From an uncultured Candidatus Saccharibacteria bacterium (GTDB lineage Bacteria; Patescibacteriota; Minisyncoccia; Phycocordibacterales; UBA9973): DNA of 43,196 bases. Shown here in pieces: positions 1 through 43,196 of this stretch. Made by a program: the position numbers and the translations under genes. The number at the start of each line of letters is the position of its first letter. The first letter of the stretch is position 1. The notes beneath the pieces were generated by a model that saw only the letters and a list, made by a program, of their open reading frames with translations, was not told the origin of the DNA and searched no databases. The stretch lies in contig CAYLXO010000003.1 of NCBI GenBank assembly GCA_964387965.1, positions 1 through 43,196 of the forward strand, in the 5' to 3' direction.

Positions 1-35
1 AACAACAAACAACAATGATTTTCTAAAGAAACCGG

Positions 36-63
36 ATGAATTGCAAAGCAGTTTGCAATTCAT
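36..63. other. perfect 12-bp inverted repeat ATGAATTGCAAA-gcag-TTTGCAATTCAT, possibly the terminator of a gene outside the window
   Basis: Read directly from the sequence. There is no convincing U-tract on either strand. Confidence 0.3.
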
Positions 64-148
64 TCCCACTTTAGACGATACCCCAATATTTCAAACAAGC
101 TTTAGCTTATAGCTTTTTTCACAAAAAAACAAATCTCAATAGGGTTAT

Positions 149-177
149 TTGACACATTCAATATGAGTAGTAGAGTA
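149..177 (+). promoter_or_regulatory. candidate sigma70-type promoter for the 216..539 gene
   Basis: TTGACA at 149-154, a 16-17 nt spacer, then a TAGAGT/AGAGTA -10-like box at 171-177. The -10 is weak. Confidence 0.35.
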
Positions 178-215
178 AATCCGAACAGTGCGCACGCACA
201 TTAAATCAAAAGCTT

Positions 216-539
216 ATGAGCAAAATATCGAACGCCAATTCAACGATAGTTGGCACAAATGAAAATGGTTCATTTAGTATGAACGTAGATGAATGCTTTC
301 GCTTGCCAAGTGGACGGGTTGTCATGACAGGAAAAGTCACCGAAGGCCGTATATGGCCCAACAATGGACTGACAATCAATATCAATGGCGCAAGTACAAC
401 ACTCAATGATAACGTGGAAGCAATAGAAAAAAACAAGAGGCGTCTTGTTGTAGCAAATGTAGGTGACGAGATAGCGATATCTCTTACCAAATCGAGATTC
501 CACGACATTGCAAAACATTTCCCCGCAAGCTCAAACTAA
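216..539 (+). CDS. small protein resembling a stand-alone EF-Tu / translation-GTPase domain II beta-barrel
   Basis: 107-aa ORF. SGRVVMTGKVTEGRI and VANVGDEIAISL resemble the EF-Tu domain II strings [15 protein letters not shown] and [10 protein letters not shown] (from memory). It has its own promoter-like box and terminator. Confidence 0.6.
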   Translation: MSKISNANSTIVGTNENGSFSMNVDECFRLPSGRVVMTGKVTEGRIWPNNGLTININGASTTLNDNVEAIEKNKRRLVVANVGDEIAISLTKSRFHDIAKHFPASSN

Positions 540-557
540 GCTCTATCAAAAAAATTG

Positions 558-592
558 ATGCCCGTCGTTCAACCAAGTTGAATGATGGGCAT
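558..592. terminator. bidirectional intrinsic terminator between the convergent 216..539 gene and dnaX
   Basis: 16-bp stem ATGCCCGTCGTTCAAC / GTTGAATGATGGGCAT (two G-U pairs) with loop CAA. It is flanked by an A-run upstream and a T-rich stretch downstream. Confidence 0.7.
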
Positions 593-597
593 TTGTT

Positions 598-1623
598 TTA
601 TCCGAGAATTTTTATAAGCGCGAGTTCAAGTGGTAACGACTCGATGTATGCACTCTTTTGGTCTTTCATTGCGTCGAGCAAAGTAATAAGTGTGTTTGAA
701 TTTATATGAAGCGATTGTGCTTTTGACATCGTAATAAGAAATTCTTGCTCTTCTTTTGAAAGCGCACTGACTTCCCCTTTTGCGAGTGCTGGTGCAACTT
801 TCAAAAGCAAAATTCTTCGAAAGCTATGTATAACAAGCTCGAGAAGTGTTTTTAAAGAAATGTTTGATTCTCGAGATTTTTCAAGCAACAACAATGCGTC
901 AGAAAGAGCTCCTCGTGCAATCGCATCAATGATATCGCGTACAAGCGTGACTGATGGTGCTCCAGTGACAGCTTCGGCATCAGAAAGTGCAACTTTACTT
1001 CCAGCACTCGTAATTACTTTTTGTAATGTTCCAAGAGCGTCACGGAATGAGCCATTTGCAAGTACTGCAATAAGATCCGACACTCCAGCGCCAAGCGAGA
1101 CTTTTTCTTTTTTTGCAGTGCGCTCGATAACATCTTTCAAAACAGCTTCGCTCGGACATTTGAACACAAAGGTCTGACATCGTGAGACAATTGTTTCTGG
1201 TACTTTTTCGAGTTCGGTAGTAGCCAAAATAAAGAGCGCATGTTTTGGAGGTTCTTCAAGTGTTTTCAAGAGTGCATTGAAAGCTTCTTTTGTAAGCATG
1301 TGCACCTCGTCGATAATGTAGACTTTGTATTCTGAATCAAATGGGAGCGTGCCAACATTTTCTCGAAGTTCACGAATATTATCTATACCGCGGTTTGAAG
1401 CTGCATCAATTTCGTATATATCGCTTGGTGTTGTACCGAGTGCTTTTGCGATAATTCTTGCAGATGTCGTCTTTCCTGTACCTCGTCCTCCAGAAAAGAG
1501 ATACGCGTGTGCAAGCTTTCCGTTTTTAAGCGCGCCTTCTAAAGATGCAACGATGTGTTCTTGCCCAATAAGATCAGAAAAGACCTCTGGGCGGTATTTG
1601 CGATAGAGAGCTTGTTCACTCAT
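598..1623 (-). CDS. dnaX: DNA polymerase III subunit gamma/tau, short form
   Basis: N-terminus YRKYRPEVFSDLIGQEHIV, Walker A GGRGTGKTT and the DEVHML box. At 341 aa it lacks the tau C-terminal domains. Confidence 0.9.
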   Translation of the reverse strand: MSEQALYRKYRPEVFSDLIGQEHIVASLEGALKNGKLAHAYLFSGGRGTGKTTSARIIAKALGTTPSDIYEIDAASNRGIDNIRELRENVGTLPFDSEYKVYIIDEVHMLTKEAFNALLKTLEEPPKHALFILATTELEKVPETIVSRCQTFVFKCPSEAVLKDVIERTAKKEKVSLGAGVSDLIAVLANGSFRDALGTLQKVITSAGSKVALSDAEAVTGAPSVTLVRDIIDAIARGALSDALLLLEKSRESNISLKTLLELVIHSFRRILLLKVAPALAKGEVSALSKEEQEFLITMSKAQSLHINSNTLITLLDAMKDQKSAYIESLPLELALIKILG

Positions 1624-1630
1624 AGGCAGG

Positions 1631-1658
1631 ATTATACAGTTTGCATGATAATAATCAA
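1631..1658 (-). promoter_or_regulatory. dnaX promoter, apparently leaderless
   Basis: On the minus strand: TTGATT (1658-1653), 16 nt, TATAAT (1636-1631), then only 7 nt before the ATG at 1623. Confidence 0.5.
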
Positions 1659-1664
1659 AACAAA

Positions 1665-1685
1665 GCCGGCCACTATGTGGCCGGC
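1665..1685 (-). terminator. intrinsic terminator after the 1709..2122 gene
   Basis: GCCGGCCAC-tat-GTGGCCGGC, a perfect 9-bp GC-rich stem. On the minus strand it is followed by TTTGTTTTG. Confidence 0.7.
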
Positions 1686-1708
1686 GATTTTACACAAAAT
1701 AATGCGAA

Positions 1709-2122
1709 TCAGCAGTACAGATAAATTGGGTTGAATTGGAATGGTTTATGTACTCCTTGAAATTCTGCCCAGCGTATTTCAGGCACTGGTGACGAGTGGT
1801 CTAAATTGTGAACAATAAAAATTGTTTCCGCTCCACTCTTATATGCCAAATACACAGCGATTTTTACACGAAGCAACTCAAAAATATCATGTCCAGACTT
1901 ATAGTTGTTTAATGCAAGTTCGACTGGTTTTGAATTACGACCAGTAAAAATCTTGCCAATTCCTTCACATACTGCTGATAAACGAGCGCTTCCAATTGTA
2001 ATAACTGCGATGTTTTCTGTATCGGTCGCTTGTGGCAACCGTTCCTTAAGCACAGTTACGTGCTTCATATCTTCATCTGGTTGTGCTCCAGGTGAGACTT
2101 CAAAACTGATTATAGTAACCAT
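1709..2122 (-). CDS. hypothetical protein (137 aa from the internal Met)
   Basis: The ORF track gives 1709..2215, but the first 31 codons overlap the dus 3' end. Met at 2122 (MVTIISFEV...) is the likelier start. No family was recognised. Confidence 0.5.
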   Translation of the reverse strand: MVTIISFEVSPGAQPDEDMKHVTVLKERLPQATDTENIAVITIGSARLSAVCEGIGKIFTGRNSKPVELALNNYKSGHDIFELLRVKIAVYLAYKSGAETIFIVHNLDHSSPVPEIRWAEFQGVHKPFQFNPIYLYC

Positions 2123-2186
2123 ACGTATAGTATTTTTAAGTAAGAGATACTTGCACGATACTATACTTTTTGATTTTGTAAAGCTT

Positions 2187-3182
2187 TTATTTATTGCTGA
2201 GCCATCTCGTAACAATAGCTTCTACTTCATCACTTGTATTACATTCCATAAGTTCTGCTCTGAGCTCTGTTGCTCCCGGAAAGCCATTTACATACGCCTT
2301 ATAATGCTTTTTCATAATCGAGAAACTTTTTATATCACCAAGCAACTGCTCATATAATTTTGTGTGCTCAACCATGACGCGAAGTTTCTCTGCAAGTGGT
2401 ACGTCCTTCTTCTCTTCATCAAACAACCACGGATTGCCGAATATTGCTCGTCCGAGCATTACGCCGTCGGCACCAGTCTCCTGTGCTTTTTTTCGTGCGT
2501 CTTGTATATCTACTACATCTCCATTTCCAATAATGAGCGTCTGTGGAGCGATTTTGTCCCTAAGTTCTACTACTTCTTTTACATGTTCCCAACGTGCTGG
2601 CACCTTGGACATTTCCTTTCGCGTTCGACAATGAATCGTAAGCACTGCAATATCTTCTGCGAGAAGTTTTGGGATCCATTCTTTTATTTGATTTGAATTG
2701 TATCCAATACGAGTTTTGACTGACACAGGCAAGTTTGGTGCACCACGTTTTACAGCTCGAATCGCTTCAACAGCTAATTCTGGGTTACGAATCATGGCAG
2801 CACCACAAAGCTGTTTTTCAATCGACCTATCTGGACAACCCATATTCAAGTCGATGCCATCAAAGCCAAGTTCCGCACAAAGCCTCGCCGCGCCCTCAAG
2901 CTTGTCCATATGTGAGCCGAAAAGTTGCGCGACGATAGGACGCTCACCTTCGGTATATTCCAAGTCTCGCTTCAATACTTCACGTCCAGCACTCATAAGT
3001 CCATCTGCAGATACGAACTCGGTCCAAAATACATGAGGTCCTCCACCTTTTTCTCCATGACGTGAATATTGTGCAATGACACGACGAAAGGCAGCATCTG
3101 TGACATCTGCCATAGGCGCTAGCACGAAAAATGGTTTAGGTAATTTTTGCCAGAATGATTGCATGTCAAAATACCATAGCAA
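2187..3182 (-). CDS. dus: tRNA-dihydrouridine synthase
   Basis: FVLAPMADVTDAAFRRV, DLNMGCP and TIHCRTR motifs typical of the Dus family TIM barrel. The start may instead be the Met at 3164. Confidence 0.85.
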   Translation of the reverse strand: MLWYFDMQSFWQKLPKPFFVLAPMADVTDAAFRRVIAQYSRHGEKGGGPHVFWTEFVSADGLMSAGREVLKRDLEYTEGERPIVAQLFGSHMDKLEGAARLCAELGFDGIDLNMGCPDRSIEKQLCGAAMIRNPELAVEAIRAVKRGAPNLPVSVKTRIGYNSNQIKEWIPKLLAEDIAVLTIHCRTRKEMSKVPARWEHVKEVVELRDKIAPQTLIIGNGDVVDIQDARKKAQETGADGVMLGRAIFGNPWLFDEEKKDVPLAEKLRVMVEHTKLYEQLLGDIKSFSIMKKHYKAYVNGFPGATELRAELMECNTSDEVEAIVTRWLSNK

Positions 3183-3201
3183 TAAAATAGAAAAATGAAA
3201 A

Positions 3202-4119
3202 CTAGGAAGCTTTTTCTTCTGTCTTTATATTCGTGGGCTCACTAAACTTGTAATACACTTTGTTTTTAAAACGTAAATCAAAATACTCAAGCAATTCTTT
3301 TCCTAATTTGAATTTTGCTGAAAGTTCAGGTTTTGAAATTGCAGCAGATAGATTTGATGAAAGAGTGCGATAGTCATCTTTTGCATAAAAGCGAATTGGG
3401 GCTGTTTTATTTTTTGCCACATCGAGCAGAATCTGATTTTCACCAGAATCAAGCACGGCTATCGCCATGACAGGCAATCCCATATCTTTAACGCGCAAAG
3501 AAAACGCAAGCAAATTATTGTATTCATTTTTTGTTAATACATATTTTCCAAGTGGGCTCTCACCTTCTATAAGATGCATTCCACCGAAAAACCGCGTATA
3601 AATATCGCCTGAATAATACGGTGCTTCAGCAACAACTTTTCCTTCGCTATCGGTAAAATAACAAACAAGGCTTGAACTTACTGTGTGAACAGTATCTCCA
3701 CACCACAATGCGATTACGCGTGCTTCTTTTATTTGTATTGAAATATGATTGTTTGAAACACGAGCAATCGATACATCAGCAATACGTGGAAAAGCTGAAA
3801 GTAATCCCGCTTTTATTGCATTTTTTGGATACAAATAAATATTTTTTCGCGGGATGAAATATGCGTATTTGCCGACGAGTTTATTTTTTACATACGCTTC
3901 AATGTCGCTTGTTTCAACAATCTGATTGCCAGAAACTGAAAGTTCAGCAATTTGAAATGAAGGGTACCGAAAAAAATACACTACTCCCACAATAAGGGTG
4001 ACGAAAAAAACAGAAAATAATATTCCGAGTCGAATACGAGCGTTGCGTCGCTTTTTTCTCAAACGAAGAAGCTCAGGTGATTGGCGTATTACTTTTTTTA
4101 CGGGAGTCGTTTGCCGCAT
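3202..4119 (-). CDS. ftsQ: FtsQ/DivIB-like cell division protein (basic N-terminus, one TM, POTRA-like region)
   Basis: An RKKRRNARIR basic stretch, a TM helix, then FQIAELSVSGNQIVETSDIEAYV, which is POTRA-like. Confidence 0.6.
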   Translation of the reverse strand: MRQTTPVKKVIRQSPELLRLRKKRRNARIRLGILFSVFFVTLIVGVVYFFRYPSFQIAELSVSGNQIVETSDIEAYVKNKLVGKYAYFIPRKNIYLYPKNAIKAGLLSAFPRIADVSIARVSNNHISIQIKEARVIALWCGDTVHTVSSSLVCYFTDSEGKVVAEAPYYSGDIYTRFFGGMHLIEGESPLGKYVLTKNEYNNLLAFSLRVKDMGLPVMAIAVLDSGENQILLDVAKNKTAPIRFYAKDDYRTLSSNLSAAISKPELSAKFKLGKELLEYFDLRFKNKVYYKFSEPTNIKTEEKAS

Positions 4120-4135
4120 CAGTGATTAGTATATT

Positions 4136-4163
4136 AAAAAAAGCGACGTTTGTCGCTTTTTTT
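4136..4163 (-). terminator. intrinsic terminator after serS
   Basis: AAAAAAGCGAC-gttt-GTCGCTTTTTTT hairpin with flanking A and T runs. Confidence 0.7.
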
Positions 4164-4182
4164 AATCAAAAGATATGACACA

Positions 4183-5442
4183 TTATCCAATGTAGTCCTT
4201 TCCAAAATATTTTCGAAGTACTTCTGGAATACGAACGCGTCCATCAGCTTCTTGGAAATTTTCGATAAGTGACACAAGAACTCGAGGAGTAGGAATAGCT
4301 GTTGAGTTGAGTGAGTGTGTGTAGCGCATTACTCCGTCTTTGTCTTTATATCGAATGTTCGCTCTACGAGTTTGGAAATCATGGAAATATGAAGCAGACG
4401 AAATTTCGCGGTACGTGCTTTCTTTTGGAACCCAAAGTTCGATATCATATTTTTTTACTTGTCCAAGTCCGAGATCAGCAGCACAATTCAAAACTGTACG
4501 GTATGGAAGACCAAGCGATTCAATAAATTCTTCTGTGTTGCGATTTAATTCTTCATGTACTTTAACAGATGTTTCGTGACTCGCTTCGCAAATAACAAGC
4601 TGTTCGAATTTAAAAAATTCTTGTACGCGAATAAGACCTTTTACATCTTTTGAATAGCTTCCCGCTTCACGACGAAAACATGGCGAAAACCCAAGATACC
4701 GAATTGGCAATTCTGTTTCAGCAATCACCTCATCTGCGTGCATACCCATAAGTGGAACTTCTGCAGTACCCGCAAGCGCATCCCCGTCTTGTGTAAAATA
4801 GACATCTTCCACATCACCAGGCAAATGTCCTGTTGTATACAAATTCTGTTTGCGGACAATTACCGGCGGAAGAACAAACTTGAAATTTTTTGCTGTAAAG
4901 AAATCGAGTGCGTACTGCCAAATCGCAAAACAAAGTCGTGCACCGTCGCCAGTCAAATAATATCCACGAAAACCGTGTACCTTTGCTCCACGTTCAAAAT
5001 CCACCATGCCGTGCTTCTGCATAATCTCAACATGATCTTTCGGCTCAAATGAAAACTGTGTTTTTTCGCCGTGATGCTTTATTTCCATATTGTCAGCATC
5101 ACTTGCTCCTTCTGGAACAGAAATATCTGGGACATTCGGCACATGGAGCATCATCTCGCGCCAATCTGTCATTATTTTTTTAAGTTCCTCTTCTTTTTGA
5201 GTTATATGTTCTTTGAGTGGGCGCAACTCTGTGAGCAACTGTTCACGGCGAGCACTATCTGCTCCGACCATTCCATCTGAAATCTTTTTTTGTTCAGCAC
5301 GAAGATTTTCAACAAGAAGCAATACTTCTCGACGCTTATCATCAAGTGCAATAAGCTCATCGAGATTGAGTTTTACAAGTTTTTTCCGGATAGCATCTTT
5401 GACCAAGTCCTGATTTTCCCGAATGAATTTTATATCCAACAT
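4183..5442 (-). CDS. serS: seryl-tRNA synthetase
   Basis: N-terminal coiled-coil arm (MLDIKFIRENQDLV...), class II core motifs (FRREAG) and TAIPTPR. Confidence 0.93.
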   Translation of the reverse strand: MLDIKFIRENQDLVKDAIRKKLVKLNLDELIALDDKRREVLLLVENLRAEQKKISDGMVGADSARREQLLTELRPLKEHITQKEEELKKIMTDWREMMLHVPNVPDISVPEGASDADNMEIKHHGEKTQFSFEPKDHVEIMQKHGMVDFERGAKVHGFRGYYLTGDGARLCFAIWQYALDFFTAKNFKFVLPPVIVRKQNLYTTGHLPGDVEDVYFTQDGDALAGTAEVPLMGMHADEVIAETELPIRYLGFSPCFRREAGSYSKDVKGLIRVQEFFKFEQLVICEASHETSVKVHEELNRNTEEFIESLGLPYRTVLNCAADLGLGQVKKYDIELWVPKESTYREISSASYFHDFQTRRANIRYKDKDGVMRYTHSLNSTAIPTPRVLVSLIENFQEADGRVRIPEVLRKYFGKDYIG

Positions 5443-5508
5443 ATAATTAGCTATTTAGGTTGAAGCTGTTACGCGTACGGCTTTTATACAAATACAATAC
5501 TACATACG

Positions 5509-5517
5509 TGGTAAAAT
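5509..5517 (+). promoter_or_regulatory. extended -10 promoter of dprA (TGgTAAAAT), near-leaderless
   Basis: cgTGgTAAAAT, followed by 9 nt and then the ATG at 5527. Confidence 0.4.
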
Positions 5518-5526
5518 ACCAAAGTA

Positions 5527-6393
5527 ATGGATTTTAAGATAACAAAAGTCTTTCGTGATGAATTCCCTGATCAACTCTTAGAAATTCCTGATGTTCCCGA
5601 AGCGCTTTACTATGTCGGAAAACCACTCCCAAAAGATGGGCTATATCTTAGTGTTGTCGGTTCCCGTACACATACGACATATGGTGCTGATGCGTGTGCA
5701 AAACTAATCGAAGGACTTCGTGGCTCTCCTATACTAATAGTATCTGGTCTTGCACTCGGCATTGATAGCATCGCACACCGAAGTGCACTTAAAGCAGGAC
5801 TTGCAACAATTGCGTTCCCTGGTTCAGGTCTTTCAGAAGGTGCGCTGTACCCTGCAAGTAATTTATCTCTTGCAAAAGAAATTCTGGCAAATGGTGGAAC
5901 ACTTGTTTCTGAATTTGAACCGAGCTTCAAAGCGACACAATGGAGCTTCCCCAGACGCAATCGATTGATGGCAGGAATTTCACATGCTGTGCTTGTTATA
6001 GAAGCTTCCGACAAATCTGGCACACTTATAACAGCTCGGCTTGCGATTGATTACAACCGCGATCTACTCGTAGTACCTGGACCAATCACAAGTCCGACAT
6101 CCATCGGCGCAAATTTGCTTTTGAAACAAGGTGCTACCCCAATAACACGAAGCGAAGATATATTGGAAGCATTTGGTTTGCAAAGTATTGAGAAACAAGA
6201 AACAAAACAATCTGAACTTGCACTATTAAGTGAAGCTGAACAAGAAATAATCGCATTGCTTACCGAACCACGTGCTCGAGAAGATATCTTTGCAATACTT
6301 GGAAAGCCAGCTCACGAAATTAACATCACTCTTTCTTCCTTAGAAATAAAAGGACTCATAAAAGAAGAATACGGCGAGGTAAGACGAATTTGA
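5527..6393 (+). CDS. dprA: DNA processing protein DprA (Smf)
   Basis: SGLALGIDSIAHRSAL, FPRRNRLMAG and GTLITARLA motifs, plus the conserved dprA-topA synteny. Confidence 0.88.
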   Translation: MDFKITKVFRDEFPDQLLEIPDVPEALYYVGKPLPKDGLYLSVVGSRTHTTYGADACAKLIEGLRGSPILIVSGLALGIDSIAHRSALKAGLATIAFPGSGLSEGALYPASNLSLAKEILANGGTLVSEFEPSFKATQWSFPRRNRLMAGISHAVLVIEASDKSGTLITARLAIDYNRDLLVVPGPITSPTSIGANLLLKQGATPITRSEDILEAFGLQSIEKQETKQSELALLSEAEQEIIALLTEPRAREDIFAILGKPAHEINITLSSLEIKGLIKEEYGEVRRI

Positions 6394-6594
6394 TACTTTT
6401 TAACACAACCCAATATTTTGACTTTTAGATCTTCAGATGTACGCTTAGAAAAAACAGTATTATGATTCCAGTGCTCGTCCTACTTCTTTTATGGATAAAA
6501 ACAAACTTGCCACTTACAGCACGTAAGCCACACGAAATTGCACGCACAGAACTTCCCAAAGACCCTAAAACATAATTTTTTATCCAATCATTTT

Positions 6595-6636
6595 AATGCT
6601 AGCTGTATTTTCTTTTGAAAACGGCTAGCATTTTTT
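6595..6636 (+). terminator. candidate terminator downstream of dprA
   Basis: AATGCTAGC ... GCTAGCATT, a 9-bp stem with a 20-nt loop, followed by a TTTTT run. Confidence 0.45.
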
Positions 6637-6680
6637 ATTTGCCAAAAAAATTGACTCGTGTTACTAATTAGCTTCAGGAT

Positions 6681-8888
6681 ATGAAACTATTAATCGTAGA
6701 ATCACCATCAAAAGCAAAAACTATCGAAAAATATCTCGATGGGGCTTATACCGTGCGTGCTTCTGTTGGTCATATTCGCGATCTTCCAAAATCAAACAAG
6801 AAAGCTATCGATATCCCAGGAGGATTCATCCCCCACTACGAAATTTCAAAAGGTAAAGAAAAGGTTGTACACGAGCTCACTGATCTTGCAAAGAAATCAA
6901 GCGAGGTCATTCTTGCAACCGACCCGGACCGTGAAGGAGAAGCAATTTCTTGGCATCTAAAAGAACTACTCACTGAAGATAAAAAAGTGAAAGCGTCTAT
7001 CAAGCGTGCTGCATTCCATGAAATCACAAAAGAAGCAGTGGAAGAAGCACTGACAAACCCGCGTGATATTGATGAAAAACTTGTACAAGCGCAGGAAGCG
7101 CGTCGTGTACTTGATCGTCTTGTGGGATACGACCTTTCAGGTGTGATATGGAAAAAAGTCCGCTACGGACTATCGGCAGGACGCGTGCAATCACCGGCAC
7201 TTCGTATTCTTATGGAGCGCGAACGAGAGATTCGTGCTTTCGTACCAGAAAAATACTGGGTACTCTCTGGCATATTCAAAACAAAAAATAGCGATGAACT
7301 AACACTTACCTGCACCGAAGAACCCCGTGATGAAAAATTGGTAGAAAAGATTTTGTCTGTTGGAAAATCTGGTACTTGGGAGGTAGCCGATGTGAAGGAA
7401 TCTGAGCAAAAGCGTAGTCCGCGAGCACCGTTTACAACATCGTCACTCCAGCAAACTGCGAGTACTCGTCTTGGCTTTTCACCAAAGCGTACAATGCAGG
7501 TAGCCCAAAAGTTATATGAAGCTGGACACATTACATACATGCGTACTGATAGCACAAATCTTTCTGTTCAAGCCCAAAATCAAATACTTGCAATCGTAGA
7601 AAAAAAGTACGGCAAAGAATACGCTGAGCGTCATATATATAAGACAAAATCAAAAAATGCTCAGGAGGCTCATGAAGCAATCCGTCCAACTCATATCGAT
7701 GCGTTTTCTCTTGGCACAACAGATGAACAAAAGGCACTCTATAAACTCATTTGGGAACGAGCTGTTTCAAGCCAAATGACAGACGCCAAACTTTTGAAAA
7801 CAAAAATTGTTGCACATGTTGTTGGTCATGAGGATATTCCAGAATTTACTGCGAATGGGTCACGTGTCCTCTTTCCTGGATGGCTTCGTGTTGATAGTGA
7901 TGCACGTGGAGAAGATGTTGAACTTCCAAAAGTAATCGCAGGAGAAAAATTGACTCTCGTCGACATCACCAGTACAGAAAAAGCTACTGAACCACCAAAC
8001 CGCTACTCTGAAGCAGCGCTTGTTAAAGCGCTTGAAGAACGAGGAATCGGTCGCCCGTCAACATATGCGTCTATCATGTCGACACTTGAAGACCGTGGCT
8101 ATGTGACAAAACAAGGGCGTACACTCTACCCGACAGACACAGGTGATGTTGTATCAACGTTCTTAGAAAGTAACTTCGGTGAATATATTTCTGACACATT
8201 CACTGCAGAAATGGAAAACGAGCTTGATGAAATTGCAGATGGAACACGACAATATGCAAAAACACTCAAAGATTTCTACACACCATTTATTAAAGTTGTA
8301 AAAGAGAAAGACAAACTCGCAAAAGCAACTGATCTTGGACCTGCACCAGAAGACATACATTGTCCAAAATGTGGAGGCGCGATGATATACAAGCTTTCTC
8401 GAAATGGAAAATTCTTTTCGTGTGCAAAATATCCTGATTGCGATGGCGCACGAAAGCTTGATGGATCAGAAGTACAAGGACCAAAAGAAACTGGCGAAAT
8501 ATGCCCACTCTGTGGAGATAAAAAAGGCAAAAATGGTGGTGGCAAACTTGTCGTACGTGAAGGACGATTTGGAATGTTTATCTCTTGTTCGCGATATCCA
8601 AAATGTAAGTTCATCAAAGAAGATGAAGAGGAGCGAAAGAAAAAAATGACCGGTGTGCAATGTCCAGCATGTAACAAAGGAGAAATGATGGAACGCCGTG
8701 GACGCTTTGGAATATTTTATTCATGTTCAAACTACCCAGATTGTAAAAATGCGATAAAAGCTCGCCCGACAGGACGCCTTTGCCATATGTGCGGAAGCCT
8801 CATGATGGATGGCACGAAGACAATACCGGAGAGATGTTCAAACACAAAGTGTCCAAACCATCGTCCGGACAAACTGGCTAAAGCTTAA
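6681..8888 (+). CDS. topA: DNA topoisomerase I with four C-terminal zinc-ribbon repeats
   Basis: Toprim N-terminus MKLLIVESPSKAKTIEKYL, the active-site region ITYMRTDS, and four CxxC...CxxxxC modules at the C-terminus. Confidence 0.95.
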   Translation: MKLLIVESPSKAKTIEKYLDGAYTVRASVGHIRDLPKSNKKAIDIPGGFIPHYEISKGKEKVVHELTDLAKKSSEVILATDPDREGEAISWHLKELLTEDKKVKASIKRAAFHEITKEAVEEALTNPRDIDEKLVQAQEARRVLDRLVGYDLSGVIWKKVRYGLSAGRVQSPALRILMEREREIRAFVPEKYWVLSGIFKTKNSDELTLTCTEEPRDEKLVEKILSVGKSGTWEVADVKESEQKRSPRAPFTTSSLQQTASTRLGFSPKRTMQVAQKLYEAGHITYMRTDSTNLSVQAQNQILAIVEKKYGKEYAERHIYKTKSKNAQEAHEAIRPTHIDAFSLGTTDEQKALYKLIWERAVSSQMTDAKLLKTKIVAHVVGHEDIPEFTANGSRVLFPGWLRVDSDARGEDVELPKVIAGEKLTLVDITSTEKATEPPNRYSEAALVKALEERGIGRPSTYASIMSTLEDRGYVTKQGRTLYPTDTGDVVSTFLESNFGEYISDTFTAEMENELDEIADGTRQYAKTLKDFYTPFIKVVKEKDKLAKATDLGPAPEDIHCPKCGGAMIYKLSRNGKFFSCAKYPDCDGARKLDGSEVQGPKETGEICPLCGDKKGKNGGGKLVVREGRFGMFISCSRYPKCKFIKEDEEERKKKMTGVQCPACNKGEMMERRGRFGIFYSCSNYPDCKNAIKARPTGRLCHMCGSLMMDGTKTIPERCSNTKCPNHRPDKLAKA

Positions 8889-8893
8889 AAGCT

Positions 8894-8922
8894 TTACAGC
8901 TATATAGTTTTAAGGCTACTAT
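8894..8922 (+). promoter_or_regulatory. rel promoter, apparently leaderless
   Basis: TTACAG (8894-8899), 17 nt, TACTAT (8917-8922), then 6 nt and the ATG at 8929. Confidence 0.4.
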
Positions 8923-8928
8923 AGAAAT

Positions 8929-10404
8929 ATGGACGGCCTTGAAGTAGATAAAATAATAAGTGAACTTCCTGCCCAACTATCAAAGAAAGATATTGAGCTT
9001 ATTACTCGAGCATACAACTTTGCCTTAAAGGCCCATCAAGGTCAGACTCGTTTTTCTGGCGAGCCATACTTCATCCACGTATTTGAAACAGCAAAAAACC
9101 TCGCCCGCTACGGCATGGATGCCGAAACTATCGCTGCAGGACTTTTGCATGACATTCTAGAAGACACAGCTGTTACCGATAAGGAATTTGAGAGTGAATT
9201 TGGTAAAGAGATACTTACGCTTGTAAAAGGCGTCACCAAACTCGGTCATGTTAAATTCCGTGGTCTTACTCGCCACGTTGAGTCACTTCGAAAATTCTTG
9301 ATGGCAATTGCGCAAGATTATCGTGTGCTCATGATAAAACTTGCAGACCGCCTCCACAATTTGCATACACTTCATCATGTACGCGCTGATAAGCAAAAAA
9401 GAATTGCCCTAGAATCAATCGAAGTCTACGCCCCACTCGCCGACCGTTTGGGTATCGGTCGACTTAAAGGTGAAATAGAAGATGCTGCTTTTCAGTACGC
9501 CTACCCAACCGAATATCAAATGGTTACAAAGATACTGAGTGAGCGCGAAGAACGATCAAAAAATGCGCTTAAACATGTCTATACTGATCTTAAAAAAGAA
9601 CTCGAAAAAACAAATGTTCGCGTTAAAAAAATCGACTACCGTATCAAGCACTTATACTCACTTTGGAAAAAGCTCCAAAAGTACGAGATGAATATTGAAA
9701 AAATTTACGATATTGTTGCGCTTCGTGTAATCGTTGAATCTGTAGAAGAGTGTTATTCAGTACTTGGAGTCATTCACTCACTCTGGAAACCTCTTCCTGC
9801 ACGTATTAAAGACTATATTGCTCTTCCAAAACTAAACGGATATCAATCGCTCCATACAACAATCTTTACAGGTGAAGGAGATATTGCTGAAATTCAAATC
9901 CGCACAGAAGAAATGCATGGGCGTGCCGAATTTGGTATCGCTTCTCACCACACCTACAAGGAACGTCAGAAAAAAACGCAAGACGAAAAATTCCAGTGGA
10001 TTGAAGAATTTAAAAAACTCGGAAAAGTTGGGTCAGAGCCCGATGATTTTCTCAATCATTTGAAAACAGACTTTTTCAATGATCGTATTTTTACCTTTAC
10101 TCCTCAAGGTGATGTCATTGATTTACCAAAAGATTCTACTCCGATTGATTTCGCATACTCAATACACTCAGATATCGGAACCAAGGCTTCATCAGCTCGT
10201 GTAAACGGAAAAATGGTTTCGCTTGATGCCGTGCTTCACTCAAGCGATATTGTTGAGATCATCACTCGAAAAGACGGTACTCCAAAACGAAAGTGGCTTA
10301 CGTTTGTAAAAACAACTATGGCAAAAAAGCACATCAAGGCATATCTCAATACTCAGAAAGGTAAAGAAATAGTTCCTCGAGAAATTCCAAAGAAACTACG
10401 CTAA
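8929..10404 (+). CDS. rel: RelA/SpoT homolog (HD hydrolase + synthetase + TGS, no ACT/RIS region)
   Basis: HD motif LLHDILEDT, synthetase motifs YQSLHT and EIQIRT, and TGS-like FTPQGDVIDLPKDSTPIDFAYSIH. It ends after the TGS domain at 491 aa. Confidence 0.88.
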   Translation: MDGLEVDKIISELPAQLSKKDIELITRAYNFALKAHQGQTRFSGEPYFIHVFETAKNLARYGMDAETIAAGLLHDILEDTAVTDKEFESEFGKEILTLVKGVTKLGHVKFRGLTRHVESLRKFLMAIAQDYRVLMIKLADRLHNLHTLHHVRADKQKRIALESIEVYAPLADRLGIGRLKGEIEDAAFQYAYPTEYQMVTKILSEREERSKNALKHVYTDLKKELEKTNVRVKKIDYRIKHLYSLWKKLQKYEMNIEKIYDIVALRVIVESVEECYSVLGVIHSLWKPLPARIKDYIALPKLNGYQSLHTTIFTGEGDIAEIQIRTEEMHGRAEFGIASHHTYKERQKKTQDEKFQWIEEFKKLGKVGSEPDDFLNHLKTDFFNDRIFTFTPQGDVIDLPKDSTPIDFAYSIHSDIGTKASSARVNGKMVSLDAVLHSSDIVEIITRKDGTPKRKWLTFVKTTMAKKHIKAYLNTQKGKEIVPREIPKKLR

Positions 10405-10432
10405 CAAAAAACTGGCTTATGCCAGTTTTTTG
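10405..10432. terminator. bidirectional terminator between rel and parB
   Basis: AAAAAACTGGC-ttat-GCCAGTTTTTT. Confidence 0.75.
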
Positions 10433-10441
10433 TTATACAGA

Positions 10442-11407
10442 TTAAAGCGAAAAGCTACTAATACTATAGAGATCCGAATCGTCTTCTTGTTTGATTTCAG
10501 GATCTGCTTTTGGAGCATTTTTTATTTGCTCAAGAATTGGTACTTCTTCTACTGTTTGAATTGGCGCCTGTTCCCCCTCTGCTTTCTTTTCGACGAGCTG
10601 ACTCACAATATTTTTGAGCTCATCTTCCGTAAGAAAACTAATAGTAATCCGTCCGCCAATTGCACCAGGTTCTACATGGACACGTTCACCGAGCATTGTT
10701 TGAAGCTTTGTTTCAAGTTGCATAAGCTCAGCACTTAGGGTTGGTTTTGGTCTTCGAGCACGCTCTACTGCGATATTACGAGCTGCTTGCTCCGCCTCGC
10801 GGACACTGACACGTTTTGTCAAAATTTCTTTAAACAACACCATCTGTTCTTCAGGTCTATCTGAGAGCATGAGCAAGGGACGTGTGTGACCTTCAGTAAT
10901 TTTTCCGTCACCAAGTGCAATCAAAATTTCATCCGGAAGCGAAAGTATGCGAAGCGTGTTTGAAACATACTCACGGCTACGTCCTACTTTTTTACCTACA
11001 TCCGCGTGTTGCATGTGGAATTCATTTACCAATCGTCCAAATGCTTTAGCACGTTCAACTGGATTAAGATCAGCACGTTGTAGGTTTTCGATGATTGCAA
11101 GTTCAAGTTTTGTTTGATCACTATCACCTTTTCGAATTATAACTGGCACCTGTGGAAGTCCTGCGAGTTTAGATGCACGCAAACGGCGTTCACCAGCAAT
11201 AAGTTCGTACTCAACAGAAAGCCCACCATCTGGTTTTTCAGTCTCAATACGGCTTACTGTAAGCGGTTGCATGATTCCATACTGACGAATTGAATCAGCA
11301 AGATCTCGAAGTGGGCCTTCTTCAAATTCACGACGAGGCTGATATGGATTTGGACGGATTTTGTCTGTCTCGATCCAAAATATTGAGTTTGAGAAAAATT
11401 CTGCCAT
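10442..11407 (-). CDS. parB: ParB/Spo0J-family partition protein
   Basis: IRPNPYQPRREF, the GERRLRASKLAG box and an HTH region. The start is taken at MAEFFSN (11407), or alternatively 11425. The longer ORF runs antisense through tRNA-Leu. No parA is adjacent. Confidence 0.85.
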   Translation of the reverse strand: MAEFFSNSIFWIETDKIRPNPYQPRREFEEGPLRDLADSIRQYGIMQPLTVSRIETEKPDGGLSVEYELIAGERRLRASKLAGLPQVPVIIRKGDSDQTKLELAIIENLQRADLNPVERAKAFGRLVNEFHMQHADVGKKVGRSREYVSNTLRILSLPDEILIALGDGKITEGHTRPLLMLSDRPEEQMVLFKEILTKRVSVREAEQAARNIAVERARRPKPTLSAELMQLETKLQTMLGERVHVEPGAIGGRITISFLTEDELKNIVSQLVEKKAEGEQAPIQTVEEVPILEQIKNAPKADPEIKQEDDSDLYSISSFSL

Positions 11408-11445
11408 GGGGCTAGTATAAGTCATAACCGCAAAAGTAAAAAGTC

Positions 11446-11475
11446 TTGAAATCTGGAAAAAATGTTGATTATAGG
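11446..11475 (+). promoter_or_regulatory. candidate promoter for tRNA-Leu(CAA) and downstream genes
   Basis: TTGAAA (11446-11451), 18 nt, TATAGG (11470-11475), lying 18 nt before the tRNA 5' end. Confidence 0.35.
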
Positions 11476-11493
11476 TTAGTATCGTATCTGTTA

Positions 11494-11574
11494 GCCGGAG
11501 TGGTGAAATGGTATACACGATCGACTCAAAATCGATTGCCGAAAGGCGTGGGAGTTCAAGTCTCCCCTCCGGCA
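11494..11574 (+). tRNA. trnL(CAA): tRNA-Leu (anticodon CAA), type II with long variable arm, no encoded CCA
   Basis: Hand-folded. Acceptor GCCGGAG/CTCCGGC, anticodon stem ATCGA/TCGAT with loop CTCAAAA, variable arm TGCCGAAAGGCGT, T arm GGGAG-TTCAAGT-CTCCC, discriminator A. Confidence 0.9.
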
Positions 11575-11589
11575 CTATATAATATAAAT

Positions 11590-12150
11590 ATGATTGCAAA
11601 TAAGTGTGATCATGCATATATATTAGGGGTCGCACTTGGAGACGGAAATTTATCTAACCCGAATGGAAGAGCTATTCGTCTACGTATTACATGCGATAAA
11701 AAATATCCTAATTTAATTGAGCATATTAATAACAAACTAAAATGTGTATTACCGAAAAATAAAACATCATTTATTGATAGAAAAAATGCTTTAGACATTT
11801 GCTGCTATTCAAATAAGTTAAGTGACATTTTAGGATGGTCGGTTGGATCTAAAAAATCACAAAATGCACATATACCAGAATGGATTATGAAATCTGAAAA
11901 ATATTCCAGAGAATGTTTAAGAGGATTATTACAAACCGACGGATCCATATATCTAGACAGAGGATATCCAATGGTAAATTTTACAACAATAATAAAACCC
12001 TTAGCGGAAGATGTTAAAAATATAATTTTATTTTTAGGATACAAGCCTCAAGTACGATATGTTAAACATTCAAATAAATCCAAATATATTATACGCATAT
12101 CAAAAAACGTGACCGAGTTTATAAATGAAATCGATCTATGGAAAAATTAG
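11590..12150 (+). CDS. free-standing double-motif LAGLIDADG homing endonuclease
   Basis: Two LAGLIDADG-type motifs, ILGVALGDGNL and LRGLLQTDGSIY. It starts 15 nt after tRNA-Leu and its last 13 nt overlap the miaA start. It is visibly AT-richer than its neighbours. Confidence 0.8.
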   Translation: MIANKCDHAYILGVALGDGNLSNPNGRAIRLRITCDKKYPNLIEHINNKLKCVLPKNKTSFIDRKNALDICCYSNKLSDILGWSVGSKKSQNAHIPEWIMKSEKYSRECLRGLLQTDGSIYLDRGYPMVNFTTIIKPLAEDVKNIILFLGYKPQVRYVKHSNKSKYIIRISKNVTEFINEIDLWKN

Positions 12151-12977
12151 AAAAGCCGAAAATTATAGTTATCGCTGGTCCTACCTCAAGCGGTAAAACC
12201 GCTTATTCAATCAAGCTCGCCAAGAAAATTAACGGCGAGATAATTTCAGCTGATTCGCGACAGGTGTATAAAGGCATCAATCTCCTTTCTGGAAAAGTAA
12301 CAAAAAAAGAAATGGCTGGTATCAAGCACTATCTGCTCGATGTGGCAAATCCCAAAAAAACGTACACTGTTGCCGAGTACAAAAAGCAAGCCGAGAAAGC
12401 CATAACAGAAATTATTAAAAAAGGTAAAACACCGATTATATGTGGAGGTACTGGATTTTATATTGATGCAGTAGTGTACAATCGTGTCTTACCCGAAGTA
12501 AATCCAAACAGAACATTACGAAAAAAACTTGCAACGTATACAAAAGAAGAGCTGTACAAAATATTGTATAAACTCGACCGCGCACGAGCAAAAACAATAG
12601 ATAAAAATAATCCTGTGCGACTTATTCGAGCAATCGAAATCGCAACAGCACTTGGTAAAGTGCCTAAACCTGCAGAATCAAAACCTATATATGACGTGCA
12701 ATGGATTATCATTGATAAGTCAGACGCAATATTACGCAAAAAAATCCATGCAAGATTACAAGAACGAGTACGAAATGGAATGATTCGTGAAGCAAAAAAA
12801 CTCCATGAAAATGGAGTCTCGTACAAACGCATGGAAGCGCTCGGTCTTGAATGTCGAGCTACTTCCTTATACCTACAAAAGAAAGTATCAAAAGAAGAAA
12901 TGCTGTCCCAGCTTGAAAACGACATTTGGCAGTATGTGAAACGCCAACGAACGTGGTTTAAGAAGTACGCACGATAA
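12138..12977 (+). CDS. miaA: tRNA dimethylallyltransferase
   Basis: P-loop GPTSSGKT, SADSRQVYKGINLLSGK and the overall IPPT family layout. Confidence 0.9.
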   Translation: MEKLEKPKIIVIAGPTSSGKTAYSIKLAKKINGEIISADSRQVYKGINLLSGKVTKKEMAGIKHYLLDVANPKKTYTVAEYKKQAEKAITEIIKKGKTPIICGGTGFYIDAVVYNRVLPEVNPNRTLRKKLATYTKEELYKILYKLDRARAKTIDKNNPVRLIRAIEIATALGKVPKPAESKPIYDVQWIIIDKSDAILRKKIHARLQERVRNGMIREAKKLHENGVSYKRMEALGLECRATSLYLQKKVSKEEMLSQLENDIWQYVKRQRTWFKKYAR

Positions 12978-13338
12978 TATGTCTAAAATACTTTTCCCGA
13001 AAATTAACCTCGTTCTCTATTTCTTCGTCTGTTAATTCCTTCCCATCTTCAATAAGAATAAGCTTATCATCGTCATCATCCAAACGATGAATAATTGCAA
13101 TACAAATTCCTTCTACCTCTTTCAAAGGAACTTTTGGTCCTAAAAAATACGCATCAAGTTCCATACCATCTGGTGCGAGAGTTTTAGGTACATACCCATA
13201 ATTGGAAGTATACAGTGCGTTTTTGTAATAAGTACCAAAAGGCTGATCAACAATAATTTTGACCTTCTTACCTAAATATTCCTTACACATCGAAAGCGAT
13301 AAGGAAACGCCATTTTTTAGTGGAACTATATCACCCAT
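12958..13338 (-). CDS. short inorganic-pyrophosphatase-like protein (126 aa)
   Basis: NYGYVPKTLAPDGMELDAYF and LDDDDDKLILI resemble the PPase strings NYGFIPxTxxxDGDPLD and DxxDxKIIA. The start is taken at 13338 because the longer ORF runs antisense through tRNA-Trp. Confidence 0.5.
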   Translation of the reverse strand: MGDIVPLKNGVSLSLSMCKEYLGKKVKIIVDQPFGTYYKNALYTSNYGYVPKTLAPDGMELDAYFLGPKVPLKEVEGICIAIIHRLDDDDDKLILIEDGKELTDEEIENEVNFREKYFRHIIVRTS

Positions 13339-13343
13339 ATTTT

Positions 13344-13415
13344 GCGGGCCCGCCGCGACTCGAACGCGGAACCTCGGTTTTGGAGACCGATGTTTTACCA
13401 TTGAAACTACAGGCC
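13344..13415 (-). tRNA. trnW(CCA): tRNA-Trp (anticodon CCA), no encoded CCA end
   Basis: The reverse complement folds as GGGCCTG-TA-GTTT-CAATGGTA-AAAC-A-TCGGT-CTCCAAA-ACCGA-GGTT-CCGCG-TTCGAGT-CGCGG-CGGGCCC-G. Confidence 0.9.
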
Positions 13416-13513
13416 CTATAACGCATAAAGCGTTCGGGCGAACATACGATATGTTTTGGCCCGTGCAGATGGAGAATAGCAAAATTTAAGGAAAAATGCA
13501 CGGAATTGCCTAA

Positions 13514-13549
13514 AAAAAGTAAAAACCCCAAGAGGGGTTTTTACTTTTT
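13514..13549 (-). terminator. intrinsic terminator overlapping the rpmG stop
   Basis: Perfect 16-bp stem AAAAAGTAAAAACCCC-aaga-GGGGTTTTTACTTTTT. Confidence 0.7.
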
Positions 13550-13699
13550 AACTTCCTTATGCTTCTTCTGAGCTTTACACCACTTACAATATTTTTTGAG
13601 TTCAATTTTGCGAGTGACAAGCTTCTTATTCTTGCGGCTCCAGTAGTTGATACGCTTACAGCTTCCGCAAGCAAGTTTTATGAGTTTATCTTGTGACAT
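13541..13699 (-). CDS. rpmG: 50S ribosomal protein L33 (52 aa, absent from the ORF track)
   Basis: Hand translation of the minus strand gives MSQDKLIKLACGSCKRINYWSRKNKKLVTRKIELKKYCKWCKAQKKHKEVKK. This has the L33 pattern CxxC...KKYCxxC. Confidence 0.88.
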   Translation of the reverse strand: MSQDKLIKLACGSCKRINYWSRKNKKLVTRKIELKKYCKWCKAQKKHKEVKK

Positions 13700-13741
13700 A
13701 CCGTGCGATATTAACACGAACGATTAATTTAATCAAGCGAC

Positions 13742-14767
13742 TTACAGCCGTCTACGGACCTTACGAGTGTATTCGACCAAAAACGCTATAAGATACTTGG
13801 GTAAATCGACAATAAGATCCCGAGCATGCAAATAGGCAACATCTGTACCGCCAAAACCTCGTTTAAAGATAGAAATGGGGTAAAAACGGTGTTTTGTATG
13901 GCCTTCTGGTGCTACCCCCCAGAAATTGTACTTTGTGAGCCCTAGGGCCTTTGCGTCACGAATAGCGCGCCATTGCACTGCGTATGCGCCGGGGTATCGC
14001 CTACCGGCTTCAGTACTTGCTCCGTAGTGGTAGGCAGCTTCATGTCCGTAAAAAATAACAAATGCTTGCGCGAGTATCTTGTCATCGTATTTTGCAGTAT
14101 ACAACTTTGCTAAACCTGCGCCTGCAAATACCTTAAACTGCTCGTGTAAAAATTCGTATGAAAACGGGACAAATTTATGCCTTGTTGCAGTGCTGATCTG
14201 CATATCATAAAACGCTCTGATTTGATTTGCGTCAGTAGTTTCGGTCACACTAATTCCGAGTTTTTCAGCTTTTTTAATTTCATACCGAGTCTGCTTTCGC
14301 ATATTCTTAAGCAAGTCATCTTCTGTGGCCTGTAAATCAAGCTCGCTTGTAAGCTCGGCGTGTAAATGAGTAGGGGCAACAACAAATCCAAGTGTTTTAA
14401 ACAAATGATGATTTTCTTTGCTATCAAGTATCTGTGGGCGCACACGTACAAACGCTGCTTTTTCTTGTTGCGCTATTTCCTTCAAACGGGCAACAGTTGC
14501 ATTCACAAGTGTCGTGTTAGTCCAATCAATAAGTGGCCCACACGGTACAATCATATACGTACCGCGACGCGCTTTTTCTACAATCAAAAGCATCACTCCG
14601 ACAAGTACTCCGTTTGCATATATGCCCTCACGAATAATAGTGTGCCCAAGGGCACTGTGAAATTCTCCCCAGTACCATGACTGAAGAAAATTAGCTTCGG
14701 AACGAGCTCGCACAAACTCCTCCCATATGTCTCTGTCTTCAATTTTTTTGAATGTTAGTTCTTGCAT
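13742..14767 (-). CDS. FemAB-family peptidoglycan peptide-bridge aminoacyltransferase (FemX-like)
   Basis: FLQSWYWGEFH, a two-lobed GNAT-like layout, YHYGAS...YAVQW, and similarity to Weissella FemX as remembered. Confidence 0.8.
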   Translation of the reverse strand: MQELTFKKIEDRDIWEEFVRARSEANFLQSWYWGEFHSALGHTIIREGIYANGVLVGVMLLIVEKARRGTYMIVPCGPLIDWTNTTLVNATVARLKEIAQQEKAAFVRVRPQILDSKENHHLFKTLGFVVAPTHLHAELTSELDLQATEDDLLKNMRKQTRYEIKKAEKLGISVTETTDANQIRAFYDMQISTATRHKFVPFSYEFLHEQFKVFAGAGLAKLYTAKYDDKILAQAFVIFYGHEAAYHYGASTEAGRRYPGAYAVQWRAIRDAKALGLTKYNFWGVAPEGHTKHRFYPISIFKRGFGGTDVAYLHARDLIVDLPKYLIAFLVEYTRKVRRRL

Positions 14768-15948
14768 GTATTTACTGTGCAGATAATTCGCTGTACATCA
14801 GCATCACTAAGAGTCATATGTGTTGGAAGGTTTATCATTTTTTCTGATACTCTCAATGCTTCTCCCGCTTTATTTTCGTCTTTGAACAAATGCCAATATC
14901 GAAGTGGTGACACGGGAACATCATACCAAATATCAGATATATGTATTCCCTTTTTTTGCAGACACGCAATCATTGTGGCGCGATCGTCTACAAGTAATGG
15001 AATTCGCACACATGTCGCTCGTAGTATTGACTCTTTGGTCATACATGTATGTACAAGTGCTGGAAATGCTTCAAGATACTTTTCCGCTATTTTTCTTCGT
15101 CGCGCTATGTCTGTATCTAAAGTATGAAAACGATGCAATGCAAGTTCGGCATACCATGAAGGGAGCTGTTCAATTTTGTTATCAAGTGCATATACTGGAA
15201 GAGACAACGCTTTTCTCTTCTTCAAAATAAAATGTAGGAGTTTTCCAATCCCAAAAACAGAATAGAGGCTTCGAATTTTGCATGTACGAATCGGATACAA
15301 ACGATCACGGCGTTGTTCTTTTTTGGGAATAACACGCCAGTCTATCTGCACAGAATGTGCCTTGCTTGTCCGTGTAACGAGAGCGCCACCTGAGATGGCA
15401 TCGACAATTTTATCCTGACTAAATGAAAGAATCGTAAAATCTCCAACGGTGCCAGTTTCTCGTCCACAAGGATAGGTAGCTCCTGCACTATGTGCCAAAT
15501 CCTCAATCAAAAAAATTCCTTTTTCTTTACAGAAAGCTTCAATTTCAGTGATTGATTGTGTGAACCCTAATGTATTCTGAATAATCACCGCCCGAATAGT
15601 CGAATCATTCTCGTACACTTTTTTAAAAGCCTCAAACGAAAAATCAAGATGATTTGAATCAATATCTACATACAGTGGAACTAGCTTTGCGTTTTTAACT
15701 GCAGTTGGCACGACCGCACAGGTATATGCACAAATCGCAACTTTTGATTGCTCAGGTAAACCGCATGAAAGTAAGGCGTATGTTATTGCTTCTCTTCCTT
15801 TGTAAAACAATGTTGTCTTTCCGTTATATCGTTTATTTAAATATTCGGTAAGTTTCTCTGTTGCCCCTGTCCCGCGCGCAAAAAGCGCATCGATAGCAAA
15901 ACGATATGTATAGTTTGAACCAACAGAATTAAAAATTCGTTTTTGCAT
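14755..15948 (-). CDS. DegT/DnrJ/EryC1/StrS-family PLP aminotransferase
   Basis: IEDLAHSAGATY, and LSFSQDKIVDAISGGALV containing the PLP-lysine motif. Confidence 0.8.
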   Translation of the reverse strand: MQKRIFNSVGSNYTYRFAIDALFARGTGATEKLTEYLNKRYNGKTTLFYKGREAITYALLSCGLPEQSKVAICAYTCAVVPTAVKNAKLVPLYVDIDSNHLDFSFEAFKKVYENDSTIRAVIIQNTLGFTQSITEIEAFCKEKGIFLIEDLAHSAGATYPCGRETGTVGDFTILSFSQDKIVDAISGGALVTRTSKAHSVQIDWRVIPKKEQRRDRLYPIRTCKIRSLYSVFGIGKLLHFILKKRKALSLPVYALDNKIEQLPSWYAELALHRFHTLDTDIARRRKIAEKYLEAFPALVHTCMTKESILRATCVRIPLLVDDRATMIACLQKKGIHISDIWYDVPVSPLRYWHLFKDENKAGEALRVSEKMINLPTHMTLSDADVQRIICTVNTCKN

Positions 15949-16666
15949 AATATGTTTTTATTGCGTCTATCACTTTTTGTACATGCGTAAATTGTGGTGA
16001 ATGACGTGCCTCATCGATAACAACAAGTTCCGACTGTTTGATTTTTGCATGTAAAACTTCTCCATCGCAAAGTGGCGTCTCTCCATCCCCACGTCCCCAA
16101 ACAAGAAGTGTTGGACACTGTATTTCATTCAAAAACGGAACAACATCAAGACTAATCATATTACTCATTGTTTTCTGCATAGTTTCATTTGCATCACGGT
16201 AGTCCTTCTCTCGAGCAATTTTGTAAACGAGTGTACGAATCAATGATATTTTCTTAAGAGGCTTTGCGATTTTTGCCAAAGCGCCGAACACAGCGCGTTT
16301 GATAGAAATGAGTACTCCGCGATGATACACTCCCGCGCTTCCGATCAAAATAAGATTGCGTACTTTTTCTGGATATTTTTTTGTATATGAAAGGCAAATA
16401 CGACCCCCATTTGAATGGGCGAGCAATGTGATAGGTGCAGATTCTTGCGCAAGTATTCCAGCAAGCCAAGAAACATAATCATCTATATCATATGGCTTAT
16501 CAATTGGGGCCGTAAGCCCAGGAACATTGAGCAATACTGGCTCAAAACCACACTGTTTTAATTCAGCTAAAATTGGCTCCCACTTTTCTAATGTGTATGC
16601 CCATCCATGAACTATGTATATTTTTCCTGCAGTTATAGTCCCCATTGTTTTCTTCGTTGTACCCAA
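15929..16666 (-). CDS. alpha/beta hydrolase
   Basis: HGWAYT oxyanion region, nucleophile elbow AHSNGG, and a late Asp/His (GRGDGE ... ARHSPQ). Confidence 0.7.
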   Translation of the reverse strand: MGTTKKTMGTITAGKIYIVHGWAYTLEKWEPILAELKQCGFEPVLLNVPGLTAPIDKPYDIDDYVSWLAGILAQESAPITLLAHSNGGRICLSYTKKYPEKVRNLILIGSAGVYHRGVLISIKRAVFGALAKIAKPLKKISLIRTLVYKIAREKDYRDANETMQKTMSNMISLDVVPFLNEIQCPTLLVWGRGDGETPLCDGEVLHAKIKQSELVVIDEARHSPQFTHVQKVIDAIKTYYAKTNF

Positions 16667-17928
16667 ACATCCTCTCTTCGTGCAAGCAGATTAACATCGG
16701 ACTTGTTCACAAGCAATCGCTCGATAATGCCTTCAAGAAACCGTGCTCCTTTAAATAGCACAATTTCCCCTCCTCGAAGCTCTGCTTCTAAATACTGGAG
16801 CGCCTCATCTGGTCGCAAGTAAGAAACCGTTCTTTCTTTCAACGAATCTTCAAGATGTGAAAGCGTGCTTGCACGTAATCGTGGTCCAACAAAAATAATT
16901 CGATCAGGATTAAATTCATTAAGTCGCTCTGCAATTCGTGCGTGCTCTTCTACTTCATACTCTCCGAGCTCAAGCATGTCTCCAAGAACAACCCATTTCG
17001 GTGATTTTGGATATAACGCAAAAAGTTCAAACATCGCACGAATACTTTCCGGAGACGTATTGTATGAACTATCGATTATTCGAATATCTTTGCTCCCTGC
17101 AAAAAGTGAATTGCGCCCAGGAGGAAGTACTAATTCTGCAAATGTTGGATCAAACGCAATATGAAAATGGGCGCACATTTTTTCGGTCATCACAATCGAG
17201 CGCGCAACATCTTTCGGTAGTAAATATGGAAAAACATAGACGCCTGATTGAAGTGTAAATTCAGTTCCATTTTCTTTTACTTGATAGCTAGAAAGAATTT
17301 CTGAAAGTTGTATGCGTTCGATTTTTGCTCGAATATTTTTTGTGTGAAAAATTAATTCTGGTACATCAGCATTCAGTAAAACAAGATCGTTTGTGTATTC
17401 TGCAAACTGCGCGAACTCTTTTGCAATTACAGACTCAATAGTAGTAGATGTTGCCACTTTAAAATTCATTGAGTGAGTTCTACTTGCGCTCACAATCGCG
17501 GTCGCTGTTGGTCGTAACAATCTTGCAAGAAATGCACCTTCGCCTGGCCTATCACAATCAGCTTCAACAATATATATGCCAGTGTTTTCAATTTTTCGAA
17601 ATGCCTGAAAAGGTGCGCGTAGTGCAAACAGTGGCCACTCGAAAAGACCGAATGTTTTGCGCGTAAGGCCTAAAATATGAAATGGGATTCCGAAAGACGA
17701 ATTGGCACGTTCTGCATAAAGTGCCTTGTCTTTAAACTGCGATTGAAGCATAGAAAAAAGGGTCGTTTTACCTTGACTTCCGGTAACTACGATAACCTTC
17801 GGATTCCAGCGCTTAAGGTATATCCGCGCAAAAAAACGAAAATATCCGGCTATCGGAAAATAGAGAATGCGTTTTGCAGCCTTTACCATATGAGTGTGAT
17901 TATAACCCAGATTGAAGATTTCTAACAA
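16633..17928 (-). CDS. Mur-ligase-family protein (MurF-like middle and C-terminal domains, no typical N-terminal domain)
   Basis: ATP-binding VTGSQGKTT, DxD-type EADCDRPGE and the C-terminal GDMLELG motif. Confidence 0.75.
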   Translation of the reverse strand: MLEIFNLGYNHTHMVKAAKRILYFPIAGYFRFFARIYLKRWNPKVIVVTGSQGKTTLFSMLQSQFKDKALYAERANSSFGIPFHILGLTRKTFGLFEWPLFALRAPFQAFRKIENTGIYIVEADCDRPGEGAFLARLLRPTATAIVSASRTHSMNFKVATSTTIESVIAKEFAQFAEYTNDLVLLNADVPELIFHTKNIRAKIERIQLSEILSSYQVKENGTEFTLQSGVYVFPYLLPKDVARSIVMTEKMCAHFHIAFDPTFAELVLPPGRNSLFAGSKDIRIIDSSYNTSPESIRAMFELFALYPKSPKWVVLGDMLELGEYEVEEHARIAERLNEFNPDRIIFVGPRLRASTLSHLEDSLKERTVSYLRPDEALQYLEAELRGGEIVLFKGARFLEGIIERLLVNKSDVNLLARREDVWVQRRKQWGL

Positions 17929-18493
17929 AAAAGATGCGAATTTTTTTATGAAAAATAAAGTACAGGAAAAGTACGTTCCAAGCTACGTAATAGAGTGGAA
18001 AAACTGAATTGGAAAATGTATATGTATCATGCGCAAAAAATATGAGTAGATTCGAAGGAATGTTACAAAAATAATACACCCAATATTCTGTTTTAGGAGA
18101 TTCATACGTTTTGATAAACGCAGGTACTGTACCAATGAAACTTGCAATGATAGATGCAAATACAGCGATAATGGCATGTGAAGAAACCTGCCAAACAATG
18201 ATTCCACATAATGCGACACATAAACAAATGATATCTGTCTTCGTCCAGCCTCCGACACCATGCCAAAGAGTCAAAAGAAATATCGCAAAACTGAATGATG
18301 TATAAATACAGTACACATAGAACGTAGAAAAATCTCCAGCGCTATATAAACCAATAGTACCAAGGCCTAAAATAACTGTTGCTACCAGTCGCGTAACTCT
18401 GTGCGGTTTTGTGTGCCGTTTCAGAATCGAAACAATATAAAAAAGCATGCCGGTTACAGCGATTATAGCGCTCCAAACTACTAAATAATGCAT
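17900..18493 (-). CDS. 7-TM integral membrane protein, first gene of the cell-wall operon
   Basis: Seven hydrophobic segments were read from the translation. No family was recognised. Confidence 0.6.
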   Translation of the reverse strand: MHYLVVWSAIIAVTGMLFYIVSILKRHTKPHRVTRLVATVILGLGTIGLYSAGDFSTFYVYCIYTSFSFAIFLLTLWHGVGGWTKTDIICLCVALCGIIVWQVSSHAIIAVFASIIASFIGTVPAFIKTYESPKTEYWVYYFCNIPSNLLIFFAHDTYTFSNSVFPLYYVAWNVLFLYFIFHKKIRIFFVRNLQSGL

Positions 18494-18499
18494 TTCAGT

Positions 18500-18508
18500 A
18501 TATTAGCA
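18500..18508 (-). promoter_or_regulatory. extended -10 promoter (TGcTAATAT) for the 18493 operon, apparently leaderless
   Basis: On the minus strand: cgTGcTAATAT, then 6 nt and the ATG at 18493. Confidence 0.4.
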
Positions 18509-18546
18509 CGCCACCTTTCTTTGTTTTATAAATAAAACAACATTAT

Positions 18547-18576
18547 TTGACAATATGTCAATATATAGTGTATTAT
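18547..18576 (+). promoter_or_regulatory. strong promoter with embedded palindrome TTGACAATATGTCAA (candidate operator)
   Basis: TTGACA (18547-18552), 18 nt, TATTAT (18571-18576). It is nearly identical to 32386-32414. Confidence 0.6.
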
Positions 18577-18605
18577 GTTAAAAAACAAAAACGCACTTTA
18601 CAACA

Positions 18606-19097
18606 ATGAAAAAGTTCACATTTTGGCTCCTTGTAGCCATCGTATGCGCTTTGAACGTACGCGCACAACAGACGTTCGTGATATTCAACGGGCTCCAGCT
18701 CCCCTTTTCACAGTACAAAATGGTGAATTGGGTGCCTGATGAAGAAGCCAATCGTAGCATGAAAGTTGTAGCTACTGGCTACAACGATACAAATGCGACC
18801 GTTATCTTCAATACAAGCGATGGCGGAACTGCGACTGCATACGGCTTCGACCTGAAACTGTTCCTGAAAAAGGTAGCCGCTGAAGAAAAAAATGAAGACC
18901 GGTATTACGATATCGGCGAGGACCGGCCACTTCAGGATGAGGATGGCCAGTACTATCGTCAGTTCGATATTGGCGATCCATCCAAATTTTTCTTGCTGGA
19001 CGGCCCGCTATCAGATTTCGACCCTGATCATCAGGGTCATGTAGATGTATATATTGTACACAACAAATCTACACCCCCTATCGCTCTAAATGAATAA
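18606..19097 (+). CDS. secreted hypothetical protein (signal peptide, acidic C-terminal half)
   Basis: MKKFTFWLLVAIVCALNVRAQQ signal peptide. Its codon usage is GC-richer than the neighbouring genes. Confidence 0.65.
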   Translation: MKKFTFWLLVAIVCALNVRAQQTFVIFNGLQLPFSQYKMVNWVPDEEANRSMKVVATGYNDTNATVIFNTSDGGTATAYGFDLKLFLKKVAAEEKNEDRYYDIGEDRPLQDEDGQYYRQFDIGDPSKFFLLDGPLSDFDPDHQGHVDVYIVHNKSTPPIALNE

Positions 19098-19103
19098 GAG
19101 CAC

Positions 19104-19150
19104 CTTTCGCAAAATGCGAAAGAAAAAGCGACACATTGTGTCGCTTTTTC
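19104..19150 (+). terminator. tandem hairpins terminating the 18606 gene
   Basis: CTTTCGC-aaaat-GCGAAAG, then AGCGACAC-att-GTGTCGCT followed by TTTT. Confidence 0.7.
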
Positions 19151-19157
19151 TATTATG

Positions 19158-19240
19158 TGCGCCGGGTAGGATTCGAACCTACGAAGACCGAAGTCGACAG
19201 ATTTACAGTCTGTTGTGATTGACCACTCCACCACCGACGC
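19158..19240 (-). tRNA. trnY(GUA): tRNA-Tyr (anticodon GUA), long variable arm, no encoded CCA
   Basis: In the reverse complement: acceptor GCGTCGG/CCGGCGC, anticodon arm ACAGA-CTGTAAA-TCTGT, T arm GTAGG-TTCGAAT-CCTAC, discriminator A. Confidence 0.88.
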
Positions 19241-19250
19241 GCTGATAGGA

Positions 19251-19278
19251 AGTATACACATTTTTTATGTTTTTTCAA
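19251..19278 (-). promoter_or_regulatory. tRNA-Tyr promoter TTGAAA-N16-TATACT
   Basis: On the minus strand: TTGAAA (19278-19273), 16 nt, TATACT (19256-19251), lying 10 nt before the tRNA 5' end. Confidence 0.55.
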
Positions 19279-19283
19279 TAAAC

Positions 19284-19317
19284 TTATAAACGGTCACCGA
19301 ATAGTGACCGTTTATAA
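19284..19317 (-). terminator. hairpin downstream of clpB
   Basis: Perfect 14-bp stem TTATAAACGGTCAC-cgaata-GTGACCGTTTATAA. On the minus strand it is followed by GTTTATT. Confidence 0.6.
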
Positions 19318-19343
19318 ATTCAAAGAAATAACACCTAACAAAT

Positions 19344-22040
19344 TTACACCTGTAATGTTTTTTTACTTTTTGCAATAAGAGAGCTTTTTACTTTTTTACT
19401 TGCTTTCTTAATTTCAACTGCGATTTCTCCATCTTTAGCAATTACTTTCACGATATCTCCTTTTCCAACACCGTTTCCAATAATCGCAGATGCAACTGGG
19501 TTAAGAATTTTTGTTTGAATCAAGCGATTAAGTGGTCGTGCGCCATAGTGAGGGTCATACCCAGTACGTCCAAGCACATCGAGTGCATCCTGTGAAATAT
19601 CAAGGCTGATACCCTTTCCAAACAATCTATCGGCAACAACTTTTGTGCGGAGTGTAACAATATCTCGGATTGCTTCTTTTCCAAGCACATCAAAGAGAAC
19701 AATTTCATCGATACGGTTCAAAAATTCTGGTCGAAAATGATCTTTGAGCGCATCAAGAACTTTACCTTTCACATGCTCGTATTCAATCTTCTCAGAATTA
19801 TTGGTAAAGCCCATTGTTTCCATTTTTTCAACAAACTGACTACCAATATTACTTGTCATAATAATGATAGTGTTCTTGAAATTCACGATACGTCCTTTTC
19901 CGTCAGTAAGACGCCCGTCATCAAGCACTTGTAGCAATAGATTGAACACTTCTGGATGAGCCTTTTCAATTTCATCAAATAGTACAACTGCGTACGGACG
20001 ATGACGCACTGCTTCAGTAAGCTGACCTGACTCTTCGTACCCAACATATCCTGGTGGAGAGCCCACAAGCTTTGAAGTTGAATGACGTTCCATATACTCA
20101 GACATATCTACACGGATAAGCGCTTTTTCGTCGTTAAACATAAACTCAGCAAGTGATTTTGTGAGCTCAGTTTTTCCTACACCAGTTGGACCGAGGAAAA
20201 TAAACGAACCAATCGGACGATTTGGATCAGCGATTCCGGCCCGTGCACGACGAACAACATCTGAGACACGCTTGATTGCATCGGCTTGCCCGACAACGCG
20301 CTTCCCAAGCTCATCTTCCATGCGCTCAAGCTTTGCGCGTTCCTCTTCAAGCATTCGCGCAAGCGGTATACCTGTCCAGCGTGCAACGACTTCTGCAATA
20401 TCTTCGGTTGTGATTTCTTCTTTCAAAATTCGACGAGACTTCTGAAGCTTCTTCAAACGAGCGAGCTTTTGATCGAGTTCTTTGGAAAGAGTTGGAATAC
20501 GTCCATATCGAATTTCTGCCGCTTTTGTAAGGTCGGCACGAAGCTCTGCATTGTCTGCATCAACACGAAGTCCTTCGAGCTCTTTTTTGATTTCCCGAAT
20601 TTCAGATACAAGAACTTTCTCGTTTTGCCACTTAAGCTCAATTTCTTTTGTTTTTTCTTTGTGGTTTGCGATTTCTTTCTCTATTTCTTTAATGCGTGCT
20701 TTTGTTTCCTTAACATCAAGATTTGCGTGAGCATCTACTTCTTTTTTAAGTGCTTCGCGTTCAACTTCGAGTCGCATCACTTTTCGATGTGCTTCCTCAA
20801 GTACTGGTGGCTTGTTTTCAAGTGCGATGCGAAGTGCACTTGCTGCTTCATCGATAAGATCAATTGCTTTATCTGGCAAGTAGCGATTGGTAATATAGCG
20901 AGTAGAAAAGTTTACTGCAGATATAATCGCATCATCAGTAATGCGTACACCATGATACACTTCATACTTTTCTTTAAGTCCACGCAAGATTGCGATTGCA
21001 TCTTCACTTGATGGTTCATCAACATACACTGGCTGAAAACGACGTGCGAGTGCAGGATCTTTTTCAATATACTTTTGGTATTCTTTGAGAGTTGTTGCTC
21101 CAATTGCTCGAAGTTCACCACGCGCAAGTGCTGGCTTTAGCATATTCGATGCATCAAGTGAGCCTTCACTTGCCCCAGCACCTACCAGAGTGTGAATTTC
21201 ATCAACAAACAAAATTATTTTTCCATCAGCACGCTCGACTTCTTTCATGATTTGCTTCAAGCGTTCCTCAAATTCTCCACGGTATTTTGTCCCTGCGAGG
21301 AGTGATCCGAGATCGAGAGACACAATTTCTTTATCTTTAAGTGATTCTGAAATATCCCCTTTTGCGATTCTGTTTGCAAGACCTTCAACAACGGCAGTCT
21401 TACCTGTCCCTGCTTCTCCAATCAATATTGGATTGTTTTTTGTTCTACGAGAAAGAATCTGCATGATGCGCATAATTTCAACATCACGTCCGATAACAGG
21501 ATCGAGTTTGTCCTCACGAGCAAGCTTTGTGAGGTTGCGTGTATATTTTGTGAGCATGCGAGCTTTCTTTGGACTCTCAGCATCACGTACATCACCCTGC
21601 TTCAATTCTTCAAGCACACGCATCACAGGCTCTTTTCCGAGTCTAAAACGAGAAAGAATTTCACGTGTCTCTCCTGGAACTTCAAGTATTGAAAGGAAGA
21701 GATGTTCTGTTGAAACAAATTCATCTTTCATGCTCGCTGCAATTTTTGAAGACTGTTCGATTGCCTGTGCAAGATCTGGCGTAAGATATATTTGGTAACT
21801 TGGAGAAAGTGTTCGTGCGCTTTCAGGTGCTTCGATAGATTCAAGTATTGTATCGGTAAGAAGTACTGTATCTACATCGAGTTTATCCAATATAGAAATA
21901 ACCATCGACTCTTCTTGGGTCAATAGCGCAGTAAGCAAGTGAAGTGATGAGACGTGATTCTGACCACGTTCGATAGCAAATTCGTGTGCTCTACGAATTG
22001 CTTCTTTTGCTTTTGTTGTGAAATGATTGAATGGTGGCAT
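19344..22040 (-). CDS. clpB: ATP-dependent chaperone/disaggregase ClpB
   Basis: Clp N-domain, NBD1 GEAGTGKT, a long coiled-coil M-domain, NBD2 GPTGVGKT, and no ClpP-binding IGF loop noticed. Confidence 0.93.
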
Positions 22041-22088
22041 AGATGGAAAATATTAATTCTTAATGTCTACGTTTCTAATCTCGCCCGA

Positions 22089-22117
22089 AATGTAAAGTAA
22101 AGTTGTTTGTCTGTCAA
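22089..22117 (-). promoter_or_regulatory. candidate clpB promoter with a ~50-nt leader
   Basis: On the minus strand: TTGACA (22117-22112), 17 nt, TACATT (22094-22089). Confidence 0.4.
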
Positions 22118-22975
22118 TTATTCGGTGGCCGGTAGAGCCTGTGCGCTAAGAGCGGGTTTTGCAGGATTTTTGACTGCTTCTGTAACTGCTTTTTCTATTG
22201 TACCGATTCCGATTATTTGTGTACCCATATCTCCTTTTGGTAAAACCATTCCAATCGCATCTCCGTCGACATTCACTACGAGTGAACCAATGGCTGAAAG
22301 CGGTTGTAATGAGCCTGTACTGATCACTTTCCACGAAGTAAGTACTTTTCCAGCTTCATCTTTTTCTTCCTTTTGAAGAATGGATTGAATAATATCTTTT
22401 GAAATAAATGAACTATCTACAATAGCAATCGTTTGCCCTGATTTATTCTCGGTGTCTTTTCCGAGAGACACAACTGGAAATGTTTTTAATTCATCAGGCT
22501 TACTTGCAATTAAGGTAGAAAATCCAAACGGTGATTGAGAAAATATCTTCGCTTCAATTTTCTTTTCACCCACAGAAAGCTGATATGTTTTTGCAATATC
22601 AAGACCAAATGACGATGCTACAAATACTCCACTTCCAAAATAATACGAATCAAGTGCTGGGATTGTTGCATCCTGACTGAGAATAATAGGAGCAATAGTT
22701 GAGCGCACTTTTTCAATCGCATCAACAATCAAATCATCTTCCTTAATAACAACAGTCTGCGTTTTACCAGGAGTGTAGTCTGGGACAACTTTTTCGATAG
22801 TATGTTGAACAACGCGGTTTATGGTCTGATTAACTGCAGGTGATGCTTGTTGCATAAGTGTTACGGTTACAATTCCTGTTGCAATCGAAACAACAAACGA
22901 AAGAAGAATCGCAAGTAGTATAAGTTGCGTCTTGTTCAAATCTTTTATTTCTACTGGTTTAATCTCGTTATCCAT
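22118..22975 (-). CDS. membrane-anchored trypsin/HtrA-like domain protein with an apparently degenerate catalytic triad
   Basis: One N-terminal TM helix. GSGVFVAS and GSLVVNVDGDAIGMV resemble S1C GSGFIV and GGPLVNxxGxVIGI, but no His, Asp or GNSGG serine is seen at the expected positions. Confidence 0.45.
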   Translation of the reverse strand: MDNEIKPVEIKDLNKTQLILLAILLSFVVSIATGIVTVTLMQQASPAVNQTINRVVQHTIEKVVPDYTPGKTQTVVIKEDDLIVDAIEKVRSTIAPIILSQDATIPALDSYYFGSGVFVASSFGLDIAKTYQLSVGEKKIEAKIFSQSPFGFSTLIASKPDELKTFPVVSLGKDTENKSGQTIAIVDSSFISKDIIQSILQKEEKDEAGKVLTSWKVISTGSLQPLSAIGSLVVNVDGDAIGMVLPKGDMGTQIIGIGTIEKAVTEAVKNPAKPALSAQALPATE

Positions 22976-23005
22976 ACGTGCATTATATCATGTGGGTCAA
23001 ATTTA

Positions 23006-24214
23006 CTAAGGCAATACAACGTTACTCTGTTCGTATTTTTTAAAAATCGCTTTTAAAGCATTTAGTGCTCGTGTAATATCACGTTTTTTTGTTTTATATC
23101 CCATAGAAAATCGTACGGTACCCCATTTTTGTTCTTCGGTACCATACAATGCTGAGATAACATGTGACGCTTTGTCATGCGCACTATCACACGCACTTCC
23201 TGCAGAAACAGAAATTCCTTTTGCATCAAGTTCAATTACAAGTAGCTCGCTGTCGAAATTTTTAAACGATGCATTCACGTTGTTTGGTAATCGTTCAGTC
23301 ATACTTCCATTAATACGCGCATGCGGAAATACTTTTGTAAGTTCGGCAAAAAAATAATCCCTAAGATGTTGTAAGCGAATATGCTCATGCGATGCATGTT
23401 TTCGTGCGTGTAGTAACGCATGTGCAAATCCATAGACAGCCGAAACATTTTCTGTACCAGAACGAATTCCTTTTTCCTGACCACCACCATAAACAAGAGG
23501 CGCAATTTCAACACCGCGTTTTACATACAGAAGTCCAGTTCCCCGCGGCCCACCAAGTTTTGTTCCATTACATGAAAGCAAATCGACACCGAGTCTATCT
23601 ACTTGAATATCTAGATACATACTTGCTTGGGCAGCATCTATATGAAAATACGGATACCCGCTATTTCTATTTTTTCGAAAATGCCTGATTTCTTTTGCTA
23701 TTTCACGTATTGGTTGTACAACGCCTATCTCACTGTTGGCATATCCGATACTAACGAGAACGGTATTTTCTGTTAGTGCGTTACGCACATCGTTTGGATT
23801 AATAAGTCCATCAATACCTACCGGTACGTATGTTACAGTTGCTCCAACCGTTTCTAAATGCTGACACGCAGAAAGCACCGCTTGATGCTCAATTACCGAC
23901 GTAATGATATGAACAGGTTTTTGAGGATCAGAAAGTTTGATGTGTTTAAAAATTCCAAAAATCGCCATATTCACCGATTCGGTACCGCTTCCAGTAAAAA
24001 TGATTTCATCAGAATGAGCAGAAAAAGCACCGGCACAATCGGCACGTGCACTATCTAATAACACGCGCGAAGCTCGACCATCTGCATGTATTGAGCTTGG
24101 ATTACCGTAAAAACGGTCCGCATACTTACGTGCGTGTCGAGACACGGCTGTTTCAGGTGCGCCTGCAGCATAATCCAGATAGACACTATTGGCTTTTTTC
24201 CCTTTGAAATTCAT
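23006..24214 (-). CDS. cysteine desulfurase (class V aminotransferase, NifS/IscS-like)
   Basis: GTESVNMAI, HIDAAQA, the PLP-lysine region SCNGTKLGGPRGTGLLYV and the catalytic Cys loop SAGSACDS. The start is taken at MNFKGKK (24214). Confidence 0.85.
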   Translation of the reverse strand: MNFKGKKANSVYLDYAAGAPETAVSRHARKYADRFYGNPSSIHADGRASRVLLDSARADCAGAFSAHSDEIIFTGSGTESVNMAIFGIFKHIKLSDPQKPVHIITSVIEHQAVLSACQHLETVGATVTYVPVGIDGLINPNDVRNALTENTVLVSIGYANSEIGVVQPIREIAKEIRHFRKNRNSGYPYFHIDAAQASMYLDIQVDRLGVDLLSCNGTKLGGPRGTGLLYVKRGVEIAPLVYGGGQEKGIRSGTENVSAVYGFAHALLHARKHASHEHIRLQHLRDYFFAELTKVFPHARINGSMTERLPNNVNASFKNFDSELLVIELDAKGISVSAGSACDSAHDKASHVISALYGTEEQKWGTVRFSMGYKTKKRDITRALNALKAIFKKYEQSNVVLP

Positions 24215-24231
24215 AGAATTTAGTATATACT
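24204..24231 (+). promoter_or_regulatory. promoter TTGAAA-N16-TATACT for the DUF4446-infB-rbfA-tRNA operon; its -10 lies in a palindrome that also gives a minus-strand -10
   Basis: TTGAAA (24204-24209) and TATACT (24226-24231). AGTATATACT (24222-24231) is self-complementary. The distance to the ATG is 9 nt on the plus strand and 7 nt on the minus strand. Confidence 0.5.
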
Positions 24232-24240
24232 CGCATTCGT

Positions 24241-24705
24241 ATGAGCACAAATTTCGTCATTATTTTTGGCGTTCTTTTCTTGCTAATAGCGGTGGCACTC
24301 GCCTTTATTATTCGCGTTGAAATGAGACTTAAAAAACTCTTCCGTGGTAGTAAAGCTGAAAGTCTTGAAGAACTCATGAAAAGCCTCTCACTACATGCAG
24401 ATCATACAGACGAAACGATCAAGGACCATTTTAACCGGATCGAAACGCTTCGTATAAAATTGGAAAAACAAGGACATGGCATAAAGCTTATTCGCTTTAA
24501 CCCATTTACAGATGTAGGAGGAAACCAGAGTTTTGCTGTTGGGATTGTAAATTCTGAAGGAGATGGTGTTGTATTTTCAAGTTTGTATTCTCGTGAACGA
24601 ATGAGCGTTTTCGCAAAACCAGTAAAGAATGGTGCGTCAGACATTGAATTGTCGCCAGAAGAACAAAACGTAATTACAGAAGCAGCTAACGAAGCAAAGA
24701 AGTAA
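24241..24705 (+). CDS. DUF4446-like membrane-anchored protein
   Basis: N-terminal TM helix, then IKLIRFNPFTDVGGNQSFAVGIVNSEGDGVVFSSLYSRERMSVFAKPV. This matches my memory of the DUF4446 core. Confidence 0.55.
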   Translation: MSTNFVIIFGVLFLLIAVALAFIIRVEMRLKKLFRGSKAESLEELMKSLSLHADHTDETIKDHFNRIETLRIKLEKQGHGIKLIRFNPFTDVGGNQSFAVGIVNSEGDGVVFSSLYSRERMSVFAKPVKNGASDIELSPEEQNVITEAANEAKK

Positions 24706-24710
24706 ACACT

Positions 24711-26222
24711 ATGAAGCATGGTGGAGGAACAACTGAACAAACATCCCGACCACCTATCGTAGTGGTTATGGGACATGTCGACCATGGAAAGTCGACTCTT
24801 TTGGATTATATTCGTAAAACAAATATTGTTGCAGGAGAGGCTGGAGGTATTACTCAACATCTTTCTGCCTATGTTGTAGCACACAAAGATCAAGAGGGCC
24901 GTGATCGTACTATCACCTTTTTGGACACTCCAGGACACGAAGCATTCAAAGGTATGCGAAGTCGCGGAGCAAAAGCGGCAGACATCGCTATTCTTGTTGT
25001 TTCAGCAGAAGACTCAGTAAAAGCACAAACACTTGAAGCCTGGAAAAGTATCACTGAAGCTGGACTCCCCTTTGTTGTGGCGATCAATAAAATTGATCGT
25101 CCAAATGCAAATCCGGAAAAAGTTAAAATGGATTTGTCTGAAAAAGGAATTTATCTTGAAGGATTTGGTGGTGATATTCCATTCGCGCTTATTTCTGCAA
25201 AAACTGGTGAAGGTATTGATTCTCTCCTTGAGACGGTACTGCTAGTGGCAGATATTGCAGATTTTAAAGGAAACCGAGACACAGAAGCCGAGGGAATTGT
25301 CATCGAATCTCATCTTGACCCTAAGCGCGGAATCACAGCGACACTTATTGTTCATAACGGAACGCTTACAAAAGGCAGATTTATCACTTGTGGTACTGCG
25401 CTTGTTGGAACACGAATGATGCAAGACTTTCGAGGAAAAACTATTGAAAGTGCAACGCTTTCTGAACCAGTCGGAATCGTCGGATGGAGTGAAATGCCTC
25501 CTGTTGGTGAACTGTTTATGGCTTTTCCAACAAAAAAAGAGGCTGAAACCGCAATTGCAGAATACAAAGAAAATCTCGCTTCAGGCAAAAAACAACACAC
25601 CGGAGGTGCAAGCGATATAAAGCGTATTCCAATTATCATCCGCACAGATACCGCCGGAACCCTTGATGCTGTTGTGTCACAAATCGAAAAGCTTACAAAA
25701 CCAACAATCGGTTGGAAAATTCTCTCATCAGGTGTTGGAACAATCAGTGAAGTAGATATCAAGCTTGCAAGTATTGATTCAGATACAATTATCGTGGGAT
25801 TTAATACAAAAGTTGATCCACGCGCACGCGAACTCAACGAGCAAACTCATATTCCAATAACTGTTTTTGACATTATCTATAAACTCTCAGAATATTTGGA
25901 GGAAATCCAGGAAACTCGCCGACCGCGCGTAGAAGTAGTAAAAGTTGCAGGTGTACTTAAATGCCAAAAATTCTTCTCGAAAACAAAAGAACGTCAGGTT
26001 ATCGGAGGAACAGTACAGACTGGCGAAATTGAAGTCGGGAATGAAGTACGAATTTTGCGTCGCGAAAATGAAATTGGTACTGGAACGATAGTGGGTCTTG
26101 AGCAAAATCGTGTAAAAACAAAAAATGTTGGTACAGGATTCCCTTGCGGTGCTCTTATCGAATCACGTATTGAAATTGCTCCTGGTGACATGATTGAGGC
26201 AATAACAAAAGAAGTATCATAA
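24711..26222 (+). CDS. infB: translation initiation factor IF-2, short N-terminus
   Basis: G domain GHVDHGKSTLLD, DTPGHEAF and NKID, followed by the IF2 domains. At 503 aa it begins almost directly at the G domain. Confidence 0.92.
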   Translation: MKHGGGTTEQTSRPPIVVVMGHVDHGKSTLLDYIRKTNIVAGEAGGITQHLSAYVVAHKDQEGRDRTITFLDTPGHEAFKGMRSRGAKAADIAILVVSAEDSVKAQTLEAWKSITEAGLPFVVAINKIDRPNANPEKVKMDLSEKGIYLEGFGGDIPFALISAKTGEGIDSLLETVLLVADIADFKGNRDTEAEGIVIESHLDPKRGITATLIVHNGTLTKGRFITCGTALVGTRMMQDFRGKTIESATLSEPVGIVGWSEMPPVGELFMAFPTKKEAETAIAEYKENLASGKKQHTGGASDIKRIPIIIRTDTAGTLDAVVSQIEKLTKPTIGWKILSSGVGTISEVDIKLASIDSDTIIVGFNTKVDPRARELNEQTHIPITVFDIIYKLSEYLEEIQETRRPRVEVVKVAGVLKCQKFFSKTKERQVIGGTVQTGEIEVGNEVRILRRENEIGTGTIVGLEQNRVKTKNVGTGFPCGALIESRIEIAPGDMIEAITKEVS

Positions 26223-26551
26223 TGGAAAAACGAGACAATCACACTGAAAAATTAGAGTCTGCGATTACACGCGAAGCTGCGATGTTTTTTGAACGTGAAG
26301 GAAATCGCACAGCGCTTATTACTGTTACAAAAACTATTCTAACGAAGCGCGGTAATGGTGCAACTCTTTTTGTTTCAGTATTTCCAGAAGACAAAGAAAA
26401 AGCTGGCCTTGATTTTGTCGAACGTAATCTTGGTGAACTCCGTCATGTGCTAAAAGAGAAGATTCGCTCACGTGCTATCCCTACCCTTCGTGTTGTGCCA
26501 GACCACGGAGAGAAAGAACGTGACCATATTAGAAATCTTTTGAAAGAATAG
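26222..26551 (+). CDS. rbfA: ribosome-binding factor A
   Basis: Its size, its position after infB with a TAATG overlap, and the KH-like core LITVTKTILTKRGNGATLFVSVF. Confidence 0.7.
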   Translation: MEKRDNHTEKLESAITREAAMFFEREGNRTALITVTKTILTKRGNGATLFVSVFPEDKEKAGLDFVERNLGELRHVLKEKIRSRAIPTLRVVPDHGEKERDHIRNLLKE

Positions 26552-26577
26552 ATTTTACTGATATATTCTGTATGACC

Positions 26578-26649
26578 GGCCTGGTCGACAAGTGGTAAGT
26601 CAAGGGTCTGCAAAACCCTTATACGCGGGTTCGATTCCCGCCCAGGCCT
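26578..26649 (+). tRNA. trnC(GCA): tRNA-Cys (anticodon GCA), discriminator U, no encoded CCA
   Basis: Acceptor GGCCTGG/CCAGGCC, anticodon arm AGGGT-CTGCAAA-ACCCT, T arm GCGGG-TTCGATT-CCCGC. Confidence 0.88.
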
Positions 26650-26726
26650 CCCTAAAACATTCACCTCGCGAATGTTCGGGTGACTATTTCGCTCGCGAAA
26701 TGTTTTAGCCAAACATAAATCGTAAT

Positions 26727-26811
26727 GCCCGAGTGGTGTAATGGTAGCCACGAGAGACTTAAAATTTCTTGGCCGTAAAAGGCCGTGTGGGTTCGAGTCC
26801 CACCTCGGGCA
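26727..26811 (+). tRNA. trnL(UAA): tRNA-Leu (anticodon UAA), type II, no encoded CCA
   Basis: Acceptor GCCCGAG/CTCGGGC, anticodon arm AGAGA-CTTAAAA-TTTCT, variable arm TGGCCGTAAAAGGCCGT, T arm GTGGG-TTCGAGT-CCCAC. Confidence 0.88.
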
Positions 26812-26925
26812 CAGTGAACAAAGTGAACTGAGCGAGAGCAAGCAAACTGCTTTGCTTGCGTGGGGGACTCGAAAGGAATTTCGTTACGAGCTCGCGAGTC
26901 GAAATTCACCTGACTATGTTATAGA

Positions 26926-26944
26926 CGAGCCCCACCTCGGGCAC
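26926..26944 (+). repeat. 19-nt direct repeat of the tRNA-Leu(UAA) 3' end (18/19 identical to 26794-26812)
   Basis: CGAGTCCCACCTCGGGCAC at 26794-26812 versus CGAGCCCCACCTCGGGCAC at 26926-26944. Confidence 0.85.
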
Positions 26945-26953
26945 TAGAAACTT

Positions 26954-26989
26954 CCACAAAAAAACGCACTCTTGTGCGTTTTTTTGTGG
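26954..26989. terminator. bidirectional terminator between the tRNA operon and the giant surface-protein gene
   Basis: Perfect 16-bp stem CCACAAAAAAACGCAC-tctt-GTGCGTTTTTTTGTGG. Confidence 0.8.
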
Positions 26990-26993
26990 AAAA

Positions 26994-29900
26994 CTACTTA
27001 CAACCAAGAATTTTGTTAGCTTTCGTAATAGTTAATTTCCGTATCAGTCCTGTTGGATATTTTAATCCAGCGGGAGCTAATACATCGGTTGAATATTTTG
27101 TCTGAAATTTTTTAACTGCAGATATTGTCTGCACACCAAAGTATCCAGTTACTGGAAGCTTGAGAGAAAGTTCTTGATTCAAAAATGCTTGCCATAATTT
27201 TACTTGCGACACGTCATTGTTCTTCGACAAATAGATAAGTGTCGTTGAAACAAATGGGTTACATTCATATTCTTTATTATCAATTGGAGATATATATGTT
27301 AAACGCTCATTCAAGTTTTTAAGCGGTGGTCGTCCATACTGAATACGTCCCCCTCCACCACCGAGAGATGGAGCTACAGGCGTTGCAGATTCTGTACTTG
27401 ATGCTGTACTGGTTCCTGATGCATTTATTGTCGAAACACGAAAATCGTAATTTGAACCGTTTGAAAGTCCCGTTACTGTTGCGCTTGTACTTGTGGATGT
27501 ACCATCTGCAAATGTAGTCCATGAAGAATCTGCGTGTAGTTTATACTCGATGAGATAATCAGTTATTGAAGATCCTCCATTTGAAAGTGGTGCAGTCCAT
27601 GTGAGTGCTACTGTTGTGTTTCCAGCAGTTGCCGAAAGTCCCGTCGGCGCACCTGCAGTAGTGATAGGTATTCTGCTAATAGTTGCTGAAGGAAGACCTG
27701 TTCCAACACTATTTATTGCAGAAACACGAAAACTATAAATTGAACCATTTATTAATCCTGTAACGGTTGCACTCGTACTTGTTGAAACACCATCGGAAAA
27801 TGTATTCCATCCTACACCGTCATAGTATTCAACGAGATAATCCGTAATTGCTGAACCACCGTCAGAATCTGGTGCGGTCCATGTGAGTGCTACTTGAGTA
27901 TTTCCAGATGAACCAGTCAATAAACTAGGAGCATCAGGTTCTACAGCTGAGCTTGTACTTGCACTTGCAGTACCAGATGGTGAACTTGTAGCAACCGCTG
28001 TTACTGTTGAGACTCTAAACATATAGCTTGTCCCATATGAAAGACTAGTAACGGTAGCAGATGTAGTGTTTGATACTCCATCATCAAACGTTGACCATGA
28101 AATTGCACCAGTAGTTTTGTATTCAACAAGATAATCAAGAATTATCGATCCACCGTCAGAAACTGGAGCTGTCCACGACAAGCTTACTTCTGCTGTACCA
28201 CCTACGCCATTAAGACTTGTTGGAGAGCCGGGAGTTGTTACGGGGACTGCATACGACACAGCCGTTGGTGCTCCTGTTCCATACTCATTTACAGCAGACA
28301 CGCGAAACATGTATGACGTACCGTTAGTAAGACCTGAAATTGTCGCACTTGTGGTTGTTGATGCTACATGACTATATGCACTCCACACAGACGCACTCGC
28401 AGTTTTGTATTCAATATAATAATCAGTAATAGCTGAACCATTAGTATTTTCAGGTTCCGTCCATGTAAGGCTCGCCTGTGTGTTGCCTGATGTAACTGAA
28501 AGATCTGTTGGTACCGCAGGAACTGATGGACTTGTAATGGCCTCATCAAATGCTACTGCCCAATCGTACAATCGTTCTCCGGTACCATTTGATGCGGGAG
28601 AAGTTGTCGTGTCAGTATCGCGAATATTTCCCCCTACTGCTCCAGAATCGCCCGGCCCTCCACATGTAGCATACGCGTTATCATTTGGATGATTTTCACA
28701 TGTCCATGCATAACGAATGTGTGGATCAGTTCCATCAGGTGTACCAGACAAAGTAATTACAACCTTTTTATTTGTGGCATCAAGCACAACTGAGGATATT
28801 GATAGCGAACTTCCTCCAGTCTGATAAAATTCAAACCCTTTATTTGTTCGAAGAGCAACATTTGTTGTATCAACGGCGAGTGTACCTTCAGGAATATGGT
28901 AATCAATTGTGACGACGTTAGCCTCGTTTGTCACGGCAAGTGGCATGAGTGGGTTCCATGTCTCCCCGTCTACAAGTACTTTTTTCATAACTTTCGCATA
29001 CAATTCGCCAAGCATTTTTGAACCAAGACTTGAGAGATGTAGACCATCTGAATAATATCCGAGTTGGTACTTTGGCCCTACAAGTATGACTTTCCCTGAA
29101 TTATTTTTATGAGCATCCAGTTGAGCCACTGCGATTGTGCCTTCAGAATTAGTATTCATTTGAGACTCGAAAAGCGGAATTGAATCCGAGCGTCCAGTAA
29201 GTGCATTCCAATCACTCTCATAATCTATTTGCATCTGTGCTGTCTCAGATTCGTACGTACTTGCTGAAGTCCCTGCGATTGCGTCACTTTCCCCATGAGT
29301 AAGTGTGACACCAAATGGTAAATAATACGCACCCGCAGCAACTGTCTGTGCCTGTACTACAGAGGCTTGTGTTTGTCCGTTTGTATAGGCACTACCTGAA
29401 CCACCTTTTTTAATTGATGCGTATGTCTGCCCTCCCTGACCGTGAATCGTATCGACGAATACTGGATTACCAGACAGTGCAGCAGAAAGATAGTTTGCAC
29501 GACCAGATGCTGGAGACTCTCGTCCGTTCACTGTTTCAACAAGCGGGATAAGTGGAGCACTCAATCCTCCATCAGGACTATTTGAAAGACTTTTATTGTT
29601 ATATGGTTGTGTCGCAGTAAGTGCAGGTGATGAATTAACTCCTTCCGAAAGACTTTGTCCTGTTGAAAGAATGTGACGATATATCGAAGATCCTGCTCCC
29701 ACTGTTATTGCAGATGAAGCAACGCTCGTACCAACGGAATTTACTGCAGAAACTCGAAACATGTATGTTGTTCCGTTTGTAAGCCCAGTCACAGCTCGTG
29801 ACGTAGCAGTACTTGCACTATGAGAAAATGTAGACCATGAACCCGCAGAAATTGTCTTATATTCAATTTGATAATCAGTAATCGATGCTCCTCCATTATT

Positions 29901-31892
29901 TGCTGGAGCAGTCCATGAAAGAGAAACTTGGGTATTTCCCCCTGTTCCAGAGAGATTTGTTGGTGCATTTGGTTCAGTATGTGTTGATGACGGTGTACGG
30001 GAAATTGAACTTGTTGCGGTTCCAGCACCGGCATCACTAACAGCAGAAACACGAAAATCATAACTCACACCGTTTGTTAGACTTGTAACAATTGCACTTG
30101 CGCTTGTTGATACACCATCATTAAAAACATACCAAGTAGCCCCACTTGTTGTTTTGTATTCAACCATGTAGTCAGTAATATCATAACCTCCACTTGAAAC
30201 TGGAGCAGTCCAGGTGAGAGAAACTTGTTGGTATCCTGCTGTACCAGAAAGACTCGCCGGAGTTCCTGGCGCTGCCAAGGTTGTAAATGTTCTATCAATA
30301 CCGCAGCCTGTTCCAGCAGAGTTTTGTGCACACGCGCGATAATGATATGTTGTCCCCGCAGTAAGACCCCGTACTGATTCATTAAATGAACCAGTACTAA
30401 ATGACCCTGTATCTGCTACACTTTGCGATCCATAGCTAATAGTTGTTCCATATTCAATGTATCGTGACGTTGGATTTTCTCCTCCAGTAGAAGAAATTGT
30501 TCCTGTAAGAAGTGCACTTCCATGTGTAATCCCCGATGTTGTACTTGAAGTAGTAACAGTTGGCGCTACAGGACACGCACTCGTTGTAAACGATTGATCA
30601 GAACCAGTCCCTGTTCCACCTGTATTTGTGGCAAATGCTTGGTAATGATACGTCGTATTACACACAAGCCCAGTAATACTTGCTGTATAGGCGCCAGCAC
30701 TATAACTTCCACTTGTCGAAGAAGTCGTCCCATATCCAGTAGTAAGCCCATAATAAAATCCGCGCGTAGTAGGATTCTCATTCCCTGTCGAAGTTATGTT
30801 TCCGTTAAAAGTTGCTGTAGTTGTTGTAACAGAAGAAGCTGCACTTGTTGTAACACTTGGAGCAGACACAGGAGGAGTTCCTGCTGTCCAAATATCAGTA
30901 CTCGTTCCACCGATTACCCAATACGCACCGTCTGACGAAGAAGCAGCTTTTTTCCATGTCGCAGTGCCAGGTCCCGTCTCAGTCGTCCAGTTTGCTCCGG
31001 AGTTTGTCGAACTACGCACATTTACCGTTGATACTGCAATAAGCTTCGTGCCATCACTCGACATGGCAACAGATTGCCACAATCCTCCGCCACCAGTTCC
31101 TGCGTCAGTTTGATCAGTCCAGTTTACCCCTGAGTCGCTTGATGTATACAAATCTCCAGCAAACGATAATGTCGCAGCCAATTTTGTTCCATCAGATGAT
31201 GACGCAATAGATGTCCAAAAACCAAACGGAGACCCGGTACGCGCAGTCCAAGTATCTCCTGTATTTGATGATGTATAAATATAATCACCAAACATAGCCA
31301 CAGCAATTTTTGAACAGTCACTCGAACACGCAATAGCATTAGGTGTTAGAAGATCAAGTCCTGATGTGTCGGTCCAGCTTGAACCTGAATTTGTTGATTT
31401 CCAAAATCCAACCTTTCCTCCTCCGTTAGAAATCGCGACCATCGTTGCACCGTCACTCGACATGGCAAGACCAGTCCAAGAACCAGACCCAAGCGTTGAA
31501 GCATCCGTCCAGTTTGCTCCTGAATCAGTTGAATACCACAAATCTCCAGTGAGCTCACTTGCAAGTAGTACACTTCCATCAGCTGAAGAAGCCACGTGTT
31601 TCCAACGTTTCTGAAAAGCAGAGCCCCCGTTTGTGACAGTATTCCAAGTTATCCCTCCATCAGTTGAACGATACAAATATGAATCAGTGTCATAATTATC
31701 CGCTGCCAAAATTTTTGAACAATCACTTGAACACGCAATCCCTGTCCAAAAATGTGAACCCGAGGCTGTTCTATCAGTCCATGTTGTTGCAGTGGCAACG
31801 TATATAACGCGACAAAGGGATATAATCGAAACAAGAATAATAAGTAATACTTGTATGCGACCGAAGGTTAGGAATTTTTTCATAAATGTCAT
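26994..31892 (-). CDS. giant secreted multidomain surface protein: signal/TM, BNR (Asp-box) beta-propeller, 4 Fn3-like modules, SGNH/SASA-like esterase core plus beta-sandwich, 4 Fn3 modules, C-terminal peptidoglycan-binding domain
   Basis: Six Asp-box-like repeats (STDGGITW, STDSGANW, STNSGSSW, SSNTGDTW, SSDSGVNW, STNSGANW). Fn3 signatures (SLTWTAP...ITDY.IEYK...Y.FRVSA.N). TGQSLSEG, HGESD and DGLHLS esterase blocks. PG_binding_1-like VKLWQAFLN...GYFGVQTISAVKKFQ. The start is taken at the ATG at 31892, because the track start at 31907 is a GTG lying inside the -10 box. Confidence 0.85.
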   Translation of the reverse strand: MTFMKKFLTFGRIQVLLIILVSIISLCRVIYVATATTWTDRTASGSHFWTGIACSSDCSKILAADNYDTDSYLYRSTDGGITWNTVTNGGSAFQKRWKHVASSADGSVLLASELTGDLWYSTDSGANWTDASTLGSGSWTGLAMSSDGATMVAISNGGGKVGFWKSTNSGSSWTDTSGLDLLTPNAIACSSDCSKIAVAMFGDYIYTSSNTGDTWTARTGSPFGFWTSIASSSDGTKLAATLSFAGDLYTSSDSGVNWTDQTDAGTGGGGLWQSVAMSSDGTKLIAVSTVNVRSSTNSGANWTTETGPGTATWKKAASSSDGAYWVIGGTSTDIWTAGTPPVSAPSVTTSAASSVTTTTATFNGNITSTGNENPTTRGFYYGLTTGYGTTSSTSGSYSAGAYTASITGLVCNTTYHYQAFATNTGGTGTGSDQSFTTSACPVAPTVTTSSTTSGITHGSALLTGTISSTGGENPTSRYIEYGTTISYGSQSVADTGSFSTGSFNESVRGLTAGTTYHYRACAQNSAGTGCGIDRTFTTLAAPGTPASLSGTAGYQQVSLTWTAPVSSGGYDITDYMVEYKTTSGATWYVFNDGVSTSASAIVTSLTNGVSYDFRVSAVSDAGAGTATSSISRTPSSTHTEPNAPTNLSGTGGNTQVSLSWTAPANNGGASITDYQIEYKTISAGSWSTFSHSASTATSRAVTGLTNGTTYMFRVSAVNSVGTSVASSAITVGAGSSIYRHILSTGQSLSEGVNSSPALTATQPYNNKSLSNSPDGGLSAPLIPLVETVNGRESPASGRANYLSAALSGNPVFVDTIHGQGGQTYASIKKGGSGSAYTNGQTQASVVQAQTVAAGAYYLPFGVTLTHGESDAIAGTSASTYESETAQMQIDYESDWNALTGRSDSIPLFESQMNTNSEGTIAVAQLDAHKNNSGKVILVGPKYQLGYYSDGLHLSSLGSKMLGELYAKVMKKVLVDGETWNPLMPLAVTNEANVVTIDYHIPEGTLAVDTTNVALRTNKGFEFYQTGGSSLSISSVVLDATNKKVVITLSGTPDGTDPHIRYAWTCENHPNDNAYATCGGPGDSGAVGGNIRDTDTTTSPASNGTGERLYDWAVAFDEAITSPSVPAVPTDLSVTSGNTQASLTWTEPENTNGSAITDYYIEYKTASASVWSAYSHVASTTTSATISGLTNGTSYMFRVSAVNEYGTGAPTAVSYAVPVTTPGSPTSLNGVGGTAEVSLSWTAPVSDGGSIILDYLVEYKTTGAISWSTFDDGVSNTTSATVTSLSYGTSYMFRVSTVTAVATSSPSGTASASTSSAVEPDAPSLLTGSSGNTQVALTWTAPDSDGGSAITDYLVEYYDGVGWNTFSDGVSTSTSATVTGLINGSIYSFRVSAINSVGTGLPSATISRIPITTAGAPTGLSATAGNTTVALTWTAPLSNGGSSITDYLIEYKLHADSSWTTFADGTSTSTSATVTGLSNGSNYDFRVSTINASGTSTASSTESATPVAPSLGGGGGRIQYGRPPLKNLNERLTYISPIDNKEYECNPFVSTTLIYLSKNNDVSQVKLWQAFLNQELSLKLPVTGYFGVQTISAVKKFQTKYSTDVLAPAGLKYPTGLIRKLTITKANKILGCK

Positions 31893-31898
31893 TTGTAA

Positions 31899-31926
31899 AT
31901 AATACACCTAACATGGTTAATTTTCA
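31899..31926 (-). promoter_or_regulatory. promoter of the giant gene, TTGAAA-N16-TATTAT, apparently leaderless
   Basis: On the minus strand: TTGAAA (31926-31921), 16 nt, TATTAT (31904-31899), then 6 nt and the ATG at 31892. Confidence 0.5.
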
Positions 31927-31948
31927 ATCGAGGAATGTGAAAAAATAC

Positions 31949-31976
31949 CTTGAAATAATACAAGAATAAGGTATAC
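31949..31976 (+). promoter_or_regulatory. tRNA-Lys / tRNA-Leu promoter TTGAAA-N16-TATACT
   Basis: TTGAAA (31949-31954), 16 nt, TATACT (31971-31976), lying 16 nt before the tRNA-Lys 5' end. Confidence 0.55.
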
Positions 31977-31992
31977 TGAATCCTGTTTTTAT

Positions 31993-32065
31993 CCGCCCAT
32001 AGCTCAGCTGGTAGAGCACTCGCCTCTTAAGCGATTGGTCGTTGGTTCGATTCCAACTGGGCGGA
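31993..32065 (+). tRNA. trnK(CUU): tRNA-Lys (anticodon CUU), no encoded CCA
   Basis: Acceptor CCGCCCA/TGGGCGG, D arm GCTC-AGCTGGTA-GAGC, anticodon loop CTCTTAA, T arm GTTGG-TTCGATT-CCAAC. There is one C-U mismatch at the top of the anticodon stem. Confidence 0.85.
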
Positions 32066-32214
32066 CAAGACTGAAAATAGCGAACTCTCTCGCTACTTTC
32101 GGTAATTGTTCGAAACATAGCTATATTTTGTTGGATAAAAAACCACAAGCTGGGACTACCAAATTTCAGCAATGATATACGCTTAACATAAATAGAATTA
32201 TCCAAAAATATCAC

Positions 32215-32296
32215 GCCGAGGTGGCGAAATTGGTAGACGCACCTGCCTTAGGAGCAGGCCCCGCAAGGGATGGAAGTTCGAGTCTTCTCCTCGGCA
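32215..32296 (+). tRNA. trnL(UAG): tRNA-Leu (anticodon UAG), type II, no encoded CCA
   Basis: Acceptor GCCGAGG/CCTCGGC, anticodon arm CCTGC-CTTAGGA-GCAGG, variable arm CCCCGCAAGGGAT, T arm GGAAG-TTCGAGT-CTTCT. Confidence 0.88.
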
Positions 32297-32342
32297 CATA
32301 CAGCACAAAACTCCCTTTTTGGGAGTTTTGTGCTGTATGTGC
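32294..32342 (+). terminator. 22-bp perfect hairpin starting inside the tRNA-Leu(UAG) 3' end (terminator or processing element, no U-tract)
   Basis: GCACATACAGCACAAAACTCCC-ttttt-GGGAGTTTTGTGCTGTATGTGC. Confidence 0.5.
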
Positions 32343-32385
32343 CTAAATCCCCTTATTTTTCAATGTAATTTATAAGAATGATATA

Positions 32386-32414
32386 TTGACTTTTTGTCAA
32401 ATATAGTGTATAAT
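32386..32414 (+). promoter_or_regulatory. consensus promoter TTGACT-N17-TATAAT with embedded palindrome TTGACTTTTTGTCAA (candidate operator)
   Basis: Read directly from the sequence. It shares TTGAC-N5-GTCAA-(T)ATATAGTGTAT with 18547-18576, and the leader to the ATG at 32512 is ~97 nt. Confidence 0.65.
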
Positions 32415-32511
32415 ACCACAAACTAATAATACAATCTTCTGGCTAAAAACAGAATCTACATATATACAGAAAAACTATTATTTTAACCTCTTTAAAAAAC
32501 AAAAAAACAGT

Positions 32512-33705
32512 ATGACTGGAATTATTTTTACGGCCGTGTTAGCTATCCTTATACTTGGATACGTGGCCCTACGACTTTGGTGCACAAAGCTTGCACTTGC
32601 AGGAAAATTATTTGTGGTGGACCCACCACAAAATTACCTGACATTCCCACGGCGTGGTGATCATTTCAAAGAAACTCCAATCGATGGAGATTACCTACCC
32701 GACGGGTTTGTCGACGAAATCGCTCGCCACTTCTCTGGCGGTACGTTCTTCGGTTTTGCTCCAAACAACATCGCTGAAATCGACTGGCCAATTTACTTTA
32801 CAAAGTTTGCAAAAGGAAGTGGAAAAAACGACGACGAACATGGTGATCATGGTCATTCTAAAAAAACTGACCACGACAATCATGGAAATGAAAGTGAAGG
32901 CGTATCGTACAAAGTAATACGTACGAGGCAAATTCCAAAGCGCTTTGATGCTTCATTACTTTGTAGCAAGATTGATACGGAAGATGCAATTGGCCTTATG
33001 TATTTACTTAACTTACGTATCGAAATTACAAATCCGGTACAGTTCATGACACTGACACCAATTGGTGTAGGTGGAATTGAAAAAGTTCTAAATATGGCCG
33101 AAAGTGCAGTTGAGAGCTTCAATCGTAAGAGAAAGTACGCTGAAATCGTTGCGTTGTATGCAGAAGACGGTGGTAAAGATGAGTTGATAAATTACATCAA
33201 GAATAACTCCGAGATCGAACAACTTACCGGCGCAAAAATAACTAACGTAAACATGCCGGTATGGAATCTTGATGACAATTCAGAAGCATCGAAAGCAATC
33301 AAACAAGAAGCAGTGAACGCAGCAAAAGCCAAAGCTCGTGTAGCTGAAGCACAAGGTGATATTGATGTTGCAAGAAAAATGCTTGAAAAAGCCGGTATTG
33401 ATTTTGAACGCATCCAAAAAGAAAATGAGGGTATCGATGACCTTCGTCGAAAAATGGGAGATGTAAATTATCAATGGTACGTGAAGTACAAGCTAGGCGT
33501 CGCAGAACTCGAAGGTACGTACGTAGAAAGTGGTAACACTTCTTCAATAACGATACCAGCGTCAGGTAGCAAAGGAAAGCAAAATAGTGGTCAACAAACA
33601 GGAAGCAGACCGCCCAACGGGACAAATCAAGGTCCGACTGTCAGTCAGAGTAACACATCTCAAAACCAACCTTCTACTGCAGGAGGTACAAACCAAACTC
33701 CATAG
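32512..33705 (+). CDS. membrane-anchored SPFH/band-7-like protein with a His/Asp-rich insert and a low-complexity S/T/Q/N/G tail (tentative)
   Basis: N-terminal TM helix. The core IDTEDAIGLMYLLNLRIEITNPVQF is followed by an Ala/Lys/Glu-rich helix AVNAAKAKARVAEAQGDIDVARKMLEKAG, as in SPFH proteins. His-rich DDEHGDHGHSKKTDHDNHGNE. Confidence 0.45.
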   Translation: MTGIIFTAVLAILILGYVALRLWCTKLALAGKLFVVDPPQNYLTFPRRGDHFKETPIDGDYLPDGFVDEIARHFSGGTFFGFAPNNIAEIDWPIYFTKFAKGSGKNDDEHGDHGHSKKTDHDNHGNESEGVSYKVIRTRQIPKRFDASLLCSKIDTEDAIGLMYLLNLRIEITNPVQFMTLTPIGVGGIEKVLNMAESAVESFNRKRKYAEIVALYAEDGGKDELINYIKNNSEIEQLTGAKITNVNMPVWNLDDNSEASKAIKQEAVNAAKAKARVAEAQGDIDVARKMLEKAGIDFERIQKENEGIDDLRRKMGDVNYQWYVKYKLGVAELEGTYVESGNTSSITIPASGSKGKQNSGQQTGSRPPNGTNQGPTVSQSNTSQNQPSTAGGTNQTP

Positions 33706-33708
33706 ACA

Positions 33709-34515
33709 ATGAGTGCAGGAAACACATCGTCCACTCAAAGTGGACAGAAGAAAAAAAGTAAGTGGTGGAAAAAGTGGTTGAAAAAGTTGATTGGTCTTAC
33801 AGTCCTTGCAGGACTGGCATGGCTTATCACACAAGCAATCATTCACACCGATTTCAGTAGTGGCATCGGTTGGAAAGGATGGGTTGCACTTACGATTCTT
33901 GTGATAGTTATCGGATTGCTATCATATGCAATCTACCTGCTAACAAGAAAAAAGAAAGCTGCAGACCCACACGGAGCAAGCACTGGTCCACACGGTGGTG
34001 CGGAACATAATCACGGAACACCCACTATGAAATTTTGGGAGTTCGTTGGAAGGGTGCTTTTACCCACTGCATTATTATTGGGAGCAAGCTGGATTATTTT
34101 TCAAAAATATCTGGTATTCAAATCTGAACAAGAAGCAGAGGAAAAAGCAAAAAGTGAATCACCGTATAAAACATATACGAGCGGTTCGCCTGCCACGCAG
34201 ACAGAAAAAAAGCATGACACGCGCATAAACAAACGCAGACTCATGCCAGGAGTATTACTACTTGTAGTAGTACCTGACGGTAATAAAATTACCGTAACCC
34301 ACACAGGTGGAGACTTTTATAGCTATGTTGGTAATGACACTACCGACTTGTTAAACAAAATGGCTCTCACTAACTGTGGAGACAACAGGGATGTACCAAG
34401 CAATCACTATATGGCATACATGCGCAAAGACAATATTATTTGTGACATAACCATAGAAGTGACTGAAGAAAATCCTTATAGTCCGTTTGAGGTGTACGAT
34501 ATCACCTTAAAATAA
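33709..34515 (+). CDS. multi-TM membrane protein with a Lys-rich N-terminus, a His-rich loop and a C-terminal soluble domain
   Basis: KKKSKWWKKWLKK, three hydrophobic segments and PHGASTGPHGGAEHNHG. It lies 3 nt after the upstream stop. Confidence 0.55.
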   Translation: MSAGNTSSTQSGQKKKSKWWKKWLKKLIGLTVLAGLAWLITQAIIHTDFSSGIGWKGWVALTILVIVIGLLSYAIYLLTRKKKAADPHGASTGPHGGAEHNHGTPTMKFWEFVGRVLLPTALLLGASWIIFQKYLVFKSEQEAEEKAKSESPYKTYTSGSPATQTEKKHDTRINKRRLMPGVLLLVVVPDGNKITVTHTGGDFYSYVGNDTTDLLNKMALTNCGDNRDVPSNHYMAYMRKDNIICDITIEVTEENPYSPFEVYDITLK

Positions 34516-34517
34516 AC

Positions 34518-34551
34518 AAAAGAGCCTTCGGCAACATGCCGGGGCTCTTTT
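34518..34551. terminator. bidirectional terminator between convergent operons
   Basis: AAAAGAGCC ... GGCTCTTTT outer stem with inner CGGC-aacat-GCCG. Confidence 0.7.
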
Positions 34552-34563
34552 AGTTTGTATATA

Positions 34564-34887
34564 TTACTGTACTTGTAAGTTTGGATTTGGATCAGCACCA
34601 ATTGTATTGCCGATCAGATTTAAGATTGCAAACGCACCAAACATAATCACCATTCCGAGCAATCCCCAGAGCATGTGACTTTGACCCTTTTCTCTTCCCT
34701 CTGCAGATGTTGAATTCATAAGAAACTCAAACACGCCGTACAAAAAGTACACAAGCGCTGCCGCAAACATAAGAATTATAAGCGGATTAAATATATATCT
34801 ATCGAGCTTACCGACAAATGTTGCTACTGGCGATTCGTCAGCAAATACTGTTGGTATAGCAAAATAATTTAGAAAAAGTGAGATCAT
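34564..34887 (-). CDS. small two-helix pilin-like protein A (TrbC/VirB2-type layout)
   Basis: Short signal peptide, TM1 LIILMFAAALVYFLYGVFEFL, loop NSTSAEGREKGQ, TM2 MLWGLLGMVIMFGAFAILNLI. It is paralogous to the next five genes. Confidence 0.6.
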   Translation of the reverse strand: MISLFLNYFAIPTVFADESPVATFVGKLDRYIFNPLIILMFAAALVYFLYGVFEFLMNSTSAEGREKGQSHMLWGLLGMVIMFGAFAILNLIGNTIGADPNPNLQVQ

Positions 34888-34893
34888 ATATAT

Positions 34894-34899
34894 ATTATA
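34894..34899 (-). promoter_or_regulatory. -10 box TATAAT 6 nt upstream of the pilin-like A start (leaderless)
   Basis: On the minus strand: TATAAT-atatat-ATG. It lies directly after the 34924-34949 terminator. Confidence 0.4.
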
Positions 34900-34923
34900 T
34901 AAAAGTCAGTCGCAAAAACAAAA

Positions 34924-34949
34924 CGACCCCGAGCAAATGCTCGGGGTCG
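34924..34949 (-). terminator. intrinsic terminator after pilin-like B
   Basis: CGACCCCGAGC-aaat-GCTCGGGGTCG, followed on the minus strand by TTTTGTTTTT. Confidence 0.75.
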
Positions 34950-34958
34950 AATCGTTTT

Positions 34959-35348
34959 TTAGAATGTTGGGAGCTGTGATTCGACGTTGATCGAATTGCT
35001 TCCTGAAAGTCCAAATGTTGAGAGGAGAAGTGTTACAAGACCCCAGAGGCCAAGGATAACAGCAAATCCGATAATTCCGTGAAGCATTGTTCCACGAGCC
35101 TGACTCTTTTCTTCTGCGTCAGATGCAGTGATGAACTTCACGATACCCCAGATAAACCATGCAACTGCACCAAGAATAAGAACTGGGATTGCAATCTTGA
35201 TAAGCTGATACACTTTACAGATGATACCTTCGAGTGTTCCAAGTCCGTAATTTCGTACAGTACATGAAATTGAACTCTGAGCAAAAGCAGAAAGTGGAGC
35301 AAGGATTGAAAGGGCTCCTGCACCAATGTATGCGATTTTGTTTTTCAT
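34959..35348 (-). CDS. small two-helix pilin-like protein B
   Basis: Signal peptide ...PLSAFAQS, a Cys pair, TM1, loop FITASDAEEKSQARG, TM2 MLHGIIGFAVILGLWGLV. Confidence 0.6.
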   Translation of the reverse strand: MKNKIAYIGAGALSILAPLSAFAQSSISCTVRNYGLGTLEGIICKVYQLIKIAIPVLILGAVAWFIWGIVKFITASDAEEKSQARGTMLHGIIGFAVILGLWGLVTLLLSTFGLSGSNSINVESQLPTF

Positions 35349-35429
35349 GATAACTCTTCGCGCAAGCCCCTTTCGGGAAGCGCAATCTAAACGCTAATAA
35401 ATAATTTTTGACCTTTTAATTGTACATTA

Positions 35430-35438
35430 ATTATACCA
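35430..35438 (-). promoter_or_regulatory. extended -10 promoter (TGgTATAAT) for pilin-like B, with a long structured leader
   Basis: On the minus strand: cgTGgTATAAT, about 80 nt upstream of the ATG at 35348. Confidence 0.45.
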
Positions 35439-35470
35439 CGAATATCTATAAGTCTAGGAGATACTGTGGA

Positions 35471-35992
35471 TTATTGAACCTCTTTGTTCACTGGAAGCTG
35501 AGGGATAACGGTGCGTAGACCAAATGTATTGTTGAGCACTGCTGTAAGACTCCACACTGAAAGCATAACTGCGAGTGCAATAACCCCCCAAAGCATAAAT
35601 TGTCTTCCCTGTTCCTTTTCTGCAGAATCTGATGCTTGAATAAACTTGACCGTTCCCCACACGAAAACCGCGAGCGCTACTGCAAAAAGAAGCGGGATGA
35701 CTGATTGCAATATAAGACAAGTGAGGTACTTAAGCACTTCAGTTACATTTTTAAATGGTGCGGCCGGTGCATCTTTACAGTACCCTCCTCCAGAATTAGT
35801 TGTATCGGCTACTCCTGTATCTGATGTACCAGAACCACCGCCTCCTGAAAATCCACTAAAATCTGGATTGCTTGTTCCATCCCCAAAAGCGCTACCACCT
35901 GTAAGACTCTGTGCGTTTGCAACTGCAGAAAAAGTTGTAAGAACTAGACCCACAAAAAGAACTGCAAAAATGTATCGTGCGTATGTTTTCAT
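35471..35992 (-). CDS. two-helix pilin-like protein C with a Gly/Ser/Thr-rich N-terminal spacer
   Basis: Signal peptide ...AVANAQS, a G/S-rich region, a Cys pair, TM1, loop FIQASDSAEKEQGRQ, TM2 MLWGVIALAVMLSVW. Confidence 0.6.
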   Translation of the reverse strand: MKTYARYIFAVLFVGLVLTTFSAVANAQSLTGGSAFGDGTSNPDFSGFSGGGGSGTSDTGVADTTNSGGGYCKDAPAAPFKNVTEVLKYLTCLILQSVIPLLFAVALAVFVWGTVKFIQASDSAEKEQGRQFMLWGVIALAVMLSVWSLTAVLNNTFGLRTVIPQLPVNKEVQ

Positions 35993-35994
35993 AA

Positions 35995-36696
35995 TTAAAA
36001 CTGACTAAATATATCTTTTATTGCTAATGAGAAACCTTTCGCGATAAGTACTATTGTGGCGCCAATGAGTGTATAAAGCAATGCTTTCTTTGCGTTTCCA
36101 ATTTCTTCTGGATTTCCACGTGCAGATATAAACAGGAATCCTGTCCACAAAATCATAATAACGATAATAGGAGTAAGAAGAAGTACTGCCGAATCAATCA
36201 CCTTTGCAATAAAACCTTGCACGTTATTCGCTTGTATCGGGTTTACGTATCTAATATGAATATTTGTATCATTACCACCACCAGCTGGAGGAGGAACATT
36301 TGTCGTATCGCCAATATCCTTTCCTGTTGCTGCTGGAAATACTGAATTTGATTCAGCAGACTTCACACTTGTACCATTTTTATTTTTAGCTGTGACAACA
36401 AATTTGTATGTTTGACCATTTACTAGTCCAGACATTGTAATTGGTGATGATTTGCCAGTTTCAACTTGTACAGGTGCTGGACCAGAAACAACGGTACTAA
36501 CAGTATATTCAGTCGTAAGATCAAAACTTGTACTTACATCAGGTGTGAAATACACAGTTACTTTTTCGTCGCCCGCTTCTGCCCGCACATTTGTTGGTGG
36601 AAGTGGAGCTGCTGCATATACAGAAAAACTAGTAAAACCAATTCCAAAGAGAGCAACAGCAAGAAGTATTTTTTTAAATGCCATACAGTATTTCAT
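35995..36696 (-). CDS. one Fn3 module fused to C-terminal two-helix pilin-like module (D)
   Basis: Signal peptide, Fn3 (PPTNVRAEAGDEKVTVYFTP...GQTYKFVVTAKNKNG), then VLLLTPIIVIMILWTGFLFISARGNPEEIGNAKKALLYTLIGATIVLIA...SQF. Confidence 0.65.
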   Translation of the reverse strand: MKYCMAFKKILLAVALFGIGFTSFSVYAAAPLPPTNVRAEAGDEKVTVYFTPDVSTSFDLTTEYTVSTVVSGPAPVQVETGKSSPITMSGLVNGQTYKFVVTAKNKNGTSVKSAESNSVFPAATGKDIGDTTNVPPPAGGGNDTNIHIRYVNPIQANNVQGFIAKVIDSAVLLLTPIIVIMILWTGFLFISARGNPEEIGNAKKALLYTLIGATIVLIAKGFSLAIKDIFSQF

Positions 36697-36702
36697 AATA
36701 AA

Positions 36703-39210
36703 TTAAAACTGATTAAGAGTATTAGTAAGTGCACTCGCAATAACTTTTGCACCAAGTACGAGTGCTGCACCGACAAGAGTATACATAAGAATTCGTTTTG
36801 CAGTAGAAAGCTCCTCTGGATTTCCTCGTGCTTTTACAAACAGAAATCCGCTTGCAATAAGTGCGAGTACAAGAAGTGGTGTAAGAAGAAGCACGAGTGC
36901 ATCAAGCACCCTTGCAACAAATTCTTCCATAGTGCTACTCTTGAGCGGATTTTTTATTTGAAAATATTTGCTTATATCTGAAACATTATTCGAATCAGAT
37001 CCATCTCCATCAGTTTTATCAATACCACCGGTATCTTTGCCTGTAGCAATTGGAATTACTTCATTTGAATCAGCTGTCGGCCCATCACCCTTACTGTTTG
37101 TAGCAAGAACTCGAAACGTATAAGATAGACCGTTTGTTAAATTTGAAACATATAAACTAGTACCCTTTGTCGTAGTGTGTTTAAAACCATTATTTTCATC
37201 TGTCGAAACAAGTTCAACAGTATAAGAAGTAATTGGAAAACCTCCATCATTTTCTGGCGCTTGCCAATATACAGTAGCTCCGGTATTGCCTGATTTAGCT
37301 GTCACATTACGTGGTGCGTTCGGAGTGCCTGAGGGTTTTACTGGATTTGAAGAATTAGAAATTGAACCCCAAAATCCATCAGAATCTTGAGCTCTAACCG
37401 TAAATGAATACGTCTTTCCATTTATAAGTCCTTTTACGCTTATTGGTGATGTCGTGTTGCTTGCATATATTCCTTCTGGTGTAGATTGAATAGCATAAAA
37501 TTTAATCCTCGATCCGGGAGAGGAAGTAACAGGTTTTACAGTATCAAAAAAGACAGTAGCCTCTTTATCTCCTGCAGTTGCTCGTACATTTAGTGGCGCT
37601 GTTGGATATAACGTAACTGGGCCGTTTGGAATAACTTTTTTTGTAATTGCTGAATATGGACCCGCGATTCCGTCAGTATCAACTGCTCGAATTTCAAATT
37701 GATATCCTTTACCGTTCTCAAGACCCACTACCGTTATGGGCGAGGTTGGCCCACTCGCAAAAGTACGTCCATCTGGAGTAATACGGACTGAATAATATTG
37801 TATCTTTGAGCCAGCCGATGAACTTGCTGGTGGAGGTTCGGTAAACGTAAGCTTTACACTCATATCATCAGGTGTAGCAACAATATTACTCGGAATACCA
37901 GGGACAAGACTTGCTCCCTCCCATTTAAACAAGAGCGAACTCGTAATCTTTGAATATGGCCCCATAAAACCATCAGTATCAACTGCTCGCACCTCAAACT
38001 TATATGATTTTCCGTTTTCGATTCCAGAAACTGTTATTGGTGATGTATTGCCACTTGAAAAACTTCCTACATCTGGGGTTGTGCGAACAATGTAGTACTT
38101 GATTTGAGAACCTGACGAAGGACTTGCTGATTTAGGTGGAGTAAATGAAACAATCGCGGTTCCGTATGAACCTTTTTCTACTTTAACATCAGTAGGACTA
38201 GTGGGAGCAAGTGAAGTAAACAACGTAGTAAAACTTCCAGTAGTGTATGAAGTTGTTCCTGTTGCATCTTTTAAACTATACGCATAAGTCGCACCAGGAA
38301 TTAAATCAGAAATTGGAAATGAAAAGTCGCCACTAGCACCAAGTGTAAAAGATTTTTGATTTTCTTTTCCAGCGTATGAATATACAAACAGTAATGAGGT
38401 GCCCGAAACTGATCCAGATTTTTTTGAACCTGAAACAACTACACTCGTTTCCTCGGGTTTTACATTTACAGTAAAGTCAGACTTTACTGGTGTCGAAAAA
38501 TTTCCAGTGTATATCTTTTTACCCGTAGAAACATTAGTGAGACTATAACTATAACTTGTATTCTCGGTAAGATTTTTTAGGAGAATCGAAAGATCACCTT
38601 GCGCGCTTGTCGTAGAAGCCTGCTCGCTACCTGAATTTGATTTACTAGAATAATCGACTTTAAACTTTGTGCCTGTGACTGTATTTGAAATTTTTGCATA
38701 AAAAGCTGCAGTATTATATGTGGGTGAAATAGAAACAGACACTGTTGCTGTTCCTGTCGTACTCCCTGTGCTTCCACCTGTTGTACCTCCAGTGCTTGTC
38801 CCGCCAGTACCTGTACCTGTAGTTGTCGTTCCTCCAGAGCCCTTCACAATTGACGCGCAACTTGAATCAGGACCCGAATCAAGCACCGCTCCGCTTGAGT
38901 GGATAACTGAACCAAATACTTTTATACAAAGTGAGCTAGGGACTACTGCTTCAATTTTTAGAGTAATTGGTGAACTTGCTCCTTGGGCCTCAAAATAATT
39001 TGAATCAAAACCTGCATACACATAATACCGTGAAATTACTTCGCCTTCAGTAGTGACAGCTGGTGAAAATGACACACTAAAATTATTGAGCGATGTTTCA
39101 GTTGCAACAACGTTTGTTGGTGCTTGTATCTTTGCAAAAGCTCCGTGTGGTAATGCACACACAAGTAGCACAGAGAGCAGTCCAATAATTTTTTGTATAT
39201 GTTTTTTCAT
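36703..39210 (-). CDS. about seven Fn3/Ig-like modules fused to C-terminal two-helix pilin-like module (E)
   Basis: Signal peptide MKKHIQKIIGLLSVLLVCALPHGAFA (start at 39210), a G/T-rich linker, repeated Fn3 modules, and C-terminus LVLLLTPLLVLALIASGFLFVKARGNPEELSTAKRILMYTLVGAALVLGA...NQF. Confidence 0.7.
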   Translation of the reverse strand: MKKHIQKIIGLLSVLLVCALPHGAFAKIQAPTNVVATETSLNNFSVSFSPAVTTEGEVISRYYVYAGFDSNYFEAQGASSPITLKIEAVVPSSLCIKVFGSVIHSSGAVLDSGPDSSCASIVKGSGGTTTTGTGTGGTSTGGTTGGSTGSTTGTATVSVSISPTYNTAAFYAKISNTVTGTKFKVDYSSKSNSGSEQASTTSAQGDLSILLKNLTENTSYSYSLTNVSTGKKIYTGNFSTPVKSDFTVNVKPEETSVVVSGSKKSGSVSGTSLLFVYSYAGKENQKSFTLGASGDFSFPISDLIPGATYAYSLKDATGTTSYTTGSFTTLFTSLAPTSPTDVKVEKGSYGTAIVSFTPPKSASPSSGSQIKYYIVRTTPDVGSFSSGNTSPITVSGIENGKSYKFEVRAVDTDGFMGPYSKITSSLLFKWEGASLVPGIPSNIVATPDDMSVKLTFTEPPPASSSAGSKIQYYSVRITPDGRTFASGPTSPITVVGLENGKGYQFEIRAVDTDGIAGPYSAITKKVIPNGPVTLYPTAPLNVRATAGDKEATVFFDTVKPVTSSPGSRIKFYAIQSTPEGIYASNTTSPISVKGLINGKTYSFTVRAQDSDGFWGSISNSSNPVKPSGTPNAPRNVTAKSGNTGATVYWQAPENDGGFPITSYTVELVSTDENNGFKHTTTKGTSLYVSNLTNGLSYTFRVLATNSKGDGPTADSNEVIPIATGKDTGGIDKTDGDGSDSNNVSDISKYFQIKNPLKSSTMEEFVARVLDALVLLLTPLLVLALIASGFLFVKARGNPEELSTAKRILMYTLVGAALVLGAKVIASALTNTLNQF

Positions 39211-39211
39211 A

Positions 39212-41311
39212 TTAGAAGAAAGTTGGGAAATATGACACATTGTATCCCATGCCGACCATAACCATCTTAACAATAATCCACGCGGCAAATGCAATAATAA
39301 GTCCAGTTATAACCTTCATAAAAATTGTTTTTGCTTGGCTTATCTTTTCTGCGTTTCCAGCAGATGTAAGCATGAGAAAACCTCCGTACAAGAACATAAG
39401 CGCAGCAAGTCCAGGGGCAAGCGCAAACATCAAAAAGTTAATAATGTTATTGATGAGTTTAATAAGATGCTCAAATGTACAGGTAGTACGCGTACCTGCT
39501 ACGTTTACTCCAGTACATGGGATGATACCTCCGTTATCTTCTGGCTCGAATGTGCCGATAGTTCCTCCATTTGAAGGTCCAACAATATACGGAATAGTTC
39601 CTGCATCATCAGCAGTCTTACCAGTTATAAACTGAAACAGGTACGAATATGTTGGTTGTGCATCAATATCAGTAGACGTAATTTTTATATCGTAATAGTA
39701 CGTAGTATCAGGTGTAAGATCTTCAAGTTTTGCACTCCATGTGCCATCAGAATTCTTATTCATGCCAACAGCAGTCTCAAGATTATCTGAATCTGTGCCA
39801 TATTCTATTTCAAGTGCCGAAACTCCATCAGAAGCCTTTGCAACAATAGTCGCATTGTCTCCCGCGACAATAGATGCACCCGGATCAACACGTATGGGTA
39901 ATGTTTCAAAATATGCAATGCGACTGTATACGTTCAAGTCATTTATCGGATTACCGATATACAACATATACAGATGATTTGGCATCAAGTTTGTGATTTT
40001 TTCTTCGAAACGTCGTGTTTTTGTATCAATTCTTGGAGCAAAGTTTGTATATGTTGGACCGTCTACTTGATACAAATATATTTCGACATCTTTTTTGAAA
40101 TTTACTACTTCACCACTAATAGTGACACTTGTTTGTGACTGATTGTATACATGTGAGTACGCAATAATTCCTGGAGAATAAAGCATGTCACGCTTGTCTG
40201 GCGCATAGCTTCCTCCAGCACCTGCACCATACCCCTGACCTCCCCCGCCATCTCCCATATCCGGAGCTGGACTCGCTGATGCAAGTGTTGAAAATGATCC
40301 AGCCTGTGATAATGGATTATTTTTTGAATCAAATACCTGAAAATAATATGTAGTATCAGCAATAAAACCTGTTGTTTCAAAAGTAAAATCAGGATCCGCA
40401 TCTGTAGTCTTTGTATCTACAAGCAAATCAAGTTTTGATGGACTTGTTCCGTAATGAATATATGCCTGCTGTTTTTCACCTTTAAAAGTACCTGTAATTA
40501 CTACCGAAGTAACTCCAGGCGCCACATCGGTAATCGAGACAGTATTCGCGCCGACTGGTAATTCATCAATACCAAAAAATCCTGAAGATCCTGTGATGAA
40601 TGTGTGACCTTTATCATAAAAAGAATAATTGTATGAGCCGGGTTGTAAATCACTCACAGCTACTTCAAATGTATCGTTTTCCCCTACCGCTCCTTGTTTT
40701 GTGATTGTGGCAACTTTTGTGATCGGCTCTTCTTCAGGACCAGTTCCATTAGTAACTAACTTTTGAACTGAAATCGCAAATGTTTTTGCATCATACAAAC
40801 CATGTGTAATCTCACCTGTAAATAGAAACGACACATCATCCGTCGGAGCATAATCAAGATTTGAAATAACGAGCGTCGAAGAAGTAGTTCCTCCAGTTTG
40901 TCCACCGCACCCAGCAACCGTTGGCTTAAACAAAAACGATCCATACCCAAACGGTGCTCCAAATTCTGCTCCATCCTTAAAATGATAACTATACGTATAG
41001 CCAGCTCTGAGCCCAGAAAGAGTTGCCGAGAGCTCAACACCAGATGTGACAGTGCGAAGCGAAACTGGTGCAGTAAGTTCTTTTGTAGTTCCGATTTGAT
41101 ATATAACAGTAAGAGGTTCAGTATATGTGCCTACAAGCATTCCATCCATTTCAGCTGTTGTACACGAAATATCTTGTGCAACAAAAATATTTTTTGCATC
41201 AAGTGCCGCCTGTGCGTGTGTACCAAAAAATACTGTGCTAAGAACAATAGTTCCCAACAAAATCGCACGAAGCTGTTTTATTTTTTGATACATATATTTA
41301 TATATTAGCAC
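39212..41311 (-). CDS. roughly five Ig/Fn3-like modules fused to C-terminal two-helix pilin-like module (F)
   Basis: Signal peptide ...FFGTHAQA and repeated beta-sandwich modules ending Y.Y.F...G.F.T. The C-terminus carries a Cys pair, then FLMFALAPGLAALMFLYGGFLMLTSAGNAEKISQAKTIFMKVITGLIIAFAAWIIV. The start may instead be at 41293. Confidence 0.7.
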   Translation of the reverse strand: MLIYKYMYQKIKQLRAILLGTIVLSTVFFGTHAQAALDAKNIFVAQDISCTTAEMDGMLVGTYTEPLTVIYQIGTTKELTAPVSLRTVTSGVELSATLSGLRAGYTYSYHFKDGAEFGAPFGYGSFLFKPTVAGCGGQTGGTTSSTLVISNLDYAPTDDVSFLFTGEITHGLYDAKTFAISVQKLVTNGTGPEEEPITKVATITKQGAVGENDTFEVAVSDLQPGSYNYSFYDKGHTFITGSSGFFGIDELPVGANTVSITDVAPGVTSVVITGTFKGEKQQAYIHYGTSPSKLDLLVDTKTTDADPDFTFETTGFIADTTYYFQVFDSKNNPLSQAGSFSTLASASPAPDMGDGGGGQGYGAGAGGSYAPDKRDMLYSPGIIAYSHVYNQSQTSVTISGEVVNFKKDVEIYLYQVDGPTYTNFAPRIDTKTRRFEEKITNLMPNHLYMLYIGNPINDLNVYSRIAYFETLPIRVDPGASIVAGDNATIVAKASDGVSALEIEYGTDSDNLETAVGMNKNSDGTWSAKLEDLTPDTTYYYDIKITSTDIDAQPTYSYLFQFITGKTADDAGTIPYIVGPSNGGTIGTFEPEDNGGIIPCTGVNVAGTRTTCTFEHLIKLINNIINFLMFALAPGLAALMFLYGGFLMLTSAGNAEKISQAKTIFMKVITGLIIAFAAWIIVKMVMVGMGYNVSYFPTFF

Positions 41312-42623
41312 CTACTTGGTAGAGTTTGTTGCCCGCATCAAGAAGCGAAATATCGAGTGTCGCAATTCCAGAACTTACAGAATACAAAAGATCTTTGAAA
41401 ATAGTACTTGAACTCTTTGGATTTGGATCTACCCATGTTCTCATTACGAGCGCGACGTTGTAGAGATATGACATATATGCATCATGGGCAGGTTTATTTG
41501 CAAGTACATCACGTCGTGTCGGCACAAATGAAAATTGTGTCCCGCTTGAATCAATAAGCAATTGTTCGTTGTCTACCAAAAGTTTTGCAGCAGCCGCTGA
41601 AAGTGTTTTATCTTTTGCACCGTTTGGAATTGCTAACCCGTATAGTCCCCCATTTGTAAGTGGAACTTTTGCAGTTTTGAATTGTGGAGGAAGACTAATA
41701 TTAAAATTAAGGTTTGGATTTTGTGCACGTACTATAGGAATTTCACTTGCACGTCCAAAATAATACACAAGTGCTCCTCGAACAAATGCATCTCTGTCGT
41801 TCATCATACCGTCATGCCATGAGTAGAGTGGGTCGACAGGATTTGAATATGAAAGATAAAAGTTGACTGCATTTTTTGCAGCAGACGCCTCAGTGTTGTT
41901 TGTATTAGCACCAAAGTGAACAGTGAAATCGCCTGTTTGAGAATAATTTGCAACCGGATTACCTCCTTGCATAAAAAGAAGTGTAAGTACGTCTTTTGCA
42001 TTGGTAACATTTTTGTAGGTTCCGAGCGCTGCTGCACTTTGTGTGATTGTTAAGTCACTTGTCTTTTTTGTAAGCGACGACACCGTTCCAGAAAAATCTG
42101 GCCATGTTTTTGGAGGCACAGCGATACCACTCGCTGCAAGTAAATCTTGGTTGTAATACATGACGAGCGGATCAGCAATCCACGGAATCGCAACATAGCC
42201 GTCTGGCATAGCAAAGATGTCTGCTGCAGAAATATATGACGATGCAAACGTCTGAGCAGAGAGTGATGTAAATGGTATGTGCATAAATTTGTCACGAAAA
42301 CGGTATGACAAATTATCCGGCAAAAGCACAAGATCAGGAACCGAATTTTTTGCGACCGCTTCAACAAAATCAGTATCAAATGTAAGCGGATCTTTCTCTA
42401 TGTACTGCACATGAACGTCAGCATTTGCGATATTGAAACTTGCAATAAATTTTTGAAACATCTGTTGATTTACAGTGCCCCATATAGTGACTGATCCTGC
42501 AACTTTCTGTGTAGATGTTCCGCCAAGATTAATAATCCCAGCAAACGACAAAACTCCGGCAATCGCACCAACAATAAAAATGCCGATAAAAACAACTTTA
42601 AAATTTGATGCTTGTGTTGCCAT
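41298..42623 (-). CDS. membrane-anchored extracellular solute-binding protein (ABC family 1 type), orphan
   Basis: N-terminal TM helix, VTIWGTV...PDLVLLPDN, IPWIADPLVMYYNQDLLAASGIAVPPKTWPDF. No permease or ATPase gene lies nearby. Confidence 0.7.
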   Translation of the reverse strand: MATQASNFKVVFIGIFIVGAIAGVLSFAGIINLGGTSTQKVAGSVTIWGTVNQQMFQKFIASFNIANADVHVQYIEKDPLTFDTDFVEAVAKNSVPDLVLLPDNLSYRFRDKFMHIPFTSLSAQTFASSYISAADIFAMPDGYVAIPWIADPLVMYYNQDLLAASGIAVPPKTWPDFSGTVSSLTKKTSDLTITQSAAALGTYKNVTNAKDVLTLLFMQGGNPVANYSQTGDFTVHFGANTNNTEASAAKNAVNFYLSYSNPVDPLYSWHDGMMNDRDAFVRGALVYYFGRASEIPIVRAQNPNLNFNISLPPQFKTAKVPLTNGGLYGLAIPNGAKDKTLSAAAAKLLVDNEQLLIDSSGTQFSFVPTRRDVLANKPAHDAYMSYLYNVALVMRTWVDPNPKSSSTIFKDLLYSVSSGIATLDISLLDAGNKLYQVGANI

Positions 42624-42625
42624 GA

Positions 42626-43150
42626 TTAGTTCTTACAAAATATCATACCATAGTGATAATCTCCGGCATCGATATCTTTTTCTTTTTTAAACCCATGTCG
42701 TTCAAAAAGTGCACATGTTGCTTTCTCGTCAACACGATGATGAGGATGTGGACCAAAATCTGTATCATTATGCCAGTCAATTACCATAACTTTTCCTCCA
42801 GGACGAAGCATGCGCTTTATTTCTTTTACAAAATTTTCTCGATCATCAATTTGAAACAAAATATTTGAAGCAATTGCTTTATCCAAACTCGCATCAGAAA
42901 GTGGCACTCCTTTTGGTGAAGACAAATCTCCCCAAATAGGATGCACGTTTGTATGACCGAGGTGCTTTGCCTCTGCTACTAGGCGTGAGAGCATTTCTTT
43001 TTCGATATCAACGGCAAATAGTCTGCCTCCTTCAAGCCGAGGGGCAGCATGCAAAGCAAAATGACCTGATCCTGTTCCAAGATCAGCCACGTCTTGTGCT
43101 CCGTACACTCCAAACTGGCGAAGTGCGTCGAGTGGGTCAAGAAATCGCAT
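42626..43150 (-). CDS. class I SAM-dependent methyltransferase
   Basis: Motif I VADLGTGSGHFA and motif post-II RPGGKVMVIDW. The start is taken at MRFLDP (43150). Confidence 0.75.
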   Translation of the reverse strand: MRFLDPLDALRQFGVYGAQDVADLGTGSGHFALHAAPRLEGGRLFAVDIEKEMLSRLVAEAKHLGHTNVHPIWGDLSSPKGVPLSDASLDKAIASNILFQIDDRENFVKEIKRMLRPGGKVMVIDWHNDTDFGPHPHHRVDEKATCALFERHGFKKEKDIDAGDYHYGMIFCKN

Positions 43151-43156
43151 AAAACT

Positions 43157-43165
43157 ATTGTAACA
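43157..43165 (-). promoter_or_regulatory. extended -10 promoter (TGtTACAAT) 6 nt upstream of the methyltransferase ATG; likely promoter of the whole pilin-like operon
   Basis: On the minus strand: ttgTGtTACAAT-agtttt-ATG. Confidence 0.4.
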
Positions 43166-43196
43166 CAATAGCAAAAAAGAAACTGTGTATATTTTT

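Follow-up and report, generated by a model that had tools for sequence, protein, structure and literature searches.

The region analysed here, from an ultrasmall bacterium (CPR/Paceibacteria), contains the form that the 'VirB2-like pilin array' of Patescibacteria takes in Paceibacteria, organised as one operon that encodes a methyltransferase, an SBP-like protein and the pilin-like positions P1 to P5. The array consists of five position-specific orthologous families in a fixed order, and in the 43-kb window (the whole stretch of DNA that was analysed, 43,196 nucleotides) position 2 is duplicated. We give an even chance to the explanation that its products assemble into a heteromeric envelope structure with adhesin stalks on positions 1 and 2, and that a T4SS encoded at another site probably serves it.

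Six co-directional ORFs on the minus strand occupy positions 34564-41311, all of them where the original prediction, made from the sequence alone, had placed them. At position 1, g699 (39212..41311, 699 aa) combines a signal peptide with five PAP-N/Fn3-like beta-sandwich units, a Cys pair and a C-terminal two-helix module (coding 39215-39484). It is followed by g835 at position 2a (36703..39210; 835 aa, or 863 aa if started at an upstream TTG), in which a signal peptide, seven beta-sandwich units and a linker precede the module (coding 36706-36975), and by g233 at position 2b (35995..36696, 233 aa) with a signal peptide, one Fn3 domain, a Gly/Pro-rich linker and the module (coding 35998-36267). 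The remaining proteins are small. Position 3 is taken by g173 (35471..35992, 173 aa), which has a signal peptide, a Gly/Ser-rich low-complexity stretch, a Cys pair and the module (coding 35474-35743). A signal peptide, a Cys pair and the module (coding 34962-35231) make up g129 at position 4 (34959..35348, 129 aa), a candidate for an abundant subunit, and the most conserved member, g107 at position 5 (34564..34887, 107 aa), is composed of a short leader and the module (coding 34567-34836).

Relatives were surveyed in 80 Paceibacteria species found by a genome scan with a g233-like alignment, a query that biases the 80 loci toward genomes with a g233-type position-2 module. The commonest array size is five genes (48/80 species). 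When compared with these 48 five-gene arrays, the modules of g699 and g107 matched best at P1 and P5, respectively (47/48 each), those of g835 and g233 both at P2 (42/48 each), that of g129 at P4 (42/48) and that of g173 at P3 (31/48); position 3 in other species often fuses two to three modules. The window has six genes because P2 was duplicated in this lineage, g233 being paralogous to the C-terminal part of g835 (39% identity over 216 aa to g835 residues 627-835). Thus, the six paralogous modules of the original prediction do share a common module but are not equivalent or interchangeable paralogues; they represent five orthologous families plus one duplication. Synteny in related genomes, which had been proposed as a check, is likewise conserved, with the five families and the gene order kept across 80 species. 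Conservation is higher in the membrane modules than in the ectodomains and the neighbouring genes. Identity to relatives is 73-90% for modules, 37-62% for ectodomains and 62-72% for the SBP-like protein and the methyltransferase, and the g107 module is 89-90% identical to its orthologues in two of the loci (L001 and L003).

Just beyond the coordinates of the original prediction, which overlooked them, lie two conserved partners of the array on the same strand. The conserved block starts with a class I SAM-dependent methyltransferase (42626..43150, 174 aa; Pfam Methyltransf_25/11/31), for which NCBIfam gave generic UbiE/ArsM-like matches only; in 69/80 species, the array has a homologue on its own strand about 1.3 kb upstream. 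The second gene encodes a sugar-type, membrane-anchored SBP-like protein (41298..42623, 441 aa) with an N-terminal TM anchor. Its best PDB sequence matches are maltose/sugar SBPs (8art_A, E = 2e-7), and its orthologues carry PF01547 SBP_bac_1. The 3′ end of this gene overlaps the start of g699 by 14 nt, and 73/80 species have a co-directional homologue directly upstream of the array (median gap -6 nt). The array is translationally coupled to this membrane-anchored sugar-SBP-like protein. The site is chromosomal and, in 80 species, lies between GyrA and housekeeping genes. Within the operon, P4-P5 form a separate sub-unit: the gap before position 4 has a median of 105 nt and is kept in 90% of the 48 arrays, and the other junctions measure 6-14 nt. 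In the window, the corresponding gap (35349..35470, minus strand, 122 nt) holds a promoter-like site before g129 (35448-35419), which is only suggestive because the total matches of the scan do not exceed the shuffled expectation. A strong stem-loop followed by a T-run (34924..34949, minus strand; 11 bp, 9 G-C), terminator- or attenuator-like, is found between positions 4 and 5; in most other species a strong hairpin comes after position 5. An Rfam scan for RNA elements in the intergenic gaps gave tRNAs only.

The C-terminal module of 75-90 aa is, within the window, confined to these six genes. Pairwise identity between the six copies is 13-47%, and their alignment is without a conserved stretch. 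Independently of the module alignment, Pfam PF18895 (T4SS_pilin), which is common among CPR genomes, matched at the C-terminus of 6/6 proteins, in agreement with the shared two-helix module originally described, and all loop motifs quoted for it are present verbatim. Five of the six matches exceed the gathering score of 26.6 bits (g129 35.7; g173 30.5; g233 37.9; g835 28.6, residues 759-828; g699 38.8, residues 619-683). The match to g107 remains under it with 20.5 bits, and g107 orthologues often carry a precomputed PF18895 match. Hydropathy and leader sequences point to a signal peptide and, after it, two hydrophobic helices that form a hairpin around a short polar loop. AF2 modelling of g129 with a 109-sequence alignment (pLDDT 76.7) predicted the hairpin H39-74/H78-111 (pLDDT 83-91), whose helices of 34-36 residues are longer than a bilayer span needs. 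A single-sequence model of g233 consisted of a beta-sandwich (34-119), a disordered linker and a helical hairpin (153-232); because of its low confidence (pLDDT 57), it was used for the secondary-structure layout only. Each product starts with a Sec-type leader and an extracytoplasmic N-terminal region, followed by an amphipathic helix and then the long helical hairpin. The least secure part of this layout is the leader of g107 (MISLFLNYFAIPTVFA). As it is short and uncharged and some g107 orthologues are without any leader, the claim that every gene has a signal peptide is borne out by the leader sequences of the other genes and is not fully secure for g107. Relatives with 2-17 modules per polypeptide exist; a representative-library search ranked by summed score returned multi-module proteins only and gives no unbiased frequency of ectodomain fusions.

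The hairpin loop is short, acidic and then basic, with about 3.2 K/R per loop compared to 1.0 and 0.5 in the flanks (423 modules), and Cys pairs are conserved just N-terminal of the module. Since the acidic-then-basic loop fits a cytoplasmic location, both termini are predicted to face outwards. The signal peptide and the two TM helices, together with a K/R-rich loop in line with the positive-inside rule, place the Fn3 arrays outside the cell, as had been supposed, and not in the cytoplasm. In a direct reading of the sequence, g835 shows seven beta-sandwich units (residues 27-122, 155-241 and 244-329, then four canonical Fn3 domains at 336-428, 437-527, 536-625 and 630-722) and g699 has five (about 36-128, 145-246, 254-343, 376-470 and 475-563). 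With the one unit of g233, these counts reproduce the one, about seven and about five Fn3/Ig modules initially assigned to g233, g835 and g699. Pfam recognised five Fn3 stretches in g835 (fn3 E = 6e-37), three Pur_ac_phosph_N-like stretches in g699 and one Fn3 in g233 (26.3 bits). In relatives, position 1 bears an ectodomain of at least 150 aa in 19/80 species. These ectodomains are composed of Fn3/PAP-N, TIG or five InlB B-repeats, and PF18895 was above threshold in 10/10 of those tested. Ectodomains diverge fast, and their repeat number shifts between species.

Arrays of about six divergent 'VirB2-like pilins' of the PF18895 family have been described in Patescibacteria (PMC12102498, PMC10633639, PMC12857230), and the array itself is therefore of a known sort. 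One of these studies defined arrays as two to eleven PF18895/PF04956 genes, in tandem or one gene apart, with low mutual identity; the average identity among members was 25%, and pilin genes were near virB4 in 1,135/1,948 assemblies (PMC12102498). With six adjacent co-directional genes of low identity, the window array fits this tandem definition, and it lies outside the virB4 proximity (within 20 CDSs) of the arrays counted there (PMC12102498, Fig. S9, ring 5). In Southlakia epibionticum, the six PF18895 genes SEML1_0014-0019 are located beside VirB6, VirB4 and PrgI and are all essential (PMC10633639). Moreover, in Patescibacteria parasitising methanogens, genes with a T4SS_pilin domain rank with the most strongly expressed genes of unknown function (PMC10936435). 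No T4SS genes (VirB4, VirB6, VirD4, TrsD) were found in the window, which otherwise contains housekeeping genes, or in the 10-20 kb past each end, and none of these four was present within 10 kb of the array in any of the 80 species. Hence, the reported lack of secretion or pilus machinery nearby holds beyond the window, and unlinked machinery is the norm for the Paceibacteria array. Among the array-bearing genomes listed in Table S1 of PMC12102498, 8/11 are VirB4-positive and 3/11, which are incomplete drafts, VirB4-negative; this co-occurrence of 73% (n=11) is no higher than the phylum base rate of 80%.

Scores of PF04956 (TrbC/VirB2) were 11.9-19.3 bits against a cutoff of 27.9; these sub-threshold matches cover the same region and recur in many members. 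Comparison of 417 modules with 8 genuine plasmid VirB2/TrbC proteins by hhalign gave a probability of 2% (P = 0.025; reversed controls about 0.3), at a sensitivity limited by the narrow VirB2 set (alphaproteobacterial MPF_T only). Further sub-threshold matches were to the 'pilin-like conjugal transfer protein' family of Mycoplasma ICEs. A search for solved pilins with the module profile against PDB chains retrieved only designed helical proteins (E > 0.1). Foldseek with the g129 model against the PDB returned generic hairpins (best E-value 0.68), headed by an encapsulated ferritin and with no pilin in the top 50, the fold being too simple to discriminate. A remote relationship to canonical VirB2 is at most hinted at by the profile comparisons. 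Of the two families named in the original prediction, T4SS_pilin was confirmed above the gathering score for five of the six proteins, and TrbC/VirB2 similarity did not rise above sub-threshold or marginal values.

As each window module maps to a fixed position and the modules are highly conserved, the five families would each contribute a non-redundant subunit to a single heteromeric envelope assembly. This would most probably be a pilus- or stalk-like fibre of a chromosomal monoderm-type T4SS encoded elsewhere in the genome, a link suggested by the VirB6/VirB4/PrgI neighbourhood in S. epibionticum and by the VirB4-positive majority of array genomes. Most of the structure might be built from the small P4 and P5 (and P3). 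P1 and P2 might be added at low copy or at the tip, showing their Fn3/Ig stalks as host-attachment adhesins, a role suggested by the recurrence of position-1 ectodomains with Fn3, TIG and InlB repeats. It is plausible that the stalked proteins are minor subunits and the small paralogues major ones. The P1/P2 stalks would supply the adhesin function that other monoderm T4SSs get from separate proteins, e.g. PrgB, and the co-translated SBP-like protein may have a part in glycan recognition or assembly. Several observations count against a fibre. A pilus of PF18895 proteins has not been seen in any organism, and an N-terminal extension of 600-750 aa is unprecedented for a conjugative pilin and might sterically clash with filament packing. 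Polypeptides of 2-17 modules are easier pictured as polytopic membrane proteins, and the array is unlinked to T4SS genes in 80/80 species and coupled to the SBP-like protein instead. The sub-threshold similarity to VirB2 and the VirB4-negative array genomes weigh against it, too.

A second reading is a T4SS-independent membrane complex, which we regard as possible though rather unlikely. Here, the hairpin would be an anchor and hetero-oligomerisation module instead of a polymerising pilin, and P1 to P5 with the SBP-like protein would make up a fixed complex of the cytoplasmic membrane, displaying beta-sandwich stalks and a glycan-binding domain through a thin wall for host attachment or sensing. 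The separation from T4SS genes in 80/80 species, the SBP-like coupling, the three VirB4-negative genomes, the lack of significant similarity to solved pilins, the tandem multi-module polypeptides and the module's place at the very C-terminal end, preceded by unrelated ectodomains (Cys-rich, Fn3, TIG, InlB-repeat), speak for such a complex. However, a simple anchor needs neither five ordered conserved families, four of them usually small and with almost no ectodomain, nor helices beyond the length of a bilayer span. Moreover, in Saccharimonadia the PF18895 family sits inside the T4SS cluster and is essential, and the VirB4-negative genomes are drafts. With lower probability, the operon may encode an unrecognised heteromeric envelope organelle of Paceibacteria with one subunit per family, adhesin stalks on P1/P2 and a glycan-binding SBP-like partner, possibly a T4SS-independent main device for host attachment or uptake. 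A hetero-pentameric layer or cap is a conceivable layout, reminiscent of the five-fold layers in conjugative pili and of pentameric VirB5 and VirB6. If such an organelle is T4SS-independent, 'T4SS pilin' is a misnomer for the Paceibacteria branch of PF18895.

The tight coupling to an SBP-like protein without an ABC permease or ATPase nearby, a weak DctQ-like match in one relative and the reliance of CPR bacteria on nutrient scavenging (PMC12102498) could also indicate an SBP-dependent uptake system, in which five two-TM proteins with ten helices in all build a channel or permease that takes over a sugar-like ligand from the SBP-like protein, and 'pilin' is a misnomer. This is very unlikely, as the operon is without an energising component, adhesin-like ectodomains and Cys-rich N-terminal parts are atypical of permease subunits, the PF18895 family associates with T4SS genes in other classes and the DctQ match is below threshold. 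Highly improbable, too, are interchangeable pilin variants serving antigenic or host-range variation, as proposed for the Bartonella and Anaplasma VirB2 paralogues and suggested for CPR arrays (PMC12102498). The low identity between array members, in line with the reported average, and the rapidly changing ectodomains agree with variation. On the other hand, every member is matched by a position-specific orthologue throughout 48 species, the modules are conserved above neighbouring genes, and array size and operon sub-structure are conserved, which argues for distinct constrained roles, with only the ectodomains variable, and not for diversifying redundancy. Small two-TM proteins are also of holin size. 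A holin-like or phage-derived lysis function, which the original prediction had named as a refuting outcome, has a negligible chance: the three small proteins are without a PHROG match, the window is without endolysin or other phage genes, the chromosomal site between GyrA and housekeeping genes is shared by 80 species, and cleavable signal peptides and large ectodomains do not suit a holin.

A large part of bacterial diversity belongs to the Patescibacteria, which apparently live attached to hosts; how they attach is poorly understood beyond a few Saccharibacteria. S. epibionticum, where the PF18895 array is essential, is the sole organism tested (PMC10633639). The fixed five-part set with its SBP-like partner and the repeated gains of Fn3, TIG and InlB-type domains turn vague 'variable pilins' into a testable structural hypothesis. 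PrgB homologues were not detected in CPR genomes (PMC12102498), and the leading array members are a candidate for the adhesin of CPR T4SSs that searches for PrgB-like proteins had missed. If the proteins form a fibre, they would be the first relatives of conjugative-type pilins with large fused ectodomains. If they do not, the 'T4SS pilin' annotation of tens of thousands of proteins needs rethinking. In the literature searched, we found no description of an Fn3 or other large ectodomain fused to a PF18895 module, just as the original prediction knew of no system with Fn3 arrays fused to pilin modules. Nor did the five-family set, the SBP-like coupling with an upstream methyltransferase or large position-1 ectodomains appear there.

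The window array resembles the VirB2-like arrays of Patescibacteria (PMC10633639, PMC12102498) in its Pfam family, in about six tandem co-directional genes with a mutual identity of about 25%, in the signal peptide and two-helix hairpin, in its chromosomal location and in the monoderm CPR host. Whereas the described arrays are composed of small proteins (103-185 aa) and were reported next to virB4/virB6, the window array is unlinked to T4SS genes, and three of its members carry beta-sandwich ectodomains of 120-720 aa. It also differs in its coupling to an SBP-like protein and a methyltransferase and in its five position-specific orthologous families. With TrbC/VirB2 (PF04956) and F-type TraA it has in common the module size, a long signal peptide and a two-helix hairpin with a short loop containing basic residues. 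Both termini are predicted to be extracytoplasmic (pilus-exterior) in each, which makes an N-terminal fusion topologically possible. In contrast to these likenesses, sequence similarity is sub-threshold and the structural match is not above noise. To our knowledge, canonical conjugative pilins are single small proteins and never have large ectodomains. They are encoded beside VirB1/VirB3/VirB4, and in diderm systems the tip is formed by another protein, VirB5.

Type IV pili and type II secretion systems use one major and four minor pilins, the larger of which are thought to act at the tip in adhesion or priming. The window array resembles such minor-pilin and pseudopilin sets in encoding about five distinct paralogous pilin-like subunits together. 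However, type IV pilins have one N-terminal TM helix and a globular head and depend on PilB/GspE ATPases and a prepilin peptidase; the folds are unrelated and there is no homology. With PrgB of pCF10 the array shares Ig-like or beta-sandwich repeats and a proposed role in target-cell contact for a monoderm T4SS. PrgB is a separate LPXTG-anchored protein, whereas the adhesin-like repeats of the window are fused straight to a pilin-like membrane module.

Six minus-strand ORFs encoding proteins of 107 (34564-34887), 129 (34959-35348), 173 (35471-35992), 233 (35995-36696), 835 (36703-39210) and 699 aa (39212-41311) were found exactly where the original prediction had placed them; an upstream TTG start lengthens the 835-aa protein to 863 aa. 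The last 75-90 residues of all six align as one unit, as had been claimed, in which an amphipathic helix is followed by TM1, a short charged loop, TM2 and a tail, and the loop motifs ascribed to the individual genes are present verbatim. Pairwise identity between the six modules is 13-47%, and within the window the module is confined to these genes. In a Pfam search, which is independent of our own alignment, all six proteins matched PF18895 (T4SS_pilin) at their C-termini, five above the gathering score of 26.6 bits and the 107-aa protein at 20.5 bits, so that the proposed family assignment was correct. The predicted counts of one, about seven and about five beta-sandwich units N-terminal of the module agree with sequence reading and Pfam. 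The 233-aa protein carries one Fn3, the 835-aa protein seven units (one N-terminal Fn3-like, two with an 'L.P.T.Y.Y...F.T' signature and four canonical Fn3) and the 699-aa protein five with a PAP-N/Fn3-like signature.

Other samples of the same species keep the order of these genes, as do relatives in which the counterpart of the 233-aa protein is 60-65% identical: a methyltransferase, an SBP_bac_1-like protein and two large module proteins are followed by proteins of about 230, 173-190, 129 and 107 aa. Scanning species-representative genomes with an alignment of the 233-aa type yielded 80 loci from 80 Paceibacteria/Parcubacteria species, whose ORFs were called and then screened with an HMM derived from the six window modules. 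The 391 module-bearing ORFs form a single co-directional array in every locus; 48 arrays have five members, 11 have six and 10 have four. According to neighbour clustering, a TM-anchored SBP-like protein (~432 aa) lies directly upstream on the same strand in 73 loci (median gap −6 nt), preceded by a methyltransferase (~176 aa) in 69 and, before that, by GyrA in 61. In the window, the SBP-like gene (41298-42623, minus strand) overlaps the start of the 699-aa gene by 14 nt and follows the methyltransferase gene (42626-43150, minus strand); its product has only remote matches to sugar/maltose-binding proteins (best E = 2e-7). On a contig of 64.6 kb from the same species (ENA ERZ27283041; locus L007, 12067-12651), no gene was called at the site corresponding to 34959-35348, the 129-aa position-4 gene, and the 173-aa position-3 protein measures 190 aa in another sample (locus L005, 17159-17731), which could reflect strain-level variation or gene-calling differences. 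The methyltransferase-SBP-five-pilin locus of Nomurabacteria/Yonathbacteria also occurs in many MAGs titled 'uncultured Candidatus Saccharibacteria' from binchicken co-assemblies (loci L012, L014-L016, L023 and L027 among them); either these record titles are generic or the locus reaches beyond Paceibacteria.

The description of the array as six paralogous modules holds as far as the shared module is concerned, but the members are not equivalent. For each window module, we recorded the array position of its best BLASTP match in each of the 48 five-gene arrays. The 699-aa protein matched position 1 in 47 arrays, the 835-aa and the 233-aa proteins each matched position 2 in 42, the 173-aa protein position 3 in 31, the 129-aa protein position 4 in 42 and the 107-aa protein position 5 in 47. 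Thus, the array has a fixed composition and order of five orthologous families, and position 2 is duplicated in the lineage of the window. The 233-aa protein corresponds to the final Fn3, the linker and the module of the 835-aa protein (39% identity over 216 aa), indicating that one Fn3-module copy grew by internal Fn3 duplication. Compared with the relatives at loci L001 and L003, the modules are 73-90% identical and the ectodomains 37-62% with differing lengths, while SBP and methyltransferase reach 62-65% and 70-72%. The hairpins are therefore the most constrained and the ectodomains the most variable parts of the operon.

The genes of the 48 arrays are unevenly spaced. Positions 1 to 3 are close-packed with gaps of 6-9 nt and positions 4 and 5 are about 13 nt apart; a gap with a median of 105 nt precedes position 4 in 90% of the arrays, all other junctions being shorter than 15 nt. 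Its counterpart in the window is the 122-nt gap before the 129-aa gene (35349-35470). This conserved gap, in which Rfam found no match, may hold an internal promoter or an RNA element. A strong hairpin lies 3′ of position 5 in 96% of the arrays. In the window, a stem-loop with a perfect 11-bp stem, nine G-C pairs and T-runs on both strands sits between the 129-aa and 107-aa genes (34924-34949). Because most other species have their strong hairpin behind the last gene, the lineage of the window may attenuate transcription before position 5.

Signal peptides had been predicted for every gene. Five proteins do have canonical leaders ending in AXA-type sites, but the leader of the 107-aa protein is short and uncharged, and some of its orthologues have none at all. 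In a profile of 423 modules, an amphipathic N-helix precedes TM1, a loop of 14 residues joins TM1 to TM2, and a tail follows. The first half of the loop is acidic and the second basic, one position being K/R in 92% of the modules; a module has on average about 3.2 K/R in its loop, as against 1.0 in the N-flank and 0.5 in the tail. This excess fits a cytoplasmic loop with both termini outside; the conserved Cys pairs that immediately precede the module are likewise consistent with a location outside the cytoplasm. Leaders, loop charge and Cys pairs together thus predict the Fn3 arrays to be extracellular rather than cytoplasmic. An AF2 model of the 129-aa protein based on a 109-sequence alignment forms a long helical hairpin (H39-74 and H78-111; pLDDT 83-91).

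Fusion to large ectodomains recurs beyond the window. In 19 of the 80 species, an ectodomain of at least 150 aa precedes the module; the 21 ORFs concerned comprise 19 at position 1 and two at position 2. All ten ORFs of this kind that were tested have PF18895 above threshold at the C-terminus, and their ectodomains contain Fn3/PAP-N-like units, TIG/IPT domains or, in a 926-aa protein, five InlB B-repeat domains. A profile search of 1.84 billion representative proteins gave 52,568 matches at E ≤ 1e-3, among them proteins with Cys-rich ectodomains and others with 2-17 modules in tandem; the module nearly always occupies the extreme C-terminus. The window, in which three members are fused and two of these are very long, marks the elaborate end of a recurrent fusion theme. 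Position 3 is often a fusion of two to three modules (for instance in L018, L021, L043 and L044), and within arrays such tandem fusion is found almost only there. Tandem-module relatives in the protein library (P0011, P0015 and P0040 among them; one of 1775 aa has about 17 modules) pose a 'poly-pilin' puzzle of processing and assembly.

The window contains no VirB4, VirD4, VirB6 or type IV pilus ATPase. Its remaining genes are housekeeping genes (DnaX, Dus, FtsQ-like, SerRS, DprA, TopA, RelA, ParB, MiaA, FemAB, Mur ligase, ClpB, NifS, IF-2 and seven tRNAs), as are those past both ends. The noted absence of machinery near the array was thereby confirmed, but it is typical of the clade rather than anomalous, since clustered neighbour genes of the 80 loci include no conserved VirB4-, VirB6- or VirD4-like gene. 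Table S1 of PMC12102498 covers 11 of the 80 array genomes, of which eight are VirB4-positive and three, all drafts, VirB4-negative; the phylum-wide rate is 2,417/3,035 (PMC12102498). Array and T4SS thus appear usually to coexist unlinked. Also encoded in the window is a secreted 1637-aa protein (26994-31907, minus strand) that has at least six Fn3 repeats, 28-33% identical to those of the 835-aa protein, and carries a peptidoglycan-binding domain (PG_binding_1) at its C-terminus. It is syntenic at L001, a close relative, but only three of the 80 more distant loci have it; it could act as a partner anchored in the wall or have donated Fn3 repeats. A 268-aa multi-TM protein (33709-34515, plus strand), encoded adjacent to and convergent with the array and absent from the 80 other loci, matches the Mycoplasma ICE 'pilin-like conjugal transfer protein' family below threshold over residues 52-87 (E = 1e-4); the 129-aa and 233-aa proteins match this family too, likewise below threshold. 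A 234-aa ORF (11446-12150, plus strand) overlaps tRNA-Leu(CAA) (11494-11575); as its counterpart in L008 is annotated LAGLIDADG_3 (homing endonuclease), it may be a mobile endonuclease next to a tRNA gene and ParB.

The presumed link to canonical VirB2 proved weaker than anticipated. Many members show sub-threshold PF04956 (TrbC/VirB2) matches over the same region, there are sub-threshold matches to the Mycoplasma ICE family, and hhalign against eight genuine VirB2/TrbC proteins of MPF_T plasmids gave P = 0.025, reversed controls lying at ~0.3. However, the hhalign probability was 2%, Foldseek retrieved only generic hairpins (best E = 0.68), and a sequence search of the PDB found no match. Evidence for VirB2 kinship is weak but recurrent: the modules belong to PF18895, whereas canonical TrbC/VirB2 membership is not demonstrated.

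In the best-supported reading, the five families would be non-redundant subunits of one heteromeric envelope assembly, most probably a pilus or stalk-like fibre of a monoderm-type T4SS encoded elsewhere in the genome. Positions 1 and 2 would carry outward-facing adhesin stalks, and the small, highly conserved proteins of positions 4 and 5 would form the bulk. Since the N-terminus of the module is predicted to be extracytoplasmic, N-terminal fusion is topologically compatible with display outside. Its chief competitor is a membrane complex independent of the T4SS, with the hairpin as anchor and oligomerisation module acting together with the SBP-like protein; the SBP coupling and the lack of linkage to T4SS genes somewhat favour it. 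A transporter made of the array proteins appears less likely. The same holds for interchangeable variants serving antigenic variation, an idea from the literature against which the constraint on the hairpins (73-90% identity to relatives) argues, at least for the modules. A holin reading of the three small two-TM proteins was rejected, as none of them matches a PHROG family.

In the literature searched on VirB2-like pilins, fibronectin fusions and CPR, fusion of the module to large ectodomains is not mentioned, and neither are the fixed set of five families, its coupling to an SBP-like protein and a methyltransferase, or the adhesin-type fusions recurring at positions 1 and 2. PF18895 arrays themselves have been published. 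'VirB2-like pilins' of 3,035 Patescibacteria genomes were catalogued with PF18895 and PF04956; they occur in 1,948 VirB4-positive assemblies, near virB4 in 1,135 of these, and the arrays counted, which are those near virB4 (Fig. S9 legend), number 441 with 2-11 pilin genes and a mean identity of 25% (PMC12102498). In Patescibacteria parasitising methanogens, genes with a T4SS_pilin domain rank with the most strongly expressed unknown genes (PMC10936435). Southlakia epibionticum has six PF18895 genes, SEML1_0014-0019 (103-185 aa), beside VirB6-like, VirB4 and PrgI genes, all six being essential by Tn-seq (PMC10633639), and a 2025 review draws attention to this array (PMC12857230). Given these precedents, six divergent T4SS_pilin genes in a CPR genome are of a known kind.
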